A DNA stretch of 64,000 bases. Origin: an uncultured virus (IMG/VR IMGVR_UViG_3300033816_001043). Lineage: Duplodnaviria; Heunggongvirae; Uroviricota; Caudoviricetes. The position numbers and the translations under genes were made by a program. The notes below the pieces were generated by a model. The model was given only the letters and a program-made list of their open reading frames with translations. It ran no database searches and had not been told where the DNA came from. This document shows, in pieces, positions 1 through 64,000 of the stretch (the stretch's first letter is position 1; each line of letters begins with the position of its first letter). The DNA lies in the IMG/VR virus record IMGVR_UViG_3300033816_001043. The stretch is one strand, 5' to 3'.

Positions 1-99
1 TATGATATGATATCTTGATTCATTTCTATTTTAATTTACACCACCCAAAACAAACTTTACCGAATGTTATTTTGGAAATGAAATTACAGATAAATTTTT

Positions 100-405
100 T
101 CATAATTCTTTTTCTTGATAAATATTATGGTCTGCGAATTTCAAACCATAATTCAAACCAATCATTGCCATTTGTCTCTTAGCAAAATCTTCGGTCATCT
201 TCATCTTTTTCTTAACTTCTTTCACACCCCACTTTTGCCATTGGTCATATTGGTCTTCAGTTATTGTCCATTGAGCATACCAATCATCTTTTCTATCTTT
301 GATATCTTCGAATGTAACATTATGACCAGCAAATTCGAACATCTTGTTGATGATGTCTATTAGTAATTGTTCTTTTTTTTGTTCGTATGATAATCTCTTA
401 GCCAT
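100..405 (-). CDS. hypothetical phage protein
   Basis: 101-aa ORF in a co-oriented run. Confidence 0.7.
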   Translation of the reverse strand: MAKRLSYEQKKEQLLIDIINKMFEFAGHNVTFEDIKDRKDDWYAQWTITEDQYDQWQKWGVKEVKKKMKMTEDFAKRQMAMIGLNYGLKFADHNIYQEKEL

Positions 406-425
406 AGTAATAATTATTTTAATTG

Positions 426-905
426 TTATGAAAAATCAGTATAAGGTGCAACTCTTAAACCATCAATATATTGTTCTTTTTTTTCAAAATCGTGGGAGTA
501 TTGACGAGGATGTTGTCTACGATATGTTTCCCCATCCAATCCATCAGGTTGTCCCCATTCTAAGGCCATTTTGATGAACTCCTCAACATCCATTTCTTCA
601 CCATATTCATCAACTATTCTACCAGTTCGTATAAAGTTAAATAATTCCTCTTTGTTTGAGTAATAATTGTTATCGTGAAAATTCCATAAGAATTTCCAAC
701 CACTACTTCTTTTACCCAAATGTATTGAAGTCCCCATAGTGAATATGTCCCAAGCAGAATATCTATCAAATCCTACCTCAAAATTTGTGAACTTACGTTC
801 AATCATATATGGTGAGACTACTAAGTTGGTAACATTCTCAATTAACTTAGCTTTTTTTTGTTCCATTTCTTGGACACTTGGTATTCTGTAGTAATTTGTT
901 CCCAT
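426..905 (-). CDS. hypothetical phage protein
   Basis: 159-aa ORF with a TAnnTTTG promoter at 929-936 upstream. Confidence 0.75.
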   Translation of the reverse strand: MGTNYYRIPSVQEMEQKKAKLIENVTNLVVSPYMIERKFTNFEVGFDRYSAWDIFTMGTSIHLGKRSSGWKFLWNFHDNNYYSNKEELFNFIRTGRIVDEYGEEMDVEEFIKMALEWGQPDGLDGETYRRQHPRQYSHDFEKKEQYIDGLRVAPYTDFS

Positions 906-928
906 TGTGATATTGTTTTATTGTCTTA

Positions 929-936
929 CAAAAATA
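929..936 (-). promoter_or_regulatory. Bacteroidota-type -7 promoter element TAnnTTTG; further copies at 2996, 6498, 9341, 9840, 12195, 14695, 18753, 37624, 41329, 51817, 55357 (minus) and 56673, 57112 (plus)
   Basis: TATTTTTG on the minus strand with TTTG upstream; recurs shortly before gene or tRNA starts. Confidence 0.75.
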
Positions 937-984
937 GAAAACCCCATTCTAATTTCAAAATCAAAATGGGTTTTTTTTTAAATT

Positions 985-1290
985 TTATTGGGAAACTCTG
1001 AAAGACCAATCTATTTCCCACTCTCTTTGACCACCACCATAACCTGTGTCGAAATAGATACCAACCATACTACATAAATGTTCAATTTCACGAACTTTAC
1101 CTAAGTCACCTTCACACTGAAGACCTAAACAAATAGTTTTCCATTCTGTTGAGGGTAATCTATCTGGTCTGTTATATTTTTCTTTTGTGTCAGGTGTTAC
1201 TATAGAATCTTTGATTAATACTTCTATTCCTTGTTCTTTTAGTTCATCAACTTTCTTCATTAGAAAGTCATATGCTTCATTGATATTCAT
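985..1290 (-). CDS. hypothetical protein
   Basis: ORF overlapping its neighbour. Confidence 0.65.
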   Translation of the reverse strand: MNINEAYDFLMKKVDELKEQGIEVLIKDSIVTPDTKEKYNRPDRLPSTEWKTICLGLQCEGDLGKVREIEHLCSMVGIYFDTGYGGGQREWEIDWSFRVSQ

Positions 1291-1546
1291 TTTTCTTTAA
1301 AATTTCTATTAAACTATCTAAATTACTACTATTAAAAAAATGTTTTTCAAACCCCTCATTTTCGAAATGTATAAATAACAATACTTCATCTTGTGGAAAA
1401 ACATCTAAGACAATCTTTCCGTTCCCAAAACTAAAGTTTATCTGTAGTTCATCATCGAAATTGATTTGAGTACCATATTCCTCTTTGAGGTGTGGTTTGA
1501 TTTTATTCCAAACTTCGAGCTGAAACTTTGTTAAGTTGTGTATCAT
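1277..1546 (-). CDS. hypothetical protein
   Basis: ORF. Confidence 0.6.
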   Translation of the reverse strand: MIHNLTKFQLEVWNKIKPHLKEEYGTQINFDDELQINFSFGNGKIVLDVFPQDEVLLFIHFENEGFEKHFFNSSNLDSLIEILKKNEYQ

Positions 1547-1637
1547 GCTTTTCTGTTATTTCTAATTCGTAAAGCTAAAATTATAAAAAGGGATGTAAGA
1601 ATGCTTGCCATAATAATGTTGTAGGTATCCATAAATA

Positions 1638-1898
1638 TTATAATTTATCGAAATCTTCTCTCATTTTTGAGAGTTGATATTCCGTTGTTTTTCTTTCACT
1701 ATCTAAGATTGATTTGATAAAATCATCACCACCTAACTTGATAAAACGATTGATTTTAAAGTTACAAGTTGATGTCCCCTTTATCTCCATTTCCAATTTT
1801 TTTGACTCAATTAAGTTATTGATTGTTGATAACTTGAACTCCAAATTAACTATTGTTTCTTTGAGTTTTTTTATCTCATTGTATTTTTCTTCTGTCAT
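1638..1898 (-). CDS. hypothetical protein
   Basis: ORF. Confidence 0.6.
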   Translation of the reverse strand: MTEEKYNEIKKLKETIVNLEFKLSTINNLIESKKLEMEIKGTSTCNFKINRFIKLGGDDFIKSILDSERKTTEYQLSKMREDFDKL

Positions 1899-1904
1899 AA
1901 TATT

Positions 1905-2396
1905 TTATACTAATTGTAAGTTATTTTCTTCACAAAACCAAGAGGGAACATCACGATTTTTCCAAGAAACAAAATCTTTTTTTGCACCAATATAATAGTT
2001 TCTATATGATTGAATTACATCCTTAACCTTATATTCATCAGGCATTGCTTTGGGTGGTTCAGTGAAATCCTTATCTTTTACATTAATTGGATTCATCACA
2101 CACCATTCAATAACATCTTGTGATTTATGTCTTTTACCATAACGATAAGTGTATTCTTTACACAACTCCAACCCCAATTCACATAGGTAATAATAGTTAG
2201 ATAATGACTCTCTAACCCATATTGAACAGGGGTGGTTTTTGTGTGATAATTTATATGGAATATCTAAACCTGAGTTTGTAACATGGTGAGCACCACACAA
2301 AAGTTGAGCCGCCTCCAATAGTTGTTTAACACAATGTTTATCACAATGATATCTTGCACACTTGATGACATCATAATCTAAAAAGAAGATATTCAT
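1905..2396 (-). CDS. pyrimidine-dimer DNA glycosylase (DenV/Pyr_excise-like) family protein
   Basis: MNIFFLD...HCDKHCVKQLLEAAQLL...HKNHPCSIW...YTYRYGKRH motifs. Confidence 0.7.
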   Translation of the reverse strand: MNIFFLDYDVIKCARYHCDKHCVKQLLEAAQLLCGAHHVTNSGLDIPYKLSHKNHPCSIWVRESLSNYYYLCELGLELCKEYTYRYGKRHKSQDVIEWCVMNPINVKDKDFTEPPKAMPDEYKVKDVIQSYRNYYIGAKKDFVSWKNRDVPSWFCEENNLQLV

Positions 2397-2398
2397 TA

Positions 2399-2821
2399 TT
2401 ATTTTTCTTGAATGGTGAACGGATGAACTTTCAATTTTGCGGTTTGTTCCTTATCCAAATGTTTTAAGAAACCATTAATATAATTAACAATATTAGCAGC
2501 TCCAACAGGATTGGCGGAGTGAACATATATTTGAGGGAAAGGACTTGTAAAGTTGTCCATATAGTGACCAACCAACCATTTTGCTGCATCATATCCAGTT
2601 TTTTCTTCGATGTTATCATAATCCAATATTCCTTTTTTAATTACATTTCTAAAATATTCCTCAACCGCAGTATCACCCAAATCGTGGTCAAATGAAATAA
2701 CATCAACATTGTCCAAACCAAGTTCGTTGATTTTTTTGATGAAAGCCCCATAGTTTCTAACAACAATCCAATCCTTGTCATTAGGTGTTCTTTCATCATC
2801 CAAATAGATTTTATATTTCAT
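2399..2821 (-). CDS. cyclic-phosphate-processing receiver-like domain protein
   Basis: IYLDDERTP, ISFDHDLG, TGYDAAKWL, VHSANPVG motifs. Confidence 0.7.
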   Translation of the reverse strand: MKYKIYLDDERTPNDKDWIVVRNYGAFIKKINELGLDNVDVISFDHDLGDTAVEEYFRNVIKKGILDYDNIEEKTGYDAAKWLVGHYMDNFTSPFPQIYVHSANPVGAANIVNYINGFLKHLDKEQTAKLKVHPFTIQEK

Positions 2822-2975
2822 AGACCAGTTTTTTGTTTTTACGAGAATATTGTTTTGAACTCTTATGAACTTTAGTCACAGCTGAAAAACCGTGGGGGTT
2901 CTTCTCTAAATATACCAATCGAGCACCATTACCAATGGCATTCAGGGTTATATTGATTTTATTCTTCGTTTTCAT
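2811..2975 (-). CDS. small basic protein (54 aa; not in ORF track)
   Basis: MKTKNKIN...VHKSSKQYSRKNKKLVYEI; promoter at 2996. Confidence 0.55.
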   Translation of the reverse strand: MKTKNKINITLNAIGNGARLVYLEKNPHGFSAVTKVHKSSKQYSRKNKKLVYEI

Positions 2976-3014
2976 AGTGTTCTTTGTTTGTCCAACAAAT
3001 ATAAAAACAATTTT

Positions 3015-3329
3015 TTATTCGTACAACTTTTTTCGAACAAACTCTCCCAAATCTGCATCATTTGGATGACTCAAGATTTCTTCCCTATTCACACAATGTA
3101 AATCTTTAGAAGGTAAGTCAATTGCATCAATACCATAGAAATCGAGTAGTTCAATAACTTTCATAAGTTTGTGAGTTGTTTCATCAGTTTCACCCCACTC
3201 ACTTATGATATGGTATCTTTGTTCCCATCCTGAACGAAATATATAAACTACATATGGCTCAGATATTCCGTGGGGATATATTGTGGTTATATTTGGTTTC
3301 TTTTTAACTACAAGTTTGTCATTTTTCAT
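3015..3329 (-). CDS. hypothetical protein
   Basis: ORF. Confidence 0.6.
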   Translation of the reverse strand: MKNDKLVVKKKPNITTIYPHGISEPYVVYIFRSGWEQRYHIISEWGETDETTHKLMKVIELLDFYGIDAIDLPSKDLHCVNREEILSHPNDADLGEFVRKKLYE

Positions 3330-3534
3330 TGAAGAAGTGTTTTGATATTAGATATGAAAATATAAGAATTATAACCTCACAGGTCAACAAGAAACAAAAT
3401 GAAGTATCTGCATGTGAGTAATTCATAATTATACTTTTAACCTCCTCAAACTCGAAAATATTAAAAGTACCAAAATGATAAGCACCCAACATATAAAACA
3501 TTAGGTGTAAAACAAGTAAAACACGGATATTCAT
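3319..3534 (-). CDS. small membrane protein
   Basis: two hydrophobic stretches. Confidence 0.5.
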   Translation of the reverse strand: MNIRVLLVLHLMFYMLGAYHFGTFNIFEFEEVKSIIMNYSHADTSFCFLLTCEVIILIFSYLISKHFFNEK

Positions 3535-3560
3535 TTGAAAAAATTATTGTGGTAAATAAA

Positions 3561-3746
3561 TCAATCTCTGTTTCTCATATGGATTGGTAACATTCTATGT
3601 GTACTTCCCCTCTTTTTGAGATTTGGACTTTTCATTTTGTGTCTTAAGCTCGCTTGTGGATAAGAATGACAAGAGGGTCTTTGAAATACAACACAAGATG
3701 AAAGTGTAAAAAATAAAAATAATATTAATATCTTTTTCATTATCAT
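3561..3746 (-). CDS. small lipoprotein-like protein
   Basis: MKK-hydrophobic-LSSC lipobox-like N-terminus. Confidence 0.5.
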   Translation of the reverse strand: MIMKKILILFLFFTLSSCVVFQRPSCHSYPQASLRHKMKSPNLKKRGSTHRMLPIHMRNRD

Positions 3747-3835
3747 AAATATCCTAAATGTCAGTATCTAAAAATCCCAACATATAAAATATTAATAGTA
3801 CAATTAACATTACATAAAGCATAAGATAATTTTTG

Positions 3836-3912
3836 TACCCCCTGAGAGAATCGAACTCTCAATCAAAACATCATCCTAAATGATGCGCGTCTACCTATTC
3901 CGCCAAGGGGGT
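3836..3912 (-). tRNA. tRNA-Leu(TAG)
   Basis: cloverleaf; anticodon arm CATCA-TTTAGGA-TGATG. Confidence 0.85.
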
Positions 3913-3919
3913 ATTTTTG

Positions 3920-4004
3920 TAGTCGGGATGAGACTCGAACTCATAAGGTCTTACTGACCACAACGGTTTAAGTGTTGCGTGGATACCAATTTCACCACCC
4001 GACC
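3920..4004 (-). tRNA. tRNA-Leu(TAA)
   Basis: cloverleaf; loop CTTAAAC; long variable arm. Confidence 0.85.
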
Positions 4005-4395
4005 TACATTACAAACCAAATCCCAACTTAATGAGATATACCAAACCCAGTACAATTAAAGCTAACATCGTACCTGCAAACATCTGTAAAGAAAACTTAA
4101 CTTGTTCTTCACTTTTTCCTTGATTCTTGTTCTCCATCATAAAAATTTTTGATAATCCATAAAATGTTTATTTACCCACATTTTACCTGTTACTTGAGTT
4201 GGATGTTCTCGTTTACTTAGGTCGAAAATTTCAACCATCGTTTTTCTTTCATTATCTAACTCATCCCAAAGATAAGATATCGCCAAGTTTAATTTCCGTT
4301 TTTCCTCAGTACCAACCTCGGACTCTCTGACAAGTTTTTCTAACTTTGCTATAACATTTTGAATGGGGGTGTTTTTCATCACAACTTTAATTTTT

Positions 4396-4572
4396 TTAAT
4401 TGTTAATGTCAAGTTCCAACTGACTCTCACTAAATATGTGCAACATTCCATTGTCGATTAATTCAGCAACAATTCTTGTTTCACCTGATGTGGTTTGAAA
4501 TACCGCCACTACGATACCAGGGAACTTATACCCTTTTGGTTTGTAAACCTTGTCTCCTACTTTGAACTTCAT
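4396..4572 (-). CDS. SH3-fold protein resembling type II (R67/DfrB) dihydrofolate reductase (58 aa; not in ORF track)
   Basis: MKFKVGDKVYKPKGYKFPGIVVAVFQTTSGETRIVAELIDNGMLHIFSESQLEL. Confidence 0.5.
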   Translation of the reverse strand: MKFKVGDKVYKPKGYKFPGIVVAVFQTTSGETRIVAELIDNGMLHIFSESQLELDINN

Positions 4573-4578
4573 TTTTTT

Positions 4579-4983
4579 CTATTTTAAATAATTAACATGT
4601 ATTGAATGAAAACCCTCACTCCTATTTATTTTTAATTCCATCCTTGAACCAGTAACATAATCAACCCAAACATTTTCACCAACTTTCACATATGGCTCCA
4701 AATCTTTATAAGATTTGTTTAACATCTTGATTGGTCTGTAAACACTCCAATTTGCACAATATTCTACCCCATTACTTTCAACAAAAATGAACCCATAACT
4801 TTCCAATTGTTTCTCGTCCATATACACAATATCATAATAATAAGTAAAAATCTTTAATCCATCAATGAATTCGGTTTTGTGATTTGTACCTAGATTTTTT
4901 TCAATTTGTTGGGGAGATAAACCTAGTTGTGCAAATGTTAAAAATGGTAAAAATAATAATAGAAATAAAATCGTTTTTTTCAT
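4579..4983 (-). CDS. secreted hypothetical protein
   Basis: signal peptide ending FA-Q. Confidence 0.65.
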   Translation of the reverse strand: MKKTILFLLLFLPFLTFAQLGLSPQQIEKNLGTNHKTEFIDGLKIFTYYYDIVYMDEKQLESYGFIFVESNGVEYCANWSVYRPIKMLNKSYKDLEPYVKVGENVWVDYVTGSRMELKINRSEGFHSIHVNYLK

Positions 4984-4997
4984 AATTTTTGTTTTAG

Positions 4998-5071
4998 TAC
5001 ACCCATTTGGATTCGAACCAAAGACCTACTGCTTAGAAGGCAGTTGCTCTATCCAGCTGAGCTATGGGTGC
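4998..5071 (-). tRNA. tRNA-Arg(TCT)
   Basis: ACTGC-CTTCTAA-GCAGT; canonical D and T arms. Confidence 0.92.
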
Positions 5072-5077
5072 ATAATT

Positions 5078-5289
5078 TCCCCACCTTGAGATTACTGGTG
5101 AGTAGTTATTTCGGTTTTTTCCTATTCAAAAAACCTGTTGGGCATCCCCACTGAAAAAAGTCACACATACGAAGGAGGGGGTGTGCTGCCGCCTTTAACC
5201 CTAAGAATCGGCATTCCGTTGTCCGATTTGAACGAGTTCATTGTTAAATGAGTCTTGAACCAAAGACTGCTGAGTATCTCTTACTCATT
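5078..5289 (-). ncRNA. putative structured ncRNA between tRNAs
   Basis: GC-enriched, ORF-free, several hairpins (TGAGTA-AGAGA-TACTCA; GGTTTTTT-GAATAGG-AAAAAACC). Confidence 0.4.
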
Positions 5290-5290
5290 G

Positions 5291-5397
5291 TAGTCAGGAC
5301 AGGATTCGAACCTGTAAAATCTTTTATCTGGTTTAGGGTAGGTTCTATTCCTATCTCCTTCCAAAACATATAGCGTCTACCATTCCGCCACCTGGCT
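5291..5397 (-). ncRNA. tRNA-like RNA (acceptor, D and T arms; no canonical anticodon arm)
   Basis: AGCCAGGTGGCGGAATGGTAGACGC...ACAGGTTCGAATCCTGTCCTGACTA. Confidence 0.65.
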
Positions 5398-5402
5398 AAA
5401 TT

Positions 5403-5663
5403 TTAATTCAGTGCATCTATTTCCATACAATACAAACCGAACTCTTGTATTTCATCACCATATCTATACTTGTAAGTTCCCTCATATATGTCGGGATAAC
5501 TACTATCATAAGGAAAATAACCCAAGTATTCAACATCCTTATCTTCAAAGTAGGGTGGTAATCCCATATACTCATCCAAGAGTTGTTTGACCTTTTCAAC
5601 TGTCGTTGCAGTTAGTACTGGGATTTTATCTTCCCTATCTACTATAAGATATATTAGTGCCAT
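5403..5663 (-). CDS. hypothetical protein
   Basis: ORF. Confidence 0.6.
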   Translation of the reverse strand: MALIYLIVDREDKIPVLTATTVEKVKQLLDEYMGLPPYFEDKDVEYLGYFPYDSSYPDIYEGTYKYRYGDEIQEFGLYCMEIDALN

Positions 5664-6034
5664 TGTTGTAAACTTTTATTTATATTAATTTTTGTCAATT
5701 TTTTTTTTCTTTTTTTTTTATTTTTTTCTTTTCCTTTTTTTTCTTTTATTTTTTTTTCTTTTGTTTTTACGACTTCCACCAAATCCATTTCTGGGTCAGA
5801 TAATTCTTGATAACCAAACATTGAAAAGTCAGAAATATAAGACCACCACTTTCCATCAAAAACATATCTTTCATGGTCTATTTTTGGTTTTTTATTGTCA
5901 ATGCTTTTACCAAAATAAATTCCATCCCATCCATCTCTTTTCCCTTCTATTGGTGGATTACCCTTGATAATTTTTACTAATCTACCATCTCTACTCTTGT
6001 AAGTTTTACCTACTTCTAAAATTATATTTTCCAT
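5654..6034 (-). CDS. hypothetical protein with Lys-rich tail (start revised to MENIILEVGK)
   Basis: the upstream extension in the ORF track overlaps a tRNA-like element. Confidence 0.55.
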   Translation of the reverse strand: MENIILEVGKTYKSRDGRLVKIIKGNPPIEGKRDGWDGIYFGKSIDNKKPKIDHERYVFDGKWWSYISDFSMFGYQELSDPEMDLVEVVKTKEKKIKEKKGKEKNKKKRKKKLTKININKSLQQWH

Positions 6035-6066
6035 ATTTATAATTTTTATTTTTTTAAATAAGTTAG

Positions 6067-6147
6067 TAGTCAGGACAGGATTCGAACTTGTGACGATAAA
6101 CGCAGATGTGTACCTCATCTTGGCAGCTCCAATTCTGCCACCTGACT
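6067..6147 (-). ncRNA. tRNA-like RNA; atypical loop AGGTACA (GTA, no U33)
   Basis: shares acceptor and T arm with 5291-5397; AGATG/CATCT stem. Confidence 0.6.
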
Positions 6148-6247
6148 TTGTTTGTTTAAACTTTTCGGTTTTCCTATTCAAAACCTTAACGTCAGGCAAC
6201 AATCTAAGTGTCAGCCACTACTTGTGAATTATTAGGTGTCACAACCA

Positions 6248-6475
6248 TTAGAAATATTTTCTTGTCGCCCATTCATATGTATAAAACTCAGGAGCATTAC
6301 CATTAGGTAGAGATAAAAACATAAAACCATTGTAAGCATTAGATTTATGTAAGATATGTTCAATCATTGTAATAACCCCCATTTTTTCATCCAAAGATAT
6401 ATTGGTGTTACTGAGTACCAAGTTAGCATAATCTTTTATTTCTTGAACTTGGATTGTTTTTTTCTCTTTTGCCAT
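6248..6475 (-). CDS. hypothetical protein
   Basis: ORF with promoter at 6498. Confidence 0.65.
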   Translation of the reverse strand: MAKEKKTIQVQEIKDYANLVLSNTNISLDEKMGVITMIEHILHKSNAYNGFMFLSLPNGNAPEFYTYEWATRKYF

Positions 6476-6559
6476 TGTGTTTCCGTTTAAGTGTTCACAA
6501 ATATAGAAATAGATTTTTAATTACACAACCTTTGATGAATATTTTTGGGAAAATATTTG

Positions 6560-6630
6560 AGCGGATAGTTGGTACCGCCCCAACTTATCTAGTTTGGAAG
6601 ACTAGAACATTACTTTTATGCTATACCCGC
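6560..6630 (-). tRNA. tRNA-Gly(TCC), non-canonical T loop
   Basis: CTAGT-CTTCCAA-ACTAG; T arm GTTGG-GGCGGTA-CCAAC. Confidence 0.8.
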
Positions 6631-6634
6631 TAAT

Positions 6635-6865
6635 TTACCTTAGATTCCAAATACCACCAGCAAAACACTTGAAGTCATTGTAACTTGTAACTCTTATAGG
6701 GTTTTCTTCATATTTCCACCTATTACAAGTTATATAGATTTCTCCTGTCCATTTATCCTTTTTGAGAAAGGTATAAATACCATTACGAGATTTGATATGG
6801 ATTTTATCCCCATTTTTGAGGTTCTTAAACTGAGACAATCTTATTTGTTCCATAAGTGATTCCAT
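6635..6865 (-). CDS. hypothetical protein
   Basis: ORF between tRNAs. Confidence 0.55.
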   Translation of the reverse strand: MESLMEQIRLSQFKNLKNGDKIHIKSRNGIYTFLKKDKWTGEIYITCNRWKYEENPIRVTSYNDFKCFAGGIWNLR

Positions 6866-6882
6866 AGTATTTGAATAAAAAG

Positions 6883-6957
6883 TGGAGCCGGTATGAGGAA
6901 TCGAACCCCATTATCTTGATTACAAGTCAAGTACATCACCACTTATGCTTTACCGGC
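6883..6957 (-). tRNA. tRNA-Thr(TGT), encoded CCA
   Basis: CTTGA-CTTGTAA-TCAAG. Confidence 0.9.
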
Positions 6958-6967
6958 ATTTATAATT

Positions 6968-7060
6968 GGGTGGTAGGGACTTCCACCCATAGACTTAAGG
7001 TTTTTTAGTTATTTTACAATAACCTGCCCGTGTGTCCTTCACCTTAAAACGGGAGTCCCT
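6968..7060 (-). ncRNA. putative pseudoknotted small RNA
   Basis: AGGGACT/AGTCCCT outer stem; CCCGT/ACGGG stem whose loop TTAAGGT pairs with downstream ACCTTAA. Confidence 0.45.
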
Positions 7061-7062
7061 TA

Positions 7063-7138
7063 TGGAGCGATAGACAAGATTCGAACTTGCGACTTTAATC
7101 TTGGCAAGATTATGCTCTACCTACTGAGCTACTATCGC
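7063..7138 (-). tRNA. tRNA-Gly(GCC), encoded CCA
   Basis: TAATC-TTGCCAA-GATTA. Confidence 0.9.
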
Positions 7139-7404
7139 TTTTTATAAACATAAGTTATTGTATCACCAATCTTATAAACATCATTTCTCTTGGTTATAAC
7201 AAACTCATCACAATCTGTTGAATAATGATATCTTTTCCCATATTCAATGGTGGATGGTGATTCTGTAACATAAAATGTGTCTATAACACATCTTTTAACA
7301 ATATCCCCATCTTCAATTTCATTATAGTTTGTTCTATTTAGAATTGAAGCTAATAAAACAAATGAAACAAAAAATAAAAACAAACAAGGAATTAAATATT
7401 TCAT
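7132..7404 (-). CDS. membrane-anchored hypothetical protein
   Basis: N-terminal hydrophobic segment. Confidence 0.55.
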   Translation of the reverse strand: MKYLIPCLFLFFVSFVLLASILNRTNYNEIEDGDIVKRCVIDTFYVTESPSTIEYGKRYHYSTDCDEFVITKRNDVYKIGDTITYVYKKR

Positions 7405-7406
7405 CT

Positions 7407-7655
7407 TTAAACTTTTAACAAATAAATTAATAATGAACCCAAAGTATAACCAATACTGGATGCCAAGGCCATCTTGATTCTTTCATTCCAATTCTTTGAT
7501 TCAACCATATAACCAACAAATGGTAATCCCAAAAATGGCCCGATACAAGCCCAAAAAATCATCATAAAATCTCTATCAGCAACCGTTGCAATATACATAG
7601 TTGCGGCCAACTCAATAACAAATGATGCGATACCAATTATAATATATTTTTTCAT
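7407..7655 (-). CDS. small membrane protein
   Basis: three hydrophobic segments. Confidence 0.6.
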   Translation of the reverse strand: MKKYIIIGIASFVIELAATMYIATVADRDFMMIFWACIGPFLGLPFVGYMVESKNWNERIKMALASSIGYTLGSLLIYLLKV

Positions 7656-8248
7656 AAATGTTTAATTACCCAATCCGCAAACTTCTTTTGTCCTGATAAA
7701 CTTACATGAACCCCATCACCAGCATCTTTGAATGTTACAGATGTATCCTTTGGAATTATAAGACAATTTTTCAAACCTGTCTTTGGGTCAACCATCAATT
7801 TTTGAAATTCAACATACCTTGCTCTACATCTATCAGTGGTCTCAGTACCATATACAGTTCTAACCATAACTTTGATGGGGTCATATCCAACAATAACAAT
7901 CGGTTTAATCCCCCTCCTATTACAAGAATCAACCATCATCTGTATATTATTAACGGCACCCTGTAAGTTCACATAAGAAAAAGCATCATTACAACCCCCA
8001 TAAATAAACACACTGGTAAACATTGAATCTCTCTTCAAATGGTCGTTAAGTGTTAATCTCATCCAATCCGTTCTCTTTCCACCACTTGATTTATTTAAAC
8101 TCTGATAACCGAATTCCTTGGCTACCATATCTTGCCAACCACCAGTATAACAAGTTAAACTATCACCGATGAATAATACCCTCAAAGGTGGGGTTGAAAA
8201 GGAAGTTAATAAAATAACACATAACAATAATAAACTAATTTTCTTCAT
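7652..8248 (-). CDS. SGNH/GDSL hydrolase, secreted
   Basis: FIGDSLT block I, GGCND, DGVH block V. Confidence 0.85.
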   Translation of the reverse strand: MKKISLLLLCVILLTSFSTPPLRVLFIGDSLTCYTGGWQDMVAKEFGYQSLNKSSGGKRTDWMRLTLNDHLKRDSMFTSVFIYGGCNDAFSYVNLQGAVNNIQMMVDSCNRRGIKPIVIVGYDPIKVMVRTVYGTETTDRCRARYVEFQKLMVDPKTGLKNCLIIPKDTSVTFKDAGDGVHVSLSGQKKFADWVIKHL

Positions 8249-8261
8249 AAAACAATTTTTT

Positions 8262-8339
8262 TGGTGGAGACAGTGAGAATCAAACTCACCTCACAGATAT
8301 TGCAAATATCCATCGCCAAGTCTTGGTACATGTGCCCCC
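8262..8339 (-). tRNA. tRNA-Ala(TGC), encoded CCA
   Basis: GGATA-TTTGCAA-TATCT; G3:U70 pair. Confidence 0.8.
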
Positions 8340-8347
8340 ATTTTTAT

Positions 8348-8869
8348 TTATAACCCAATTTCCTCCAAAGGTAAAACCTCAAAGAAATATTTACAACCAA
8401 CATCTGTTATATATTCAAAAACATCCTTATAACAATCTTTATTGAAAAAATTACTTAAGACATAATAGTACTCAACTTGGATACCGATTGGACTAAACAA
8501 TTTTTTATATTGTCTTTTTTTGAAATTACAAGTTTGTAATTTCTCATCAACAGAACCGGCACCATTTTGGTATTTCTTTTCAATTATGTAGATGGTATTC
8601 CCCACTAATATTGCAGCATCAGGTAAAAGTTTTTTACTGATAATCGTATTGTGGTCAATATTATATCTACTTAACAATTTTTTGTACAGACCATATTTCT
8701 CAAAATATTCACCGACAATTATACCATTTTTTACAATTTGGTCTTGATTATCCATCACATAATCACTTTGTTCCACTAACAATTTTTTTAGGTGTGTTGT
8801 AGCTTCAAAATGTAATCCGTTAACATTTGTGTTTGCACCCCCACCACTTTTGTTTGGCGTTCTATTCAT
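8348..8869 (-). CDS. PD-(D/E)xK restriction-endonuclease-like nuclease
   Basis: LLPDAA...IIEKKYQ...GSVDEKLQT. Confidence 0.65.
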   Translation of the reverse strand: MNRTPNKSGGGANTNVNGLHFEATTHLKKLLVEQSDYVMDNQDQIVKNGIIVGEYFEKYGLYKKLLSRYNIDHNTIISKKLLPDAAILVGNTIYIIEKKYQNGAGSVDEKLQTCNFKKRQYKKLFSPIGIQVEYYYVLSNFFNKDCYKDVFEYITDVGCKYFFEVLPLEEIGL

Positions 8870-8885
8870 AGTTTTTCTTTTTTTG

Positions 8886-8970
8886 TGGTGGGAATGGAGG
8901 GATTCGAACCCCCTCAGCTAATGCAAATGATTTACAGTCATCCCCGACTCTCCAGCTTCGGCGCACTCCC
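8886..8970 (-). tRNA. tRNA-Tyr(GTA), encoded CCA
   Basis: loop CTGTAAA; long variable arm. Confidence 0.9.
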
Positions 8971-8981
8971 ATTATAAATTG

Positions 8982-9056
8982 ATGCAGGAACGGGAGTCGA
9001 ACCCGTATGGTACGGCTTATGAGACCGAGCTGGAACCACTTCCAGTCCATCCTGCA
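8982..9056 (-). tRNA. tRNA-Met(CAT)
   Basis: loop CTCATAA; T arm ACGGG-TTCGACT-CCCGT. Confidence 0.85.
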
Positions 9057-9065
9057 TTGTGTTTG

Positions 9066-9137
9066 ACGCAAAGAAAGGAATCGAACCTTTTACCTTTGGG
9101 TTATGAGCCCAATGTGCAACCACTACACTTCTTTGCA
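9066..9137 (-). tRNA. tRNA-Met(CAT), initiator-like
   Basis: GGG/CCC pairs in the anticodon stem; weak 1:72 pair. Confidence 0.85.
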
Positions 9138-9145
9138 TATATTTG

Positions 9146-9217
9146 TAGCCCGTAGGGTAGTCGAAACCCTATTGCCAGAATGAAAATCTGGAGTACTAAC
9201 CATTATACGAACGGGCC
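9146..9217 (-). tRNA. tRNA-Glu(TTC)
   Basis: CCAGA-TTTTCAT-TCTGG. Confidence 0.85.
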
Positions 9218-9225
9218 ATATTTGT

Positions 9226-9302
9226 TGGCGAGCTATAGGGGATTCGAACCCCTGGTCTTCAGCGTGACAAGCTGAAATGTTAAACCCCTACACCAATAGC
9301 TC
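9226..9302 (-). tRNA. tRNA-Asp(GTC), encoded CCA
   Basis: TCAGC-TTGTCAC-GCTGA. Confidence 0.9.
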
Positions 9303-9324
9303 TTTTGTATTAATTCTTCCCTCT

Positions 9325-9336
9325 ATGTCAATGAAC
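9325..9336 (-). promoter_or_regulatory. boxA-like antitermination element GTTCATTGACAT
   Basis: identical 12-mer at 15244-15255; both lie just before the first tRNA of an array. Confidence 0.6.
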
Positions 9337-9355
9337 TTTACAAAGTTAAACAATC

Positions 9356-9835
9356 TTATCCAATTTTCCAAGCACCATAGATAACTTTTTTTCTCTGTAG
9401 TGCATCTTCTGTGTTTCCAATTACAACTCCATCTTTGATTGTGAAAGCATGACCCTTGATTGTAACAATGTAAGTTCCTTTTGAATACTTTTCCAAGAAC
9501 TTAGCTGTTGTCATATTTCTCAAAACATTTCTTCCTTTCACCTCAACCCAATATGCCATTTGAATATCTTCTCTAATTGGTGTAACACCTTTACGATTGA
9601 ACTTTATCTGTTTTGACGCAAGTGCATTCATAGTTAAACCAAAGAGTGCAGTCCCTTGTCTATTTTTTCTACCAAAAACCTCTGCCACTTTTTTGTGAGC
9701 GTAGTCGTAAGTAACTCCAAACGCTGAAGCAAAGGCTCTGACGACACAATCGTCTTTCTCACTTTGAGCTAACTTCGATTCTGCAATCCCTTTGATGGCG
9801 ACTGATGATGATATGTATGGTGTTTTCGTTTTCAT
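9356..9835 (-). CDS. hypothetical phage protein
   Basis: 159 aa; DDCVVRA and GHAF motifs; own promoter at 9840. Confidence 0.7.
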   Translation of the reverse strand: MKTKTPYISSSVAIKGIAESKLAQSEKDDCVVRAFASAFGVTYDYAHKKVAEVFGRKNRQGTALFGLTMNALASKQIKFNRKGVTPIREDIQMAYWVEVKGRNVLRNMTTAKFLEKYSKGTYIVTIKGHAFTIKDGVVIGNTEDALQRKKVIYGAWKIG

Positions 9836-9879
9836 ATTACAAAGTTACAAAACCATTTTTAATTTCCAAACTTTGTGAT

Positions 9880-9915
9880 AAAAAAAAATCCATCTTTTTT
9901 TACGAAGATGGATTT
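9880..9915 (-). terminator. intrinsic terminator/attenuator after leader peptide 1
   Basis: AAATCCATCTT-loop-AAGATGGATTT followed by a T-run. Confidence 0.8.
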
Positions 9916-9942
9916 GACATTATTAACACTCAAAACTTAAGT

Positions 9943-10014
9943 TCATACCATCTCCATCCGAGGATTTCTACCCTCAGCTCCAGTCGTTAAGTCCATATAG
10001 AGATTGCGTTTCAT
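9943..10014 (-). CDS. putative attenuator leader peptide 1 (MKRNLYMDLTTGAEGRNPRMEMV)
   Basis: 23-codon ORF between a TTGACA-N17-TATATT promoter and a terminator; composition matches the downstream tRNA array. Confidence 0.65.
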   Translation of the reverse strand: MKRNLYMDLTTGAEGRNPRMEMV

Positions 10015-10073
10015 TGAATTTCTTACTATTTTTTTATTAAATATAATGATATAACGGAAAAGTGTCAAGTATG

Positions 10074-10385
10074 TTACAAAAAAGATGAAATAATTTGTGC
10101 TACTTTATATCCTGTGAAGGCTCCCAATGCCGCAGAACCTGGTAAAACAAAGAACTTACCGAATAAACTTTCATATTTTGCCCTATTAACGATGTATGAA
10201 ATTAGGATATAATAAAGAAAGAAGTTAATCAGTACAGCAATATCGATTTCCTTGGCCATAAAGACAACAATCGAGTTTCCAAAGAACCCCCAACTGAAGT
10301 TTATTAATGTCTCCCTGATTAATTCCCAAACTGATGTATTGGCATCAGCAACCTTAATTTCCCTTGTAAATAAATTATTTTTCAT
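10074..10385 (-). CDS. membrane protein
   Basis: hydrophobic segments. Confidence 0.65.
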   Translation of the reverse strand: MKNNLFTREIKVADANTSVWELIRETLINFSWGFFGNSIVVFMAKEIDIAVLINFFLYYILISYIVNRAKYESLFGKFFVLPGSAALGAFTGYKVAQIISSFL

Positions 10386-10891
10386 CCTATAAAATCGTCA
10401 AATCCGTTGTTACTTAAAAAATCGTTATCTTCATCTATTTCTCTTATCTCGAACTCAAAACTTGATACATTACAAACTACATCTTTAGTGAATGTTTCGT
10501 GTATATAATCAAAGTCATCTGGAGATATTTGAACTTGTTCATCTTTAAATAATTTGAAAAGTTCCTTTGTATTTCTGTAAAGATTTGGGTATTGATAAGT
10601 TTTCAAAATACCATCCATTTCGAATACTTCAAATCTTTTGTAAAAATTATCGTTGTACATTAGAATATGTTCCTGAGCCCACTCATTAACAACTTGAAGA
10701 ATGAATGTCTTTAAACCCTGCATACAAGCTACTCTATAGTCCTCATATTGTTGTTCAACAGTTAAACTACCAATCTCAACATCATCAACCTCTTCTTCAT
10801 ATTTGGCAATTGTATCCAAGGCCAACATCTGTAATTCATCCCAATTTGTTTGATGTATTTTATAAAAGTTTACAACTACCATTTCTTTCAT
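10382..10891 (-). CDS. hypothetical acidic protein
   Basis: ORF with ATGA overlap. Confidence 0.65.
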   Translation of the reverse strand: MKEMVVVNFYKIHQTNWDELQMLALDTIAKYEEEVDDVEIGSLTVEQQYEDYRVACMQGLKTFILQVVNEWAQEHILMYNDNFYKRFEVFEMDGILKTYQYPNLYRNTKELFKLFKDEQVQISPDDFDYIHETFTKDVVCNVSSFEFEIREIDEDNDFLSNNGFDDFIG

Positions 10892-10911
10892 TATTAAAGT
10901 GTTATTTAATT

Positions 10912-11553
10912 TTATTCCTTCGAATCTGTATCGTAAAACATTAAGTCAGAGTCTTCGGTTGCCCATTTATTATGTCCTTCACAATTATAATAATCTAAAT
11001 TAACTAGATAATCAGGTTTCTCAGGAAAATCTTTTGTGACAAAAGAAGGTTCATTCCATCTTATTCTATTGTTGGGTTGTAAGGCAATTTGTCCATTATC
11101 TAATAAGATGATGTGATGACACTTGTGTTCCATAGGGTCTTCTGACAATGTTAAATCAGTATTCATATCACTTGAACCCCAGTTAATTGTGCCAAAATAA
11201 TTTCCATCATACCATTTCTTATCTTTCATAAAAACTGAAACCCGCATCCCATATACAAAACTAAGTTGAATGAGGGAAAAGTTATATGAAAAACAATTCC
11301 ATAATTGCAGAAAATGAAAAGACAAATCAGGATTTGGTGTCTCAGGTTTTGTCAATAGTGCATGAGATGGTAATTTGTCTCTCATTACACCATTGTTCAA
11401 TAAAACCTGAAACAAAACCGCCTGGTTTGGCATACACCGAATCGAAGTAACAATTCCTTCTGTAAACTCACCAAATCCTTTTTGGTGCTGATACATATAT
11501 TCATTTCGAACATAAACTTTAAGTGGGAAAAAATTACTTTCGATATAAGCCAT
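10912..11553 (-). CDS. hypothetical phage protein
   Basis: 213-aa ORF. Confidence 0.75.
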   Translation of the reverse strand: MAYIESNFFPLKVYVRNEYMYQHQKGFGEFTEGIVTSIRCMPNQAVLFQVLLNNGVMRDKLPSHALLTKPETPNPDLSFHFLQLWNCFSYNFSLIQLSFVYGMRVSVFMKDKKWYDGNYFGTINWGSSDMNTDLTLSEDPMEHKCHHIILLDNGQIALQPNNRIRWNEPSFVTKDFPEKPDYLVNLDYYNCEGHNKWATEDSDLMFYDTDSKE

Positions 11554-11555
11554 AA

Positions 11556-11876
11556 TTAACTTGTTGGTATGTCATTTGAGCCATACTCTCTTATTAAATA
11601 GTCGGTAAAATTTTCTACACTTTCAACATTGAACTCAACTTCTTCGTGCCAGATTTTTTTATCAACATCATCATATAACCACCAGCCAACTAAGTCCTGA
11701 ATCCATCCGAATTGTTCGTCTTGTTTTTTTCTGAGGAGGGTCGGAATACTTTTTTCAAGTTGCGGAGTGGTGTTGTTAAACTCAAGTAAATCAACTCCCA
11801 AATCATAGAGCCTATGTATCTTTTCATCGTATTCTTTTATTTTTAACAAAGTTTCGATTATGTATTCTCGTACCAT
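11556..11876 (-). CDS. hypothetical protein
   Basis: ORF. Confidence 0.6.
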   Translation of the reverse strand: MVREYIIETLLKIKEYDEKIHRLYDLGVDLLEFNNTTPQLEKSIPTLLRKKQDEQFGWIQDLVGWWLYDDVDKKIWHEEVEFNVESVENFTDYLIREYGSNDIPTS

Positions 11877-11884
11877 TATAAGTA

Positions 11885-12073
11885 TTATTTAAGTTGTTTG
11901 AAATATTTTGGAATTATTATCATACTACTGATGTAAAATGAAATAAACATCACACCATAAACTAATCCCTCGTTGAAATAGATACCCAAAACATATTTGC
12001 TAATCAATAGCTGGGGTATCATAATCAAAAAGAAAACTAAAAAAGAAAAGAACACAGTTACAAATGTTTTCAT
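11885..12073 (-). CDS. small membrane protein
   Basis: two hydrophobic segments. Confidence 0.5.
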   Translation of the reverse strand: MKTFVTVFFSFLVFFLIMIPQLLISKYVLGIYFNEGLVYGVMFISFYISSMIIIPKYFKQLK

Positions 12074-12102
12074 CTCATTTTATTTTGTGGTTAAATAATT
12101 TG

Positions 12103-12175
12103 CAGGTCCCCAAGGATTCGAACCCTGACCGGATAGGTTGGAGCTATCAATGCTAAGCCATTACACTAGAGACCC
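12103..12175 (-). tRNA. tRNA-Trp(CCA)
   Basis: GATAG-CTCCAAC-CTATC. Confidence 0.88.
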
Positions 12176-12210
12176 ATATATTTGCTTACTATTACAAAGA
12201 TAAGAAAAAA

Positions 12211-12945
12211 TTAAAACTTTTTATATTTTTTATCCCAATTTTCAATCCTTTTTAAAAGTTCTTCCATTGTTATTGATGAATTATCCTTTTTTATTGAATT
12301 ATCTGAGAATAATAATAGATTACAATTCGCAGGATGGGATATAATCTTTGGGTTAATCTTATTTCGAAAACCATCCATCACAGAATACATATGGTCTTTA
12401 CTTACCCCTTTCAAATTATTCCGTTTGTTTGTTGGTGAATACCATCCATATTGTTCAACTAAAGATAAATCAAATTCATCTTTAAAATCTTGGATGTCAA
12501 ACTTAAAAAAACAAGATGGTCTATAATACTCGTAATATGTTAATTTACAATCATTACATATTATTTTCAACTTTTCAGTTACCTCATTAATTGAACAAAT
12601 CTTACAAATCTTTTTAGTTTTAATCTTTTCCTTTCTGGGCTTGTTTTTTAAGGTCTCTGAAATCTTTTTTTTAGTTTCTTCAGTCAGTTTTCTATTTCTA
12701 TTATTATACTGTATAGCACAAGAAGATGAACAAAAGGTATTAGGTTTACTAAAATATTTTTCAAATTCCTTTTTACAATTTTTACAAACTTGATTTTCCT
12801 TGTATATAACTTTTAAATTCAATCTACCCATTTTACAATTGATAGATTTGTAAGTCGTTCCCATAATTTCAGCAATATCACCAGGTCTATAACCCTTCTC
12901 GACAAGTGAAACTAATTGTTTTATATTTTCATCATTCCATTTCAT
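12211..12945 (-). CDS. putative homing-endonuclease-like protein (HTH, Zn ribbons, NUMOD-like segment, HNH-like C-terminus)
   Basis: CxxC motifs, EETKKKISE, KDHMYS...HPANC; inserted in a tRNA array. Confidence 0.55.
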   Translation of the reverse strand: MKWNDENIKQLVSLVEKGYRPGDIAEIMGTTYKSINCKMGRLNLKVIYKENQVCKNCKKEFEKYFSKPNTFCSSSCAIQYNNRNRKLTEETKKKISETLKNKPRKEKIKTKKICKICSINEVTEKLKIICNDCKLTYYEYYRPSCFFKFDIQDFKDEFDLSLVEQYGWYSPTNKRNNLKGVSKDHMYSVMDGFRNKINPKIISHPANCNLLLFSDNSIKKDNSSITMEELLKRIENWDKKYKKF

Positions 12946-12997
12946 ATATATAAATATCTAAGAAATGAGGAAAAGTAAAGAATCGAACTTTTTTTTG

Positions 12998-13071
12998 AGG
13001 TCGGGGAGGGAATCGAACCCCCCTAAAAATGATTTTGCAGGTCATTGCCTAAACCACTCGGCCACCCGACC
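12998..13071 (-). tRNA. tRNA-Cys(GCA)
   Basis: loop CTGCAAA; U73. Confidence 0.88.
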
Positions 13072-13225
13072 TTAATATTTCTTTTTTATCCCCCAACTTC
13101 ACCCCACTCGTCAGTGGGGGAGTGGTTAGGTTGAGTCCGAACTTATACCTTGGGCTATTCGTTGGACGAAAAAGACCACAGCAAGTGAGCAGTTCTTATG
13201 GGATGCTTCGTGGTACATTTATCAG

Positions 13226-13300
13226 TACCTCCTATTGGAGTCGAACCAATGACCTTCACCTTGTAAGGATGTTGCTCTAAACCAACTGAGCTAAGGAAGT
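13226..13300 (-). tRNA. tRNA-Val(TAC)
   Basis: loop CTTACAA. Confidence 0.88.
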
Positions 13301-13307
13301 ATCGTTG

Positions 13308-13382
13308 TGACCCTGGTGGGACTCGAACCCACGCTCCCAATATTAAAAGTATTGTGCTTTAAACCAACTAAGCCACAGGGTC
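13308..13382 (-). tRNA. tRNA-Lys(TTT)
   Basis: CAATA-CTTTTAA-TATTG. Confidence 0.9.
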
Positions 13383-13383
13383 G

Positions 13384-13689
13384 TTAATCAAATCTTCTGT
13401 TAGGATTCATTCCTCTCTTATAGTTCACACACAATCTATCTTTATCATCAAAGAAAGTATTGACCATTGGTGTGCCCAATTTTATACCACAACCATCAGG
13501 TGCGAAACTACATAAACTTCTTGCACGACCATCCAAGTTTACATCTTCCAATAATCTCCACTCAATTCCTGTCTCCACATCATAAACATAATCACCATCT
13601 CTCAATACATAAAGTTGGTTGTATCTGTTTCTCATTGATTCATAAAACTTCGCTGACATAGTGTTCATTAAAATTAAAACTTTCAACAT
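13384..13689 (-). CDS. hypothetical protein (start uncertain)
   Basis: ORF between tRNAs. Confidence 0.55.
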   Translation of the reverse strand: MLKVLILMNTMSAKFYESMRNRYNQLYVLRDGDYVYDVETGIEWRLLEDVNLDGRARSLCSFAPDGCGIKLGTPMVNTFFDDKDRLCVNYKRGMNPNRRFD

Positions 13690-13712
13690 AATTCGGTTGA
13701 TTGAATGGTTAA

Positions 13713-13925
13713 CTAATCCTGTCTAATTACATTCCCAAATCTACACAAAAGATTCATATATTTTACTGTTTCCATCAAATAATTTTGATTTTTATCCATT
13801 AAAATAACAACCTCCATATCAATAATTGCTCTTACCTGAACCTCCTTGTTGTTGGGATTGTCATCACCAAAATCAATAATTAAGTTGTCACCAACTTTAA
13901 ACTCACCAATTTTTACCTTTTCCAT
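13713..13925 (-). CDS. hypothetical protein
   Basis: ORF. Confidence 0.55.
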   Translation of the reverse strand: MEKVKIGEFKVGDNLIIDFGDDNPNNKEVQVRAIIDMEVVILMDKNQNYLMETVKYMNLLCRFGNVIRQD

Positions 13926-13940
13926 AATAAATATTTTTTG

Positions 13941-14015
13941 TTGTTCCGGTGGGGCTCGAACCCACGACTTCTACGGTATCAGCATAGTACTCTAAACCAA
14001 CTGAGTTACGGAACA
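13941..14015 (-). tRNA. tRNA-Ile(GAT)
   Basis: CTATG-CTGATAC-CGTAG. Confidence 0.88.
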
Positions 14016-14022
14016 ATGTTTG

Positions 14023-14096
14023 TGGTTTCATCAGGACTCGAACCTGAAACCCCTCCGTTATGAGCGGAAAGCTCTAACCACTTGAGCTATAAAACC
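14023..14096 (-). tRNA. tRNA(CAT), probably Ile2 (lysidine) or elongator Met
   Basis: loop CTCATAA; adjacent to Ile(GAT). Confidence 0.85.
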
Positions 14097-14110
14097 TTAA
14101 AAAAAATTTG

Positions 14111-14182
14111 TATGGGTGACCGGATTTGAACCGATGACCACTAATTCCCAAAATTAGCATTCTACCTCTGAACTACACCCAT
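14111..14182 (-). tRNA. tRNA-Pro(TGG)
   Basis: CTAAT-TTTGGGA-ATTAG. Confidence 0.85.
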
Positions 14183-14352
14183 ATATTAAACAATTAAACC
14201 ATATATAATTCCACATAGAAGAACAATTAGAAAAATAAGTCCTACTAAGAATAGGTCTGAGTTTCGTTTGAAGTGAGACAAAACTAAGAATAATATTCCA
14301 ATTATCAAAAACAAAAGACCAATTAATAATAACATAATTTAATTTTTTTTTG

Positions 14353-14446
14353 CGGAGAACAGAGGTCTCGAACCCACACACCAGCTCATCACCGATGACA
14401 TCTGATTTTCAAGACCAGGCCGATACCAATTTCGGTTGACTTTTCC
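14353..14446 (-). tRNA. tRNA-Ser(TGA)
   Basis: loop CTTGAAA; long variable arm; G73. Confidence 0.8.
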
Positions 14447-14454
14447 GTATTGTT

Positions 14455-14531
14455 TGGTGGTATGATGGGACTCGAACCCACACATACATCATCCACAATG
14501 ATGTCCCTCTACCAATTGGGGTACATACCAC
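14455..14531 (-). tRNA. tRNA-His(GTG)
   Basis: CATCA-TTGTGGA-TGATG. Confidence 0.85.
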
Positions 14532-14539
14532 ATATAGTT

Positions 14540-14615
14540 TGGTGGTGATGATTGGAATCGAACCAATATTAAACGATTTTCAGTCGTTCGCCTTGACCAA
14601 CTTGGCAACATCACC
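14540..14615 (-). tRNA. tRNA-Phe(GAA), encoded CCA
   Basis: AACGA-CTGAAAA-TCGTT. Confidence 0.9.
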
Positions 14616-14924
14616 ATAAAGTTTTGAGTAAGTATCCACCACGTTTAAGGCTGGCTGTGGACAGTGCTACCTACGACCTTTCCTTACTCTTCTACAAAGT
14701 TACCATTTTTTTTTAATTTCCAAATATCTTTGTAAGTTTTTTTTAAAGTGGTCAAAATCCACCACTTTAAGTTATTACTACACAATCCATAAAATGGTAA
14801 AAACCAATTAATGTAAAACTTGAACAATAAATTATTTTAAAAAAAATTTTGAATTTTACTTGGATGTATGGTATTTGTTTTGTTTCTTTGTTAAACATTA
14901 TTTCACTACTAAAAATTTAAAATT

Positions 14925-15047
14925 ATGAACACACAATTGAGCACAACTTCAAAAATTATTGTTGGAATTATTTCTGTTGTATTATTATACAACGCTACTT
15001 ACCTACTAGGAATTGTTGTAGGTTTTTTACAAGGTATTTTGGGTTAA
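14925..15047 (+). CDS. 40-aa hydrophobic peptide (not in ORF track)
   Basis: MNTQLSTTSKIIVGIISVVLLYNATYLLGIVVGFLQGILG; A-rich leader; followed by a hairpin at 15060-15104. Confidence 0.5.
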   Translation: MNTQLSTTSKIIVGIISVVLLYNATYLLGIVVGFLQGILG

Positions 15048-15154
15048 AATTATTCTTTTAAAAGTAGAATTCGGATTTTATTTAAAAGTTCGAATTCTAC
15101 TTTTATTATCTCTATTTCATTATACCAGGTAATAAAATCCCTCACTTTAGAATG

Positions 15155-15227
15155 TTCCCCCTGATGGAATCGAACCACCATCCTCAGAATCAAAATCTGA
15201 TGTAATCAACCATTATACCAAGAGGGA
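15155..15227 (-). tRNA. tRNA-Gln(TTG)
   Basis: TCAGA-TTTTGAT-TCTGA. Confidence 0.88.
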
Positions 15228-15243
15228 GTATTATTTTACCACG

Positions 15244-15255
15244 ATGTCAATGAAC
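15244..15255 (-). promoter_or_regulatory. boxA-like element GTTCATTGACAT
   Basis: directly after the attenuator T-run; same 12-mer as 9325-9336. Confidence 0.6.
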
Positions 15256-15287
15256 AAAAAAAACCCTGAACTTTATGGTTCAGGGTT
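15256..15287 (-). terminator. intrinsic terminator/attenuator after leader peptide 2
   Basis: AACCCTGAAC-CATAAA-GTTCAGGGTT followed by a T-run. Confidence 0.8.
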
Positions 15288-15311
15288 CTACTATCAAAAA
15301 ATTATTAACAA

Positions 15312-15419
15312 TTATAATTCTATAGAATTTCCCCAACCATTACAAACACTAGGTTTTGACCAACAATTACTAAATTGTGGCTGAACCGATATGTTAATAT
15401 GTTTGAAGAAATTTTTCAT
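15312..15419 (-). CDS. putative attenuator leader peptide 2 (MKNFFKHINISVQPQFSNCWSKPSVCNGWGNSIEL)
   Basis: 35-codon ORF ending about 25 nt before the terminator; composition matches the downstream tRNA array. Confidence 0.7.
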   Translation of the reverse strand: MKNFFKHINISVQPQFSNCWSKPSVCNGWGNSIEL

Positions 15420-15463
15420 TTTTTTAGTTTGTTTATAAGTATTGCGAAATTAATAAAAAGTTT

Positions 15464-15529
15464 GGCTCAGAATGATTTTTTTCCAAAGTTGCAATTTTGT
15501 TTAGTTTGCTGAACTCATTCTTTATAACC
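15464..15529 (-). ncRNA. TROVE-associated small RNA, copy A
   Basis: AGAATGA-GTTCAGCAA...TCATTCT-G stem. Confidence 0.6.
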
Positions 15530-15535
15530 TAAATT

Positions 15536-15603
15536 GACAGGATAGTGTTTGGTCAAATTTACAAGTTTTGATGTTTAAAGATTGCTGAATCTATCCCTCG
15601 TTC
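15536..15603 (-). ncRNA. TROVE-associated small RNA, copy B
   Basis: GGATAG-ATTCAGCAA...CTATCC-TG stem. Confidence 0.6.
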
Positions 15604-15650
15604 TATATAACGTAAATATAATTAAAAAGTTTCAAAAAGAAAAGAAAATT

Positions 15651-15796
15651 GGAAAAATTGGTTTCAGTATGGGTTTTTTGTTGAAGTTTATTTCCGTGCG
15701 ATTGGAAAAATGAGTCAACAACTCAGCCTTGTGTTCGAATGATTCAATATTTGTATCTTAGTTTGCTGGAATCATACTTTATAAACCAATTTTTCC
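15651..15796 (-). ncRNA. TROVE-associated small RNA, copy C
   Basis: 14-bp outer stem; AGTATG-ATTCCAGCAA...CATACT-G. Confidence 0.6.
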
Positions 15797-15803
15797 TTTT
15801 CTC

Positions 15804-17201
15804 TTAGATTTCGATGATTGAGTATCTCTCTGAATTGATTGTCTCATTCATAATAGATACTGGTGTCATCTGTTTTCCACCCAATACTGACTTTACAATA
15901 CTTGGTGAAAGACCTGAGATTAATGCAGTCCCCGATTCATCACATCTAACAGGAAAGTTTTTATTCCTTGATTGAATATTCCAAAATATGATTTGTGGTA
16001 ATGAATAGCCACTTTCATCATACATTCTTCTTATCATCTGAATCGCACTTTCAGAGTGACGTGAAGCTTGGTTAAATTCCATATCAGACATAATCAATAT
16101 CTTAGAAGGCATATCTTCAGGTGATACACTATGTTTGATAGCTTGATTAAGAATAAGTTCGAATACTTTTTCTAAGTTAGTACTCATACCCCAATCCGCA
16201 ACTAACATTTGGTCGTAGCGTTCTTTAAGTGTCCCCGAAACCTTTTCAAGTTGGGGCTTTTCAGAGAAAGTAATGAAAGAATCTTTGAAAACTCCTTCAT
16301 TTCTTTCTGAGATATATAAACCTAAAGAAACTGCTACATCCAAACAACTAATACTACCAGAAACTATTGAACTCATTGAACCTGACACATCAACTACAGG
16401 TAAAATTCTTTCAGTTGTACCTTCCATAAAGTTTGGTAAAGCTTTCCATTGCTCGTTTGCCAATTCCCAACTACCTTGTTTCATTGTTTGAACAATGTTA
16501 TAAGGATATATAGCACCAGCATTCACTTTGGTTTCACCTTTCTTTAGTTTTTCTAAATACTCAGTGAATCCAGTTGTGTCGTGTTTTGCAAAAGCTTTTG
16601 TGTATCTACCCATAGCTAATGAAGGAGTCTTTTCATACTCAATATTAGTCCATTGGTTTGCGCACATCTTTTGTTCAACAGTATTGGAAATACCCACCAA
16701 TAACTTACGAAGGTCTTTAGGAGTGGTATTTAATGCCTTTCTAATTGCATTGAATATAACACCCTTTCTTGGTATCCATTTCGCACATAGTCCATTTTCT
16801 ACAATAAGACCACTTACGAACATTCTGGTTGCCTCAGCTTCCAACTTGGTACCAAAAAGAACTGAAAGGTCATCCCATCTACCAAAGTATGGTATTGCTT
16901 GGATGTTCTTTTGAACAACATTTGGATGATTCTCCACAAGATACTTGATGATATCTCGGAAGATTTGTCTTTCACCTGCTCCACCTCTTACATCTCTAAC
17001 CCAAAATAGGATTTTCAATGCTGACAACGGATTCTCATTGAAAGCTTTTGAGAATGTTGAGATAAGTCTTTCCTTATCTTGTTTTCTCATAGCACCAATA
17101 GTAAAGAATAGGTTTACACATTCGTTCAAAGTTGAAGAATTAGTTACCATTCCATTTTCCGTGTAAGTGTCCTCTGATTGTAAGGCATCAATGAAGTTCA
17201 T
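15804..17201 (-). CDS. TROVE/Ro60-like protein with C-terminal vWA domain (DUF2828-type)
   Basis: TENG, RDVRGGAGER, GRWDDL, AKWIPR, MIDAS VVDVSGSM, ILIMSDMEF, IIFWN. Confidence 0.85.
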   Translation of the reverse strand: MNFIDALQSEDTYTENGMVTNSSTLNECVNLFFTIGAMRKQDKERLISTFSKAFNENPLSALKILFWVRDVRGGAGERQIFRDIIKYLVENHPNVVQKNIQAIPYFGRWDDLSVLFGTKLEAEATRMFVSGLIVENGLCAKWIPRKGVIFNAIRKALNTTPKDLRKLLVGISNTVEQKMCANQWTNIEYEKTPSLAMGRYTKAFAKHDTTGFTEYLEKLKKGETKVNAGAIYPYNIVQTMKQGSWELANEQWKALPNFMEGTTERILPVVDVSGSMSSIVSGSISCLDVAVSLGLYISERNEGVFKDSFITFSEKPQLEKVSGTLKERYDQMLVADWGMSTNLEKVFELILNQAIKHSVSPEDMPSKILIMSDMEFNQASRHSESAIQMIRRMYDESGYSLPQIIFWNIQSRNKNFPVRCDESGTALISGLSPSIVKSVLGGKQMTPVSIMNETINSERYSIIEI

Positions 17202-17261
17202 ATCGTTTCGTTTAATTGTGTTTTAAAACTTAAGTAATCGTTTTTGATTTGTCAAGGACTT

Positions 17262-17438
17262 TTAAATCTTTTTTACTTCGTATTTGTAACCTGAGTCGGA
17301 ATTAGTTTCGAAAAGATTCTTCATATTTTCAGCCTCCTCAATAGTTTCAAATTCTAATACTTCACATTGTGTATCAACTAATACAACAGGTAAAGTCGTA
17401 TTGTGGTCTGTTTTGATGTGTTTTACAATAATATACAT
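17262..17438 (-). CDS. hypothetical protein (58 aa; not in ORF track)
   Basis: MYIIVKHIK...YKYEVKKI fills the gap. Confidence 0.55.
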   Translation of the reverse strand: MYIIVKHIKTDHNTTLPVVLVDTQCEVLEFETIEEAENMKNLFETNSDSGYKYEVKKI

Positions 17439-17440
17439 AA

Positions 17441-17713
17441 TTAAAATCGTTTTGCAATATTCTCAATTATATCAATTTCCTCATCTGTTAGAGTTAACCG
17501 ATTACTTCTAATTTTTTCTATGGTTTCGTACCATAAGGTGTCATTAAGTGATAAATTTTGTGTTTGGGTATAAGTAGTAAGTGTTTTTGGTAAACTACCA
17601 TCTTCAACCAAATAACGAATTAGTTTTTCGATTTCTCTACCTGAACATGAGTCAACAAATTCTTCAACATCAATATCTACTTCAGCTTCTACATCTTGAT
17701 AAAAGGTTGGCAT
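17441..17713 (-). CDS. hypothetical protein
   Basis: ORF. Confidence 0.65.
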   Translation of the reverse strand: MPTFYQDVEAEVDIDVEEFVDSCSGREIEKLIRYLVEDGSLPKTLTTYTQTQNLSLNDTLWYETIEKIRSNRLTLTDEEIDIIENIAKRF

Positions 17714-17717
17714 AATT

Positions 17718-18095
17718 TTAATTTTTTAAATCTTGTATTTGAATTAATTTTTCTGTCACTTGTTCAGGTGTGAGGTAACCTATGACATCATCAGTTATTG
17801 GTGTAGTATAGGTTAATTCACCATTTTTGTCAAGTACAGCCATTTCATATAAACCCATCTTTCCACCATAGGACATTGGATGGGAAACCACTGAAGCACC
17901 ATAACCATTTTCGAACATAGTTACACTTCTTACACCACTCATAGGATGGGGTGTGAATTGGATATCTTCAAATTTTTTGTACTTCAAGTCAAGTTCATCA
18001 ATTAATCGTTGATAGGATAAACCTGTTACTTTGGATGTTTCTACTATACCATTTTCAGTATAGAATTGTTTCATTTTTTCTTTTGGATTACTCAT
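17718..18095 (-). CDS. hypothetical phage protein
   Basis: FENGYGASVV...YTTPITDDVIGYLT. Confidence 0.7.
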   Translation of the reverse strand: MSNPKEKMKQFYTENGIVETSKVTGLSYQRLIDELDLKYKKFEDIQFTPHPMSGVRSVTMFENGYGASVVSHPMSYGGKMGLYEMAVLDKNGELTYTTPITDDVIGYLTPEQVTEKLIQIQDLKN

Positions 18096-18729
18096 ATATG
18101 TTCAAAGTGTTTTTACATTTTTTACAAAAAAGACCAGTATCATAATCATCATTATTTATAGCCATTACACAAGATAAATCGTCACAATGTTTCAAACCAA
18201 GAATGTGACCTAACTCGTGTACCATAGTTTCTTTTATAAACCCATTGCCCACTCTTACCGATATATTAAAACCTGTGGAATATCCTCTAACATAATCTCT
18301 TATATTACTATCAAACAATCTTTTATCTGTCAAGAAAACAACTGAGGTATATTCTGAATATGTTTGTAATAACTTTTGATTATCCATAATTTCAGTCAAA
18401 TTACCAAAATCATCTGTAATCATAAATTCACTGATTGATTCTATTTGTGAGTGATATTCAAAATCAACTTTAATACCTTGGGAACTAAAAATATTGATAA
18501 CCTCATTTATTGTATCTTGTAACTCATCAATATTTACATCACCCAAACAAATTATCTTGAATGACCGATTTATTTTAATATTATCGGATACCCTTACATT
18601 ATGTGATGAAGAATCAAATTGTGTAGGATTTGGTTGTTCGGTAACATCCTTAGCTAAATTATCAAAGTTAACATCCTTCAAAATGTAGATGAAAAATACA
18701 ACAACAGCAAGATTCAATAATGTTTTCAT
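18088..18729 (-). CDS. archaemetzincin-like zinc metalloprotease
   Basis: HELGHILGLKHC...CVM...FCKKC. Confidence 0.75.
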   Translation of the reverse strand: MKTLLNLAVVVFFIYILKDVNFDNLAKDVTEQPNPTQFDSSSHNVRVSDNIKINRSFKIICLGDVNIDELQDTINEVINIFSSQGIKVDFEYHSQIESISEFMITDDFGNLTEIMDNQKLLQTYSEYTSVVFLTDKRLFDSNIRDYVRGYSTGFNISVRVGNGFIKETMVHELGHILGLKHCDDLSCVMAINNDDYDTGLFCKKCKNTLNIYE

Positions 18730-18831
18730 ATGATTTATTTCTTTTGATTATACAAATGTAGTAAAAGTTTTTGATAACTAGTTATTCTTTCAAAAAAAAA
18801 TATTTATAATTGAAAGAAAAAAAATATTCAT

Positions 18832-19323
18832 ATGGAAAAGGTACTAGTATTGAATGCGGATTTTACACCTATTAATGTAACTAGTGTTTATAAAGGATTT
18901 ACTTTAGTAAGTAAAGGAAAAGCTGAAGTGTTAAAAGCGAGTGACAAACCCTTATTATCAGGTATGGGTGAATTTATACGTCCATTAATTATCAGATTAT
19001 TAAACTTTGTCAAGTTCAGAGTTCATAAATTGAAAATCAATAGACATAGATTATATAAACGTGATGGTCACGAATGTACTTATTGTGGAAGTAAAAGAAA
19101 CCTTACAATAGACCATATTATACCAAAATCTAAAGGTGGACAAAATACTTGGATGAACTTAGTAACTTGTTGTTCATCTTGTAATAGATTGAAGGGTGAT
19201 AGAACACCAGACGAGGCAAATATGAAAATGAATATTAAACCTTATGAACCAACTATATTTTCAGATATAATCAATTCATCAGTTGGGGATATTTGGGAAG
19301 AATTCAAAACAACATTCTATTAA
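18832..19323 (+). CDS. HNH endonuclease
   Basis: RDGHECTYCG...TIDHIIPKSKGG...NLVTCCSSCNRLKG. Confidence 0.9.
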   Translation: MEKVLVLNADFTPINVTSVYKGFTLVSKGKAEVLKASDKPLLSGMGEFIRPLIIRLLNFVKFRVHKLKINRHRLYKRDGHECTYCGSKRNLTIDHIIPKSKGGQNTWMNLVTCCSSCNRLKGDRTPDEANMKMNIKPYEPTIFSDIINSSVGDIWEEFKTTFY

Positions 19324-19426
19324 ACACAAAAGGACGTGTAAACGTCCTTTTGGTAGATGTTGGATACCTCCCTTTCTTTAGTCGAGTTTATCCCATGTGA
19401 GTCCTACCTCACAGGTTTCTTTAAAA

Positions 19427-21142
19427 TTATTTTTTTCCAAAAATACTTGATAAAACATTTCCACCTTTACCTTCTAGGTATGGACAAACAATTTTATCAC
19501 CAATAAAGTTCTTAATTGATTGGAATATTTCACTTTCTTCACCTAATTCGAATAGAGTGTTTTCGATAAAACTTCCAACCATAGTTTTTCCACCAATACT
19601 TTTTGTCGCTTCAGCCGCAATAGTTTCCATTACACTTTTTGTGATTAAACCTGAAACAAATCTACAATCACTTAATTTAGGGAAGTCAGCTGGTGTTAGG
19701 TTTGTAATTGTTTTTAAAATTAAAGTACCCAAAGTTCCTTTAGGGTCGATACCCATTGTTTTTAGGATACCACCTGCTATAGTTTCAATAACGGTTGACA
19801 TTAAACCTCCACCTGCAGCACCCTTTAGACCTGATAAAAAGTCACCACCTTTTCCACCTGTAAAAAAATTAGTGAGGTTTGATAATAAACCCATCTGTTC
19901 ACTGATTATCATTTCATCAAACCCCTCGTTTCTCAATCTTACCATTTCACCCAATAAACAATCAGCTAATAGTTCAATATCCTTTCTATTCTTTACCTCA
20001 ATACTTTCGAAAATGAATTCAATTCTTTTTCTTACTTCTCTTCCTTCAGTAATAAACTTCTTTGTTTTTTGAATTTTCAATCTTGTTAAACTTTCTGATA
20101 CTAGTGTAGAAAGTTCATCATTCTTTGATTCTTTAAGGCTATAATTTAATATATTACCTTGTCCACCTCTAATTTTTATTCGTTGCATATATTGTATTTT
20201 ATCTTTAAGACCAGGAAAATTTATTGCAGTTGAACAATTTCTTACAATTGGTTTTATTTTGTCAATAGTGTTTTGGTTAATTGGAATTTCTTTTTGAATC
20301 AATTCGTAATAGGACAAAATTAGGTTTCTACAATCTTTTTTGTTAGCCCCTTTACCTAGTTTTTCTACCAATGATAAGGTTTTACTATAAATCTGTTTAG
20401 GGGAAAAATCAGACATAGGCTTACAAAGTTTAGTACCTTTTTCAAAGTAATCAGGATACTTAATGTCGATGTCGATAATGTCGTCAGGTCCCTTTTCAGG
20501 TTCAGGTACTGAACAAATCTTGTACCCCGAAAACTCAGGAAGTGCTAAAATTCTTTTTTGTTCATCTTCCATTTTTTTAATTCCAACCCCCTTCTTTTTA
20601 GTTTTCCACATATAGAATGGTCTATTAGAACTAACTAAATCATCCATATATTGTTGTAATCCTTTTACAACATTATAATACATACCACCAGGTTTTAAGT
20701 CTGGGTCTTTCGCAACATCAGTTATATCATAATTTAATATGCCATTACCTTGTACACTTGCAAATTGTTTCCAACCTAAACTATTTTCTAAAGCTGATAA
20801 CAATTCTTGTTGAACTTTTGATGTCTCAGGATTTGTTCGTTCTAACAAAGCATAACAACTCCATTTTGAAGTTCTAGCTACTTTACCTGTTTTATCATTT
20901 GTTGTACGATATTCTAAAGTGTAATCTGGTTTGTAATAAACAAACTTGTTGTTCGCGTTTTCAGGTTTTTTACTCAAAGCCGAAATAACTAATTCATTTG
21001 TTTCTGGATGTTGAGTAATTACATATCCTTCAGGGAAACAATTCGCCGCGGCAGCTGCTCTCAAAACTGGGTTTTCTATAGCTTTGAACTTTTCTAAAGG
21101 TTCATCTTGTTTATATTGTTCGAAAATTTTATACTTATTCAT
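19427..21142 (-). CDS. large hypothetical protein, probably virion-associated
   Basis: 571 aa; Gly-rich amphipathic C-terminus; TATTTAT upstream. Confidence 0.7.
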   Translation of the reverse strand: MNKYKIFEQYKQDEPLEKFKAIENPVLRAAAAANCFPEGYVITQHPETNELVISALSKKPENANNKFVYYKPDYTLEYRTTNDKTGKVARTSKWSCYALLERTNPETSKVQQELLSALENSLGWKQFASVQGNGILNYDITDVAKDPDLKPGGMYYNVVKGLQQYMDDLVSSNRPFYMWKTKKKGVGIKKMEDEQKRILALPEFSGYKICSVPEPEKGPDDIIDIDIKYPDYFEKGTKLCKPMSDFSPKQIYSKTLSLVEKLGKGANKKDCRNLILSYYELIQKEIPINQNTIDKIKPIVRNCSTAINFPGLKDKIQYMQRIKIRGGQGNILNYSLKESKNDELSTLVSESLTRLKIQKTKKFITEGREVRKRIEFIFESIEVKNRKDIELLADCLLGEMVRLRNEGFDEMIISEQMGLLSNLTNFFTGGKGGDFLSGLKGAAGGGLMSTVIETIAGGILKTMGIDPKGTLGTLILKTITNLTPADFPKLSDCRFVSGLITKSVMETIAAEATKSIGGKTMVGSFIENTLFELGEESEIFQSIKNFIGDKIVCPYLEGKGGNVLSSIFGKK

Positions 21143-21163
21143 ATCCTAATTTAACTATAAATA

Positions 21164-22702
21164 TTATATGTCTTTTGCAAATCCTGCTGTAGGTAATGCA
21201 GAACCTTCAGGTGCAGCACCACAATCTTTCATAATTTTATCATATACTGATGTTGTAAGGATTTCACCATAACCCTTTTCCACCATTTTTTCTTTTAATG
21301 TTGGTGTAAACTTACCATCAATTGTGACTTCCAAACAACTTTGGACTCTCTTTATTTTATCATTAATACAACCAACTTCAAATGGGAAATCATCACATTT
21401 ATTATACATAATTTGTTTTTTCAGTCCATCAGGTCCTAACAGAGCACCAAATAAACCTAATGATTTTTTTTCAGATTCACCAGATTTAACTTTTCCATCT
21501 GGTGTACAAGAATATGATGAAACCTCCTCAGTTTTGGGGTCAATTTTTTTACCATTATCAAACCACACAAAACCACCACCTTCATAAACTATAGTACCAT
21601 CACTTGTTTTCTTTTGTTTTACATTCTTAGACAACGCAACACAAGGATATTTTTTCCAACTTTCAGGCACGTCTTTAAGTAATTCAGTAGCTGACTTAGA
21701 TTTTTCAGATTTCTTAGTTTCTTTATTAGCGGCCTTTTGTCCCGCTGAAATATCTGAACTTATTTTAGTAAGACCATTATACGCATATTTTGCCATATCA
21801 CCTAACCATTTTATACCTAACTTACTTGAAAAGTAAGCTACACTTTCACCAATATAAGTTGCTAATTTTCCAATACCTTTAGAAATTGTTTGGATTACTT
21901 TTCCAAATGTGCCCTTCCCGGCCAACGTTCCTAATCCATAAAAGTTAGTCAAACCTTTTGTATATGCTCCTAAACCTTTAGCTAAAGCTGGTGCCAATAA
22001 TGATACAATATCAACTATGATATCTGAAATACTCCATTTTTTTCCAGACATCATTTTATAGATATCATAAATTAATAACGCTCCAAAAATTATTACGTTA
22101 GGGATTGTTCCTATTACAGGGATGAATGATACACCAGTCAAAACAGCTACCCCCAAAAATGAGGTTGCGATTGTTCTTAAACCTTCCATAAAACAATCAA
22201 TATATCCACTACCTTTAGCACAAGTAAATGCTTTTGAAATCGTAGATTTTATATTATCCCAACCCCATTGTAACCAAGTTCTTTCTAATATTAGTGAGTC
22301 AATCAACCTTTCAGCATATAAAGTATTTAAACCTTTCCAACTATTTTCAAAAACTTTTCTTAAATCAGTTCTATCTGAACTTTCATTGATAAACAAAAGA
22401 TTTTTTCCATATTTATTTTCCCACTCATTAATCACAGAAATTTGATTTTTGATACTCCCAATATTCATTGATTCATATAGGAACTTTCTTGCGGAATAAA
22501 TATAATCATTCTCATTTATCAATCCCATATCAAATTTAACTTGGAGATTTTCCTTTAAAATATCGAGACCTAATTTTAGATTCTGAGAGTTATATTCGAG
22601 GATATTTTCATTTTCATCTAATGAAATTTTTACAATACCTTTATCAGTGAAAAAATATTGTAAATCATATGTTATACTTTGTATTTTTAATTCCGTATTC
22701 AT
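21164..22702 (-). CDS. large protein with central hydrophobic helices and a PG-binding-like C-terminus
   Basis: 512 aa; IKRVQSCL...IDGKF. Confidence 0.65.
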   Translation of the reverse strand: MNTELKIQSITYDLQYFFTDKGIVKISLDENENILEYNSQNLKLGLDILKENLQVKFDMGLINENDYIYSARKFLYESMNIGSIKNQISVINEWENKYGKNLLFINESSDRTDLRKVFENSWKGLNTLYAERLIDSLILERTWLQWGWDNIKSTISKAFTCAKGSGYIDCFMEGLRTIATSFLGVAVLTGVSFIPVIGTIPNVIIFGALLIYDIYKMMSGKKWSISDIIVDIVSLLAPALAKGLGAYTKGLTNFYGLGTLAGKGTFGKVIQTISKGIGKLATYIGESVAYFSSKLGIKWLGDMAKYAYNGLTKISSDISAGQKAANKETKKSEKSKSATELLKDVPESWKKYPCVALSKNVKQKKTSDGTIVYEGGGFVWFDNGKKIDPKTEEVSSYSCTPDGKVKSGESEKKSLGLFGALLGPDGLKKQIMYNKCDDFPFEVGCINDKIKRVQSCLEVTIDGKFTPTLKEKMVEKGYGEILTTSVYDKIMKDCGAAPEGSALPTAGFAKDI

Positions 22703-22705
22703 TGT

Positions 22706-22951
22706 CTAAAGTAGTGTATTTGCTTTACCTCTCGTTATTTTATAGACATCTCTCCATTTAGTTAAACCAATGGGATTTGCTAAACCCCTTGTTGCGCCTG
22801 ATTCCCACTTAGTAACGGTTGGGTATTTTGTACCTCCACCAGTACCACCTCCACCTGCTGGTGCGTCTTGTTCATCAATTTCACCATCATTTTTTTTGGT
22901 TGTGTATCTTTTCATCAAAGAAATAAGAGTATCTATTTCGTATTGTCCCAT
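22706..22951 (-). CDS. hypothetical protein
   Basis: repeated TRG(L/K)AN motif. Confidence 0.65.
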   Translation of the reverse strand: MGQYEIDTLISLMKRYTTKKNDGEIDEQDAPAGGGGTGGGTKYPTVTKWESGATRGLANPIGLTKWRDVYKITRGKANTLL

Positions 22952-23259
22952 TAAAAAATTTCAGGTTTAGGTAATTTATCTATAAATAGAACGAAATATT
23001 CATTTAGGAATGAAAGGATTTCATTTTCATCAACAAATAAGTCATCATCCTCAAAATCTTCATAATATTCATCATTATCTTCTTCAAATAATTCATCAGG
23101 TATATCATTATGAAATTTATAACCAAAATCAGAAATGTCGATAAATGGTATTTTTGTCTCTCTACACATTTCTTCAGAATCAGTGTTAGTTCTAAAAGTA
23201 ACTTCTAATACTTCTTCCAAATTATTCAGATGAAATGTTATTACTTCTACAATTTCCAT
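22951..23259 (-). CDS. acidic hypothetical protein
   Basis: ORF. Confidence 0.65.
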   Translation of the reverse strand: MEIVEVITFHLNNLEEVLEVTFRTNTDSEEMCRETKIPFIDISDFGYKFHNDIPDELFEEDNDEYYEDFEDDDLFVDENEILSFLNEYFVLFIDKLPKPEIF

Positions 23260-23260
23260 T

Positions 23261-23797
23261 TTAGTAATTTTTAAATTTTTTAAACATTTCTAATGTTTTG
23301 TTGACTTGCTCTTGTAATGGTTCAACCATCTCCTCATCTAAATTTTCGTCAAAACCCAATACTGAAATTTTACTGAATGATGGTTCATCATCTTCATCAT
23401 CAAAATGTAATTCATATGTAACCTCGTCATCTTCATCATCAAATGTTCCGTGTTCCATATCAGAACTACTATCACCAATCATATCTCTACCATCAAAACC
23501 AACATATTCTGACTCAAATTCATCATCAGGGCCACCAAAATCAAATGAAATATCAGGTAAGTATTTTGCACCTGTCATTGCATCAGATTCGTTGATATTC
23601 ATATTTGTATATGTTTTGACAACACCCTTGTTACTTACAGTAAGACCTTGTTTGTCATTTGCAAAATCTTGGACATATAATGGTTGTTGATTTATTTGTT
23701 GTCCATATGTGGTCACGAAACCATCATAAACCTTTCTGTGTTGGTCTAAAATATCATTTCGTTCTGCTTGGTTCATTTTGAAAAAATAAGCGTTCAT
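23261..23797 (-). CDS. acidic hypothetical protein
   Basis: ORF. Confidence 0.7.
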   Translation of the reverse strand: MNAYFFKMNQAERNDILDQHRKVYDGFVTTYGQQINQQPLYVQDFANDKQGLTVSNKGVVKTYTNMNINESDAMTGAKYLPDISFDFGGPDDEFESEYVGFDGRDMIGDSSSDMEHGTFDDEDDEVTYELHFDDEDDEPSFSKISVLGFDENLDEEMVEPLQEQVNKTLEMFKKFKNY

Positions 23798-23800
23798 ATT

Positions 23801-25267
23801 TTAAATTTTATTAAGTTGATTTTGTATTTCCTGAGAATTAGGAATATTTTTTGTTTTTAGTAATTCAGCTATTTTTTTCGCTGTCAATCTATCCATTTTA
23901 CCAATTGAGGTTGTTAATCCATTATCTGTTTGGAATTTTTTTAATTGTTCTTGTGTTTCAGCACCAAATTTTCCATCCGCACCAAATCTAGCTAACTTAT
24001 ATCCTAACAATTGTAACCCATCTTGGAATGTTTTTACATTCCCTTGAATAGTGTAAGCACCAGTATCACCTTCAAATTCAGCAACCTCTTCACCCATAAA
24101 TGCTAATGATTCTGCAGATGTTTGGTCAGGGTTAGCATCAGGTATACTATTTAGTATATCATAATTTATATCACTACCATCACTATTTAACAAATCAGCA
24201 GTTCTTTTGACAAAAAATGGAACTGCAACAGAATACCCTCTTCTACTCCAAGGTGCTCCAATGGCATCTTTCGTAAATTTCTCGATAGACATTTCTGCGG
24301 GTATTTTTTCACCATTTTTTGAAATATAAGTAACAAGTACTTTAGAATCGGTGACATTATCAATCATTATTTTGTCCGTTTTGAAGGCAGCACCTTTTAA
24401 ACGATAAGTTTTACCAGGAACAAACCCCAACTTCCTCAAAAAAAGAGGACCACTTTTTATTTTTGGTAATTTTTTAAAGAAGTTTTGCAACCTAACTTTA
24501 AGTTGTTTACTTAATGTTAGTTGTCCTAGTTCTTTTGCTGTTGTTTTCAACAAACCAGGTTTTTTAACAACATCATCGGCAGTGGCTTTAACTCCAGGTG
24601 TTTTTGTACCTTTAGCTTTTGCCAAAACACCATCAAAAATAGTTTTTACTCTATCGTAAAATTTTTGAATATACTTGGATATATTATCTCCATGTTTACC
24701 TAAAATATTTCTAGCTAACTTTGATTGTAATGCTTTTTGAAGTAAATTTTTTATACCACCAAGAATTGTTCCTAAATTTTTTCCAATAATTTCTAACGCG
24801 CCCAAAACAGCCTTTGAAGCAAATCCTCTACCTGTTTTTATTGCATTTTTTAAAACTGGGGCAACAGCTTGTAGTGGACCGGGTAATATTACAAAAGCAA
24901 AAGTTATTGCTGCCATAGTGTATAGTGAATCTCTCTCCTCAGCAGGTTTAAATTGAGCTTCTATAATGTAACTGAGGGCATTCAAAGCATCTACGATAGC
25001 TCCTGAACCGGGAATTACGAAGTCCATTCCAGCAGACAATAAATCAGCCCCTGTATGAAGAATATCACTGATACTCCAACCTTCCATAATTGGAACTTCT
25101 TCACCTGTTTGACAAGAATATATTTTGTTTTCATACATAATATATTTTCCATCAGGTGTGTACTTACACTCTAACAATTTTTGTAAAGGTCTTACCTCAT
25201 CCTTTACGATACCATATAAATTTAAAATATGACTTCTATCTGATTCAGAAATTATAAACTTTTGCAT
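23801..25267 (-). CDS. protein with hydrophobic segment and C-terminal peptidoglycan-binding domain
   Basis: FQDGLQLLGY...GADGKFGAETQEQLKKFQ; N-terminal IISE motif. Confidence 0.75.
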   Translation of the reverse strand: MQKFIISESDRSHILNLYGIVKDEVRPLQKLLECKYTPDGKYIMYENKIYSCQTGEEVPIMEGWSISDILHTGADLLSAGMDFVIPGSGAIVDALNALSYIIEAQFKPAEERDSLYTMAAITFAFVILPGPLQAVAPVLKNAIKTGRGFASKAVLGALEIIGKNLGTILGGIKNLLQKALQSKLARNILGKHGDNISKYIQKFYDRVKTIFDGVLAKAKGTKTPGVKATADDVVKKPGLLKTTAKELGQLTLSKQLKVRLQNFFKKLPKIKSGPLFLRKLGFVPGKTYRLKGAAFKTDKIMIDNVTDSKVLVTYISKNGEKIPAEMSIEKFTKDAIGAPWSRRGYSVAVPFFVKRTADLLNSDGSDINYDILNSIPDANPDQTSAESLAFMGEEVAEFEGDTGAYTIQGNVKTFQDGLQLLGYKLARFGADGKFGAETQEQLKKFQTDNGLTTSIGKMDRLTAKKIAELLKTKNIPNSQEIQNQLNKI

Positions 25268-25308
25268 ATTGTTTTTTTTTAATAAATACTATAAACTATT
25301 TTGTTTAA

Positions 25309-25605
25309 TCAAATGTTATCCAATAATTGTTTTTTTGTTATGGTATAACTTTCTTCTATTTTTTTCTTTTTCTTTTTTTTGTTAAAATCTTTTTCATACA
25401 TCCACTTATCAGCATCTTCTAATAAATTATAAGTTCTGCCATTATCCCATTTGACATTATATTGTTTGTGTCCAAACACAACTACATATGGATTATTAAA
25501 CTTATCTATAGGAACAACAACACCTCCTTCGTAAGTCATATTTGGTTCACCTTCCATAGTTAGTAGAATAACTCTATCACCAACCTTTAATTCTGGATTA
25601 ATCAT
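25309..25605 (-). CDS. hypothetical SH3-like protein
   Basis: LKVGDRV...VKWDNG. Confidence 0.6.
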   Translation of the reverse strand: MINPELKVGDRVILLTMEGEPNMTYEGGVVVPIDKFNNPYVVVFGHKQYNVKWDNGRTYNLLEDADKWMYEKDFNKKKKKKKIEESYTITKKQLLDNI

Positions 25606-25648
25606 AATTTTAGTTTTGTATATAAATATTTATACAATATTTATTATT

Positions 25649-26272
25649 ATGAAAATTATAATCACCGAACAACAAAAAAGAATAATTATCACTGAAAGTA
25701 CTGGTGAGGAACTTGGTAATTTAATCAAACAAAATACTGAAAGGGTAAAAAAAATTGTAAATGAAGCTCAAGACCAAATTGGTATGAACTTACAATTTTT
25801 ATTAACTTGGGGTGCTGGTATTGGTGGTTTTATGGGTCCTGTTGAAGATTTCGTAAGAGGAAAATATCCTGAGATTGATGAGAACGAGTTAGTTTTAATT
25901 TTGATTGGTATAATTGCAACATATTTTATAGACAACAAAAAAATTGTTACAAAAATCTATACAAAAATACAAGAGGATGGTTTGAGTGGGATTTTTGATA
26001 GAATATTGAAAAAAACTGATACATTCACAAATACATTTATCAATTTTATTGATAGCTTGGGTTTAACTTTCCACAAAATAACAAATATGTTAAGCTATAC
26101 TTTTATTATCCCAATATTACCTATGATATATCAAATGGTTGAAGATGGAAGTACTGAAAATGTGGATTTGAAACAATTAGCTATCAGAATTATTAGTTTT
26201 ACAGGTTTAACACTTTCAGGTATCATCTTCAAAGAATTATTATCCAAATTAGTTAAAAGATTCAAATCATAA
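25649..26272 (+). CDS. membrane protein with MKIIITEQQ leader (start revised)
   Basis: ATG at 25649 after TATTTAT. Confidence 0.7.
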   Translation: MKIIITEQQKRIIITESTGEELGNLIKQNTERVKKIVNEAQDQIGMNLQFLLTWGAGIGGFMGPVEDFVRGKYPEIDENELVLILIGIIATYFIDNKKIVTKIYTKIQEDGLSGIFDRILKKTDTFTNTFINFIDSLGLTFHKITNMLSYTFIIPILPMIYQMVEDGSTENVDLKQLAIRIISFTGLTLSGIIFKELLSKLVKRFKS

Positions 26273-26324
26273 TATTTGAGTTTTCAAGATTTATATTTTA
26301 TCCTTAAATCAAAAAGGATAAATT

Positions 26325-27350
26325 ATGCAAAAATTCGACTTTAAGGACATTACACTAGTTCCTGAAACAATTTCCACAATATCATCAAGAAGTGAAATTA
26401 ATATTTTCACACCAGAGGGGTCTCTCCCAATCATAGTTAGTCCAATGGACACTGTAGTTAACAAAGAAAATTACGAAATATTCCTAGATGAAAACCTTGA
26501 GGTATGTTTACCTAGAGGTGAAAGGCCATACTACGACAATACATTTTGGTCAATTTCTTTATCAGACTTTGAATTAATGATACATAAACATAAAACTTAT
26601 GGTACTATGGTTCATCAAAAAAGGATATTGGTTGATATTGCAAATGGTCATATGTCAAAACTATATGACTTGTGTAAGTATTTCACTGAAAATATGAAAA
26701 GTACAAACCAATTAATGATTGGAAATATTGCAAATCCTAATACATACGAGTTATTTGCCGAACTTGGTGTCGATTATATTAGAGTTGGTATTGGTGGTGG
26801 TTCAGGATGTTTAACTTCAGCAAATACTGGTGTGCATTATCCAATGGCTTCTTTAATATCAGAGTGTTATAACATCAAAAAGAAAAGAGGTTATACAACA
26901 AATATTGTTGCTGATGGTGGATTTAGAAACTATGATGATATTATCAAAGCATTAGCCCTTGGTGCCGATTATGTGATGTTAGGTGGAGTATTAAACAAAA
27001 CATTGGAATCTTGTTCTCCTGTTTATTTAGGTAAACTCATTCCATTAAATGAAAATACCTCCAAATATGTTTGGAATAATTTCAAATTCCTTAGAAAGTT
27101 TATGTATAAGAAATTTAGAGGAATGAGTACAAAAGAAGTACAGAAAAAGTGGGGTAAAAATAAGTTGATTACATCTGAGGGTATTACGAAATACAATAAG
27201 GTAGAATATACATTAGATAAATGGATTGAAAATCTTGTAGACTATCTAAAATCAGCAATGTCTTATACTAATTCAAAAACACTTGAGGAGCTCAAAGAAA
27301 CCGAATATGTGTTTATAACAGAAAATGCTTTGAAAAGATTTAATAAGTAA
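26325..27350 (+). CDS. GMP reductase / IMP dehydrogenase family protein
   Basis: SPMDTV, VDIANGH, RVGIGGGSGCLT, ADGG, FRGMS, SAMSY. Confidence 0.85.
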   Translation: MQKFDFKDITLVPETISTISSRSEINIFTPEGSLPIIVSPMDTVVNKENYEIFLDENLEVCLPRGERPYYDNTFWSISLSDFELMIHKHKTYGTMVHQKRILVDIANGHMSKLYDLCKYFTENMKSTNQLMIGNIANPNTYELFAELGVDYIRVGIGGGSGCLTSANTGVHYPMASLISECYNIKKKRGYTTNIVADGGFRNYDDIIKALALGADYVMLGGVLNKTLESCSPVYLGKLIPLNENTSKYVWNNFKFLRKFMYKKFRGMSTKEVQKKWGKNKLITSEGITKYNKVEYTLDKWIENLVDYLKSAMSYTNSKTLEELKETEYVFITENALKRFNK

Positions 27351-27352
27351 TA

Positions 27353-27622
27353 TCAAACAAAGGTAATCAGGACTTTTAATTCTTGATTACCTTTTATTAC
27401 TCTATGATATACACCTTCAGGTATATAATACTTTTCACCAATAACTAATTTTTTAGGGAATTCGTTGTCCATTTGTAAAAACCAATCATCCCCATCCAAT
27501 ATTTCAACTAATCTATTTTCCCTATCACGATGCCATTTTAATTCCTCATCGTCAACATCAGGTGAAAATGTTCTTAATCGTTTATTACCAATTATTTCTT
27601 GTTCGAAAGGTAGTTTTTCCAT
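27353..27622 (-). CDS. cupin-like protein
   Basis: WHRDRE...IPEGVYHRV. Confidence 0.7.
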   Translation of the reverse strand: MEKLPFEQEIIGNKRLRTFSPDVDDEELKWHRDRENRLVEILDGDDWFLQMDNEFPKKLVIGEKYYIPEGVYHRVIKGNQELKVLITFV

Positions 27623-28248
27623 TACCAACTAGCACTTGACTTTAAACCCAATTTTTTTGCGTGTCGACCAACATTACAACTCCAATAACCAGCAGTTGTT
27701 CTATCTTTCTTTTGGTCACACTTATGTCTTGCTCTAAATGATTTTGCTGCTTTTGGATTTCTATTTCTCACCTTTAGGTTGGGGTCACCAAATGTTACTT
27801 TCTTGATTGTTCCTTTTGGTGTTTTAACATATACCGCAAACTTTTTAGGTCCTCCTGGTGTTCTAAATGGTGAATTAAGTTTAACATTTTTTCCGTGATG
27901 TTTTGCTTCAAACAATAATTCTTCAACTTCCTCTTCATACATTGGAGCATCTAACCATACCTCATCCCCATTTTCTAATAAAACTTTTTTACCTAAATCT
28001 GACTCAACCAACCAAGTGTCCTCTTCATTCAATTCTATTTTACCATCATAATATAAGTTTCTTACCTCATTAATTAACTTAAAATATTTCTCAGAGTATA
28101 TTCTAAAAATATTTTCATTCAATGGAATCTTATTTTCCAAATGATATTTTAAATCCTCAGAAATCATACAATGTTCAGTCAATTTCATTACCGGATTTAG
28201 TGATTCTCTTAGAACTTTCTTTATTAAGTTATCTAACTTGGTACTCAT
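27622..28248 (-). CDS. hypothetical phage protein with basic C-terminal domain
   Basis: KKVTFGDP...SFRARHKC...AGYWSC. Confidence 0.7.
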   Translation of the reverse strand: MSTKLDNLIKKVLRESLNPVMKLTEHCMISEDLKYHLENKIPLNENIFRIYSEKYFKLINEVRNLYYDGKIELNEEDTWLVESDLGKKVLLENGDEVWLDAPMYEEEVEELLFEAKHHGKNVKLNSPFRTPGGPKKFAVYVKTPKGTIKKVTFGDPNLKVRNRNPKAAKSFRARHKCDQKKDRTTAGYWSCNVGRHAKKLGLKSSASW

Positions 28249-28312
28249 ATATTTTGTTTTTAAAATAAATATCCTTATATTAGTAATGATATTTTATAAT
28301 CACAATTAATAA

Positions 28313-28543
28313 ATGACTATGTTACTAATTTTATTTTTAATCGTTCATACCTTTATAAGAATATACATTTTTGCTAAAGTATTTTATCTAATGTGTATGA
28401 CTTATTATTATCCCGAAACATATCCTATTTCATTATTAACTTGGTGGATTTATTTTTTAATTTTTGATATATGGATTGACCATTTATTGAATAACAAAAA
28501 AATAGAAAAAGTAATAGAAAAAAAAGATGAGTCCATCGATTGA
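28313..28543 (+). CDS. small membrane protein
   Basis: hydrophobic ORF. Confidence 0.45.
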   Translation: MTMLLILFLIVHTFIRIYIFAKVFYLMCMTYYYPETYPISLLTWWIYFLIFDIWIDHLLNNKKIEKVIEKKDESID

Positions 28544-28572
28544 GGGATTTTTTTATTTTGTTAATCTTGTTA

Positions 28573-28580
28573 TATTTATA
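28573..28580 (+). promoter_or_regulatory. putative late promoter TATTTAT(A); also at about 36051, 37636, 42894, 58760 (+) and 21156, 25282, 47854, 52947 (-)
   Basis: recurs shortly upstream of starts on the coding strand. Confidence 0.6.
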
Positions 28581-28593
28581 AAGAAAAAAGTTT

Positions 28594-29121
28594 ATGAAAG
28601 GTTACAATATAAAAGAATCTAATATACGTAAAGTTATCCGACAAAAATTAATGGAACAAATGGAAACGTCTGAACCAAAGGAAGAAAAAAAAGTTAGATG
28701 TGTTCCTGAAAATATTATGCCATTGGAGGAAATTGTAGGAAATGCTGGAGAGTATGTAACATACGCACCTGGTGTTACAAAAAGAAAAATGGGAGTTAAT
28801 TCTATGGTAGATACTTTAGGTATTTTGAATAATTTAAGATTATTCAAAGACATCAAAGATGGTGGTTCTCACTTAGCTTACGATATGATGCACCATTTAA
28901 ATAAGTTCAGAAACAAAAATTATTACGATGAAACAACAGGTGGTTGTAATAAAGCTATGGACAAAATTATTGAATTATACAAAGAAAACGAACACGGAAC
29001 TGAACTTGTTAAAGATATTGAGAGAGTTTTAAATCTTCAAACTAAAGATGATGAATTAACTCCATCACCAAGAGCGAAAGAATACCTGAAAAGAGCTTTG
29101 GCTTTAGTTAAAGGTGAATAA
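28594..29121 (+). CDS. hypothetical protein
   Basis: 175 aa; N-terminal IKE...LMEQ. Confidence 0.7.
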   Translation: MKGYNIKESNIRKVIRQKLMEQMETSEPKEEKKVRCVPENIMPLEEIVGNAGEYVTYAPGVTKRKMGVNSMVDTLGILNNLRLFKDIKDGGSHLAYDMMHHLNKFRNKNYYDETTGGCNKAMDKIIELYKENEHGTELVKDIERVLNLQTKDDELTPSPRAKEYLKRALALVKGE

Positions 29122-29232
29122 TCTAACCTCTTAGGAGGACTATTAGGACCGTTTGCTGTTACGGCAACAAAAAAAGAGGACATCGCTACGTCCTCTTTTT
29201 CTTTTATATCCTATTTATTAAGAAAATTTACT

Positions 29233-29529
29233 ATGAAAAACAAACTATTTTTCGGATGGGAAAATATTAAATGGTTAATTAGAGAAGTTACTAATATGTA
29301 TTCATCTAAAGAATCATTTTTTTCCAAAAAAAGGATTGAGTCCGGAATCGCTTTCATCATTGCACAATGGGGAATGATTTTCTTTTTATTAGAAAAACAT
29401 TCAGTTCTAACAATGACTGATTTGATTATGTGGGCAGGTGTTGAGTTTGCAATCTCAGGTTATATTATTCACCAAATCCAAAAAGAAAAGAAAACTGAAG
29501 AACAAAAAGAAGAAACCCCCAACGAATAG
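29233..29529 (+). CDS. small two-TM membrane protein (holin-like)
   Basis: SKKRIES, two TM segments, charged tail. Confidence 0.5.
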   Translation: MKNKLFFGWENIKWLIREVTNMYSSKESFFSKKRIESGIAFIIAQWGMIFFLLEKHSVLTMTDLIMWAGVEFAISGYIIHQIQKEKKTEEQKEETPNE

Positions 29530-29545
29530 TCAGGGGTTTTTTGTT

Positions 29546-31411
29546 TTACTTTACTTCTTCAAACTCTACATCTGAACCTGTAAAACCATCAGTGTTTTCA
29601 GTTTGTTCACTCACATTACTATAAAGTTCTTGGGTAATTTTTTGCATAATTGAATTAACATTATCTAACGCAGGGTCAATTTTTTCAATTTCACCAGTGT
29701 TTTTAGCCTCTTTTAATTCCTCCAAACCTTTTTTAACTTCTTCTTTGTGTTCATCAGAGATTTTTTCATCCAAATCCTTCAAAGTTTTCTCAATATTAAA
29801 GATTGTACTATCAGCCTCATTGATTTTTTCAGCTTTTTCTTTAGCTAATTTATCACTTTCAGCATTTTCCTCAGCTTCTCTCTTCATTCTGTCGATTTCT
29901 TCTTGTGAAAGTCCAGATGATGACTCAATTCTAATCGTTTGTTGTTTGTTTGTTCCCTTGTCTAAGGCCGAAACATTGATAATACCATTTGCATCGATGT
30001 CAAAAGTAACTTCGATTTGAGGAATACCTCTCATTGATGGTGGAATACCATCTAAATGGAATCTACCAATAGTTCTGTTGTCTTTTGCCATTGGTCTTTC
30101 ACCTTGTATTACGTGAATTTCAACAGAAGGTTGATTATCTACCGCAGTTGAGAAGATTTGTGACTTTTTGGTTGGAATTGTTGTATTTGCTTCGATTAAT
30201 CTTGTCATTACACCACCCATTGTCTCAATTCCTAATGAAAGTGGGGTAACATCCAATAAAAGAACATCTTTTACATCACCAGCTAATACACCACCTTGAA
30301 TCGCAGCACCCAAAGCAACAACTTCGTCAGGATTTACACCTTTTGACGCTTCTTTTCCGAAAAACTTCTTAACTGCTTCTTGAATTGCAGGGATTCTAGT
30401 AGAACCACCAACCAAAATAACCTCATCAATGTCATTAATTGTCAATCCAGCGTTTTTAAGAGCTGATTTACAAGGTGCAATCGTTCTTTCAACCAATTTA
30501 TCAATAATTTGTTCAAACTTTGCTCTTGTAAGTGTTTTTACAAGGTGTTTTGGTTGATTATCAATTACCATAAAGTAAGGTAAGTTAATTTCAGTACTTT
30601 GAGATGAAGATAATTCAATTTTTGCCTTCTCAGCTGCCTCTCTTAACCTTTGGATTGCCATAGAATCATCATTCCAAGCACCATTGTTCTCATTTTTGAA
30701 CTCGTTTTTTAACCAATCAGAAATAGCATTGTCAAAGTCATCACCACCTAAGTGTGTATCACCATCGGTTGATAATACTTCAAATACACCACCACCTAAT
30801 TCTAGTACAGATACATCGTGTGTACCCCCACCACAGTCAAAAACAACGATTTTAGAGTCCTTGTTTTTCTTATCAAGACCATAAGCAAGAGCAGCTGCAG
30901 TTGGTTCATTGATAATTCTCTTAACTTTCAGACCCGCAATCTCACCAGCTTCTTTTGTTGCTTGTCTTTGAGCATCATTGAAGTAAGCAGGAACTGTGAT
31001 AACGGCTTCAGTTACTTCTTGACCCAAATAATCTTCAGCAGTTTGTTTCATTTTCTGTAACACCATTGCTGAGATTTCTTGAGGTGAGAATTGTTTATCA
31101 TCAATCTCTACTCTTGGGGTGTTGTTTTTCCCTTTTACGACCTTATAAGGAACTCTCTTAACCTCTGACTTGGTTTCGTCATAATTTGAGCCCATAAAGC
31201 GTTTGATTGAATAAATTGTTTTGTCAGGATTGGTTACAGCTTGTCTTTTTGCTGGGTCTCCAATCTTTCTTTCACCATTGTCAACAAATCCAATGATTGA
31301 AGGGGTTGTTCTTTTACCTTCATTGTTTGTTATTACAATTGGTTCTCCATTTTCCATTACGGCTACACACGAGTTTGTAGTCCCTAAATCGATTCCAATA
31401 ATTTTACTCAT
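29546..31411 (-). CDS. dnaK: Hsp70 chaperone DnaK (start revised to [14 protein letters not shown])
   Basis: [36 protein letters not shown]. Confidence 0.97.
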
Positions 31412-31510
31412 ATTTTGTTCGTTTTTGTTTGAATTATATTGTTTATTTTTTATGTAGTCAATTCTACTCACAAACATTTGTTATAAAAAATTAATCCAAA
31501 CCTTTTTAAC

Positions 31511-31525
31511 CTGACAAATTGTCAG
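31511..31525. promoter_or_regulatory. palindrome CTGACA-AAT-TGTCAG upstream of dnaK
   Basis: inverted repeat; related motifs at 56539-58044. Confidence 0.45.
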
Positions 31526-31616
31526 TTTTAATGACAAAACATAATTTTTTTTATTATTTTTATAAAAAAATTGATTTTTCTAAAATCTTATCGTATTTAT
31601 TCCTAAAAGAAAAAAA

Positions 31617-31652
31617 ATGGACATCAATCTAAACAACATATACAATTTTTAA
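31617..31652 (+). CDS. Asn-rich leader peptide MDINLNNIYNF
   Basis: 11 codons, 4 Asn, directly followed by a terminator. Confidence 0.6.
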   Translation: MDINLNNIYNF

Positions 31653-31657
31653 TTCAT

Positions 31658-31688
31658 AACCCCCTTATTATTAGGGGGCTTTTTTTTA
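31658..31688 (+). terminator. attenuator-like terminator upstream of the AsnRS-like gene
   Basis: CCCCCT-TATTATT-AGGGGG followed by a T-run, inside the 5' leader. Confidence 0.75.
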
Positions 31689-31717
31689 TAAACCAATAAA
31701 CAAAATTAATAACAAAA

Positions 31718-32551
31718 ATGAAAAACACACAAATCTACAACGAGTTAGTACAAAAGATGAGAAACTTTTTCCAAGCCAAAGGTTTCTTGGAGGTTCCAAC
31801 ACAATCTAGACTTTCAATCCTTGCCGCTTGTGAAAATCCACATAGCATCACAAAATTTGAATATTCAGGTGAAATTTGGCCTTTACCACAAACAGGTCAA
31901 ATGTGGTTGGAATATGAATTACTTCTAAATCCTGAATTTCCTGGTGTATATTGTATCTCCACATCATACAGACAAGAAGCAAACCCAATCCCTGGTCGTC
32001 ACGACTTAATCTTCCCTATGTTCGAAGTTGAAACAAAAGGAACTAAAGAAGATATGGTTAAACTTCAAGCGGAAATGTTAGAATATTTGGGATTTGATAT
32101 TCCAATAGTTGTAGATTATAATGAACTTTGTGAAAAATACGGAACTGAAATCCTTGAAGCTGAACACGAAACAAAAATGTGGAATGAAATCGGTGATTCT
32201 ATCTCACTTCAAAACTTCCCATTGAGAACAAATCCTTTTTGGAATATGCAAAAGGGTGAAGGTGACAAATTCCAAAAGGTTGATGTTATCCTTTTCGGTC
32301 AAGAAACAATCGGTTCTGCTGAAAGAAGTTGTGATAAAGAAAGTATGAAAGAAATGTTCTACACAATCGAAGGTGGGAACTACTCAGCAAAACTTTTTGA
32401 ATTATTTGGTAAGGAAAGAGTAGAAAAAGAATTGGAACATTTCTTATCTTTGGATTTCTTCCCAAGATTTGGATGGGGTTGTGGCCTTACAAGATTGGCA
32501 AGAGCTTATGAATTGAATCTTACAAAAAAACTTACTGAAGCAATCATTTAA
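31718..32551 (+). CDS. class IIb aminoacyl-tRNA synthetase catalytic-domain paralog (AsnRS-like; possible asparagine synthetase)
   Basis: motif 1 RNFFQAKGFLEVPT, motif 2 SYRQE...RH..F.M.E, motif 3 GWGCGLTRL; no anticodon-binding domain. Confidence 0.8.
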   Translation: MKNTQIYNELVQKMRNFFQAKGFLEVPTQSRLSILAACENPHSITKFEYSGEIWPLPQTGQMWLEYELLLNPEFPGVYCISTSYRQEANPIPGRHDLIFPMFEVETKGTKEDMVKLQAEMLEYLGFDIPIVVDYNELCEKYGTEILEAEHETKMWNEIGDSISLQNFPLRTNPFWNMQKGEGDKFQKVDVILFGQETIGSAERSCDKESMKEMFYTIEGGNYSAKLFELFGKERVEKELEHFLSLDFFPRFGWGCGLTRLARAYELNLTKKLTEAII

Positions 32552-32553
32552 TT

Positions 32554-32739
32554 ATGGCGAAAAAACTAAACCCTGAACCTCAAATGACACAAGATACCAA
32601 ATCAGAAGTTGTTATAGACCACGGAGATATCATCCAAATATGGAAATATGACAAAAAATTGGGTAGAAATGCCTATGAAGTGGAAAATGTTTATAAAGGG
32701 GAAGCTAAGTTTAGTAAATTAAAAAAGGGGTCGAAATAG
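32554..32739 (+). CDS. hypothetical protein
   Basis: ORF. Confidence 0.55.
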   Translation: MAKKLNPEPQMTQDTKSEVVIDHGDIIQIWKYDKKLGRNAYEVENVYKGEAKFSKLKKGSK

Positions 32740-32751
32740 ACCCCCTTTTTT

Positions 32752-33429
32752 TTATTCTTTTTCCTCTTTTCCTGAGTATTTAACCCCCATTATTGTACCG
32801 ATTATACTAAATGCGTTAGTTAATAATATACCTAACATATTTGACCAAGTAGAACCAATCATTTGTGTATCTTTGTTTATTACTAAAGCCAAAATATACA
32901 TAAATGTGGTTATAATACCGATAGATATAATAACACCTAATGCAATTCTCACGATGTTACCAATTAATTCGGTTTGTTTTTTCTTTTGTAGAACATCCAA
33001 ATCATTAACCGCTGCAGTTTTGGCTTCTTCTGCTTGGATTCTTGCTAATTCTGACTTGGCCATCTCTTGTTGAAGTTCCACACTCATTCTTTGGTTGTCT
33101 TGTTGCCAAGCAAGTAACTCTCTATTTTGAACTTCGAAAGTCATTTTTGCCTCCTCAACCTCTTTCAAAGAAACTTGGAGTTCATCCATTATTCTTTGAT
33201 TTTCAGTATTGAGTTCAATTAGTTCTTTGTTCTTTTCCTGAACTTGTTTTGTTATTTCTAACCTTTTTTTTCTTGTTTCTTTATCTTTATCCTTACAATT
33301 CTCAACATATTTAGCAAAATCAGGGTCATCTGAAGAGTCAATAATCTTCAAAATATTACCTTCTAAACCAATATTTTTCTTTTCGAGTAATTCTATTAAC
33401 TCTTGTTTTGTTTCCTTATTAAATTTCAT
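32752..33429 (-). CDS. coiled-coil protein with two C-terminal TM helices
   Basis: heptad-rich region; coupled to the response regulator. Confidence 0.75.
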   Translation of the reverse strand: MKFNKETKQELIELLEKKNIGLEGNILKIIDSSDDPDFAKYVENCKDKDKETRKKRLEITKQVQEKNKELIELNTENQRIMDELQVSLKEVEEAKMTFEVQNRELLAWQQDNQRMSVELQQEMAKSELARIQAEEAKTAAVNDLDVLQKKKQTELIGNIVRIALGVIISIGIITTFMYILALVINKDTQMIGSTWSNMLGILLTNAFSIIGTIMGVKYSGKEEKE

Positions 33430-33863
33430 TATTTATACACCTTAAATGAGGCAGTTCTTTTTTTATAGCCTTCATAATCTTTTTTGAATTCTTCTAATCT
33501 AGGTTCGATATCATCAGATTTTATAATCCAAAATTGTGCGCCAGCTTGAACAGCTTTAGCTTGTTCTTCAGGTTCATTAGATGAGGATATAATCCCTATA
33601 ACCACATTATTACCATACTCAAAGTTAATCTTTCTAATCAATTCTATACCATCAAAGGAAGAACCAATTATATTTAAATCAACAAATACACACTCAGGTC
33701 TATCTGAATAATCACCACCCAACCATTTTTGAAAAAGTTTAGCGGCTTCATCAGAACTATTCAATGATTTTAGTGATAAACTAATATCTAATAAAGAACA
33801 AGCGTCTTCAAAAACTAAATGGAACAAGTCCTCATCATCTACCAACATTAACGAATCAATCAT
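33429..33863 (-). CDS. single-domain response regulator
   Basis: LVDDED, VFVDLN (phospho-Asp), ISSS, IIKS. Confidence 0.85.
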   Translation of the reverse strand: MIDSLMLVDDEDLFHLVFEDACSLLDISLSLKSLNSSDEAAKLFQKWLGGDYSDRPECVFVDLNIIGSSFDGIELIRKINFEYGNNVVIGIISSSNEPEEQAKAVQAGAQFWIIKSDDIEPRLEEFKKDYEGYKKRTASFKVYK

Positions 33864-33877
33864 TTTTTGTTTTTTTT

Positions 33878-36001
33878 TTATTTTATGTTTATTTTCATTT
33901 TAGTACCAATATCATTTTTTTCACATGTAATTTCAAATCCGTGTTCTTCTAAAATTGCAACACAAATATTTAACCCTAATCCTGTACCACTCTCTTTTTG
34001 TCCTTCTTTTCTTGTATATGGTTTTGATAAATGGTCGAAATCTTGTTGAGTGATTCCTCTACCATTATCTTGTATTATTAACAAATCCCCCTCCATAAAT
34101 ATTTTAACAAATTTCGTATCAGAATCGTTATATTTCAAACCATTTCTTATCAGATTATCAATTGATGTACAAAACAATGACTCATTCACATCTTTAGTTA
34201 TTAATTCCTCGATATGAACCTGACTTTTGTATGAGGTTGTTGTTAAGTAACTTTCTAAAATACTTTTTAGATTACATTCTGTTTTATTTAATACAACATC
34301 TTTTTTTACTAAGTTTGTAAATTCATAAACACCTTTATAAACTTTTTGAGCATGGCTCAACCCATCTTTAATCATTTTAAATGGTGCTGTTATTTTTAAC
34401 TCCTCTATTTGTTCAATAGTTAATCTTCGTTCTAATGAACTAACTCCCCTAGGTATGTATGTGTTAATACCTGAGTGCATATCGTGTCTTAGAATCTTTG
34501 CTGCGTGTTCTAAATAAGTGTTCTTTTTCTCAATTTCTATTGATTGTGTAATTCTATCAGTTATATCTGTTGCAATTTTCATTACTCTTTGTACTTTACC
34601 ATCTATATCAAATACAGGATTATATGAAGCTTGAATCCAAACTTTGTTTTTATCTTTAGTAAACCTTAAAAACTCATCAGTAACATATTCTCCACTTTTT
34701 AACAATTTCCAAAACTCTTTATATTCAGGAGATTTTGAATATTCCTTTGAAACAAAAATCTTATGATGTTTACCTTTTAATTCTTTTTCTTCATAACCCA
34801 TTTTTTCACAGAATAAACTATTAGCAAACATAATTTTACCATCCAAATCAAACTCAATAACCATATTCGATGTATTAATAGCATTCATCCTATTTTTTAT
34901 ATCAATTTCTTTTTTCTTGACTTCTGTTACATCATATCTGATTGACATATACCCCAAAAACTTACCATTTTCATCAAAATCACCTTTTATATATGAATCA
35001 ACCCAATATAAGTTACCATTTTTATCCCTATTTGTAACAATCTCATTCCAAATCTTTTTCTCAACGACAACATCTTTGTACATATTAGCCCAAAACTCCT
35101 TGGGATGTTTACCCGAATTAACAATACTATGGTCTTTTCCTCTTACTTCATCTAAAGACCATCCAGATACTTCCTCAAACTTTTTATTTACATATGTTAT
35201 TCTACCTTTATTGTCCGCTTTAGAAACCAAAACAGATGTATCAACAAACTTTTCGAACTCTTGTAAATTACCTCTCAAAATATTACTTTCTTTAACCGAA
35301 TAAGCAAAAGAATATAGTGATGATAACATTTGAGCAAAGTTAACTTCTAATCCAATCCATTCCCTTAATGTTTTACTCTCAATACACACAACACCAATTA
35401 CATCGCCTCTGTACATAATTGGAACATCCAACATAGATTTAATACCAAGGGGTTTCAAATACCCTTCAACAAAACAATATGTTGCGGTATGAGTTTCAGC
35501 ATTGTTTGCAATAATAATCGGATTGATTTCTAAGTGTTCAAAATAGGCGATAAAATCTTTTTTATACATTTCCGCCCCACTATACCATTCATCTTCTTTT
35601 TTAATATAAAGTTGTTGACAGATAATTGAGGTTTTATCTGAATTATATAACCAAATTGAACATCTATCAGCATCAATTGATTCTGTTACTTCCTTTGTTA
35701 AAGTTTTTGCCCCATCCTTTACATTTCCTTGATAAAATAATGAATTGTGTGATTGTGATATAAGAACTTTGTTAAGTTTTTTGGAGTATTGTGTTAATTT
35801 TATATTATGTTTTAATTTATTAGTATATTCTTTTACCAAGATTGAAAAGAATGGTAAAAAAACAATAAAACAAGATAATTCAATTATTTTGATTAATTGT
35901 AGTGCGTCATTTATAAAAAATAATGAAATCATCTTCATTATAAAGAAAATTGACATAATTAAAACTGAAAAGTAAATAGAAATTTTAACCTTGATTGACA
36001 T
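33878..36001 (-). CDS. membrane sensor histidine kinase (2TM-GAF-PAS-PAS-HisKA-HATPase)
   Basis: ADRCSIW GAF, two PAS/PAC, RHDM H-box, NLIRNGLKY, DNGRG, GTGLGL. Confidence 0.9.
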   Translation of the reverse strand: MSIKVKISIYFSVLIMSIFFIMKMISLFFINDALQLIKIIELSCFIVFLPFFSILVKEYTNKLKHNIKLTQYSKKLNKVLISQSHNSLFYQGNVKDGAKTLTKEVTESIDADRCSIWLYNSDKTSIICQQLYIKKEDEWYSGAEMYKKDFIAYFEHLEINPIIIANNAETHTATYCFVEGYLKPLGIKSMLDVPIMYRGDVIGVVCIESKTLREWIGLEVNFAQMLSSLYSFAYSVKESNILRGNLQEFEKFVDTSVLVSKADNKGRITYVNKKFEEVSGWSLDEVRGKDHSIVNSGKHPKEFWANMYKDVVVEKKIWNEIVTNRDKNGNLYWVDSYIKGDFDENGKFLGYMSIRYDVTEVKKKEIDIKNRMNAINTSNMVIEFDLDGKIMFANSLFCEKMGYEEKELKGKHHKIFVSKEYSKSPEYKEFWKLLKSGEYVTDEFLRFTKDKNKVWIQASYNPVFDIDGKVQRVMKIATDITDRITQSIEIEKKNTYLEHAAKILRHDMHSGINTYIPRGVSSLERRLTIEQIEELKITAPFKMIKDGLSHAQKVYKGVYEFTNLVKKDVVLNKTECNLKSILESYLTTTSYKSQVHIEELITKDVNESLFCTSIDNLIRNGLKYNDSDTKFVKIFMEGDLLIIQDNGRGITQQDFDHLSKPYTRKEGQKESGTGLGLNICVAILEEHGFEITCEKNDIGTKMKINIK

Positions 36002-36075
36002 AATTGATAACTTTTTTTTATATAAATACTAACTGAACCTAGTTAATTGGTATTTATAAAAAAAACTATAAAACT

Positions 36076-36879
36076 ATGTTAAAAATCGGTTCACAAGGAG
36101 AATTAGTTAAACAACTCCAAACAAAATTAGGCGTTACTGCCGATGGTGCATTCGGTCCTGGTACTGACAAAGCACTTAAAGAATGGCAAACTAAAAATGG
36201 TTTAGTTGCTGATGGTATTGCAGGTCCTGCAACACTTGAGAAAATGGGGGTATCTCTTCCAAAAGTCGAAAAAGAGACATTAAAATTGGACAAACTTAAA
36301 GGACAAATTCCTGATTCAGTAATCAATGAAATTAATGCCAATGGTGAAAAGTTCGGTATTATCACGAATTTGAGATTGACACACTTTTTAGCACAATGTT
36401 CAACAGAATCAGGTAACTTCAAAGCTGTTAATGAGAATCTTAATTACTCAAAGGATGGTTTGATGAAAATTTTTCCAAAGTATTTTCCTGGTAACTTAGC
36501 TGAATCTTACGCTTATAAACCTGAGAAAATTGCATCTCGTGTTTATGGAAGTAGATTGGGTAATGGTGATGAAACAACTAAAGAAGGTTGGAAATATCGT
36601 GGAGCAGGTTTTATACAGTTGACAGGAAAAGACAACTTCAAAAAATTTGGTGAGTTTTTAGGTGAAGATTTAGTAACAAATCCAGACTTAGTTGCAACGA
36701 AATACCCTTTAACTTCCGCAGCATTCTTTTTCAATAGTAACAATCTTTGGTCTGTTTGCGACCGTGGTACTGGTGAAGATGTTGTAACAGAAGTAAGTAG
36801 AAGAGTAAATGGTGGATTCAATGGTTTAGACCACAGAAAACACGAGTTCAAAAGATTCGAAAAATTACTTTTAGCTTAA
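36076..36879 (+). CDS. endolysin: PG-binding domain + GH19 chitinase-like domain
   Basis: ADGAFGPGT, HFLAQ..ESG, YRGAGFIQLTGKDN, VNGG.NGL. Confidence 0.88.
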   Translation: MLKIGSQGELVKQLQTKLGVTADGAFGPGTDKALKEWQTKNGLVADGIAGPATLEKMGVSLPKVEKETLKLDKLKGQIPDSVINEINANGEKFGIITNLRLTHFLAQCSTESGNFKAVNENLNYSKDGLMKIFPKYFPGNLAESYAYKPEKIASRVYGSRLGNGDETTKEGWKYRGAGFIQLTGKDNFKKFGEFLGEDLVTNPDLVATKYPLTSAAFFFNSNNLWSVCDRGTGEDVVTEVSRRVNGGFNGLDHRKHEFKRFEKLLLA

Positions 36880-36887
36880 AAAAATTA

Positions 36888-36913
36888 AACCCCACTTTTT
36901 AGGTGGGGTTTTT
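36888..36913. terminator. bidirectional terminator; CCCCAC/GTGGGG family also at about 47871, 49390, 52971, 54751
   Basis: hairpin flanked by A/T runs between convergent genes. Confidence 0.7.
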
Positions 36914-36915
36914 TA

Positions 36916-37596
36916 TTATAAGAACTCAATTTCGTTTGTCTCAGGATTCCATTCGATTGTAAGTGGTTTGTGATGGTAATTATAACTTTCATTTAATACT
37001 GCGGCATTAATGTAGTGAGTGTCACCATCAAATGTGTAACCATATCCTGTGTGAATGTGTCCACACACATGAATCTTTGGTTTAATTTCTTTGATTCTAT
37101 CAGTCAATAATTCACAACCAAGATTTTCAGGTCTACCAATTACTTTATCAACATAACCATAAGCAGGTCCGTGAGTAATTAATATGTCTGTATTATTTGG
37201 AATGTTACCCCACTTTTCTTTTAACTCATAACCATTCCTTGGAAGATTGAATGCCCAATTATAAAACTCAGGTTGCCAAGGACTACCATAAACACTTACA
37301 AGTTTTTCACCCACCAATACTTCATTATCTTCTATATATGTTATGTCACTATAGAAGTCCAAGATTTCTTTTACTTTCTCAGTATTGATTTGGAATCCCC
37401 AATCGTGGTTACCCGCAATGAATACTTTGTGAGTGTAATTGTCCAAACTATTGTACCATTTACAGAACTCACGAATTTCGTGTTCATAACCCATAGAAGA
37501 TATATCACCAGCATGGATTAACAAATCACCACCAGGTAAATCATCAGTAACAAACTTGTGTTTGTTGTGTGTGTCAGATATAAATGTTATTTTCAT
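36916..37596 (-). CDS. calcineurin-like metallophosphoesterase
   Basis: SDTH, HAGD, AGNHD, THGP, GHIH. Confidence 0.9.
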   Translation of the reverse strand: MKITFISDTHNKHKFVTDDLPGGDLLIHAGDISSMGYEHEIREFCKWYNSLDNYTHKVFIAGNHDWGFQINTEKVKEILDFYSDITYIEDNEVLVGEKLVSVYGSPWQPEFYNWAFNLPRNGYELKEKWGNIPNNTDILITHGPAYGYVDKVIGRPENLGCELLTDRIKEIKPKIHVCGHIHTGYGYTFDGDTHYINAAVLNESYNYHHKPLTIEWNPETNEIEFL

Positions 37597-37659
37597 AATT
37601 GTTGTATTGTCTTTATTTTAATACAAATATAAAGATATTTATGAATAAAAAATACAAAA

Positions 37660-38640
37660 ATGAAAACAATTATTAGATTAACAGAAAATGATTTATACAA
37701 AATTGTTAAGAGAGTAATCTCAGAACAAGTAAGTGATGAAAACAAAGCAGGAAATTACCTTAAAAATAGTGTCCCATATTCTTTCAAAGGTCTATTTCCA
37801 ATAAGACCAGATGTACAAAGTGCAACAATAACCTTCGATAGAACCCTTGGTAACATACCATCACCTCAAATTACCAAACAACCTATCAATGTTGCAGGTA
37901 TTGAAAATGGTGTTCATTTTTTTATTAAAGATGAATCAGAAAGTCTGAAGTCTTATTTGAACTCCGTTTTGACTATGAACCTAAATAGTCTTGCAGGAAA
38001 ACTAACAATAAATGGACAACCTTTAGACCAAGGGAGACCAGTTGACGAACCAAATGTAGGACCTACTTTTTACACAATTAGTAATGAGTTTAATAAATTG
38101 ATTGGTGACCTTTCTTCAGGATTAGGTTTGTCAGGAAATCTGAACCCAAACAACGTTATGACATTTGTTAATTCAGTACCATCTATGACTAGAGATGAAT
38201 TAAATAATATTATGAGAGCTGTAGAAAGTTTCAGAAAAGCATTCGGAAACTTCAAGACTGAGTTTGAAAAAAAGGGTGTTCAAGGACTTGATTTAGGTAA
38301 ATTTTCTAACGTTGAAAAATATGGTCAAGCTTACTTTGGTGATAAAATGCAAGTGTATCTAACATTACAAGTTGATGATACAGGTGATGACCAATTGGAT
38401 TCTAAATATGAAACATTCCGTGATATGATTGGACAACAATATTTGGAATTTGTAAAAAATGGAATAAAACAGAATAACATTTTTATACCTTCTTTAGAAT
38501 CATTGTTTAAGGCGAGTCCAAGAATTAAAAACGAAATTGATAAAGGCGGTATTGGGGGAATGAACAAACTAAATCCTAAAATAAGTAAACTTGTTGTTGT
38601 GGTTTATTCACCAAATCCTGGAGGTGTAGAACTTGCTTAA
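37660..38640 (+). CDS. hypothetical protein with LTE...VISEQ leader
   Basis: 326 aa; TATTTAT upstream. Confidence 0.7.
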   Translation: MKTIIRLTENDLYKIVKRVISEQVSDENKAGNYLKNSVPYSFKGLFPIRPDVQSATITFDRTLGNIPSPQITKQPINVAGIENGVHFFIKDESESLKSYLNSVLTMNLNSLAGKLTINGQPLDQGRPVDEPNVGPTFYTISNEFNKLIGDLSSGLGLSGNLNPNNVMTFVNSVPSMTRDELNNIMRAVESFRKAFGNFKTEFEKKGVQGLDLGKFSNVEKYGQAYFGDKMQVYLTLQVDDTGDDQLDSKYETFRDMIGQQYLEFVKNGIKQNNIFIPSLESLFKASPRIKNEIDKGGIGGMNKLNPKISKLVVVVYSPNPGGVELA

Positions 38641-38673
38641 AATATAAAAACACTACTTACGTAGTGTTTTTTT

Positions 38674-39396
38674 TTACCATTCCTTGTCTTGGAAGTCTGT
38701 GTAGTAAACCTTATTAGTGTAGTTAAATGAAAACTTTTCATTCTTGATTAGAGTTTTACAATAGTCTTTGTTTGGAAGTGATTTAGATAAGTAACTCATA
38801 AATGTTCTATCAATCCAAGCGGCTAATACATCATCCTTGTCATTACTATTGATATTCATCTTTTCTTCTGAGGATAGTGAATTGAACCAAGTCATAGCTA
38901 ATGTGTAACTTTTATCAGTTATTCTATCAAAGTGAACTTCAACAGACTCAACTAATCTACCATTGTAAATCAACTCCACTCTAAAATCATACTTTGTTTT
39001 GTACTCAACAATACTATCAACGTAGAAAATAGAAAAAGGAATGTAATTCAAAGAATAATTTACCTTTTGATTCAAGTCAATTTTTAATCTTGTGGTATTG
39101 AAAGAAATGAAACTAGGTTTTGAATGATTGTCAATTGAAAAAACAGAATTAACCTCAGTTACATATTTTTGGGCATCAACAAACATAATATCATCACCAT
39201 CGAAGTAATGTTTGTTTTTATTAACATCATTACCTTCAGCAATGTACAATTTGTTAGTTCTTATGATACCATTAGTAACATCAGAAATTGTGTCAATTGA
39301 TTTAGATGGTAATGTTAAATCACCTACCATCATTGTAACTTGACAAAAAATAGATGTGGAAACCAAAAATGAAAGGAATAAAATACTTGTTCTCAT
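38674..39396 (-). CDS. secreted hypothetical protein
   Basis: signal peptide. Confidence 0.65.
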   Translation of the reverse strand: MRTSILFLSFLVSTSIFCQVTMMVGDLTLPSKSIDTISDVTNGIIRTNKLYIAEGNDVNKNKHYFDGDDIMFVDAQKYVTEVNSVFSIDNHSKPSFISFNTTRLKIDLNQKVNYSLNYIPFSIFYVDSIVEYKTKYDFRVELIYNGRLVESVEVHFDRITDKSYTLAMTWFNSLSSEEKMNINSNDKDDVLAAWIDRTFMSYLSKSLPNKDYCKTLIKNEKFSFNYTNKVYYTDFQDKEW

Positions 39397-39474
39397 AATC
39401 TCATCGTTTTTTTTTACAAGATAAACATATTTATTATAAAATAATAGAAAATAAAAAAAATTAAAAAATAAATT

Positions 39475-39852
39475 ATGAGAAGAACTGTAAGATTAACTGA
39501 AAGTGATTTAGTTAAATTAGTAAAAAGAGTAATCAGTGAACAAGCAACAAGTTGTATGGAACCATTACAATCTCATTTAGAGGGTATGATGAACTTAGGT
39601 CCTAATTTCAAAGAAGGCCAAAAGAAACCATATAGAGATTTGCTTATTCAAAATTGTAGTGCTCTTGAAAGTTACATAAAAAGTAACCCTAATGTACAAT
39701 TTGGTACAGAAACATTAAAAGCAAATAAGACAGCATTTGCATGTGTAACTTCTGTTAATTTTGGCAACAAAGAAGAGGATAAAGATATGGCTGTTGCTTT
39801 AGCTAAAGTTGGGGCTTTTGTAAATTGTGTAAAAGGTTCTGGTGGTAAATAA
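39475..39852 (+). CDS. hypothetical protein with LTE...VISEQ leader
   Basis: MRRTVRLTESDLVKLVKRVISEQ. Confidence 0.7.
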   Translation: MRRTVRLTESDLVKLVKRVISEQATSCMEPLQSHLEGMMNLGPNFKEGQKKPYRDLLIQNCSALESYIKSNPNVQFGTETLKANKTAFACVTSVNFGNKEEDKDMAVALAKVGAFVNCVKGSGGK

Positions 39853-39910
39853 AAAAAAAGGATAATTATTATAAAAAAAACGAACTTAAACTAAGTTCGT
39901 TTTTTTTTAT

Positions 39911-40399
39911 TTAATCGAAGTGTGTTACTAAATAATCATTCTTTTGACTATAATATATAGACACAAAAAACATCTTTTTTTCTGATGAGTTCTTTGATTT
40001 ATATTCTATTACGATTCTTTCACCTTTATCCGATAAAAAATGTCTTGAGCTATGATAAGGAGTTCCCTCTTCATACAAAAAGGTTAAAAATAAAAATTTT
40101 TTTTCGATATCAGAATTACTATTAAGCACCAATAGATTTTCATATTCATAAAAAGTAATTAAATTATTTTGTTCCTCAATTATTCTATCATCATCGAGTG
40201 TACGTATTTGTTTTATGTTAGAATCCAAAGTGTCTATTCTACTATCAATTAAATCAGTTTTATTAAAATAAAAACCAATTTCTTTGAGTCCTTCTAATTC
40301 TAATGAATCCCATGTTGGTTCAGAATTAGGTATTCTTGATTGAGAATTAATATTTTGGGATGTAAAAACGAACAAGAAAAATAAAATTAAATTTTTCAT
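39911..40399 (-). CDS. secreted hypothetical protein
   Basis: signal peptide. Confidence 0.6.
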   Translation of the reverse strand: MKNLILFFLFVFTSQNINSQSRIPNSEPTWDSLELEGLKEIGFYFNKTDLIDSRIDTLDSNIKQIRTLDDDRIIEEQNNLITFYEYENLLVLNSNSDIEKKFLFLTFLYEEGTPYHSSRHFLSDKGERIVIEYKSKNSSEKKMFFVSIYYSQKNDYLVTHFD

Positions 40400-40462
40400 A
40401 CTTACTAATATTATATGTTTATAAATAAATTATATATACTCAAAAAAAAAGTTTTAGAAAAT

Positions 40463-41020
40463 TTAATCCCACCAACCTCTCATACCAGAACCATCAAATT
40501 GGTCATCCCAATCTTTTTCCTTGTCGAACTTATCGTAGTCTTGTCCCTTCAATATTTCCCACAATTCATTCCATTCTTCATTTTCAAGCTCAGTAACCCT
40601 ATTGAAATATTTGTTGTTGAATTCTTTTTCTTCATCAGAATCATAGTCAACTAGTTCAAAATAATCAGGTTTATCCTCACAAGGAACAAATTCGATTTTA
40701 CTGGTATTGTAACCTCTACCCAATTCTTTTTCAACGATGTCAAAGTATCTGTCCTCACGGATATTCTTTAGGATTTCAACAACTCTGTTCATTTTATCAA
40801 CTTTCTTGAATCGTGGTTTTTCTACCTCATTTCCTTTCACCTTGAGGTTTTTAGCCATATGTTCAGTAGATATCTCAATGAACCTCAAAGTCCCATTATA
40901 ATCCCACCAGTGATGATTCCATAGGGCTTTTCTAAATCTCCAAATGTTTTTTAAAAAGTTAGGTAAATCTTTGAATAGGAATATTCGCAATTCATCATAC
41001 CAAGTATATCCGTAAGCCAT
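40463..41020 (-). CDS. hypothetical phage protein
   Basis: 185 aa; ends GWWD. Confidence 0.7.
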   Translation of the reverse strand: MAYGYTWYDELRIFLFKDLPNFLKNIWRFRKALWNHHWWDYNGTLRFIEISTEHMAKNLKVKGNEVEKPRFKKVDKMNRVVEILKNIREDRYFDIVEKELGRGYNTSKIEFVPCEDKPDYFELVDYDSDEEKEFNNKYFNRVTELENEEWNELWEILKGQDYDKFDKEKDWDDQFDGSGMRGWWD

Positions 41021-41035
41021 AAATTTTTGTTTTGA

Positions 41036-41290
41036 TTAAAATAAGAAAAATTGTGAAATGTTTGAAAGAAAGTTCCCTTTCTTTTTTCGTGTTTTAGAAA
41101 GTTTACCTTTTTTTTCTTTTTCGAAATTGGAACTAAGTTGCCCCATCTGTTTGTCAGTTAATTCTTTGTTCCATTTTTTGACATACAACTCGAACAATCT
41201 TTCAGTTGTTCTCACTTGTTCTTCGTTCTGACAAGAATCAAGAACTTTCATAACCCAAGTGTATTGATTTAGTAACTCGTGCTTTGTCAT
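41036..41290 (-). CDS. hypothetical protein
   Basis: ORF with promoter. Confidence 0.6.
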   Translation of the reverse strand: MTKHELLNQYTWVMKVLDSCQNEEQVRTTERLFELYVKKWNKELTDKQMGQLSSNFEKEKKGKLSKTRKKKGNFLSNISQFFLF

Positions 41291-41347
41291 TTCGATTTAT
41301 TTTATTGGGTGAACAAATATTTCTCAGACAAAGATAAGTTTTATAAT

Positions 41348-41650
41348 CTAATCCTCAAAATATTTTACATATTTTTTTATTGTTTGTCTTCTTTTTTTGT
41401 CGTCCACATCCGCAAATACATCAACAAGTAAATTATCAATTTTATCAATCAACTTTTTAAAGTTACCTCTTACAGGAACTGACTTGTCATCAACTAAAAT
41501 CCTATATTTACCAAAGTATTCCTGAAATTCTGTTGGAACTTCATTGACTGGAAAATTTCTCCTCAAATAAACTAAAACTTTATCGTCAGCTTCTGTGTAT
41601 TTGGCAAGTATATCCTCTTTTTCTTCTTCTGTAAGTACTATTCTTTTCAT
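41348..41650 (-). CDS. hypothetical protein with MKRIVLTEEE leader (start revised)
   Basis: TATTTAT upstream. Confidence 0.65.
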   Translation of the reverse strand: MKRIVLTEEEKEDILAKYTEADDKVLVYLRRNFPVNEVPTEFQEYFGKYRILVDDKSVPVRGNFKKLIDKIDNLLVDVFADVDDKKRRQTIKKYVKYFED

Positions 41651-41698
41651 ATTTATATAAATATTGATGATTATAACAAATTTACTTATTTTAATCAA

Positions 41699-41974
41699 AT
41701 GAAGAAAGGATTATGGATTTTATTGAATAAAGTTTTCAAAAAGGATTTAGAGCTTCTTTATGGTATAGGTAGTGATGTAGAAATAACTAACATTATATTC
41801 AGTACAAATAATAAAATTCACGTGATTAGTTGTAAGTTAAAAATCGGAGATGTTAAGTTGTATGAAGACATAGGTGAAACAGGTTTAAATTATCTATTTG
41901 AAGAATCTTGGAAGTATTTGGGATTTTATGATAAAAATTTTATGCTACAAATATCTTTTGATTTGACATTTTAA
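41699..41974 (+). CDS. hypothetical protein
   Basis: ORF. Confidence 0.55.
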   Translation: MKKGLWILLNKVFKKDLELLYGIGSDVEITNIIFSTNNKIHVISCKLKIGDVKLYEDIGETGLNYLFEESWKYLGFYDKNFMLQISFDLTF

Positions 41975-42018
41975 ATTAATGTGATTATTATTCATTCAAT
42001 AAAACATTACAATTTAAA

Positions 42019-42444
42019 ATGAAAAAAATTCAAGTAGGTGACACCGTTATAGTCAATTATACAGGAAGATTGGAAGATGGGACAATCTTTGATTCTTCAC
42101 TTAATGAGGGACGTGAACCATTAACATCAACATTAGGTCAAGGTCAACTCATTTCAGGTTTTGAGGATGGTTTAATTGATATGGTAGTTGGTGAGACAAA
42201 AACAATCGAAATTGAACCTGAGAATGCCTATGGCAATTATCAATCAGAAATGATTACAATAGTATCCAAGAGTCAAGTACCTGAAACAATACAAGTTGGT
42301 GAAACCCTCCAAGGAAACACACCTAATGGACCGATTATTGTAAAAGTAATTGAAGTGACTGATGATTCAGTAACTTTGGATGCTAACCATCCTCTTGCAG
42401 GAAAAAAATTAATCTTTGATTTGGAAGTTATGGGTATTTCTTAG
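42019..42444 (+). CDS. FKBP-type peptidyl-prolyl isomerase (SlyD/FkpB-like)
   Basis: YTGRLEDGTIFDSS, AYG, DANHPLAGKKLIFD. Confidence 0.92.
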   Translation: MKKIQVGDTVIVNYTGRLEDGTIFDSSLNEGREPLTSTLGQGQLISGFEDGLIDMVVGETKTIEIEPENAYGNYQSEMITIVSKSQVPETIQVGETLQGNTPNGPIIVKVIEVTDDSVTLDANHPLAGKKLIFDLEVMGIS

Positions 42445-42458
42445 GAAATACCTTTTTT

Positions 42459-42845
42459 TTATTCATACATATACTTTTCATCATTTGGGAACTCTTTCTC
42501 AAACAACTTTATTAATCTTGCTGAATATGCGTTAGCCTCATCCTCATTAATTCCACCAATGTCAGGTCCTCTTTCTCTTCCCAAAATTGTCATTTGATAT
42601 TCATGAATCCATTCATGAGCTAATGTTCTCAATATATCTCGATTCATCCTACCTGATGTTAATACTTTCAAGGTATGATTGGTGTTCCTAGACCCAGTAG
42701 TCATTACACCTTCCCTTTCACCAAGTAATTCAATAGTCAAGTCGTATTTTAAAGGGTAATTCTTTTGAATGAATTTAATAAACTCCAAATACAACTTATG
42801 TGTGGTCTTTTTTTTATCGTCTTTAAATACAATTTTGACTTTCAT
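42459..42845 (-). CDS. HExxH metallopeptidase-like protein
   Basis: TLAHEWIHEYQ...EDEAN. Confidence 0.6.
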   Translation of the reverse strand: MKVKIVFKDDKKKTTHKLYLEFIKFIQKNYPLKYDLTIELLGEREGVMTTGSRNTNHTLKVLTSGRMNRDILRTLAHEWIHEYQMTILGRERGPDIGGINEDEANAYSARLIKLFEKEFPNDEKYMYE

Positions 42846-42913
42846 ATCTATAAATATCATTTATTATAATTAAAATAAACAATGAATTATTGATATTTAT
42901 TTAAAAAAGTGTT

Positions 42914-44209
42914 GTGAAAAAAATTGTCATTTCTGAAGAAGAAAAAAAACATATAAAAGGTCTATACAAAATTAATGAACAAGGAAAATCTCCTTTAGAC
43001 ATTATTTTTAGTACAGCATTAGATAAATTAGAAAAATTTAGAAGAGGTGAAATTGACCCTGAAGATATGACAACATCTGATTCAACATCCGATAGTAGTG
43101 AATATGATTCTTCATTAGTATCAAGTTTCGAACCTGGAGAATTTTTTGTACATCCAAATGCTGAATCTTTTAAAATTACTTACGGACCATCAGCAATAAA
43201 ATTAAATTCACCCTCTGAATTGTTACTTAAAAGTATTTTTGCTCAAGCAAATACATCAAATTTGAAAGTTACAAGTACTTTAAGAACGTATGAAGACCAA
43301 GCGAGAGTTAATAAACAAAATAGTAGGTCAAATATAGCATCTTGGTATGGACAAGATGTGGTAAATGTTTGGGATAAATATATGTCAGGTGAATTAACAC
43401 AAAAACAATATGCTGATTTTTTAGAAGATAGAGATAAAAAAAGAGGTAAAGTTTTAAGTAACCATATACCTGGATTTGCTATCGATGTTGCACCATATAG
43501 TGAACAATTTGCAAGTGCCGCAGAAAAATTAATGAAAACCCCAAACTCTGGGATAAGAAAGGTTCTAAGAGAAAAGAATAATAACGCTGTTCACATAGAA
43601 TTCAATTTTCCTGTGACAGATAAAGGTGGTATTGGCACGATTCCAAAAATGCCATCAAAAAAAGAAGAAAAAAGATTTGATAAACAAATGTCTAAGGGGG
43701 GTATCATTGTTGATAAAAATAATAATACATCAAATTATGCAATTGTTTTCGGTGGTTCACCAAGTAGTTCATATGGTGCTCAGTTTATGTTTGATAAAGG
43801 TTCAAAAATACTTTCAGACAAAAATGTAGTTTATAGTAATTTTGAAAATTCATTGGACAATGTTTTGAATCAGATTAAATTACAAGACCCTAAGGCTAAA
43901 ATAACTTCAGTAAGTGGATTTTCAGCTGGTGGTAAAAATGCTTGGGAGGCAGCAACTAAAGGTTATAAGGTGGGTTTAATTGACCCAGTTGTACCTGATT
44001 TTGCAACTCAATTTGTTGGTTCTAATTTTAATGGTGAATTACCCTCAAACATCAAAATGATATCAAGACAAGAAAATTGGTCGGGGCAATTTAGAAAACA
44101 TGGTGAAAGATTAAAAAACTTAGAGTCGACTCAACCTGAGGTACGAAGAAATGTTAAACATGCCGATATGCCAAGTCAATTTTTTAGTGACTTTAAAAAC
44201 TTTGTGTAA
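42914..44209 (+). CDS. peptidase M15-like domain + alpha/beta-hydrolase-like domain
   Basis: TSTLRT, SNH..G.AID, VHIE; GFSAGG. Confidence 0.6.
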   Translation: MKKIVISEEEKKHIKGLYKINEQGKSPLDIIFSTALDKLEKFRRGEIDPEDMTTSDSTSDSSEYDSSLVSSFEPGEFFVHPNAESFKITYGPSAIKLNSPSELLLKSIFAQANTSNLKVTSTLRTYEDQARVNKQNSRSNIASWYGQDVVNVWDKYMSGELTQKQYADFLEDRDKKRGKVLSNHIPGFAIDVAPYSEQFASAAEKLMKTPNSGIRKVLREKNNNAVHIEFNFPVTDKGGIGTIPKMPSKKEEKRFDKQMSKGGIIVDKNNNTSNYAIVFGGSPSSSYGAQFMFDKGSKILSDKNVVYSNFENSLDNVLNQIKLQDPKAKITSVSGFSAGGKNAWEAATKGYKVGLIDPVVPDFATQFVGSNFNGELPSNIKMISRQENWSGQFRKHGERLKNLESTQPEVRRNVKHADMPSQFFSDFKNFV

Positions 44210-44221
44210 AAATATTAAATT

Positions 44222-45058
44222 ATGTCAAGAAGAATGATAATCTCAGAAAATGAGAAAAATAGAATCAAAAGTTTGTATAAAATAATTGAACAAGAAATAA
44301 ATCCTTTAGATATTATTTTTAAAACCGCAATGAAAAAACTAGATGATTATAGAAGTGGTAAAATTTCACCTGATGCCGATAATAAAGATACCGAATCAGA
44401 TACTGAAATCGATGATAAAACTACTCCGTATAAATCAAGTGGTAAAGGCGATTTTTATGACATAACAAAAAAGGTTATTGAAAATTTTGAAGGCGGTTAT
44501 TGGAATCCTGAATGTGCTGGTTATCCAGGTTCAAAACATCCTCGTAAAACAGGAATGTATAGTAGGTCAGGTGAAACAATGTTCGGATTGGATAGAGAAG
44601 CAGGTAAGATTGAAGATATATCCTCAGATGGAAAAAAATTCTTTCAGTTGATTGATGACCAAAAAGAAAAGATGGGTATGGATAATTTTTGTAAAAAATG
44701 GACTTGGAATTATAGGGGTGGTGAAATTAAAAATCAATTACTTGATTTAGCAGTAAAAACTATGAAAAGTTTGTTTGATAAAAATTCAAAAAATTATTTA
44801 TCTGAAAAAGCAAGAAATATTGTAAATAATAGTAATCCATTATTATTACACTTCTCATACGCCACGTGGAATGGTCCTGGTTTCTTCAAAGATTTTGCAA
44901 AAAGTATTAATAAAGGTGTTGATGAAGGCAAATCAGAGAAGGAATTAGTCAAAATCGCTAAAAACGATAGAGACAGAAGATTAGGTGGTGGTGCATGGGC
45001 TAAAGCAAACGAAAAGGTAAAAGCTCTCATTGATAAAGAAGCCTCAGGTATAGTATAA
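44222..45058 (+). CDS. GH108-like lysozyme-fold protein
   Basis: IENFEGGY...GETMFG; N-terminus paralogous to 42914. Confidence 0.55.
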   Translation: MSRRMIISENEKNRIKSLYKIIEQEINPLDIIFKTAMKKLDDYRSGKISPDADNKDTESDTEIDDKTTPYKSSGKGDFYDITKKVIENFEGGYWNPECAGYPGSKHPRKTGMYSRSGETMFGLDREAGKIEDISSDGKKFFQLIDDQKEKMGMDNFCKKWTWNYRGGEIKNQLLDLAVKTMKSLFDKNSKNYLSEKARNIVNNSNPLLLHFSYATWNGPGFFKDFAKSINKGVDEGKSEKELVKIAKNDRDRRLGGGAWAKANEKVKALIDKEASGIV

Positions 45059-45060
45059 AA

Positions 45061-45300
45061 TTATTCTTTTCGACAATAAGGTACTTTACCTGAAGGGTCT
45101 TGTAGTACAACTCCGAATTCTGTTTTAATTTCAGTAGGATTAGGTGGATTTTTAACACTCGAACATAACGATAAGTTCTCATATGTTTTTTTATCCAACT
45201 TTTTAGTGGTTGTTGTTGTTACAACACCTTGTTCCATTAATCTATTTTTTTCAATTAAAACATTTCTTTCTTGTATGAGTTTTGTTTTTCTGTATGACAT
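45061..45300 (-). CDS. hypothetical protein
   Basis: ORF. Confidence 0.55.
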   Translation of the reverse strand: MSYRKTKLIQERNVLIEKNRLMEQGVVTTTTTKKLDKKTYENLSLCSSVKNPPNPTEIKTEFGVVLQDPSGKVPYCRKE

Positions 45301-45325
45301 ATTGTTTTTAAATATAAATATATAT

Positions 45326-45511
45326 CTAACTCAATAATCTTTTAACCTGTTCCATAATTTGTACTTGTCTTCGTTCCAAATCATTAATTCTTTGTTTTTG
45401 TTGATTAGACAACTCCAAACTTTCACCTTTTATTCTATTTATTTCATTAAATAATTTGGTATGTTCATTTAGTAAACTACCATAAATTTGAGCTTTTTGT
45501 TCTTCAGTCAT
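45326..45511 (-). CDS. small coiled-coil protein
   Basis: ORF. Confidence 0.55.
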   Translation of the reverse strand: MTEEQKAQIYGSLLNEHTKLFNEINRIKGESLELSNQQKQRINDLERRQVQIMEQVKRLLS

Positions 45512-45513
45512 TT

Positions 45514-46014
45514 TTGTATTTTATGTTTTTTATCAAAAAATATGAGTTTTATATAAAACTTAGTGTTATTATACTATCAATAATACAACCATTTATTCTT
45601 TTGTCAATATGTGGTGAATTATGGTCTTTATCAAGTTATTGGAGAACACCACTTCAACCAATGTTCATAATAATAAACGCAGCCACAAGTTACTTCTTCT
45701 TTAGTACAGACAAATGGTTGGTACCTTCGATTCTGTTATTACTTCTGACTGCGTTTTCTTTAGACCTATACCCAACAACACATAATATTATTGCAGGTCT
45801 TTTCTTTCTCTCTTGTTCCTATCCTCTTATGACATTAAAAAGATTCCAATTTTTTGGTATTCTTTATTATATGTCAATATTTGTATTGTTGTATTCAGGT
45901 ATGTTGTGGTTCGAGATTTATTGTGTTTTAATACTGGGGTCATACCATCTTACAATACTTTTATATAAACATCATTTAGATAAATTAAGAGAAGAATCAC
46001 ATAACAAATCATAA
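45514..46014 (+). CDS. multi-TM membrane protein
   Basis: hydrophobic ORF. Confidence 0.6.
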   Translation: MYFMFFIKKYEFYIKLSVIILSIIQPFILLSICGELWSLSSYWRTPLQPMFIIINAATSYFFFSTDKWLVPSILLLLLTAFSLDLYPTTHNIIAGLFFLSCSYPLMTLKRFQFFGILYYMSIFVLLYSGMLWFEIYCVLILGSYHLTILLYKHHLDKLREESHNKS

Positions 46015-46604
46015 CTTTGATTAATTTGATGTTTAATAATCAATTCATCATAACGCCATAACTCGTATTTTTCTATAACCATACCAATGTGTTTCCAATA
46101 TTCACCAAATCCATAACCTTTACAATGATTTGTCCAATATTTCCAATTTTTACCAACAGCGTGTTTGTAATATTTCTTAAGAAATAAAGCATGGTCTTCA
46201 AATGATTCAGAGAAACTTTCATACTTTCTCCATTTTGTTCCACCCAAAGATACATAATAATCACCATCGTACAATTCTTTATAATACTTCATACCGAATA
46301 GATTATTTGCATTCTTTGCAATTGGTGAATACCCACCCCCACTTTCAGCTATCGCTTGTGCTAATTGAACACTTGTAGGTATACCATGTTCTAAGTGATA
46401 GTACATTGCAATTTCGTGGTAATTATCACAAAATTTACTATACGGGTGTTTTCGATTTATTTTCACCTTGTTTGATAATTGTATTGCTACAACATCATTG
46501 TGAACTTTCTTTTCAACCTCCGAAGAAACTGAAATTTTTTGTGGACTATTAGAATCCAAGGAAACCAACAAGAACCACAAAATGATTGCAATTATCTTTT
46601 TCAT
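45972..46604 (-). CDS. GH73 glucosaminidase (FlgJ-like)
   Basis: LAQAIAESGGG, NNLFGMK, WRKYES. Confidence 0.8.
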   Translation of the reverse strand: MKKIIAIILWFLLVSLDSNSPQKISVSSEVEKKVHNDVVAIQLSNKVKINRKHPYSKFCDNYHEIAMYYHLEHGIPTSVQLAQAIAESGGGYSPIAKNANNLFGMKYYKELYDGDYYVSLGGTKWRKYESFSESFEDHALFLKKYYKHAVGKNWKYWTNHCKGYGFGEYWKHIGMVIEKYELWRYDELIIKHQINQSYDLLCDSSLNLSK

Positions 46605-46690
46605 TTTGTTTTTTGTTTTTGTAAAACCACAATTCGTTTTACCCCATTACATTATAAATATAATAGTTAAGTAAGTAAAGCCACAAAGTG

Positions 46691-47149
46691 TTAAACTGGA
46701 TAAACTGCGTTGATTTGGAGTTGGTAAGTTTTTTCAAACCAAGCTTTCAACATTTTTTCGAAAAGTTCTTTACCAAAAGCACCTGAAACATTCTTAAGTT
46801 CCCAAGCATGATATTCTAAATTGTAATCGTCTGAATTGTCTACTGGTAATACTTTAAACACATATTCATCGTCTTCCCAATCTATTTCAGGGTCAACATA
46901 ATAAACATATGCTTGGTATATATCATAAGTCTTAAAATCTTCATACTCCCTCTGAACTTCAATTAGATTTTCATACTTCTCCATCATAGAATCAAACAAG
47001 TTTTTTAATCTTTCTTCCTTGTTTTCATTAACAAACTTTAACTTATTTGTAATTCTAAATTCATTTTTATTAAGTTGATGATGAAGTTCCCAGTTATGAA
47101 TTGAGTTATTGTATTCTTCCAATAATATTTTTTTAATTATCTTTTTCAT
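46691..47149 (-). CDS. hypothetical protein
   Basis: MKKIIKKILLEE leader. Confidence 0.65.
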   Translation of the reverse strand: MKKIIKKILLEEYNNSIHNWELHHQLNKNEFRITNKLKFVNENKEERLKNLFDSMMEKYENLIEVQREYEDFKTYDIYQAYVYYVDPEIDWEDDEYVFKVLPVDNSDDYNLEYHAWELKNVSGAFGKELFEKMLKAWFEKTYQLQINAVYPV

Positions 47150-47152
47150 CTA

Positions 47153-47839
47153 TTAGGATATAAATAAATTGTATTCTTGTTCTCTTCTATTTGCTAATCC
47201 CTCTGTTGTACCAATATAAAAAGTTTTCACAAGTTCAGCAGCTTTTTTTGTATTACCTTTTTTTAGTTCTTGTATAAATCTAGATTTTCTCATACTTGTA
47301 CATCCAGCATTGAATGTCATTGAAACCATAGCATCAAATTGTCCTTGAGTTAATTTATAAGTTTTTAAATCATTTTTTTTCCATTCATCCATTATTCGTC
47401 TGATACAACCAATAGCATCGCCAGAATCTTGAACCAAAAAATCTTCAGCTTGTTTTTTGGTTATTTTCATACCAACCCTAACACCATCGGTATGACCATA
47501 TCCAATCGTTGGTATTCCCCTTGAGTCAAGATATCCTACCAACTTAGGTTGTTTTACCCCACCAATTCTATTTGCTGCGTCACCCTCCCATTCTCTAACT
47601 ATTTTTTTGTAATCATTTGTTATATTCATAACAGAACCATCCATCAATTGTTTCCCACTAATTTTCTGTGGTTCAGGATTGGCAATACCTTTTGGTTTTA
47701 CCTTTTTTGTTGTTTCTATTTTTTTCTGAGAAGGTCTTTGAATCCCCACCATTTTATATGGGTCAGTTATATTTCCAATCGTTTTATTTACTTGTTGTAA
47801 AATATTATCGTATTGTTGTTCAGTAATTATAATTTTCAT
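47153..47839 (-). CDS. GH24 phage lysozyme with MKIIITEQQ leader
   Basis: EG...YLDSRGIPTIGYGH, QFDAMVS..FNAG, GLANRR..E. Confidence 0.85.
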   Translation of the reverse strand: MKIIITEQQYDNILQQVNKTIGNITDPYKMVGIQRPSQKKIETTKKVKPKGIANPEPQKISGKQLMDGSVMNITNDYKKIVREWEGDAANRIGGVKQPKLVGYLDSRGIPTIGYGHTDGVRVGMKITKKQAEDFLVQDSGDAIGCIRRIMDEWKKNDLKTYKLTQGQFDAMVSMTFNAGCTSMRKSRFIQELKKGNTKKAAELVKTFYIGTTEGLANRREQEYNLFIS

Positions 47840-47924
47840 AAATGAATTTTACAATAAATATCACAAATAAAAATCCCCACCTTATTGATGGGGATGTGTC
47901 TGATAAATAGTTTAAAATTTATAA

Positions 47925-48836
47925 TTATAAAAGTATTGATTTTCCGTTGAATCTTCTTGCTTCAAAAAGTATATCTAATGTTGTCTCACCTTCGAAACTG
48001 AAATACCTTTCAAACATTTCACTCATTAAACCACCCAAGAATCCAGTAACATTACCTGCAGCCTTAGAAATACCACTACCAATATCACTTGCGGTTTTCG
48101 AAATTTGTGAACCAACATTTTGGGCTGTTTTTTTTGCTGTCTGATAAGCACCTGAAGCTAAAGATTTAGCTTGTTCCCAAGTTTTACCAACCTGTGCTTG
48201 AACTGTTGACCATTGTTGTTTAAGATAATCTCCGACCAAATTAGCAATTGTACCTATTTTAGATGCTCCACTTAATACTGCAGCATAAATCTTGTAACCA
48301 AATTGTTTTGCTTGACCAATAATCCATTTACCTAAGGTTACTGATGAATCTTTAAGGTTAGAAAGTTGTTGTCCTACATATTGAGCACCCTTATCAATTA
48401 ATATACCACCAGCTTTTAAAGTATCTACTGATTTCTTACCTAATTCAGTTGCCCCCCCAATAACTAATTTACCTGTTGATGATAATAATTTTAATAAAGC
48501 ATCGGATGTGGCTTTAGCTATTCTATAAACACCTTTACCAATCAACCAAATAACTGCAGCACCATATATTACAATTGTAAAGGTAATGTTACCCAAAGTC
48601 ACAATAGTTTGTTTACCAGCTTTCATTACTTGTTGTGCTCCACTAGATATAGCTTGACCGGCTACCTGAGCACCTTGTTTTACCGCAGTTACCGCCTGAC
48701 CTACAGCTTGTTTTGTTGCTTGAGCGGCCTTTTGACCTTGTTGTTGTCCTGCTTGATAAGATGTTGTTTGTTCGTCTATTATTTTTTTTATTAATCTTGT
48801 CAAATCAGATTCAGTTAGAGTTATAATCCTTTTCAT
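47925..48836 (-). CDS. Ala/Gly/Gln-rich helical protein with LTE leader
   Basis: 303 aa of amphipathic repeats. Confidence 0.7.
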   Translation of the reverse strand: MKRIITLTESDLTRLIKKIIDEQTTSYQAGQQQGQKAAQATKQAVGQAVTAVKQGAQVAGQAISSGAQQVMKAGKQTIVTLGNITFTIVIYGAAVIWLIGKGVYRIAKATSDALLKLLSSTGKLVIGGATELGKKSVDTLKAGGILIDKGAQYVGQQLSNLKDSSVTLGKWIIGQAKQFGYKIYAAVLSGASKIGTIANLVGDYLKQQWSTVQAQVGKTWEQAKSLASGAYQTAKKTAQNVGSQISKTASDIGSGISKAAGNVTGFLGGLMSEMFERYFSFEGETTLDILFEARRFNGKSILL

Positions 48837-48900
48837 TTTTATACTTTTTATAATTTTATTATTGTCTATAAATATATCATAAAAATAAAAAAATTACCCA

Positions 48901-49293
48901 TTATAAATTCAATATACCATCCTTGACTATTGTTTCATTTGGTAACCAAATCTTTATCTCAAAATTTTCAACCAGTTCCAATTCACCAATTTTTATTTTA
49001 TCCTTTAGGTTTGGTAAAGTTATAATCAATGTTTGATTATTAATCTGACTTTCAAAATTATATCGACCATTTTTTGCCAAAACATCCAAAATTTCATACC
49101 TAAGATTTGTTTTAACCATCAATTCCACCCTAACATATGTCTTGTCCCAAGTTAAAACAGATTTTTTACACTCCAAAGGGAATACAACCTCATTCACATT
49201 TACATTAAAAGACCTAATTAATGTTTTCTCGGATTGTCCAAAAGAGATATAACTACCAAGTAAAAAAACTAACAACAGAATTAAATTTTTCAT
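48901..49293 (-). CDS. secreted hypothetical protein
   Basis: signal peptide ending FG-Q. Confidence 0.6.
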   Translation of the reverse strand: MKNLILLLVFLLGSYISFGQSEKTLIRSFNVNVNEVVFPLECKKSVLTWDKTYVRVELMVKTNLRYEILDVLAKNGRYNFESQINNQTLIITLPNLKDKIKIGELELVENFEIKIWLPNETIVKDGILNL

Positions 49294-49419
49294 AATAAGA
49301 TTTTTTTTAATCGTTTATAGTTCAAATATAACTATAAATATCAAAAAAACAAATAAAATTCTGTGGATTACTTCAAAAATTGTAATTAAAAACCCACTCT
49401 TACTCAGGTGGGGTTTAAT

Positions 49420-49869
49420 TTACCTATAATAAAATTTATTTTGTATGAATTGTTCAATTATATCCCAATTATCTGAGTAATAATCTTCGTTGGAAATATA
49501 CGATGGCTCAAACTCATAATCATAATCTCTACCATCGTGAAATTCTTGCATACTTCCTGTCAATTCAAACATTTCACCATTATCTAATTCCTTTGTGAAT
49601 GTGACATCATCACCATCAAATTCAACATTACCATAAAACTTTTGTTCAAAATGAACTTGGATTGGGAAACTCTTACTGAAAATATTTTTTAATTCATTAT
49701 GTAATTGAACTTTGATAGCATTTTCTCTTTTGAAACTTTCCTCACCAGGAAGAATAATCTCAAGCATCTTGCCTGTGAAGTAAACATCAACAATTTCATT
49801 CTTAAATGATTTCTTGACATATCTTATTACAGCATCTTCAAATTGACTTTCAGTTATTATAATTTTCAT
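49420..49869 (-). CDS. hypothetical protein with MKIIITESQ leader
   Basis: start revised; ATGA overlap. Confidence 0.65.
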   Translation of the reverse strand: MKIIITESQFEDAVIRYVKKSFKNEIVDVYFTGKMLEIILPGEESFKRENAIKVQLHNELKNIFSKSFPIQVHFEQKFYGNVEFDGDDVTFTKELDNGEMFELTGSMQEFHDGRDYDYEFEPSYISNEDYYSDNWDIIEQFIQNKFYYR

Positions 49870-50309
49870 TCCCCACAATTTTTAATAAATGTATTTGTAA
49901 TTAATTCACCATAATTTTTGATAAGATAATGTTCCATTTGATAAAATATATTTTCAAACTCCATATCTTCTTCATCAATATTATAATGAGAAGTAAAATT
50001 AAAATTATTATAACAAAACTCATTAATTGCCTCAGTTACGACAATAAGAAATTGACTTGGGGTTTCATAAAGGTCACACATACCAATTTTCTTATCGAAG
50101 TCATAAACTTTATGAAATTTATTTTCCATATAGAAATCAATTAAATCAGTAATTCTTTTATCCTCCAACTCGAAACCAAATCTATCAATAAATTGATTTG
50201 TATCCATACCCATCATTCTGGCCGTATTATAGATACCATCTTCCATAACCTTTTTGGATATGGTTTGTTTTAATTTCTCCAACTTACTTTCCGAAATAAT
50301 AATTCTCAT
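49866..50309 (-). CDS. hypothetical protein with MRIIISES leader
   Basis: N-region resembles 61765 and 63110. Confidence 0.65.
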   Translation of the reverse strand: MRIIISESKLEKLKQTISKKVMEDGIYNTARMMGMDTNQFIDRFGFELEDKRITDLIDFYMENKFHKVYDFDKKIGMCDLYETPSQFLIVVTEAINEFCYNNFNFTSHYNIDEEDMEFENIFYQMEHYLIKNYGELITNTFIKNCGE

Positions 50310-50321
50310 ATACAATATATA

Positions 50322-50609
50322 TTAACAATTTCCAACATAAGAACCGATGTGAAAATTAATACCTGAAAATATTGTTTTCAATTCCTCTTTTATTTCTTTT
50401 TTTAATCTAACAACATCAATCCAAAAATCATCAGTATTATTTTCATCCCTCCAATCTTGAGATATTATAGCCATTATCCAAAACACATCATCCTCATCAT
50501 AACCATCAACCTCAAAACGACATATCTTACCTGAATATCTATTTAATAATTTATCCAAATACTTTTGTAATACTCTATCAAATTGATTCTCGTTAATTCT
50601 AATCTTCAT
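50322..50609 (-). CDS. hypothetical protein with MKIRINENQ leader
   Basis: ORF. Confidence 0.65.
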   Translation of the reverse strand: MKIRINENQFDRVLQKYLDKLLNRYSGKICRFEVDGYDEDDVFWIMAIISQDWRDENNTDDFWIDVVRLKKEIKEELKTIFSGINFHIGSYVGNC

Positions 50610-50922
50610 ATATTATATCGTTGAAAAATAATTTTATATTTGGGAAATGTGTACCAATTAAATATTGAATTGTTGCTCTAATATTATCAAAATCCTCTCT
50701 ATTACCACTAACATAAAAATTAAGATAAACATTTAATCCTGTATATGGCACAATTCTATCAATCTCAATTCTCTTAACAGATTCCAACTCCTCCAATTCA
50801 TCCATCTCACCCAATCCCCAATCCTGAGATTCTTCTCTCAAATTATCCAATTCACCATCAATCAAATTTTGAATGTGTTTTTTGAATTTCTCCAATTGTT
50901 TATCCGTGATTTCTACTTTCAT
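50599..50922 (-). CDS. hypothetical protein with MKVEITDKQ leader
   Basis: ORF. Confidence 0.65.
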   Translation of the reverse strand: MKVEITDKQLEKFKKHIQNLIDGELDNLREESQDWGLGEMDELEELESVKRIEIDRIVPYTGLNVYLNFYVSGNREDFDNIRATIQYLIGTHFPNIKLFFNDIIYED

Positions 50923-51106
50923 AATATATAAATATCTTAAATAAAAAACCCAACTTTTATTGTTGGGTTGTTAAACATTTTTTCAAAACCTCTTTATTCT
51001 CATTCATTCTTTTCAAGGTTTTCTTAAATGATTTTTTACTTTGTCTTTTGTTTCTTGGAACTCTTTTATTCTTTGCCATAATTTTTTAATATAAATATAC
51101 TTCTAT

Positions 51107-51146
51107 AAAAAAAAGGTTAGGGACTCAATACGAGTGAAACAAGGAA
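51107..51146 (+). repeat. about 45-bp dispersed repeat; copies at 54194-54240, 54706-54750, 55449-55495
   Basis: approximate consensus AAAAAGGGGTTGGGGATTTGAATACGAGTGAAACGAGAAAAT. Confidence 0.75.
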
Positions 51147-51161
51147 ATCATCAGATAATAT

Positions 51162-51812
51162 TTAATTATTTTGGTGTTTAAAAGAAAAAGGTCTTTTTAT
51201 TATTTGACAACACTTTTTACACAACCATTTTTTTTCTTTATCTATTTGTTTGATAGTCCCTTTAGCATCATTCATCAAACATTCATTATCAAAATCACAA
51301 TGTTCTAAACCTAAATTATGACCTATTTCATGTAAACATACTTTTTCAACCCTTTCTTTTATAATTTCTTTAGATACATTTTTTTTCATTCTGAATGTTG
51401 ATACAACACAAGTGTTTCCAGGTCTATATCCCAAACCAAGAATACCCCATTCATCAATCATACCCTTTTTCATTGTAATATCAATTTCAGTAATAATTAA
51501 TAGATTTTGATTTGAGTCAAATTTTTTTAATATTGTACTTGCACAATATCTTTTTTTACTTTTGGAAAGTAAATCATCAGTTAATTCAACACGTGGTTTT
51601 ATTTCACACTTATAATTGTAAAAGGACTCAACTGAATTTTTGATGATGTTTAAATATTCTGGTGAAACATCACCTAAAGGTAGGATATTAATTTTTGGTT
51701 TAATATCTGTTTTTTTAATATTTTTAGATATCTTTTCATTTGTTGGTTTACACGATAATAGAAATATTGATGTCACCAAAATTGTTGTAAGTATTATAAT
51801 TGTATTTTTCAT
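51162..51812 (-). CDS. archaemetzincin-like metalloprotease lipoprotein
   Basis: LLSC lipobox; HEIGHNLGLEHC...CLM...LCKKC. Confidence 0.8.
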   Translation of the reverse strand: MKNTIIILTTILVTSIFLLSCKPTNEKISKNIKKTDIKPKINILPLGDVSPEYLNIIKNSVESFYNYKCEIKPRVELTDDLLSKSKKRYCASTILKKFDSNQNLLIITEIDITMKKGMIDEWGILGLGYRPGNTCVVSTFRMKKNVSKEIIKERVEKVCLHEIGHNLGLEHCDFDNECLMNDAKGTIKQIDKEKKWLCKKCCQIIKRPFSFKHQNN

Positions 51813-51864
51813 AATACAAAGATAATAAACAAAGACCTAACTACAAAAGATTTTCTTATTGTAA

Positions 51865-52935
51865 TTACACAAAATTACTAGTACCTTGAGCCCCAAGTGA
51901 TTGAGGAGATGGGCATACCTCACTATTTAACATTTTATCGAAATAATTTTTAGAATTATCAACCAAATAGTTCTCATTGGATTCTGATAATACAAAAACT
52001 TTAGCTTTATCCCAATATTTTTGTAAAATATTCAAAAATTCTGTTGTTAAATTTATGCAACCATATGATAAATCTAAATTTAAACCACCAGTGGATACCG
52101 CATTTATAAATTCCTTTTTTGCCTCAGGGTTTTTAACATCTCCCAAAAACTTTTTTGCCTTTTGTAATACTAATGTTCGTGGTTGTTCTAGGTAATAACC
52201 ATGAATTGCTTGTGTGTATTGTTTGTTATTTTGAACCAAATGTTTTATATTATTTATCTTTCCCGCATACGATGCGTCACTCGTAATCGTACCCATATCA
52301 TAAACACCAGGAGAGGTAAACCTCTTGTTATTTCTATCTATCCAATCATACACATAATCATGATTGTATTTTCTATTCTGACTTGTTTGGTCAACATATC
52401 CCTTACCATTAATCCATTTAAAACCCGCTTTGATAGCTGACTCATCCCAAGATAACATAGCATTTGCTATATCCGTAGGGTTAGTGGGTTGTTTGTTTTT
52501 TCCTGAAATAATTACATCTTTCGCAATAAAATTACCATTCGGGTCAAACAGATATATCAATTGATTTAAAGTGTCAACTACAATCAAATTATAAGTTCTC
52601 ATCAATGGTCTAATACAATTCAAAGCAATTTCACAAGAAATTCTATCATTCTTTATTGTTTTATAATACATTTCAGCTCTTTTATTTATTAAATTATTAA
52701 TATAATTCCAAATAGTTGTATCAACTGTAATCGATGGTAAATTAAGTTGTTTTTTGTAAAAATCGTAAATATTTTCAATATCAACAATTTGTTTAGAGTC
52801 CTTATTAATATAAGGACAAAATTGTTTTTGTCTCTCTGATGATTTTTTAATTTCAGGTTTTGATTCTTGTTCACTCAAAATACCATACAATAATTTGATT
52901 AAAACCTTTTCCTCCTCCGTAATTCTAACTTTCAT
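51865..52935 (-). CDS. L,D-transpeptidase (YkuD)-like protein with ITE leader
   Basis: IVVD...LIYLF, TSPGVY, AIHG, SYGCIN. Confidence 0.6.
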   Translation of the reverse strand: MKVRITEEEKVLIKLLYGILSEQESKPEIKKSSERQKQFCPYINKDSKQIVDIENIYDFYKKQLNLPSITVDTTIWNYINNLINKRAEMYYKTIKNDRISCEIALNCIRPLMRTYNLIVVDTLNQLIYLFDPNGNFIAKDVIISGKNKQPTNPTDIANAMLSWDESAIKAGFKWINGKGYVDQTSQNRKYNHDYVYDWIDRNNKRFTSPGVYDMGTITSDASYAGKINNIKHLVQNNKQYTQAIHGYYLEQPRTLVLQKAKKFLGDVKNPEAKKEFINAVSTGGLNLDLSYGCINLTTEFLNILQKYWDKAKVFVLSESNENYLVDNSKNYFDKMLNSEVCPSPQSLGAQGTSNFV

Positions 52936-53005
52936 AAATTTTTATTTATAAATATATCAGTCAAATAATAATCCCCACCTATGTAAGAGTGGGGATTATT
53001 AAATT

Positions 53006-53623
53006 TTAAACCAACCTTCTAATTATTTCTCGTATCTTGGCTTCAGATATATTTGTACCTCCACCATCCAACTTATCAGTAAAACCTTTCAACTTATCAA
53101 ATGCTGGATGAGAAGATATTGGTTCTTTTTTTGCATCCTTCATAACATCCCAAGTTGATGGCTTAATCTTCATATGGTTTTTAACCAAATATTTTATTTC
53201 ATCAACATCAGTTCCTTCATAAGATTCAACCCAATCTCTAAATTGTTCAACATATTTTTCTGATTTATCTTCATGTCCATATGCGGTAGGTTCTCCTGTC
53301 TTAGGATTAATTCCATAGGTATCCATTTTACCCAAATCATGAAATAATGCGGTCATTATCATATTGGGGTCATCAGGATAATGATGATACGCCCTCTTGA
53401 TTACAACCAAAATATGTTTTAATGAATTACCCTCAGGATGCCATTTTGGATTCTGTTTTGCATCCCATTGTTTGAATAATAATTCTTTTAATTCTTGGGG
53501 TAAATCATCATATAATTCTCTATACGATTTTGGAAATTCTTTTTTGTTTTCTTCCATTTCATTTATTGTTTGTTTAACCAAACTTAATAAATCTCTTTCA
53601 GTTAGTCTAATTATTTTTTTCAT
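53006..53623 (-). CDS. HD-domain phosphohydrolase (like the HD domain of CCA-adding enzymes) with LTE leader
   Basis: QNPKWHPEG..LKH, ALFHDLGK, YGHE, VKNHM. Confidence 0.8.
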   Translation of the reverse strand: MKKIIRLTERDLLSLVKQTINEMEENKKEFPKSYRELYDDLPQELKELLFKQWDAKQNPKWHPEGNSLKHILVVIKRAYHHYPDDPNMIMTALFHDLGKMDTYGINPKTGEPTAYGHEDKSEKYVEQFRDWVESYEGTDVDEIKYLVKNHMKIKPSTWDVMKDAKKEPISSHPAFDKLKGFTDKLDGGGTNISEAKIREIIRRLV

Positions 53624-53626
53624 ATT

Positions 53627-54163
53627 TTAGTTTTTATTTATAAAGTCATTATATACATTCTCATCAAAGAAAAATCTACCCCCCAATTCCACAGAATTAA
53701 CACCATAGTCATATCTATAATCATTATCAAGATATGCCTTGATTAAATCACCACCATCCACAGTTATGGTTACCAATGGAGAACCCTTTTTTTCATATGA
53801 AACATCATCATCCACCCTTTCCTCATTTCCCTCACCAATATATTCAAAGTCATCATTCATAAAACCCAATAACATATCAACCTCTTGCTTTAATCTTTCA
53901 GGATTTATATAATCACCATAGTTAGAAAAGAAATCATCAATTTCATCCTTAAATTGTTCATAGGTAGGATATTCACTTGATTCATCATCATTTGTCATTT
54001 CAAATTCATCATCACCATCCATTTCCATTAATGGTTTTACATTTCCCAAACTTGATTTCAATAATTTATTGAATTTTTGTGTTTCAACAATCAAGGAATT
54101 ATTATATTGTTCCAAGATTCTATTTTTTTCTTCACCAGATAAATCGTTTAATAAATGTTTCAT
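53627..54163 (-). CDS. acidic hypothetical protein
   Basis: LSGEEKNRILEQY leader variant. Confidence 0.65.
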   Translation of the reverse strand: MKHLLNDLSGEEKNRILEQYNNSLIVETQKFNKLLKSSLGNVKPLMEMDGDDEFEMTNDDESSEYPTYEQFKDEIDDFFSNYGDYINPERLKQEVDMLLGFMNDDFEYIGEGNEERVDDDVSYEKKGSPLVTITVDGGDLIKAYLDNDYRYDYGVNSVELGGRFFFDENVYNDFINKN

Positions 54164-54240
54164 AATTTTTTATTTATAAATATATTTTATTTCAAAAAAG
54201 GGGTTGGGGATTGAATACGACCGAAGGGAGAAAAATTATA

Positions 54241-54675
54241 TTATAATAACCCCATTATCGATTTAATCTCCATCTTCAATTTATCAAAATCAGGCATCTT
54301 AAAATAACCCTGCCATACCAATGTCTTCCCATTCTCCATATTCATTGTCGTACCCACTCCATTAATTAATTTCTTTGACAGTTCAACATTAGATGTGGGA
54401 CTAGTAACAAACAAACGATATGTACTCTCATCATCAACAATCTTAGGTCCAACCTTCAACTCTAATTCCCCACCATTCTTACCCTTATAATATAATTGAT
54501 TGTTGACAAAAACCATCCCCAATTCCTTACCAATCTTTTCCATATCAATCTTACCTTGAAAGGTGGGAACACCAGGAGGAGCTTGGTCAATATACAAATC
54601 AACATTCTGCTCAGAAATTATTCTATTTACCAATTTAATTAATTCACCCTCTGTTAATCTTATAATTCTTTTCAT
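54241..54675 (-). CDS. hypothetical protein with LTE...IISEQ leader
   Basis: ORF. Confidence 0.7.
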   Translation of the reverse strand: MKRIIRLTEGELIKLVNRIISEQNVDLYIDQAPPGVPTFQGKIDMEKIGKELGMVFVNNQLYYKGKNGGELELKVGPKIVDDESTYRLFVTSPTSNVELSKKLINGVGTTMNMENGKTLVWQGYFKMPDFDKLKMEIKSIMGLL

Positions 54676-54783
54676 AAATCAATTTTAATATAAATATACA
54701 AAATTAAAAAGGGGCTGGGGATTTGAATACGAGTGAAACGAGAAAATATAAAACCCCACTCTATAATGAATGGGGAAACTAAT

Positions 54784-55326
54784 TTACCTAATAATAAGAT
54801 TAGGATTTATCTTTATGTTTTCAAATATAGTGTCAAAATTATAAATGATGATATTTCTACTTTCATAATCAGTAATATCCTTTATGTAATAACCAGTAGT
54901 TGCCGACAAACTATTATGTTCCATCTTGGTTACTGTCACCGTAACATTGTACTTATATAAAAAATCAGTAAACTCCTCAATCGTCATATCAGGGTTTTGT
55001 TGAAGATATTCCAATAACAACACAACAATAACAACCCTATTAACAACATGCTCCTTAACTATCTTAAACTCATCCTTTTTAAGTTCACTAATCATCCCAT
55101 TCTTTTTCATTTCCTTTATCACTTTCTCCAATTCAATTACACCAACAGATTTTAATCCAGTATCAAAAAAAGAAACATCAAATATCTGACTCCTTAATGA
55201 ACTAACCAAAGCATCGTATAATATAATATCATTATTCCTAGCTTCAATACAATCTTTTAAACATCCTTTGATAAGAATATAACAAGCTTTAATTCTTACT
55301 TGCTGACTTGGACTTAATTTTTTCAT
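54784..55326 (-). CDS. hypothetical protein (start revised)
   Basis: promoter at 55357. Confidence 0.6.
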   Translation of the reverse strand: MKKLSPSQQVRIKACYILIKGCLKDCIEARNNDIILYDALVSSLRSQIFDVSFFDTGLKSVGVIELEKVIKEMKKNGMISELKKDEFKIVKEHVVNRVVIVVLLLEYLQQNPDMTIEEFTDFLYKYNVTVTVTKMEHNSLSATTGYYIKDITDYESRNIIIYNFDTIFENIKINPNLIIR

Positions 55327-55491
55327 TTTAGTATTTTTTTTTGTTAGTAATCTCAACAAAGATATTACTATTTCACAATTTCTAAAATTTTTCCAAAAAT
55401 ATTTTTTTTACAATTTCACTTATATTTGTACACATCAGATTTTTTCCCAAAAAATGGGTTGGGGATTTGAATACGAGTGATAACGAGAAAA

Positions 55492-56241
55492 TTATAATTC
55501 CGCAATTTGTTGCTCAATTAATTCTTTATATAACGGATGTTCTTTATACTCTTTCAATAGGCTAAAATAAAAATTAATCTTTTCATCTATCCTTTGTCCC
55601 GCAGGTTGTGATGTATCCCATAACTCCAAATTCTCAATTCTATTGTCAGTCCTTATCCCATTTATATGATGTATGTTTTGGTGGGGTAATAATTTGATTC
55701 CGTAGTGTTGTTCATATATAACCCTATGTTCTCGCATCCCTCTGAATTCACCATGTCTATATTCAAGATATCCCTTCCCATTAACTATTGGTTCACCCCC
55801 CTTCCAATTATAATGATTAGACCCCGACATTCTTTCACTAACAATATCTTTAACCAAACATCCACAAGACCTTGTTGGATTTTGTTTTTTTGTCAAATCC
55901 TTTCTGAAAACATCCACCTCATTACCACAATCACATTGACATTTCCATTTAACACCATAGTTCTTTACCGACTCAACAAATTCAGTAACAACTAATCTAC
56001 CTACCCTCATACCTATTATATTGTCAATTCCTTTTTCCTTTTTTACATAGGTTTTTTTGTGACGTTCTTTTCGCTTGAGCAATATTGATTCTTTGTTTTT
56101 TTCATATTCATTTTTCTTTCTAATACTAGTACAAGGTTTACAATAACTAGCCTTACCATATGTCCCCTTTTTGTCATTGAAAAAATCATCCAGTACCTTC
56201 CCAATTTTACAAGAACTACACACTTTTTTTACTCCACACAT
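55492..56241 (-). CDS. HNH homing endonuclease with Zn-finger modules
   Basis: WKCQCDCG, RSCGC, EHR...HHINGIRTDNRIENLELW. Confidence 0.85.
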   Translation of the reverse strand: MCGVKKVCSSCKIGKVLDDFFNDKKGTYGKASYCKPCTSIRKKNEYEKNKESILLKRKERHKKTYVKKEKGIDNIIGMRVGRLVVTEFVESVKNYGVKWKCQCDCGNEVDVFRKDLTKKQNPTRSCGCLVKDIVSERMSGSNHYNWKGGEPIVNGKGYLEYRHGEFRGMREHRVIYEQHYGIKLLPHQNIHHINGIRTDNRIENLELWDTSQPAGQRIDEKINFYFSLLKEYKEHPLYKELIEQQIAEL

Positions 56242-56707
56242 ATTATTCGATTTTTTTAAAGATAGGAGTAATTTTCCAATTTCCCAAAATTTTTTTTTCA
56301 ATATAGGGACATTTTTCCAATTTTCAGAATTTTTTCCATAAATATTTTTTCACCCATATACTTTGTTTAGGGGATTGTCCCCCCTTTTTACGAAAAATAC
56401 GACAAATATAGGGAGGGGGGATACGGAGGAGGGGGGTATATACCCATACCACCCCCCATATAGGCCACCAACCCCACCCATACCATTTCAAACAATCAAA
56501 TAAAATAGATAGCCCCTCCTATGTCAAATGAAACCCTATGACAATATGACATAGGTAATGCTCTCGTATATGATGGGGATATGAACATAGTTATCCACTG
56601 ACAAGATGACAATGTGGATAACAATAATAAAATAAAGATGGGGGAATGTTTGGTAATGCCGGCACCATATATTACCTTTGTTGTTCACACTTAAATCAAG
56701 AACCAAT

Positions 56708-57082
56708 ATGAAGAAGACATTATTATTAATGTTGGTTGGGGGTTCATTGTATTCTCAGGGAATAGATTGTTCGAGTATGTTCAACCCCACCAATAAGACC
56801 ATTCAATTAATTGACTCACTTAATATGAGTGAGATGACCTATCGTGTACAGGTTGTATCATCATCCTATGTAGACAGGAATAAGTTTGGTAAGTATTTGA
56901 GGACGCATAGATGTGAGGTGGACTATTGTTTATTACCGAGTGGTAGGGAAGTATATAGATATACCATATCCCCAACCATTGTTAATAGTTATACTGAGGC
57001 ATTGAAGTTGATGGAGGTATTGAATAGGACTTATGATAATCCGTTTGTGGTAATGTATCGCAAGGGGAAAAGAATTAATTAG
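56708..57082 (+). CDS. secreted protein, possibly SPOR-like (start revised)
   Basis: signal peptide; YRVQV...YRYT...FVVMY. Confidence 0.5.
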   Translation: MKKTLLLMLVGGSLYSQGIDCSSMFNPTNKTIQLIDSLNMSEMTYRVQVVSSSYVDRNKFGKYLRTHRCEVDYCLLPSGREVYRYTISPTIVNSYTEALKLMEVLNRTYDNPFVVMYRKGKRIN

Positions 57083-57141
57083 AAATGTTTTGTAGTGTGG
57101 GGATGGTTTATTATCTTTGTTGTATCACAAACACCACCACT

Positions 57142-57510
57142 ATGATTGAAAACATTGTAAAGAAACTTATGAAGGGAAAGACATTTACTTGTCAGGGATA
57201 TGGATTGACCATTACTTACAAGGTGAATGTTAATGTGAAGATTGATAGTAGACATTGGAAGGGAGAGTATAAGTATATTGATTTGAACATCAAGGTGATT
57301 GAATGTGTTAGAAGTGGTTATGGTCGTAATATTACCTTATTTAAGAATGGTAGGGGTAATAGGAGTGACTATAGAGATGTACAGGATATTGTTAGACAAG
57401 ATATGAATAAGTGGGTGTCCCCAATCTTCTCTACACATTTTTATAGAAACTATTACACATTAATTACGCATCTTACTGAGATTAGAATAAACCGTTATAC
57501 ATATAGTTAA
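57142..57510 (+). CDS. hypothetical protein (start revised)
   Basis: TATCTTTG promoter at 57112. Confidence 0.6.
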   Translation: MIENIVKKLMKGKTFTCQGYGLTITYKVNVNVKIDSRHWKGEYKYIDLNIKVIECVRSGYGRNITLFKNGRGNRSDYRDVQDIVRQDMNKWVSPIFSTHFYRNYYTLITHLTEIRINRYTYS

Positions 57511-57630
57511 TATGATTTACTTAATAGTAATACCGACCATCCTCGTTTTAATATGGTGGTTTATCTTTTATCTTGGGGAGAAAGTTTCCAAGAGATATCC
57601 CACCTCTTTGTTTGCCAAGTTTTGGAATAA

Positions 57631-57954
57631 CTACATTTGTATGGGTATTCCTGATAACGAGGATATGTAATCTTTTAGTTTGGCAAGAGAATCAGTTCTT
57701 ATCTCCATTTGGAGCTTGGTTAAATCCCCCTCGTTGAGTGGGGATTTTTCATTTATATAATCTATGATTTCGAACATATATACTTGTGTCAGCAGATAGA
57801 CAGGTTCAGTTTGGTATTTGGACCTTTGTTCCCATTCTTTATAATTACATCCCCCTACTATTGTCATTGTATCTTCTTGTATTGTGTATATAACATGATA
57901 CTCCTTGTCTACTTGTTCTATTATGGTGGGGATATTGGATAGATAATTGTTCAT
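57631..57954 (-). CDS. hypothetical protein
   Basis: ORF. Confidence 0.5.
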   Translation of the reverse strand: MNNYLSNIPTIIEQVDKEYHVIYTIQEDTMTIVGGCNYKEWEQRSKYQTEPVYLLTQVYMFEIIDYINEKSPLNEGDLTKLQMEIRTDSLAKLKDYISSLSGIPIQM

Positions 57955-58786
57955 AACTTTGTTTATAAAATGTACCTGACGCTATGTCAGTGGATAAGTT
58001 TATGTGTTAAAATTGTTAAAAAATTTGAAAATGTCATTATGTCAGGTGGAGGGGACAATCCCTTTGAAGGGTTTTATGGTAATTAATTCCCACCTTTTCC
58101 CACAACTTACCACTGATAAATACATTCCAGCGTATTAAAAACCCACTTTTTTGTGTCTGGCGGTATCTGTAGAGGTATTTTTTTTACTATATACATTTCC
58201 CAGATAAAAATGTTAGTTATATATTTGAGTCGGGTGGGACATGTAATGTCTTAGGAATAGTATTAATATATGTTATAAAATGAATACTTCAACCCCCATC
58301 TTTGATGGAATTAATCGTATCTTTAAGTATCAAATCGTATCATATTTTGATGGATTACCATAACAATCCTTTCATAAACCCCTTATATAATTTACCAATA
58401 TATTTCCTGGAATGATATGGAATATCTATTATGAAATACCATAGTAAATTACTATCTTAGAGGACATTTCCCCACTTACCATATGTAGAGTCGAAGACAT
58501 ATAGAAAAGTGTTGTATGGGGGAATTGTGTGGGTTATATAATGGATTACCATAATGGTGGGGATTATATGTAAATGAATATAGTATTGGTAAAATATGGT
58601 CTTTTAGATGGGGGATTATATGTGAATGAATATAATGTAGTATTAATATATGAACGAGGGGAATGACATTCATAACGGAGTGGTTTGACCCCGACCGTAG
58701 GGATGGGGGAAAAATGAATGGAAATGGAGGTGAGTGAGTATATTAATATTACATTATGGTATTTATGTAGATAATATAATTTGAAT

Positions 58787-59239
58787 ATGAAACTAATAAT
58801 AACTGAAGAACAATATAGATTACTGATTGAGAATGAAGATGGTAAGAATCTTATTGATTTAACATCATTTGAGAATTTGAAACCATCAGCTTTGGATGAT
58901 ATGTTTTTACATATTAATAAAAAGAAGGGTGGGAAGTATGATGGATATTATATTGATGGGGATTTGGATTTATATGAAAGAGAGGCCGATGTTACCACTT
59001 TGGATTATTTGGTTAAGGTTGGTGGTAATCTTTATTTGGCAAATACAAAAATAGAATCTTTACCAAGATTGACTGAGGTTGGTGGTTTTTTGAATATAAC
59101 AAAAACCAAAATAAAATCATTACCAAAGTTATCATCGGTTGGGGGTTATTTGGCTTTACTTTTTACTCCCCTCTCTAAGAAGATTAGTAAAGAAGAATTG
59201 GAGAAACAAATAAATGTTGGAAGAGAAATATATCTATGA
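58787..59239 (+). CDS. LRR-like (LPxLxxVGG) repeat protein with MKLIITEEQ leader
   Basis: about 20-aa repeats. Confidence 0.75.
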   Translation: MKLIITEEQYRLLIENEDGKNLIDLTSFENLKPSALDDMFLHINKKKGGKYDGYYIDGDLDLYEREADVTTLDYLVKVGGNLYLANTKIESLPRLTEVGGFLNITKTKIKSLPKLSSVGGYLALLFTPLSKKISKEELEKQINVGREIYL

Positions 59240-59829
59240 AACTAATAATAACTGAAGAACAATATAGATTAATCATTGAGAATGAAAATGGTGGTAAGTT
59301 ATTTACTATACCAACTGAATTAATAAAGGATGAAGAAGGTATTGATAAACTATTCACATTATATCATAAAACTAAATCTAAAAAAGGTTGGGTTGGTATA
59401 AAGATTTTGGGTGACTTGAACTTGAGAATAATGAACTTTGACGATACTTTTCACTTATTTAGTTTATTACCTGAAATTGTTTATGTTAAGGGAAATATTT
59501 TATTACCTGAATATGATTTTGATTTCGATTTTAATAAATTGGAATATGTTGGTGGTAGTTTTAGAGGTCATTTGACAGGTGAAGTGTTATTACCAAAATT
59601 AAAAAAGGTTATGGGGTTTTTATCGTTATCTGTTAGTAATCTTACATCATTACCCGAACTAGAATATGTTGGAGGTGGTTTGAATTTGAGGCAAACACAG
59701 ATAAGTGAATTACCAAAATTAAAATATGTTGGTGAGGCAATGAGCTTGATGGGGACACCCTTTGCTAAGAAAACAAATAGAGAGGAACTAAGAAATAAAA
59801 TACAAGTAGGAGGAAATATATTATTATGA
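59236..59829 (+). CDS. LRR-like repeat protein, paralog
   Basis: LPELEYVGG repeats. Confidence 0.75.
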   Translation: MKLIITEEQYRLIIENENGGKLFTIPTELIKDEEGIDKLFTLYHKTKSKKGWVGIKILGDLNLRIMNFDDTFHLFSLLPEIVYVKGNILLPEYDFDFDFNKLEYVGGSFRGHLTGEVLLPKLKKVMGFLSLSVSNLTSLPELEYVGGGLNLRQTQISELPKLKYVGEAMSLMGTPFAKKTNREELRNKIQVGGNILL

Positions 59830-60476
59830 AACTAATAATAACTGAAGAACAATTAAGATTGATTATTGAAAGTGAGGGTGATGGTAAATTATTTAATGTG
59901 CCTAATGCTTTTTTACAAACAATAGGTGGTGTAACTAAGACCTTAAATCTTTATAACAAATTAAAAGATGTTAAAGGATTTGATGGAATTAAGGTTATTG
60001 GTAAATTGGATTATTATGAGATTGACGCTGATGATAATGATGACTTGGATAATTTCACCAATGAGGTTGTTTATATTGATGGAACTTTAATTTTGGCTGA
60101 AGAAAATCCTGATAATAATTTCGGTAAATTGAAAGTTATTGATGGTAATTTGAGAGGTTCTGAGGTTGATAATATTTCATTCCCCAATTTGGAATATGTA
60201 ACTGGTGATGTTAGTTTGGAAGATAGTGGTATTAGTGAATTACCGAAACTGAAAGAGGTTGATGGTTGTTTATATTTACAAAGAACAGGTATTCATTCAT
60301 TACCAGAATTGAAATCTGTTGGATTACATTTGAATCTTTATAACACAATTATTAAGGATTTACCTAAGTTAGAAATTGTTCAGGGTGTATTGACATTGAG
60401 ACATACACCTTTAGCTGATAAAAAAAATGAAGAGAAACTAAGAAAAATACAAGTAGGAGGACATCTTAATTTATGA
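59826..60476 (+). CDS. LRR-like repeat protein, paralog
   Basis: LPKLKEVDG-type repeats. Confidence 0.75.
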   Translation: MKLIITEEQLRLIIESEGDGKLFNVPNAFLQTIGGVTKTLNLYNKLKDVKGFDGIKVIGKLDYYEIDADDNDDLDNFTNEVVYIDGTLILAEENPDNNFGKLKVIDGNLRGSEVDNISFPNLEYVTGDVSLEDSGISELPKLKEVDGCLYLQRTGIHSLPELKSVGLHLNLYNTIIKDLPKLEIVQGVLTLRHTPLADKKNEEKLRKIQVGGHLNL

Positions 60477-61045
60477 AAATAATAATAACAGAAGAACAAT
60501 ATAGATTATTGATTGAGGGTGAGGGTAGATTACTTCCTGTACCTGAAGATATGTGGAATCAAGATGGTGGTATTACAAAGATTTATAGTTTATTTGACAA
60601 GACCAAGGACACTAAGAATTGGGTTGGTATAAAGGTAATTGGTGATTTGAGTTTAACATATGAGGATGACGAACATCTTAAAGATTTCTGTGAATACTTA
60701 GTTGAGGTTACAGGTGATTTTGAAATGTCAAACAGAAAAAGATTTGAATTTCCTTTATTAATTAAAGTTGATGGTGATGTTAATATTGCGAACTCGGATA
60801 TTGATTTTCCAAAATTGAGATATGTTGGGGGTGATTTTAGAGGAAGAGGAAGTGATACTGAGGAACTACCTGAATTGGAATATGTTGGTGGGTCATTATC
60901 ATTAAGAGAAACTTTTATTCAGGATTTGCCAAAATTGAAATATGTTGGTGATGTATTGAATATTATGGATTCATCCCTCTCTAAGAAAACTACTGAGAAA
61001 GAATTAAGAAGTAAAATAAATGTTGAAGGAAACATATGGTTATGA
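60473..61045 (+). CDS. LRR-like repeat protein, paralog
   Basis: LPELEYVGG repeats. Confidence 0.75.
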   Translation: MKIIITEEQYRLLIEGEGRLLPVPEDMWNQDGGITKIYSLFDKTKDTKNWVGIKVIGDLSLTYEDDEHLKDFCEYLVEVTGDFEMSNRKRFEFPLLIKVDGDVNIANSDIDFPKLRYVGGDFRGRGSDTEELPELEYVGGSLSLRETFIQDLPKLKYVGDVLNIMDSSLSKKTTEKELRSKINVEGNIWL

Positions 61046-61440
61046 AGTTAATAATTACAGAATCTCAATATAAGGAACTTAATAAGATTGATGATATCTA
61101 TGATGGTTTAGACCCATATTATCGTAGGAGGATTGATTATATTGATATAAAGGACGATATTGATATGAGGATTGGATTTAGGCAAGTTTTTCCTTCTCAA
61201 AGGGAAGCTTTGCACGGGCGTATGAATGTTCTTAAGAAAAGTCCTCGTGGTATTGATGGACATATCGATGATATAATTCATAATGTTGTTTGGAGTACAA
61301 TACCTGATGAGTGGGGTGGAAGTGAAGATGAAAGATTATTTGATTATGTTAATGAAATGACAGATAGAGTTAAAAAGAAATATCGTGGTTATATAATGGG
61401 TAAATTACTTAAAATGCTTGAAGATGAGGATAATAATTAA
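61042..61440 (+). CDS. hypothetical protein, paralog of 61424
   Basis: shared ESQY.ELNKIDD.YDGL.PY.RRRI and NVVW.TIPDE. Confidence 0.7.
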   Translation: MKLIITESQYKELNKIDDIYDGLDPYYRRRIDYIDIKDDIDMRIGFRQVFPSQREALHGRMNVLKKSPRGIDGHIDDIIHNVVWSTIPDEWGGSEDERLFDYVNEMTDRVKKKYRGYIMGKLLKMLEDEDNN

Positions 61441-61768
61441 TGAATCTCAATATGACGAACTAAATAAGATTGATGATGTCTATGATGGATTGAAACCTTA
61501 TTTTAGGAGGAGAATTAAATATATTAATATTCCTGAGGCAATTGATAGGGTAATTAAAAATATTGACAGATTTTATGATAAGACCGCGACATTTCATTAT
61601 TTAGTTACAAGGGTTATTAGTAATGTCGTATGGGAAACTATACCTGATGAAATGGGTGCAAATACTAATATGGAATTATTTGAATATCACGATACAATGG
61701 CCGCCAACATAATGGACAAGTATGGTGAATACATTAAAAGATTGGTTAGAAAAAGAATGGATAAATGA
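61424..61768 (+). CDS. hypothetical protein, paralog of 61042
   Basis: same shared blocks as 61042. Confidence 0.7.
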   Translation: MRIIINESQYDELNKIDDVYDGLKPYFRRRIKYINIPEAIDRVIKNIDRFYDKTATFHYLVTRVISNVVWETIPDEMGANTNMELFEYHDTMAANIMDKYGEYIKRLVRKRMDK

Positions 61769-62340
61769 AGGTAATAATAACTGAAGAACAATTTGATAAG
61801 TTCACAACTAAGATTAGACAACTAATTGACAACCAAGGTTTTATTGAGGCGAGTGAAATGATGGGTATCAATAAATTGAAGCTTGCTGAAATGAGTAATC
61901 TTCCTATAAAAGGTGATATCAGAGATTCAAGATTTACTGATGATAATGAAATTGTTGCAAGTGATTTGTTGTCTGATTTGGTAAAGAAAGATGACAAATA
62001 TAAAACTTGTAATCTTGAATATTTTATTGATGGAGTATTATTGTGGGAATGTAGATTTAAGGATGAGGAAAATTATTATTATGTTGGTGTTGATGCAACA
62101 CCATATTGGGCGGGTTATGAGAAAACACAAGTATCTATAACAAATATTCATATAGCACCAATTGATTCACCTGAGGACAAAGAAGAATATGTAATAAACA
62201 TATATGATGAAGAGTTTGATTGTCCTAAATCATTTGAAAATGTGAGTGAATTTGTTGATTGGTTTGAGAATGAATATAAACCAAAAACATATAATTACAT
62301 TAAAACTTTACTTGATAGATTTAAAAAAGAACAATTATGA
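61765..62340 (+). CDS. hypothetical protein, paralog of 63110
   Basis: shared NKLKLAE..LPIKGD, ATPYW, FDCPKSFEN. Confidence 0.7.
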   Translation: MKVIITEEQFDKFTTKIRQLIDNQGFIEASEMMGINKLKLAEMSNLPIKGDIRDSRFTDDNEIVASDLLSDLVKKDDKYKTCNLEYFIDGVLLWECRFKDEENYYYVGVDATPYWAGYEKTQVSITNIHIAPIDSPEDKEEYVINIYDEEFDCPKSFENVSEFVDWFENEYKPKTYNYIKTLLDRFKKEQL

Positions 62341-63110
62341 AAATAATAATAACTGAAGAACAACATAGATTGATTAAAGAATCAAAAGGAAAATTGGCCA
62401 AGATTAGTTTGAAATCTTTACCTGGTGATTCTAATGAAGAGAGATATCTTAACTTTATGAAACTATATAAGAAGGCCAAGGAAGCTAAAGGTTTCACTGG
62501 TATTCATATCATTGATGATTTGAACTTGAGCACGGCATTTATTAAATCATTGGGTGAGATTAAGAAAATTGATGGTGATTTATATTTAAGATTTTCATTT
62601 GTTGAAGACCTTGGTGATTTGGAATATGTTGGTGGTAATGTGTATTTGAAAGGGTCTGACCATTTAAAATCTCTTGGTAATCTTAGAGAAGTTGGTGGTG
62701 AATTGTCTATTGAAGATTGTGTTGAATTGGAAGATTTGGGTCAATTGGAAACTGTTAAAACCATTAAAGGATTGGAGACCACAAAGGTTACAAGTTTGGG
62801 TAATCTTAAAGAAATTGGTTATCTTTGGGGAGGTAATGATGTAGATATTACCGAAAATATTAAATCATTGGGTGAGTTGAGAAAGGTTGAAAAGTATCTT
62901 GATTTAAGTAAAAGTAAAATTGAAACTTTGGGTAACTTGGAATATGTTGGTGATTGGTTAGATTTAACCGATTCTCGAGTAGAAGATTTGGGTAATTTGA
63001 AGTTTGTTGGTTCTAGTATGAGTATATGGAGAACTCCATTATCTAATAAATATGACCCCAATGAAATCGAAGAAATGGTTGATATTCAAGGGGTATTAAA
63101 TTACGACTAA
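62337..63110 (+). CDS. LRR-like (LGNLxxVGG) repeat protein
   Basis: repeats plus MKIIITEEQ leader. Confidence 0.75.
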   Translation: MKIIITEEQHRLIKESKGKLAKISLKSLPGDSNEERYLNFMKLYKKAKEAKGFTGIHIIDDLNLSTAFIKSLGEIKKIDGDLYLRFSFVEDLGDLEYVGGNVYLKGSDHLKSLGNLREVGGELSIEDCVELEDLGQLETVKTIKGLETTKVTSLGNLKEIGYLWGGNDVDITENIKSLGELRKVEKYLDLSKSKIETLGNLEYVGDWLDLTDSRVEDLGNLKFVGSSMSIWRTPLSNKYDPNEIEEMVDIQGVLNYD

Positions 63111-63676
63111 TGAAAATAGTAATTACAGAAAATCAAATGGATAAGTTTGCCCAAAAATTAAGAATGGGTATTGAAAAACATGGGTTCACTGATACTGCCA
63201 GAATGACAGGTATGAATAAGTTGAAATTAGCTGAACTTAGTGGATTACCAATCAAAGGAGATACATTCCATAGTGAAAACGAAATTGTTGTTGGTGATTT
63301 ACTTAGAGATTTGGTTAATCAAAATAGAGAATACAAAACTTGTGAATTACATTATTCTGGATTAGAGGGTATAGTTGAATGGAATTGTAGGTTTAAGGAT
63401 GATGAAAACTATTATAGATTAACTATTGCTGCTACACCATATTGGGATGGTAATAATACACCTATTGATATGTTTAATGTTGAAGTAACTCCAATTTACT
63501 CACCTGAGGATAAAAAAGAGTTTGAAACTATTAATGATTATTTACACGAATTCGATTGTCCTAAATCATTTGAAAATGCTAATGAATTGATGGATTGGTT
63601 TAGGGAAATCTATATTCCAAAAACATATGATATTATTGTAAAAAGTTTAGAGGATTTTAAGGAGAGGGAATTGTAA
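63110..63676 (+). CDS. hypothetical protein, paralog of 61765
   Basis: same shared blocks as 61765. Confidence 0.7.
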   Translation: MKIVITENQMDKFAQKLRMGIEKHGFTDTARMTGMNKLKLAELSGLPIKGDTFHSENEIVVGDLLRDLVNQNREYKTCELHYSGLEGIVEWNCRFKDDENYYRLTIAATPYWDGNNTPIDMFNVEVTPIYSPEDKKEFETINDYLHEFDCPKSFENANELMDWFREIYIPKTYDIIVKSLEDFKEREL

Positions 63677-64000
63677 CTATCTCAAATTATGATTTATATC
63701 TAAATCTATTTTCATTGGTGTAAATGGTACAACAATATCATAAATAATATCATCTATTTCACTTTGTATTTCCCACCAAAAATCTTTTTCCCACAAATCA
63801 GAGTCCCATAAGTCATATGTTTCACCATCAATTAAAATTAGTGTAACTTCACCCTTTAATATTTTTACATATACAGCCCAAGTATCATTCATTCCCCAAT
63901 CAATATCTGTAATCATAAAATTAAAATCATATCCACCAGTTTTAATTTCAAAATCTTTTATTGAGAACTCTTTATCAATGAAGAAATCTTTGGCCAAATC
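63677..64000 (-). CDS. hypothetical protein, 5' end outside the window
   Basis: frame open to the window edge. Confidence 0.55.
   Translation of the reverse strand, partial: DLAKDFFIDKEFSIKDFEIKTGGYDFNFMITDIDWGMNDTWAVYVKILKGEVTLILIDGETYDLWDSDLWEKDFWWEIQSEIDDIIYDIVVPFTPMKIDLDINHNLR

Follow-up and report, generated by a model that had tools for sequence, protein, structure and literature searches.

The window analysed here, a 64,000-nucleotide stretch of phage DNA (31% G+C), carries two tRNA arrays, both on the minus strand. Array 1 is headed by a module of about 160 nt that has a layout typical of leader-peptide attenuators: a small ORF, flanked by a promoter-like site and an intrinsic terminator, lies ahead of the array. 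The features of the module (9877..10082) and of the region down to the array are as follows.

10073..10082, minus strand: conserved upstream block TTTTTGTAAC, overlapping the stop codon of a 103-aa ORF in the window
10040..10068, minus strand: sigma-70-like promoter TTGACA-N17-TATATT (TTGACA 10068-10063, TATATT 10045-10040)
9943..10014, minus strand: leader 1 ORF (ATG at 10014, 23 sense codons MKRNLYMDLTTGAEGRNPRMEMV, TGA 9945-9943)
9994..10008, minus strand: region 1, the 5' strand of helix 1:2 (predicted anti-antiterminator)
9967..10002, minus strand: putative sensor core, codons 5-16 (LYMDLTTGAEGR), with nine of the nine array-1 amino acids
9958..9977, minus strand: hairpin P3 within the leader 1 ORF, codons 13-19
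9946..9960, minus strand: region 2, the final ORF codons, predicted antiterminator strand complementary to the terminator 5' arm
9877..9915, minus strand: intrinsic terminator (5' arm 9915-9905, loop 9904-9897, 3' arm 9896-9886, T-run)
9840..9870, minus strand: TTTG-N19-TAACTTTG promoter-like site of the 159-aa gene (TAACTTTG box 9847-9840)
9356..9835, minus strand: 159-aa gene (phrog_3754), between leader 1 and array 1, lineage-specific
9341..9348, minus strand: TAACTTTG box just before tRNA-Asp, the promoter-like site of array 1 itself
3835..9302, minus strand: tRNA array 1, interspersed with protein genes

Promoter, ORF (10014-9943) and terminator each lie where an earlier note on this DNA had placed them. 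The terminator hairpin (9915-9886) has 11 pairs and an 8-nt loop and is followed by nine T to 9880; a 27-nt spacer separates it from the leader 1 stop codon, and an A-rich stretch of about 25 nt lies between TATATT and the ATG. In a consensus scan the promoter scores 11/12 and ranks top in 3000-17000, but sites scoring at least 11/12 number 7 in the 64-kb window against 7.2 ± 2.4 in shuffles, so that the match alone is at chance level. The promoter is supported because both hexamers are invariant, with a spacer of 16-17 nt, in every homologue. The upstream block TTTTTGTAAC is invariant in the 10 aligned homologues and in a diverged clade described below, and is retained in the L030 lineage although a different upstream gene there stops 25 nt earlier. 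A profile search finds the promoter block once in the window, and it is therefore not a repeated promoter. An Rfam scan of 3000-16500 with E values up to 1 returns nothing within 9877-10070, be it trp, his, leu or thr leaders, T-boxes or small RNAs, and DNA searches of 9300-10900 against GenBank phages, near and distant, give no match.

Array 1 runs Asp, Glu, Met, Met, Tyr, Gly-GCC, Thr, Gly-TCC, Tyr, a tRNA-like gene, Arg-TCT, Leu-TAA and Leu-TAG. Eleven of these tRNAs are called by ARAGORN (Asp, Glu, Met x2, Tyr x2, Gly(GCC), Thr, Arg(TCT) and Leu x2), while Gly(TCC) at 6560-6630 is detected only by Rfam (46 bits) and by ARAGORN at a relaxed threshold. The list of array-1 tRNAs given in the earlier note thus stands for Asp, Glu, Met x2, Tyr, Gly(GCC), Thr, Arg and Leu x2, and at the relaxed threshold for Gly(TCC). 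Its tRNA-Ala is unconfirmed in the window: the Ala tRNAs of relatives give no alignment with the tRNA-like Rfam match at 5291-5397 (34 bits). Five of the six relatives carry Ala(TGC) in array 1. Seven genomes split their tRNAs alike between the two arrays. Array 1 across these genomes comprises Asp, Leu, Glu, Met, Tyr, Gly, Ala, Thr, Arg-TCT and again Leu, and array 2 comprises Gln, Phe, His, Asn, Arg-ACG, Ser-GCT, Pro, an Ile2-like CAT tRNA, Ile, Lys, Val, Cys and Trp.

The region between the leader 1 terminator and the first tRNA is not empty. As the earlier note had cautioned, it holds TAACTTTG sites at 9847-9840 and 9348-9341 together with an inserted gene at 9835-9356, which encodes the 159-aa protein. 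This gene is present in seven of ten relatives tested and missing from L030, L101 and L163; eight of eleven lineages carry the insertion. In the three lineages that lack it, leader 1 lies directly before the array, and the array's promoter-like box and tRNA-Asp follow the terminator within 71-144 nt. Sites homologous to the box at 9341..9348 precede tRNA-Asp in L030 and L163. Leader-peptide attenuators are expected to have no promoter just before the genes that they regulate, and array 1 departs from this pattern: TTTG-N19/20-TAnnTTTG precedes tRNA-Asp in the window, in L030 and in L163.

Conservation of the leader 1 module

Homologues were sought from three seeds, namely the PurM-like neighbour (80 loci), an exact 20-mer and the promoter block, and then with nhmmer and a covariance model. 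The covariance-model search places the module in 8 of 75 sources. All seven relatives that have it carry tRNA arrays, as does the window, and the module always stands at the head of array 1; among the loci that lack the element and have a full 4-kb downstream flank, none of 23 holds any tRNA. The same covariance model finds no homologue in four more distant phage records. A metagenome scan with the promoter block yielded 98 stretches, of which 80 were examined; ten contain the full-length element, with minor variants only.

The module forms a local peak of conservation: in comparison with L012 and L021, its nucleotide identity is 87-95%, and that of the flanking genes 52-85%. When the module is compared with that of L040 in three bins, identity is 93, 79 and 92%, the value of 79% belonging to the interior bin. 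The module accompanies the array and not its upstream neighbour, which is a different gene in L030.

The comparison of leader 1 spans only two deeply diverged clades, a main clade and a diverged clade that consists of L141, L143 and L146 (represented by L163) together with the minor variants L179 and L195. The diverged clade retains the promoter hexamers, the start codon, exactly 23 codons and the stop position, and 10 of the 23 leader 1 residues are identical between the two clades. All 11 matches, which encode seven distinct peptides, share the start and stop position of the ORF and have an open frame between them; nucleotide shuffles of the leader ORF stay open in 13-21% of cases. Within the main clade, variable ORF sites fall 5/4/6 on codon positions 1/2/3 (a hand count on the alignment), and most changes alter the residue, most of them non-conservatively. 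Because this variation is not three-periodic and mostly changes residues, the peptide itself is not conserved in the manner of a functional protein. One contig from an RNA library (public runs, contigs) bridges the element with 126 other letters replacing 128, which fits the existence of a diverged clade but has no bearing on whether the element is transcribed.

Match between the leader 1 ORF and array 1

The amino-acid content of the leader 1 ORF matches the tRNA content of array 1. In six of the seven distinct leader 1 peptides, a run of 12-13 residues drawn only from array-1 amino acids covers eight or nine of the nine, and in the window the run of 12 (codons 5-16) holds all nine. Random 23-mers drawn from the phage's own amino-acid make-up reach a run of 12 with nine distinct amino acids with P = 4e-5, and a run of 12 alone with P = 1.4e-3. 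The run is the longest among the 314 small ATG-ORFs of the window, where the next longest is 9; in the real proteins (n = 89; 17,218 residues) the longest array-1 run is also 12. Recounts bear out what the earlier note had said of this peptide, namely that 18 of its 23 residues come from nine named amino acids, that none of them is F, H, I, S, Q, C or W, and that its core is entirely in-set (a run of 12, nine of nine). Of the Gly codons that the note names, GGA is matched by Gly(TCC), a tRNA called by ARAGORN at the relaxed threshold only. The diverged clade has changed 8 of the 12 core residues, all of them to members of the array-1 set. Stop-free nucleotide shuffles of the ORF reach 18 of 23 in-set residues in 1% of cases for the window and in 0.2% for L163.

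The match extends to codons. When the tRNAs that ARAGORN calls in each genome are applied with ordinary wobble rules, array-1 tRNAs read 73 of the 84 core codons in seven genomes. Another 11 have no called phage tRNA to read them, and none depends on array 2 only; a single ATG among the 73 is counted for array 2 as well, an artefact of the wobble rules. In the window, ARAGORN-called array-1 tRNAs read 10 of the 12 core codons and array 2 alone reads none, and the GCT codon has no confirmed tRNA-Ala. Outside the core, codons 2-4, 17-18 and 23 are mostly array-2 codons. The earlier note had pointed to CGC and CGG codons that Arg(TCT) would not read; both are present, but they lie outside the core, whose own Arg codon is the cognate AGA. 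Leader 1 uses single, mixed codons and not repeated regulatory codons.

The exception is L040, where the run is 6 instead of 12. In L165, the genome to which L040 belongs, array 1 and not array 2 contains the Ile2-like CAT tRNA, whose homologues lie in array 2 in the other genomes. Two ATA codons (T11I and V23I) occur in leader 1 of L165 and none in its leader 2. The broken run of L040 is thus explained at the codon level, because the Ile2-like tRNA has been relocated to array 1.

Predicted RNA structures of leader 1

Folding models of the window give three mutually exclusive duplexes: helix 1:2, which joins codons 3-7 with codons 20-23 (-10.3 kcal/mol), helix 2:3, which joins the last ORF codons with the terminator 5' arm (-11.9 kcal/mol), and the terminator hairpin (-11.4 kcal/mol). 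Helix 2:3 is thus predicted to be roughly as stable as the terminator, and its 8 pairs in the window agree with the complementarity of the final ORF codons to the terminator 5' arm that had been claimed from the letters. In L163 the corresponding energies are -11.3 kcal/mol for helix 2:3 and -12.2 kcal/mol for the terminator, and helix 1:2 reaches only -4.7 kcal/mol. In these models, the energy of helix 2:3, the predicted antiterminator pairing, is conserved in both clades.

In transcripts truncated ahead of the 3' arm, pairing of the 5' arm with the last five codons and the stop codon is predicted at P = 0.88 in the window and 0.67 in L163; one of 150 shuffled leaders matches this pairing in each clade. 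A ribosome placed on the last codons reduces the pairing. Since the 5' arm is already paired without a ribosome, the scan of stall positions used a partner-specific pairing measure. In the full-length RNA at equilibrium, the terminator forms with P 0.97-0.99 without a ribosome; it stays at 0.7 or above at most stall positions in the window, and in L163 there is no dip at any position. The folding proposed in the earlier note, with and without the segment covered by a ribosome, has a divided outcome: the cut transcript forms the pairing with the ORF end, whereas in the full-length RNA the terminator dominates regardless. Because the terminator dominates at equilibrium, any switch must be kinetic, and known attenuators do switch kinetically.

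Covariation is found in five pairs that change on both sides (two in the closing helix P1 and one each in helix 1:2, P3 and the terminator), a number that none of 500 shuffles reaches; the count was made on a model-fitted alignment and comes mostly from one diverged sequence. Both changes in P1 are compensatory. The compensatory pair of helix 1:2 changes from CG to UA in L040, and that of the terminator from UA to CG in the diverged clade. In P3 all cells are paired in 10 distinct sequences, with one double change from GC to AU as well as changes from GU to GC and from GU to AU. In region 2, AUGGA becomes AUGGG where UCCAU in the terminator arm becomes CCCAU. The earlier note had suggested looking for antiterminator/terminator covariation among related leaders, and it is present in this form: one UA to CG change in the terminator and a paired change of region 2 and arm, drawn mostly from one diverged sequence.

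Leader 2 and leaders of more distant phages

A second leader ORF lies ahead of array 2 in the window.

15419-15312, minus strand: leader 2 ORF, 35 codons (terminator 15289-15260; tRNA-Gln 32 nt further on)

Leader 2 shows the mirror pattern of leader 1. In six of seven genomes it contains runs of 18-27 array-2 amino acids that cover 11-13 different ones; in the seventh, L168, the run is 9. The run of 27 in the window is the longest among the 314 small ORFs, with the next at 19, and none of 300,000 random 35-mers has a run of 21 with 12 distinct amino acids. The claim that the two leaders divide the genetic code in the same way as the two arrays is upheld for both leaders by the composition test, and for leader 1 by the codon test as well. 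The end of the leader 2 ORF pairs with the terminator arm in four of the seven genomes (at most 2 of 100 shuffles reach this pairing); no such pairing was found in L164, L167 and L168.

A more distant phage, G002, has 38 tRNAs in three blocks, each preceded at 7-13 nt by a strong terminator, and ahead of each block's terminator lies a small ORF of unrelated sequence.

G002 block A leader: run 21, 11 of 11 amino acids, P = 0 in 200,000 simulations
G002 block C leader: run 17, 6 of 6 amino acids, P = 0 in 200,000 simulations
G002 block B leader: run 6, 4 of 5 amino acids, P = 7e-4

The block B leader of G002 also contains a 7-residue run of block-C amino acids. Two further phages have 21-codon leaders: that of G005 holds nine of nine array amino acids and has 16 of 21 residues in-set (P = 0.009), and that of G004 holds eight of eight with 15 of 21 in-set (P = 0.014). 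No promoter intervenes in the case of leader 2 and the three G002 leaders, whose terminators lie only 7-32 nt from the first tRNA. These terminators leave scant room for a promoter, and read-through is therefore the sole evident source of the tRNAs that follow them.

A proposed model for leader-controlled tRNA blocks

We have very little doubt that the leader 1 ORF is functionally tied to array 1. Sequence comparison and folding models together establish the parts of the module, their conservation, the match in composition between ORF and array and the feasibility of the alternative pairings. On the same grounds we consider it likely that leader 1 is a ribosome-mediated (leader-peptide) transcription attenuator heading tRNA array 1 of a large phage. 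We further infer that the ORF is translated, that its translation is coupled to termination, and that the response runs in one direction: slow decoding of the leader codons probably raises the output of the array-1 tRNA block.

In the attenuator that we propose, transcription would begin at the conserved TTGACA-N17-TATATT site, and a ribosome would translate the 23-codon ORF, whose core codons 5-16 specify array-1 amino acids only. With fast decoding, the ribosome would get to the last codons and the stop codon and cover region 2, so that the terminator could form and transcription would end at about 9880. With slow decoding, when a tRNA of the set is scarce or damaged, the ribosome would lag in the core and leave region 2 uncovered; free region 2 would then capture the terminator 5' arm once it is made, and the polymerase would continue toward the tRNA genes. 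In the main clade, helix 1:2 may hold region 2 when no ribosome is loaded, in the style of the trp leader. Since a promoter-like site and, in 8 of 11 lineages, the 159-aa gene lie past the terminator, read-through from leader 1 may add little to the transcription of array 1.

A related reading, which we think unlikely, accepts that the ORF truly senses the decoding of array-1 codons and seeks the output elsewhere than in read-through into the tRNA genes: in control of the 159-aa gene, in cleavage or stability of the leader RNA that depends on stalling, or in a stable terminated RNA (P1, P2, P3 and terminator) that acts in trans. The match in composition would be just as strong as for an attenuator, tRNA-Asp has a separate promoter-like site ahead of it, the terminated RNA is closed by helix P1 with its two compensatory pairs, and the terminator wins at equilibrium. 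Yet three lineages have leader 1 without any 159-aa gene, the terminators of leader 2 and of the G002 leaders stand 7-32 nt from the first tRNA, and the pairing between ORF end and terminator arm is conserved. A search for trans targets with the conserved single-stranded 14-mer, allowing up to 3 mismatches, gave 7 matches where 12.2 are expected and no sign of targets. A pure small-RNA reading was dropped because the diverged clade retained the ORF and its composition. The idea of a Y RNA, prompted by the DUF2828/DUF7788 protein at 15804-17201 (labelled 'RNA-binding protein' in PHROG), was dropped as well, no supporting feature having been found.

It is more doubtful still that the module, equipped with its own promoter and terminator, is a separate small gene or small RNA that happens to lie beside the array, its likeness in composition being a coincidence or a by-product of RNA structure. 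The self-contained architecture would suit such a gene, as would the very high nucleotide conservation with main-clade substitutions that are not three-periodic (5, 4, 6), the mostly non-conservative amino-acid changes and the RNA helices inside the ORF. But a coincidence would have to recur in the second clade despite the change of 8 of 12 core residues, again in leader 2, and at least four more times in unrelated leaders of other phages; nucleotide shuffles that keep the composition seldom reach the match, and no Rfam family matches the element. Least credible, and in our view very improbable, is a chance ORF within the 3' untranslated region and terminator of the upstream operon, with a promoter match that is likewise due to chance. 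Seven promoter sites of equal quality are indeed expected by chance in the window, and the upstream 103-aa gene has no other terminator; but the block moves with the array and not with the upstream gene, which is a different one in L030, the ORF keeps its length across a deep divergence, when only 13-21% of shuffles retain an open frame, and the composition statistics also speak against chance.

Taking the leaders together, we tentatively put forward a broader model, which we hold to be plausible if a little short of probable. Large phages would partition their tRNA genes into blocks, each gated by its own leader, which lists the amino acids of the block, and largely its codons, as a gauge of decoding capacity read by the ribosome. 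Depletion or cleavage of particular host tRNAs, for example through host shut-off or anticodon nucleases, would be sensed in this way, and only the replacement set would be transcribed; leaders and blocks would co-evolve when a tRNA is relocated.

Relation to known leaders

Leader-peptide attenuation is textbook control of amino-acid synthesis genes, and trpL, hisL, leuL, thrL, ilvL and pheL are multivalent leader-peptide attenuators of enterobacterial amino-acid operons. Leader 1 resembles these attenuators in having a short ORF between a promoter and an intrinsic terminator, with codons related to the genes thought to be regulated, in its predicted mutually exclusive helices 1:2, 2:3 and 3:4 of similar stability, and in a stop codon that adjoins region 2. 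It differs from them in several respects. Its array consists of tRNA genes where theirs encode biosynthetic enzymes; it spreads its codons over about nine amino acids, with one or two codons apiece, where they have a run of one or a few; its stop codon comes after region 2 and theirs before; a promoter-like site lies between its terminator and the first regulated gene; and it has no sequence or Rfam match to them. Because a promoter-like site intervenes, we do not file leader 1 as a plain member of the leader-peptide attenuators. Of these, pheL is named in PMC3082878.

Two known systems connect the translation apparatus to its own supply. The pheST attenuator, with its pheM leader, controls a synthetase and senses one amino acid, and T-boxes, which are much longer than about 160 nt, bind uncharged tRNA directly, without a ribosome. 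Like pheM and the T-box, leader 1 would tie genes of the translation apparatus to the supply of usable tRNA; unlike T-boxes, the leader 1 element measures about 160 nt and has no T-box match in Rfam. T-box riboswitches are named in PMC9177973. Short sensor ORFs are also described for the Salmonella mgtCBR leader (PMC3641672) and for the mycobacterial polycysteine leaderless ORFs (bioRxiv 10.1101/834739). In these systems, as proposed for leader 1, the RNA structure that governs expression further downstream is taken to be determined by the translation of a tiny ORF; unlike leader 1, they respond to a single amino acid, and the operons under their control encode proteins and belong to cellular genomes.

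In a full-text search of the literature outside subscription journals, we found no account of leader-peptide control of tRNA genes. Two features appear to be new: that the genes regulated are tRNA genes, and that the leader is built to list a whole set of amino acids. The same attenuation logic appears to govern tRNA genes, with one leader sampling a whole codon set. If this is true, it would provide a mechanism by which phages regulate their often large tRNA sets and a reason why tRNA genes are sorted into blocks. It would also mean that a virus can sense the state of the host translation apparatus, including defences that target tRNA. Moreover, a computable rule, that leader composition equals block content, would find such regulators and predict the codons that they monitor.

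Promoter boxes and the host

Promoter-like sites of the kind that precedes array 1 are enriched in the window, where TTTG-N17-21-TAnnTTTG occurs 14 times against 5.7 ± 2.3 in shuffles. TAnnTTTG boxes stand directly before tRNA-Asp (9348-9341), tRNA-Trp (12202-12195), tRNA-Phe (14702-14695) and the 159-aa gene (9847-9840). We take the TTTG and TAnnTTTG boxes of the window to be the Bacteroidota-type promoter consensus, and our guess, which rests on consensus features, is that the host is of Bacteroidota type. The TTGACA-type promoter of leader 1 is of another kind than these boxes, which weighs against the attenuator model. Of 89 genes, 6 have a Shine-Dalgarno-like 4-mer upstream, compared with 15% at control positions, and positions -10 to -13 upstream of genes are 60-69% A.

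Putative leader peptides and their tRNA arrays

Leader 2, the short open reading frame heading the second of the two minus-strand tRNA arrays, is followed by its own terminator:

15260-15419, minus strand: leader 2 (35-codon ORF) with its terminator
15289-15260, minus strand: leader-2 terminator, 3' of the ORF

Residues 1-27 of the peptide consist only of array-2 amino acids, 12 of which are represented, and include two Cys and one Trp; a second Trp is residue 29. The core motif around QPQF.NCW is kept in 7 genomes, with variation at third codon positions. tRNA-Gln lies 32 nt beyond the terminator, leaving scant space for another promoter between them.

The ATA codons of the two leaders also go with a tRNA whose array differs between lineages. 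We set an Ile2-like CAT tRNA of the L165 genome (L165:15507-15581) against its counterpart in the window (14022-14096), and find that it lies in array 1 in the lineage of L165 and in array 2 in all the others compared; the ATA codons of the leaders track its array position.

A more distant phage, G002 (L268), carries three small ORFs, listed here in reverse-complement coordinates:

5067-5226: small ORF
8417-8569: small ORF
10983-11126: small ORF

These ORFs are unrelated in sequence. Each is composed of amino acids of its own tRNA block, and each is followed by a strong terminator lying 7-13 nt ahead of that block. All three share an upstream promoter-like block, TTGAAACTTTT...TATA-type.

Between leader 1, the 23-codon ORF heading array 1, and that array lies a further gene:

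9356-9870, minus strand: 159-aa gene (phrog_3754) and the TTTGGAAATT...TAACTTTG box belonging to it

This gene, which is missing from 3 lineages, looks like an insertion separating leader 1 from its array. A box similar to that of the gene occurs at 14724-14695.

Further features of the arrays and their surroundings

Ahead of the first tRNA in each array (9310-9335 and 15232-15252, minus strand) stands a common motif, GTTCATTGACAT.G.GG.AA, which is also found in L030 and L163, two relatives' loci carrying the leader-1 module; in the tRNA precursor this motif might serve as a signal for processing or as a leader signal. Three other minus-strand genes deserve mention:

5291-5397, minus strand: tRNA-like gene (Rfam 34 bits; ~107 nt)
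15804-17201, minus strand: 465-aa protein gene (DUF2828 and DUF7788 domains; PHROG label 'RNA-binding protein')
10912-11553, minus strand: PurM-like gene, 213 aa

The tRNA-like gene receives no assignment from ARAGORN, and its 5' end resembles a long-arm (class II) tRNA; it does not correspond to the Ala tRNA of relatives. The DUF2828/DUF7788 protein gene is located immediately upstream of leader 2, and its product has homologues in other large tRNA-rich phages (44-59% identity). In the conserved region 5' of leader 2 (15480-15650, minus strand), GGATAG...CTATCC forms an inverted repeat and GTTCAGCAA-like motifs recur, similar to the leader-2 terminator's 3' arm; this region may represent an additional layer of regulatory RNA. 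Public annotations of the PurM-like gene conflict: PHROGs name it 'ferredoxin', whereas GenBank cyanophage records give PurM or phosphoribosylaminoimidazole synthetase.

Across the whole window, Shine-Dalgarno use is nearly nil and positions -10 to -13 are A-rich. TAnnTTTG boxes lie 23-32 nt upstream of 10 of the 89 starts, and two such boxes stand just 4 nt 5' of the ATG, suggesting mRNAs with little or no leader.

Follow-up and report, generated by a model that had tools for sequence, protein, structure and literature searches.

The enterobacterial ilvGMEDA and thr leaders are multivalent attenuators, the former carrying Ile, Leu and Val codons and the latter Thr and Ile codons. At trpL, a ribosome that has reached the stop codon masks segment 2 and the terminator forms. 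The pheM leader of pheST, the operon for Phe-tRNA synthetase, is an attenuator that responds to tRNA charging, and T-box riboswitches bind uncharged tRNA directly, with no need of an ORF. A full-text search of the literature found no description of leader-peptide control of tRNA genes or of phage tRNA arrays, in agreement with an earlier reading of the locus described here, made from the letters alone (the sequence-only reading), which knew of none for phage tRNA arrays.

Why phages carry tRNA arrays and how these are controlled is an open question, which has become sharper since tRNA-cleaving defense systems were described. Phage tRNAs counter tRNA-cleaving immunity, as exerted by retron effectors, PARIS AriB and PrrC (PMC11555353, PMC11464382). 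The abstracts of these two studies focus on which tRNAs rescue infection and mention no sensing leader. The counter-defense role outlined there could plausibly select for phages that raise their own tRNAs when those of the host fall.

Here we describe a locus on the minus strand of a 64,000-nt stretch of DNA (the window) from an uncultured virus of the Caudoviricetes (IMG/VR record IMGVR_UViG_3300033816_001043), in which a short ORF (leader ORF 2) and an intrinsic terminator precede a tRNA array (array 2), and a companion module precedes array 1. Like the ilv and thr attenuators, leader 2 combines a short, presumably translated leader ORF with an intrinsic terminator, 2:3 and 3:4 pairings that exclude each other, a candidate 1:2 pairing and codons that cover more than a single amino acid. 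Unlike them, the phage module would regulate tRNAs rather than biosynthetic enzymes, and the phage leaders would sense ten to twelve amino acids, each through single codons, where the enterobacterial leaders sense two or three through runs. The two phage leaders also split the code between them, their bearer is a phage of a probable Bacteroidota host, and they match no Rfam leader family. The four-segment logic of trpL is recognizable in leader 2, but the stop codon lies after segment 2 and not between segments 1 and 2, a central hairpin separates these two segments, and the 1:2 pairing is weaker than the 2:3 pairing. Leader 2 resembles pheM as a leader-peptide attenuator over a component of the translation apparatus, whereas pheM serves a single amino acid and a protein-coding target. 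As in T-box systems, tRNA status would decide between terminator and antiterminator; in contrast to them, the phage module uses an ORF, and the Rfam model of the T-box (specifier loop and T-box sequence) has no match in 11500-16500 at E <= 1.

Leader ORF 2, its terminator and the downstream tRNA genes

The sequence-only reading had placed a minus-strand ORF at 15419-15312, shortly 5′ of an intrinsic terminator. Both are present (Table 1). The terminator hairpin begins 22 nt after the stop codon and consists of 12 pairs, 5 of them G-C, followed by a T run, with a free energy of -15.9 kcal/mol in the window. A terminator lies between the ORF and the tRNAs in all seven DNA variants of the module described below (-12.6 to -15.9 kcal/mol, 7-8 U). 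The sole Rfam match over it is rli42, at 25 bits against a gathering score of 80, and no Rfam leader family (Trp_leader, His_leader, Leu_leader, Thr_leader and others) matches at E <= 1 within 11500-16500 or 9300-10300. The leader 2 peptide matches no Pfam or PHROG family, and tblastn against GenBank phages found no relative, with two chance matches at E = 8. When 13900-17300 was compared with GenBank phages by blastn, 64 distant records matched in the upstream DUF2828 gene only, and none over the leader.

Table 1. Features of the two leader-terminator modules, with positions in the window, and variants of the leader 2 peptide
Feature	Position	Strand	Remarks
Leader ORF 2, 35 codons plus stop	15312..15419	minus	encodes MKNFFKHINISVQPQFSNCWSKPSVCNGWGNSIEL; kept in 11/11 related contigs covering the site
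Segment 1, codons 3-8	15397..15413	minus	pairs with segment 2 in the full-length minimum-energy fold
Central hairpin (CCNCAA...UUGUUGG) within the ORF	15359..15381	minus	survives an indel shifting a Phe codon
Segment 2, predicted antiterminator strand AUGGUUGGGG(AAAUU), codons 27-32	15326..15343	minus	best partner of the terminator 5′ arm
Intrinsic terminator (segments 3 and 4) with T run	15256..15289	minus	hairpin 15289-15260
Conserved 17-nt motif GTTCATTGACATCGTGG	15239..15255	minus	ends 11 nt 5′ of tRNA-Gln
tRNA-Gln(UUG), first gene 3′ of the terminator	15154..15227	minus	called by ARAGORN
Rest of array 2: Phe, His, Ser(UGA)-like, Pro, CAT (Ile2-type), Ile, Lys, Val, Cys, Trp	12102..14615	minus	small genes between
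Host-type promoter-like block, TTTG-N18-TAACTTTG	14695..14724	minus	between tRNA-Gln and tRNA-Phe; kept in relatives
Second copy of the promoter-like block	9840..9870	minus	directly 3′ of terminator 1
Leader ORF 1, MKRNLYMDLTTGAEGRNPRMEMV	9943..10014	minus	companion module of array 1
Terminator of leader 1	9886..9915	minus	hairpin 3′ of leader ORF 1
Leader 2 peptide, window and L002			identical, MKNFFKHINISVQPQFSNCWSKPSVCNGWGNSIEL
Leader 2 peptide, L042			I33L
Leader 2 peptide, L003			MKNFIKHINISVQPQFSNCWSKPNIGYGLGNSKDL
Leader 2 peptide, L004			MRNSINHISKSVQPQFSNCWSTNPYGSDRVS
Leader 2 peptide, L005			MKNTINHIKRSILPQSNFCWSVDTYIMV
Leader 2 peptide, L066			MKNSNNHIKQSFQPQSNICWSDRHIWFRS

ARAGORN called 21 tRNAs in the window. 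Ten of them form array 2 (15227 to 12102), namely Gln, Phe, His, Pro, CAT, Ile, Lys, Val, Cys and Trp, which bears out the downstream genes listed by the sequence-only reading except for Ser. This one stands in part: in the window, the Ser(UGA)-like copy (14354-14446) does not reach the threshold, gives only a 22-bit tRNA-Sec match and has a mispaired acceptor stem, but its homologs in G004 and G005 reach 31 bits with RF00005, and the gene is a proper tRNA in relatives. Array 1 consists of Asp, Glu, Met, Met, Tyr, Gly, Thr, Tyr, Arg(UCU), Leu and Leu. The split of the tRNAs into two arrays is kept in G003, G004 and G005, and in the nearest record, G001 (148 kb), all tRNAs lie within one stretch of about 11.3 kb.

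Other tRNA-like sequences were noted on the minus strand. Compared with relatives, 14186-14456 has lost tRNA-Asn, tRNA-Arg(ACG) and tRNA-Ser(GCU) between His and Pro and holds a 49-aa hydrophobic ORF (14335-14186) instead. Two tRNA matches were found by Rfam only: Gly(UCC) at 6560-6630 with an odd T loop (46 bits), and a tRNA-like gene of 107 nt at 5291-5397 with 47 extra bases at the position of the anticodon arm (34 bits).

The 17-nt motif between the terminator and tRNA-Gln has a sister copy at 9335-9320 (minus strand) before tRNA-Asp, where the stretch 9320-9345 reads TAACTTTG and then GTTCATTGACATAGAGGG. The form GTTCATTGACAT is common to the tRNA-Gln and tRNA-Asp leaders, and the L004 version is GTTCTTTGACAT. 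The presence of the motif before both genes suggests a common 5′ leader element of tRNA transcripts, which may be boxA-like. The boxA consensus is bound by NusB/NusE and lies 3′ of the promoter in the antitermination leaders of rRNA and tRNA operons. In the window, TTGAMATYGTGG has 36 matches against 32.7 expected, which is no repetition beyond chance, and only the copy before tRNA-Asp is similar; the motif is therefore no general phage promoter. Neither a sigma-70-like nor a Bacteroidota-type promoter was identified for leader 2; the sites at 15345-15317 and 15297-15270 (9/12 matches) are not conserved in relatives.

Conservation of the module and selection on the leader

To compare the module among related phages, 20 IMG/VR loci were retrieved with the upstream protein, and seven close relatives extend past that gene. 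In each of these seven, the ORF, the terminator, the motif and tRNA-Gln are present. When IMG/VR was scanned with a pattern, the seven known contigs came back together with only two chance matches, L022 and L023, which are unrelated sequence and were discarded as module carriers. A scan with a tRNA-Gln pattern yielded no contigs beyond the same seven. Among 46 matches of a metagenome pattern scan, four (L030, L042, L048 and L066) carry the module and the other 42 are unrelated. The complete set thus comprises 11 related contigs with 7 DNA variants and 6 peptides, from the single clade available, and includes one double-compensatory pair. Upstream of the module, one or two extra genes are inserted in L003 and L005. 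Because the module is kept despite these insertions, it is itself the conserved unit.

The peptide core (S-V/I/F-Q/L-P-Q..S-N..C-W-S) is invariant, and the C-terminus is variable. Over the first 21 codons the changes are overwhelmingly synonymous, with pN/pS far below 1. Between the window and L003, pS is 0.41 and pN 0.02 in codons 1-21; between the window and L004, codons 11-21 contain 5.0 synonymous changes per 6.0 sites and none per 27 non-synonymous sites; and the window differs from L002 by 3 synonymous and 0 non-synonymous changes. The frame has therefore been selected as coding, or at least for amino-acid identity. Judged by these substitutions, leader ORF 2 is under purifying selection and may be translated. 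Failure of the ORF to be conserved had been named in advance as a possible refutation of the proposed regulation; the ORF persists, under purifying selection, in 11 of the 11 contigs that reach the site.

Alternative pairings of the terminator 5′ arm

The fold plan is the same in all variants, with segment 1, the central hairpin, segment 2, the stop codon and a weak A-U spacer hairpin, and the terminator in this order. In the full-length minimum-energy folds, segment 1 pairs with 2 and segment 3 with 4. When the terminator 3′ arm was withheld, segment 2 paired with 3 in the window, L002, L003 and L066. The 22-nt windows that pair best with the terminator 5′ arm contain segment 2 in 5/5 distinct variants. 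Across these five, the 2:3 duplex has -12.4 to -13.6 kcal/mol, with 0.000-0.050 of shuffles as good, the 1:2 duplex -9.7 to -12.2 kcal/mol (0.012-0.076 of shuffles), and the 3:4 duplex -14.7 to -17.2 kcal/mol. The 1:2 pairing occurs in all full-length minimum-energy folds, yet it is weaker than 2:3 and its register differs among the variants. The antiterminator 2:3 and the terminator 3:4 are mutually exclusive in 5/5 variants and share 7 nt of the terminator 5′ arm.

The AUGGUU core of segment 2, at the 3′ end of the ORF, is invariant, and L005 reads AUGGUU in another frame. The pair following this core is C-G in L004, U-A in L066 and U.G in L003 and L005, and it is a mismatch in the window; the change in L066 is also matched in the terminator 3′ arm. 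As a control, we examined the eight strict terminator sites of the 64-kb window. An upstream partner of the 5′ arm beyond shuffles exists only at the two sites of the tRNA region (0.025 and 0.015), and the remaining six score 0.25-0.83 against shuffles.

Two strands within the ORF had been proposed to pair with the terminator 5′ arm. One of them, GGTTGGGG, falls within AUGGUUGGGG (15340-15331), the conserved antiterminator strand. The other, GGTTCAG (15387-15381), does complement CTGAACC but is neither conserved (GTACAG in L004, ATTCTG in L005, TTTCAG in L066) nor the best partner. We ruled it out as the antiterminator strand on account of its non-conservation and of the better partner, segment 2.

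Predicted effect of the ribosome position

We modeled the leader with the ribosome A site on each codon in turn, the RNA being free from 12 nt after the first base of the codon and the terminator 3′ arm being withheld. In this model, the terminator 5′ arm is paired 0.8-0.97 of the time when the ribosome is at codon 1 to about 22-24; once the ribosome has reached about codon 27, and up to the stop, this fraction is 0.02-0.3, with values up to about 0.5 in between. The switch point falls at codons 22-27 in five variants, a position given by the model and not by measurement. As the pairing of the 5′ arm falls late in the ORF, a ribosome that finishes the leader would, in the model, permit termination, and one held earlier would prevent it. 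With no ribosome, the equilibrium fold sequesters the 5′ arm 0.37-0.87 of the time, favoring 2:3. Since the arm is already sequestered in this state, termination without translation is not predicted by thermodynamics, and the classical state in which the lack of translation leads to termination would need a kinetic order of folding. In the window and L003, every residue foreign to the array (G, Y, L, D and E) comes later than the switch point; before the switch, L005 has three to four, L004 one and L066 one.

A companion module and the amino-acid composition of both leaders

The module before array 1 has the same four-segment layout as leader 2 and is kept in 3/3 relatives with a match, four records having been searched. 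It has a conserved TTGACA-17-TATATT site at 10068-10040 (11/12 match). The leader 1 peptide is unrelated to the leader 2 peptide and complementary to it in composition.

In the sequence-only reading, the ten amino acids of array 2 made up 25 of the 35 residues of leader 2, Asn was the sole foreign residue in codons 2-27, and both ATT and ATA were present. These counts are correct. After Met1, the ten account for 25/34 residues, whereas the expectation from the proteome is 0.447 (binomial p = 6e-4), and windows taken from real proteins give an empirical value of 5.7e-4. Among the mechanical ORFs of 25-60 aa in the window (n = 221), 7 have the same in-set share and 4 contain all ten amino acids. 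Shuffling within codon position, which keeps base content and first-letter bias, gave 0.0026 (leader 2) and 0.0074 (leader 1). When Asn and Arg are added, which is the set of the relatives' array, codons 2-23 of the window leader are 22/22 in the set, a result reached by 0/5000 shuffles. In leader 1, 16/22 residues belong to the array-1 set (p = 0.008). Fisher's test of the two leaders against the two tRNA sets gave 2e-6. Among the 43,758 ways of splitting the 18 phage-tRNA amino acids into 10 + 8, the real split is the sole maximum separator of both peptides. The composition match of leader 2 is beyond chance and survives the proteome, small-ORF and base-composition nulls.

The relation between composition and array content, proposed earlier as the feature to follow among relatives, thus holds against three nulls and extends to a second leader that matches the complementary block, but the leaders do not finely track gains and losses of tRNAs among the relatives. 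The window is without the tRNAs for Asn, Arg(ACG) and Ser(GCU) found in relatives, and its leader 2 has five Asn, the commonest residue, and AGT codons. L002 and G005 are without tRNA-Val and their leaders retain Val; G003 and G005 are without tRNA-Gly and leader 1 retains Gly. The AGA Arg codons in the L004 and L066 leaders are served by the tRNA of the other array. No codon run in leader 2 is longer than two (FF), and most amino acids occur one to three times.

A candidate attenuator of tRNA arrays and its alternatives

We read the locus as a ribosome-mediated attenuator of the trp/ilv type, with sensing codons matched to the array, placed before tRNA-Gln and the rest of array 2, and give this reading a probability of about 0.6. 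Its basis, established in silico, is the conservation of and selection on the ORF, together with the terminator, the alternative pairings kept among relatives, the match in composition and the ribosome-position logic. From these we infer translation of the leader, the efficiency of termination, the promoter and the response to tRNA supply. Because the leader is spelled almost only in the amino acids of the downstream tRNAs and stands before a switchable stop, the phage probably reads its own tRNA supply.

RNA polymerase would transcribe the 35-codon leader. A ribosome reaching the stop codon would cover segment 2 (AUGGUUGGGG), whereupon the terminator hairpin would form and transcription would stop. 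A ribosome held in codons 1 to about 24 would leave segment 2 free to pair with the terminator 5′ arm, and polymerase would enter the tRNA genes. Slow decoding of any listed codon, caused by starvation or by cleavage of host tRNAs, would then result in more transcription of exactly that tRNA block. The sister leader 1 would act in the same way for array 1, with the complementary amino acids. The multiplex sensor of tRNA supply that the sequence-only reading saw in leader 2 is partly supported, with translation, termination and the response to tRNA shortage as its predicted steps. That the two leaders are complementary multiplex sensors which divide the genetic code, each block being opened when any of its listed codons is decoded slowly so that tRNA supply corrects itself, is a more tentative proposal, to which we give somewhat less than an even chance.

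If true, tRNA genes would for the first time be known to be under feedback control by translation, and leader-peptide attenuation, so far a matter of two or three amino acids, would reach ten or more. The circuit could answer host anticodon nucleases or a mismatch in codon usage block by block. It could also explain the sorting of tRNAs into particular arrays, which provides a testable grouping rule, and such a rule could let sequence alone tell which host tRNAs a phage expects to lose.

The strong purifying selection on amino-acid identity fits equally well with a conserved micropeptide gene that has its own function and its own terminator, tRNA-Gln being transcribed from another start or by leak-through. 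An invariant core with a variable C-terminus is in keeping with such a gene, and the promoter-like blocks could drive the arrays independently of it. We nevertheless regard this explanation as unlikely. AUGGUU is kept at the nucleotide level across frames and is complementary to the terminator arm in 5/5 variants, such partners are found only at the two tRNA-region terminators, and a second, unrelated peptide has the complementary composition. The peptide also lacks a Pfam or PHROG family and a tblastn relative among GenBank phages.

An attenuator of the same build could instead gauge general translation capacity, for example after host shut-off, with no codon specificity and with the composition match as a secondary feature. 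In our model any stall or failed initiation gives the antiterminator, the codons are single and not in runs, and the leaders do not track array changes, all of which suit a sensor of this kind. It leaves aside, however, that the composition match of both leaders survives the proteome, small-ORF and base-composition nulls, that no other of the 43,758 tRNA splits does as well as the real one and that the foreign residues cluster after the switch point, and we hold it to be quite improbable. A chance ORF beside an ordinary terminator insulating the upstream operon, which might arise readily in AT-rich DNA where 7 of the 221 ORFs of 25-60 aa in the window have the same in-set share, is already disfavored and now hardly credible, given conservation with synonymous change across 6 peptide variants, structured pairing partners and a sister module.

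Promoter-like blocks and genome context

For the attenuator reading, the transcription of the arrays from other sites has to be considered. The sequence-only reading had pointed to a TAACTTTG promoter-like site (14724-14695) and a hairpin (15060-15104) inside the array, both of which are real. The blocks at 14724-14695 and 9870-9840 are near-identical (TTTGGAAATTAAAAA...TAACTTTG), each lies 3′ of a terminator, and in array 1 a 159-aa gene follows the block. The Bacteroidota-type promoter pattern TTTG-N17-21-TAnnTTTG occurs 14 times in the window against 5.4 expected, a number reached in 0/100 shuffles. Only tRNA-Gln lies between terminator 2 and the promoter-like block, and most of the arrays may therefore be transcribed without read-through. 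The attenuators may add only part of the array transcription, in a stage-specific or conditional manner; this caveat had been raised for leader 2 and is strengthened by the promoter-like sites that follow both terminators. Four runs of RNA-labeled libraries contributed assembled contigs of relatives only, in which the leader is thinly covered and from which transcript starts, ends and strand cannot be read, and they speak neither for nor against transcription or termination.

The G+C content of the window is 30%, and by the CheckV completeness estimates of related records the genome would measure about 300 kb. The probable host is a Bacteroidota bacterium. In G007, a distant phage with the same DUF2828 family, no ORF-terminator module was seen by eye (L089 2780-3100) before a block of 19 tRNAs that follows lysis-like genes; the design is therefore not universal. 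G006 was left out of the module comparison, as its array runs off the contig end.

Additional elements surround the module. A segment of 380 nt at 14773-15152 is missing from L042, L003 and contigs of runs X1-X3, has TAAAGTG repeats at its flanks and contains a plus-strand 40-aa hydrophobic ORF (14925-15047) and the hairpin at 15060-15104, which is A-U-rich and 20 bp long. The segment resembles a small insertion that separates tRNA-Gln from the promoter-like block. Between this block and tRNA-Phe, 14616-14694 (minus strand) harbors a conserved element, about 66 nt long and closed by the 7-bp stem GAGUAAG/CUUACUC; the element is near-identical in L003 and L004, different in L005, and without a tRNA call or Rfam match.

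The gene upstream of the module (17201-15804) encodes a DUF2828/DUF7788 protein belonging to phrog_850, annotated as 'RNA-binding protein'. Between this gene and the leader, at 15420-15803 on the minus strand, there are three tandem structured-RNA-like units with no Rfam match. The units have a closing stem of 6-7 bp, the 5′ loop RUUCAGCAA and a 3′ CUGA, and their stems vary compensatorily in relatives (GGGAUAG/CUAUCCU, GGGUAG/CUACCC and GGGAUAA/UUAUCCC). They may be partner RNAs of the neighboring DUF2828/DUF7788 protein. At the far end of array 2, a gene of 244 aa (12211-12945, minus strand) lies between tRNA-Trp and tRNA-Cys; its weak NUMOD3, GcrA-like and homing-endonuclease PHROG matches indicate that it is probably a mobile endonuclease.

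Follow-up and report, generated by a model that had tools for sequence, protein, structure and literature searches.

An Asn-rich mini-ORF and an intrinsic terminator are conserved upstream of an AsnRS-like phage gene and may form a transcription attenuator

Introduction

Leader-peptide attenuation is a textbook mode of bacterial gene control, known for Trp, His, Leu, Thr, Ile/Val, and Phe. The classical leader-peptide attenuators are trpL, hisL, pheL, thrL, and leuL, together with pheM, which precedes pheST and provides the precedent for an attenuated synthetase gene. A terminator-only arrangement is found at pyrBI (leader pyrL) and rph-pyrE of E. coli and Salmonella, in which a closely trailing ribosome at the end of the leader ORF blocks the hairpin, and these operons sense UTP through polymerase pausing. 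Truncated paralogs of aminoacyl-tRNA synthetases are also well known; GluQRS (YadB) and EpmA (PoxA) load an activated amino acid onto non-canonical acceptors, a tRNA anticodon base and EF-P, respectively. The archaeal AS-AR proteins are, according to an excerpt of PMC3532385, derived from AspRS.

Our literature search found no leader based on Asn codons, none in a phage, and no terminator-only design on a nearly leaderless RNA. Here we describe a phage locus in which an Asn-rich mini-ORF is followed by a terminator and by a gene for a class IIb synthetase-like core, and we compare it with the systems above.

Organization of the cassette

The window, i.e. the whole stretch of DNA analysed, is 64,000 nt of an uncultured virus (IMG/VR record IMGVR_UViG_3300033816_001043) with a G+C content of ~31%. 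Between 31571 and 32551, a promoter-like motif, an 11-codon Asn-rich mini-ORF, an intrinsic terminator, and an AsnRS-like gene follow one another in this order. These and the elements just downstream are as follows.

31571..31601, plus strand: promoter-like region; TTG at 31571-31573, then the motif TATTTATT at 31594-31601, 20 nt on
31617..31652, plus strand: leader mini-ORF MDINLNNIYNF; ATG start, 11 codons plus TAA, with Asn at codons 4, 6, 7, and 10
31660..31687, plus strand: intrinsic terminator; hairpin at 31660-31678, one C, and a T8 run at 31680-31687
31718..32551, plus strand: class IIb aminoacyl-tRNA-synthetase-like core gene (AsnRS/AspRS-like); 277 aa, stand-alone
32554..32739, plus strand: downstream ORF of 61 codons, from the ORF list; no Pfam or PHROG match
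32727..32750, plus strand: terminator after the 61-codon ORF, from the terminator scan; hairpin at 32727-32744 plus T-run, to 32750

The mini-ORF with four Asn residues among 11 codons and the hairpin with its T-run between mini-ORF and gene, both described in an initial annotation of this DNA, are present in the sequence. The stem of the hairpin has 6-7 bp, five of them G-C pairs, and the T-run ends 30 nt 5' of the ATG of the AsnRS-like gene. The gene 5' of the cassette is dnaK-like and is encoded divergently on the minus strand; the leader terminator therefore ends no long gene. The transcription unit probably ends at the terminator at 32727-32750, and the 61-codon ORF and this terminator would belong to the unit by virtue of their position only. 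In total, 12 terminator-like sites, including the leader hairpin, were detected in 15 kb, compared with 5.8 +/- 2.2 in shuffled sequences. Two further sites with a short ORF and a terminator were noticed besides the Asn-rich leader. Megablast of positions 29000-36000 against phage records returned only a short Hsp70-like match.

Conservation in related phages

A scan of viral contigs identified 595 relatives, the best 80 of which were kept; 77 loci with at least 150 nt of upstream sequence and the window gave 78 upstream regions, which are related sequences, so that counts across loci are not independent events. A terminator is present 5' of the gene in all 78 regions, its hairpin and T-run being located 16-58 nt before the gene; when the same rule was applied to 188 other genes of these loci, 25 had one. 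The innermost 5 bp of the stem occur in 16 distinct versions among the 78 terminators, which indicates compensatory change.

In 73 of the 78 loci, a short ORF with an ATG start terminates somewhere from -15 nt to the end of the hairpin. No such ORF exists in the other five, two of which (L060 and L063) have a co-directional gene that ends at the terminator; in L052 and L056 the short ORF detected is the 3' end of a co-directional upstream gene, and the leader of L076 lacks Asn codons altogether. The distinct leader peptides number 36 and contain 118 Asn codons among 489 in-frame codons (24.1%), compared with 29/453 (6.4%) and 26/453 (5.7%) in the other two frames of the same leaders. AAY codons are thus enriched ~4-fold in one frame only, and AAR (Lys) codons show no frame specificity. 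Tandem Asn residues occur in 22 of the 36 peptides but in only 5.9% of 2086 short ORFs taken from these loci as controls, the mean Asn content of which is 6.8%. An ORF enriched for the amino acid that would be sensed is accordingly found in the window and in the set of 36 distinct leaders. The peptides range from 9 to 26 codons and vary in sequence, Asn richness being their sole common trait, and a conserved bioactive peptide was rejected on these grounds. The Asn codons of the leader, on the conservation of which the initial annotation had staked its proposal, are kept in the homologues, and the rest of the peptide is not.

Inspection by eye (uncounted) of the 70 nt before the leader ATG in the 36 distinct leaders revealed, in most cases, a motif resembling (G/A)TATTTATT that ends 3-18 nt before the ATG. 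The motif TATTTATT is predicted to act as a promoter. In many relatives the ATG lies only 3-8 nt past it, and the leader RNA may be nearly leaderless.

The genes surrounding these loci differ (Hsp70, lysozymes, metallophosphatase, FKBP, PPK2, and transposases), indicating that the leader-terminator unit travels with the AsnRS-like gene; around 27 freshwater-type loci and one huge-phage locus (L084), no recurrent partner gene was found. Marine and giant-virus branches of the enzyme family are devoid of the leader. Judging from the sequences compared, the layout exceeds what is expected by chance, and the mini-ORF and terminator constitute, as first suggested from the window, a cis-element tied to the AsnRS-like gene and conserved across the 78 upstream regions.

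Terminator and ribosome geometry

The leader hairpin is the sole structure common to the MFE and centroid folds of positions 31601-31717. No antiterminator was found in the fold of this segment, and the leaders contain almost no G that could pair with the C-rich 5' arm, in agreement with the first inspection of the window; the mutually exclusive (2:3) antiterminator of trp-, his-, and pheM-type attenuators is therefore missing. Rfam gave nothing at the gathering score except tRNAs, i.e. no leader, riboswitch, or T-box family; the best sub-threshold match was Phe_leader (21.8 bits, gathering score 55, E 0.21).

In the geometrical analysis, a ribosome was assumed to cover the RNA up to a front edge 12 nt past the first A-site base. 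On this assumption, a ribosome at the stop codon enters the 5' arm of the hairpin in 36 of 36 leaders, and by at least 3 nt in 33 of them, although the overlap in the window itself is marginal (1-5 nt, depending on the chosen stem start). Relative to the start of the hairpin, the first base of the stop codon is at -11 to +13 nt, and the stop codon is within the hairpin in 12 of the 36 leaders. With the same assumed footprint, the ORF ends beside or inside the terminator, as expected of a coupling attenuator, in every one of the 36. When the last Asn codon occupies the A site, the arm is entered by at least 3 nt in only 5 of 35 leaders under the assumed 12-nt front edge, and only 12 of the 118 Asn codons are near enough for contact with the hairpin, the remaining 106 being too far upstream. 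The distance from the leader ATG to the hairpin is 32-77 nt.

The spacing between T-run and gene ATG is as short as 16-22 nt in several relatives, which leaves no space for a separate promoter, and the gene must therefore be read through the terminator. A metatranscriptomic contig (run X16) spans positions 31601-31767 with two mismatches and bridges the leader, the terminator, and the start of the gene, but this evidence is weak, as it consists of contigs only and DNA carry-over is possible; the contig end at 31601 is a weak hint for the promoter-like region.

The AsnRS-like enzyme

The Pfam domain tRNA-synt_2 covers residues 4-261 of the 277-aa protein (E 1.2e-15), and there is no N-terminal domain, so the description of the protein as a class IIb core without an anticodon-binding domain was correct. 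Its PHROG match is phrog_29758, annotated as 'unknown function' (E 3.5e-91). An AlphaFold2 model (pLDDT 96.8) retrieved AsnRS and AspRS cores as the top Foldseek matches, with archaeal AsnA at TMq 0.71-0.73; the fold search does not separate these three. Profile matches were obtained with AsnRS (1.7e-15), AspRS (2.7e-13), archaeal AsnA (3p8t, 1e-6), and EpmA (PDB 3a5z, E 6e-5). Scores against the NCBIfam models were far below the cut-offs for AsnRS (36.1 bits vs 414) and archaeal AsnA (NF005055; 19.6 bits vs 389), as was that for the EpmA/PoxA model (18.1 bits vs 286.9). Among 52 family members, 26 matched AsnRS, 27 AspRS, 15 (weakly) archaeal AsnA, and 10 EpmA, and none of the 52 reached an NCBIfam cut-off. 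AsnRS and archaeal AspRS models score the family nearly alike, with archaeal AsnA behind them. By sequence, the protein falls outside archaeal AS-AR and EpmA/PoxA, and it has neither the OB-fold anticodon-binding domain of AsnRS nor a score at the curated AsnRS cut-off.

Residues L64, E65, R85, R203, and R259 are conserved in at least 90% of the family, and alignment to 2XGT and 2XTI brings motifs 2 and 3, the Q-x-x-Q...L-E segment, and the G-S-x-x-R arginine all into register. The motif 2 loop is retained, and a Glu of the family aligns with a conserved Glu of AsnRS, which we take to be the binder of the substrate alpha-amino group. The class II motifs 2 and 3 are thus accompanied by AsnRS-type pocket residues, the roles of which were assigned in part from an excerpt of PMC7387524. 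According to the same excerpt (PMC7387524), AspRS has Lys at the position where the family keeps the AsnRS-type Leu-Glu. The enzyme appears to be an adenylate-forming class IIb core, and it probably binds Asn, because its pocket motifs are AsnRS-like.

These data do not support the phage asparagine synthetase that had been proposed for this gene: no cut-off is reached, AsnA ranks below AsnRS and AspRS, the Leu-Glu is of the AsnRS type, and the family is linked to tRNA-Asn and pyrimidines (see below). The EpmA-like ligase that had been named as the alternative does not apply either, as only 10 of 52 members match EpmA, and weakly, without reaching the cut-off.

The family is very large and mostly viral, comprising at least 8000 clusters at 90% identity; clustering at 50% identity gave 166 with E <1e-30. 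The ESM Atlas returned only the family's own viral clusters. In an excerpt of PMC3037559, the gene appears merely as 'tRNA ligase' in a table.

tRNA and pyrimidine genes

ARAGORN identified 21 tRNAs in the window, to which Rfam added a tRNA-Gly (tcc) at 6560-6630 and an odd gene of 107 nt at 5291-5397. The initial annotation had listed 23 tRNAs for 19 amino acids, with only Asn missing; the number of genes and the lack of tRNA-Asn stand, but the 23 genes serve 17 amino acids, with tRNAs for Ala and Ser missing too. The window is only part of a genome, the nearest record (G001) being estimated as 50% complete. An ordinary tRNA-Asn(GTT) is encoded in four records of related phages in which the leader-gene unit is also present.

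The enzymes of the window, its related loci, and giant viruses are 50-60% identical to those of the marine branch. In the marine branch, a tRNA gene is located directly 3' of the enzyme gene in 63 of 80 loci; 61 of these were called tRNA-Asn(GTT) by ARAGORN and two were unassigned. The gap between the two genes is 14 nt or less, or the genes overlap, in 35 loci, and is 226 nt at most. These tRNAs (77-100 nt) are unusual: the variable arm is long, the D arm is Leu-like, the GTT anticodon is invariant, and U1-A72 is present in 38 of 39. Their cloverleaf is supported by pairing in 98.6% of cells and by compensatory change in 17 of 20 pairs. The long-arm tRNA and the enzyme gene co-occur in the same three named isolates, P-SSM2, P-SSM5, and P-SSM7, as does a gene for orotate phosphoribosyltransferase. 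No long-arm tRNA was found beside the gene in the window, in its 80 related loci, or in giant-virus loci, and a search of the window with a covariance model for the long-arm tRNA(GUU) (R1) matched ordinary tRNAs only, the best being tRNA-Leu and none having GTT.

In giant viruses, the enzyme is fused to PyrD and PyrF, and its neighbours include PyrD and PyrE-PyrF. Genes for PyrD, PyrF, and phosphoribosyltransferase were not found in the freshwater records G001-G004 and G006, so the pyrimidine link is not visible in the window's own group.

Proposed mechanism and alternatives

We propose that the cassette is a ribosome-mediated, terminator-only transcription attenuator switched ON by an ample supply of Asn-tRNA, a reading for which we see the case as evenly poised. 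We infer that the mini-ORF is translated and that the hairpin terminates transcription. An undelayed ribosome would reach the stop codon and cover or unwind the 5' arm of the hairpin while the polymerase makes the 3' arm and the T-run; termination would then fail, and the AsnRS-like gene would be transcribed. When charged tRNA-Asn is scarce, the ribosome would be held back at Asn codons that lie 15-35 nt upstream; the hairpin would form, and transcription would stop. The enzyme would consequently be made when Asn-tRNA is plentiful and be off when it is short. The initial annotation had suggested that a stalled ribosome blocks the hairpin; the overlap of the stop-codon ribosome with the hairpin in 36/36 leaders and the small number of Asn codons near it (12/118) suggest the opposite polarity. 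This polarity depends on the footprint size assumed and on there being no alternative structure. Coupling on a leader as short as this (32-77 nt) would need a polymerase pause for the ribosome to catch up. Being ON when Asn-tRNA is plentiful would be perverse feedback if the enzyme made Asn.

Classical feedback on an asparagine synthetase would work the other way round, with Asn starvation stalling the ribosome, the terminator being prevented, and more enzyme being made. The conserved Asn-rich leaders and the usual logic of amino-acid leaders agree with such a scheme, as do the eight of 35 leaders in which the last Asn codon is near enough to touch the hairpin; stand-alone AsnRS/AspRS-like cores that make Asn also exist, and archaeal AsnA is both a Foldseek and a profile match. 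We nevertheless consider this scheme unlikely, because there is no antiterminator, 106 of the 118 Asn codons are too distant to occlude the hairpin, and the stop codon at or inside the hairpin in 36/36 leaders is not needed by it. The enzyme adds to these objections: matches to archaeal AsnA (15/52, vs 26 for AsnRS and 27 for AspRS) never attain a cut-off, the AsnRS-type Leu-Glu and the Glu aligned with the conserved AsnRS Glu are kept, and Asn synthesis leaves the PyrD and PyrF fusions unexplained. The marine loci, 63/80 of which have a tRNA directly downstream, direct attention to a tRNA-directed ligase, i.e. a minimal AsnRS or a tRNA-Asn modifier, with a pheM-like leader tuned to the charging of its own tRNA. 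Cloverleaf covariation of the long-arm tRNAs, the presence of tRNA and gene in the same isolates (P-SSM2, P-SSM5, and P-SSM7), and the retained motif 2 loop and AsnRS-like pocket motifs are consistent with this function. It too seems improbable, given that the window, the 80 related loci, and the giant-virus loci lack an adjacent tRNA although their enzymes are 50-60% identical to the marine ones, that the anticodon-binding domain is absent, and that the pyrimidine-enzyme fusions do not fit.

The mini-ORF might also be untranslated, the Asn codons being a by-product of A-rich DNA; the hairpin would then serve as an insulator or leaky terminator, or would form the 3' end of a small RNA transcribed from the conserved promoter. 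The low G+C content (~31%), the position of the ATG 3-8 nt after the promoter-like motif in many relatives, and the five of 78 loci without the ORF would be in keeping with this, but AAY is enriched 4-fold in one frame and AAR is not, Asn accounts for just 6.8% in the control short ORFs of these A-rich loci, and an open frame closing at -11 to +13 nt relative to the hairpin start persists though the peptides differ. We regard this possibility as highly unlikely.

The enzyme could also be a consumer of Asn, a viral class II synthetase-like protein that takes up Asn in its AsnRS-like pocket and feeds it into pyrimidine synthesis, with the leader as a substrate gate. This role is suggested by the PyrD/PyrF fusions, the PyrD and PyrE-PyrF neighbours, the co-occurrence in P-SSM2, P-SSM5, and P-SSM7, and the polarity derived from the leader geometry, and it is, as a specific proposal, distinctly unlikely to be correct. 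By a speculative chemistry, ATP-dependent closure of N-carboxy-asparagine would yield dihydroorotate, bypassing carbamoyl-phosphate synthetase, which is feedback-controlled, as well as aspartate transcarbamoylase and dihydroorotase. Production of the enzyme would be confined to times when translation has enough Asn, and the marine long-arm tRNA(GUU) would shield Asn decoding from the drain.

If the attenuator model is true, large phages of lakes time one gene by sensing how well host translation is supplied with one amino acid. The enzyme family is linked in three ways to asparagine/tRNA-Asn, and also to de novo pyrimidine synthesis, and an enzyme assay could bring to light a viral metabolic bypass or a synthetase-tRNA pair, either of which would be new.

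Comparison with known systems

The phage enzyme resembles archaeal AS-AR (3P8T, 3REU, 3RL6, and 1NNH; ~290 aa) in being a stand-alone class IIb core without an anticodon-binding domain, but, unlike the AspRS-derived AS-AR, its family has the AsnRS-type Leu-Glu and is nearer to AsnRS/AspRS in sequence. AsnRS is its best neighbour in both sequence and structure; the phage enzyme differs from AsnRS in lacking the N-terminal anticodon-binding domain and in belonging to a mostly viral family. GluQRS and EpmA are likewise truncated synthetase paralogs without this domain, but they have different parent synthetases, namely GluRS and LysRS, respectively.

The cassette shares with the classical leader-peptide attenuators (trpL, hisL, pheL, thrL, leuL, and pheM) the order of a short ORF rich in a single amino acid, an intrinsic terminator, and a related gene. 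Unlike these, it has no antiterminator or pause hairpin, its stop codon abuts the terminator, and its predicted polarity is reversed. The pyrBI and rph-pyrE leaders are similar in that the leader ORF ends beside or across the terminator and no antiterminator is present. The phage leader is, in contrast to these, much shorter (9-26 codons), with an RNA that is probably nearly leaderless, and the feature conserved in it is the Asn codons, so that the variable sensed would be the speed of the ribosome.

Organization of the leader and terminator

A short Asn-rich ORF, a hairpin with a T-run and a synthetase-like ORF are all present in the region 31300-32800 of the window, as the initial annotation had described. 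The features of this region are as follows.

29546-31477, minus strand: phage-encoded Hsp70/DnaK gene, the divergent upstream neighbour of the unit
31617-31652, plus strand: leader mini-ORF with an ATG start and 11 codons (Asn at codons 4, 6, 7, and 10), ending with TAA
31660-31678, plus strand: hairpin, beginning eight bases past the TAA of the mini-ORF and included in the list from the terminator scan
31680-31687, plus strand: T-run of eight T after one C beyond the hairpin
31718-32551, plus strand: AsnRS-like core gene, a 277-aa ORF with its ATG thirty bases beyond the T-run

Because the upstream Hsp70/DnaK gene is divergent, the terminator at 31660-31687 closes no long gene; most other strong terminators of the window are located 5-52 nt behind a co-directional ORF. 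When 31601-31717 is folded, the hairpin is the sole element that the MFE and centroid structures share; the overall folding of this region is not unusually stable (z -1.8). An Rfam search of the window region identified no known leader and no riboswitch.

On the minus strand, a strong terminator (15288-15261) comes after a 35-codon ORF (15419-15312), and shortly downstream begins a tRNA array whose first member is a tRNA-Gln at 15227; this ORF and terminator (15261-15419) may represent another leader-like unit. The region 50947-51079 of the same strand contains a very basic 40-codon ORF that closes with a terminator hairpin (50969-50947); the next gene starts 25 nt further on, at 50922. Adjoining the AsnRS-like unit, the minus strand (32752-36001) contains a gene for a response-regulator receiver protein as well as a 707-aa ORF (33878-36001); the counterpart of the latter in L007, a viral locus carrying a relative of the enzyme gene, has PAS and histidine-kinase ATPase domains.

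Conservation of the leader unit

A scan of viral contigs yielded 595 relatives, of which the best 80 (71-100% identity to the protein) were kept; the leader survey comprised the window and 77 of these loci with at least 150 nt of upstream sequence (78 in total). A hairpin with a T-run was found 16-58 nt ahead of the gene ATG in all 78 upstream regions, which are related by descent, so that these and the following counts are not independent events, and which include at least ten clearly distinct stem/peptide families; applied to 188 other genes in these loci, the same terminator rule was positive for 25. The hairpins vary in the five innermost pairs of the stem, of which there are 16 versions, indicating that the hairpin structure is maintained via compensatory change. 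In 73 of the 78 loci there is a short ATG ORF (5-30 codons) whose end falls between -15 nt and the hairpin end. Five loci lack it, and in two of them (L060 and L063) the terminator coincides with the end of a co-directional gene. In L052 and L056, which do have a short ORF, the detected ORF is the tail of a co-directional upstream gene.

Removal of two ambiguous loci left 36 distinct leader peptides, in which Asn accounts for 118 of 489 in-frame codons (24.1%). AAY makes up 29 and 26 of 453 triplets in the two other frames, and control short ORFs drawn from these A-rich loci (n=2086) have a mean of 6.8% Asn. The Asn codons initially noted in the window are thus conserved among its relatives. 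Tandem Asn occurs in 22 of the 36 peptides and in 5.9% of the control ORFs, and Lys codons exhibit no comparable frame preference. The peptides, 9 to 26 codons in length, have little in common beyond Asn, and one contains no Asn codon. As neighbouring genes vary between loci, the promoter-like motif, mini-ORF, and terminator move along with the gene.

A conserved GCCC(A/T)TA-like motif comes directly after the T-run in many relatives (L030-L080), irrespective of how the stem reads; this motif is absent from the window. The Hsp70 gene is present as two ORFs in L012 (281-2694, minus strand; pieces about 700 nt apart), L049, and L067, and I-HmuI-like endonuclease genes are found in L012 and L031. 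These observations point to the insertion of an intron or homing element, or else to a frameshift.

Geometry and predicted polarity of the probable switch

As already remarked in the initial annotation, no antiterminator was found: the C-rich 5' arm has next to no G residues in the leaders with which it could pair. Overlaps with the hairpin were reckoned with the ribosome's leading edge assumed to lie 12 nt beyond the first base of its A site. The position of the stop codon is conserved (first base at -11 to +13 nt relative to the first base of the hairpin), and in 12 of 36 leaders it lies within the hairpin. With the 12-nt edge assumed, a ribosome at the stop codon reaches into the 5' arm in all 36 leaders, by at least 3 nt in 33, whereas only 12 of the 118 Asn codons are close enough for a stalled ribosome to touch the hairpin, and in 5 of 35 leaders a ribosome at the last Asn codon overlaps the hairpin by at least 3 nt. 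The earlier proposal that a ribosome stalled by Asn shortage blocks the hairpin and raises expression is not supported by this geometry, which predicts the reverse.

In several relatives, the distance from the T-run to the gene ATG is only 16-22 nt, so transcription of the gene has to cross the terminator. In the pyrBI and rph-pyrE attenuators, a ribosome keeping pace with the polymerase blocks termination and a lagging one permits it. Likewise, a ribosome that stays close behind the polymerase as far as the mini-ORF stop would prevent termination and allow transcription of the enzyme gene, and delay at the Asn codons would make the ribosome lag and the terminator work; plentiful charged tRNA-Asn would turn the gene on, and a shortage of it would turn the gene off.

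A TATTTATT-like conserved motif, judged by eye across the stretches upstream of the 36 leaders to be present in most, ends 3-18 nt ahead of the leader ATG, which makes a short or leaderless RNA probable. One contig from a metatranscriptomic run (31601-31767) spans the leader, terminator, and gene start; as weak evidence, it is compatible with read-through from the putative promoter at this motif. The unit is very probably a real ribosome-read attenuator and, provided that it is, our analysis somewhat favours the polarity in which plentiful Asn-tRNA turns the gene on.

The promoter-like motif resembles the Bacteroidota -7 element, one relative has a neighbouring protein with a type IX secretion sorting domain (PF18962), and the runs containing the window DNA are lake and freshwater metagenomes. 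We infer a Bacteroidota host.

tRNA genes

In total, 23 tRNA genes were identified in the window, 21 by ARAGORN and two more, including Gly(tcc), by Rfam. The initial count of genes was thus correct, but they cover 17 rather than 19 amino acids, and Ala and Ser are absent as well as Asn. The other gene added by Rfam is unusual:

5291-5397, minus strand: odd tRNA-like gene of 107 nt (Rfam 34.4 bits) whose acceptor and D arm are tRNA-Leu-like and whose discriminator is A73-like

For ARAGORN, folding this gene is possible only if it is read as Gln(ttg) with 29 extra nt inserted past the anticodon loop. No tRNA-Asn was found in the nearest phage record, G001 (148 kb, estimated 50% complete). Four related records with the same gene unit (G002, G004, G005, and G006) encode an ordinary tRNA-Asn(GTT) of 72-76 nt; the absence of tRNA-Asn therefore does not track the leader.

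The enzyme and its genomic context

The enzyme is a class IIb catalytic core (Pfam) belonging to phrog_29758, annotated as 'unknown function', and its family is large and mostly viral. None of 52 diverse members reached NCBIfam cut-offs; weak matches were to archaeal-type AspRS (27), AsnRS (26), archaeal AsnA (15), and EpmA (10). Against PDB chains, the family profile matched AsnRS (1.7e-15), archaeal AspRS (2.7e-13), archaeal AsnA (1e-6), and EpmA (6e-5). In a Foldseek search with the confident AlphaFold2 model (pLDDT 96.8), AsnRS and AspRS cores ranked on top with archaeal AsnA close after, and the fold is thus not decisive. The family retains the motif 2 and motif 3 arginines, a Glu aligned to the conserved AsnRS Glu, and the arginine of the G-S-x-x-R stretch; at the Q-x-x-Q motif it has Leu-Glu, as in AsnRS, where AspRS has Lys. 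With residue roles taken in part from PMC7387524, these residues favour an Asn-binding, adenylate-forming enzyme rather than an aspartate-activating one.

The freshwater, marine, and giant-virus branches of the family are mutually 50-60% identical, making a single activity likely. In the marine branch (80 loci, query P0128), a T4-type late promoter motif occupies the place of the Asn leader, and a tRNA gene lies directly downstream in 63 loci (61 called tRNA-Asn(GTT), 2 unassigned), overlapping the gene end or within 14 nt of it in 35; four of the 17 remaining loci have <300 nt of downstream sequence. These tRNAs (77-100 nt) have a long variable arm, a tRNA-Leu-like D arm, an invariant GTT, G73, a variable position 37 that is often not A, and, in 38 of 39 long-arm sequences, U1-A72. 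Covariation backs the cloverleaf fold, in which 98.6% of cells are paired, with compensatory change in 17 of 20 pairs. Examples of long-arm tRNA(GUU) among L085-L164 and in cyanophages, where they directly follow the gene in P-SSM2 and P-SSM7, are:

L145:2320-2405, marine locus
L081:2278-2364, P-SSM7
L082:2286-2373, P-SSM2

Long relatives include fusions to dihydroorotate dehydrogenase (P0125, P0273-P0279) and OMP decarboxylase (P0154). Among 21 loci scanned from giant-virus MAGs, the gene adjoins PyrD and/or a PyrE-PyrF-like protein in three (L217, L224, and L238) and ribonucleotide reductase, DHFR, ThyX, or deoxynucleoside kinase in six others. Among the named isolates in 50,697 phage records, the same three cyanophages (P-SSM2, P-SSM5, and P-SSM7) carry the gene, the long-arm tRNA, and an annotated orotate phosphoribosyltransferase. 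PyrD, PyrF, and phosphoribosyltransferase genes are all missing from the freshwater relatives G001-G004 and G006, which counts against a universal pyrimidine link.

No known activity accounts for all three genomic links. An enzyme that uses Asn and feeds pyrimidine synthesis is the leading candidate, though still less likely than not, and the polarity predicted from the leader geometry would agree with it. That polarity would be neutral towards a tRNA-Asn-directed ligase, which we consider rather unlikely. The asparagine synthetase proposed initially is improbable to a similar degree: archaeal AsnA gave fewer of the weak matches than AspRS or AsnRS, and a gene switched on when Asn is plentiful would fit such an enzyme badly. 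Some other function takes up the remaining probability.

Comparison with known attenuators

Literature searches turned up no publication that describes an Asn-codon leader, reports one from a phage, or addresses what this enzyme does; the only mention of the gene found was a table row, 'tRNA ligase', in PMC3037559. The phage unit resembles classical leader-peptide attenuators in behaviour but lacks the antiterminator that defines them, whereas it has the defining geometry of the coupling attenuators pyrBI and rph-pyrE, with Asn codons as the would-be source of the lag.
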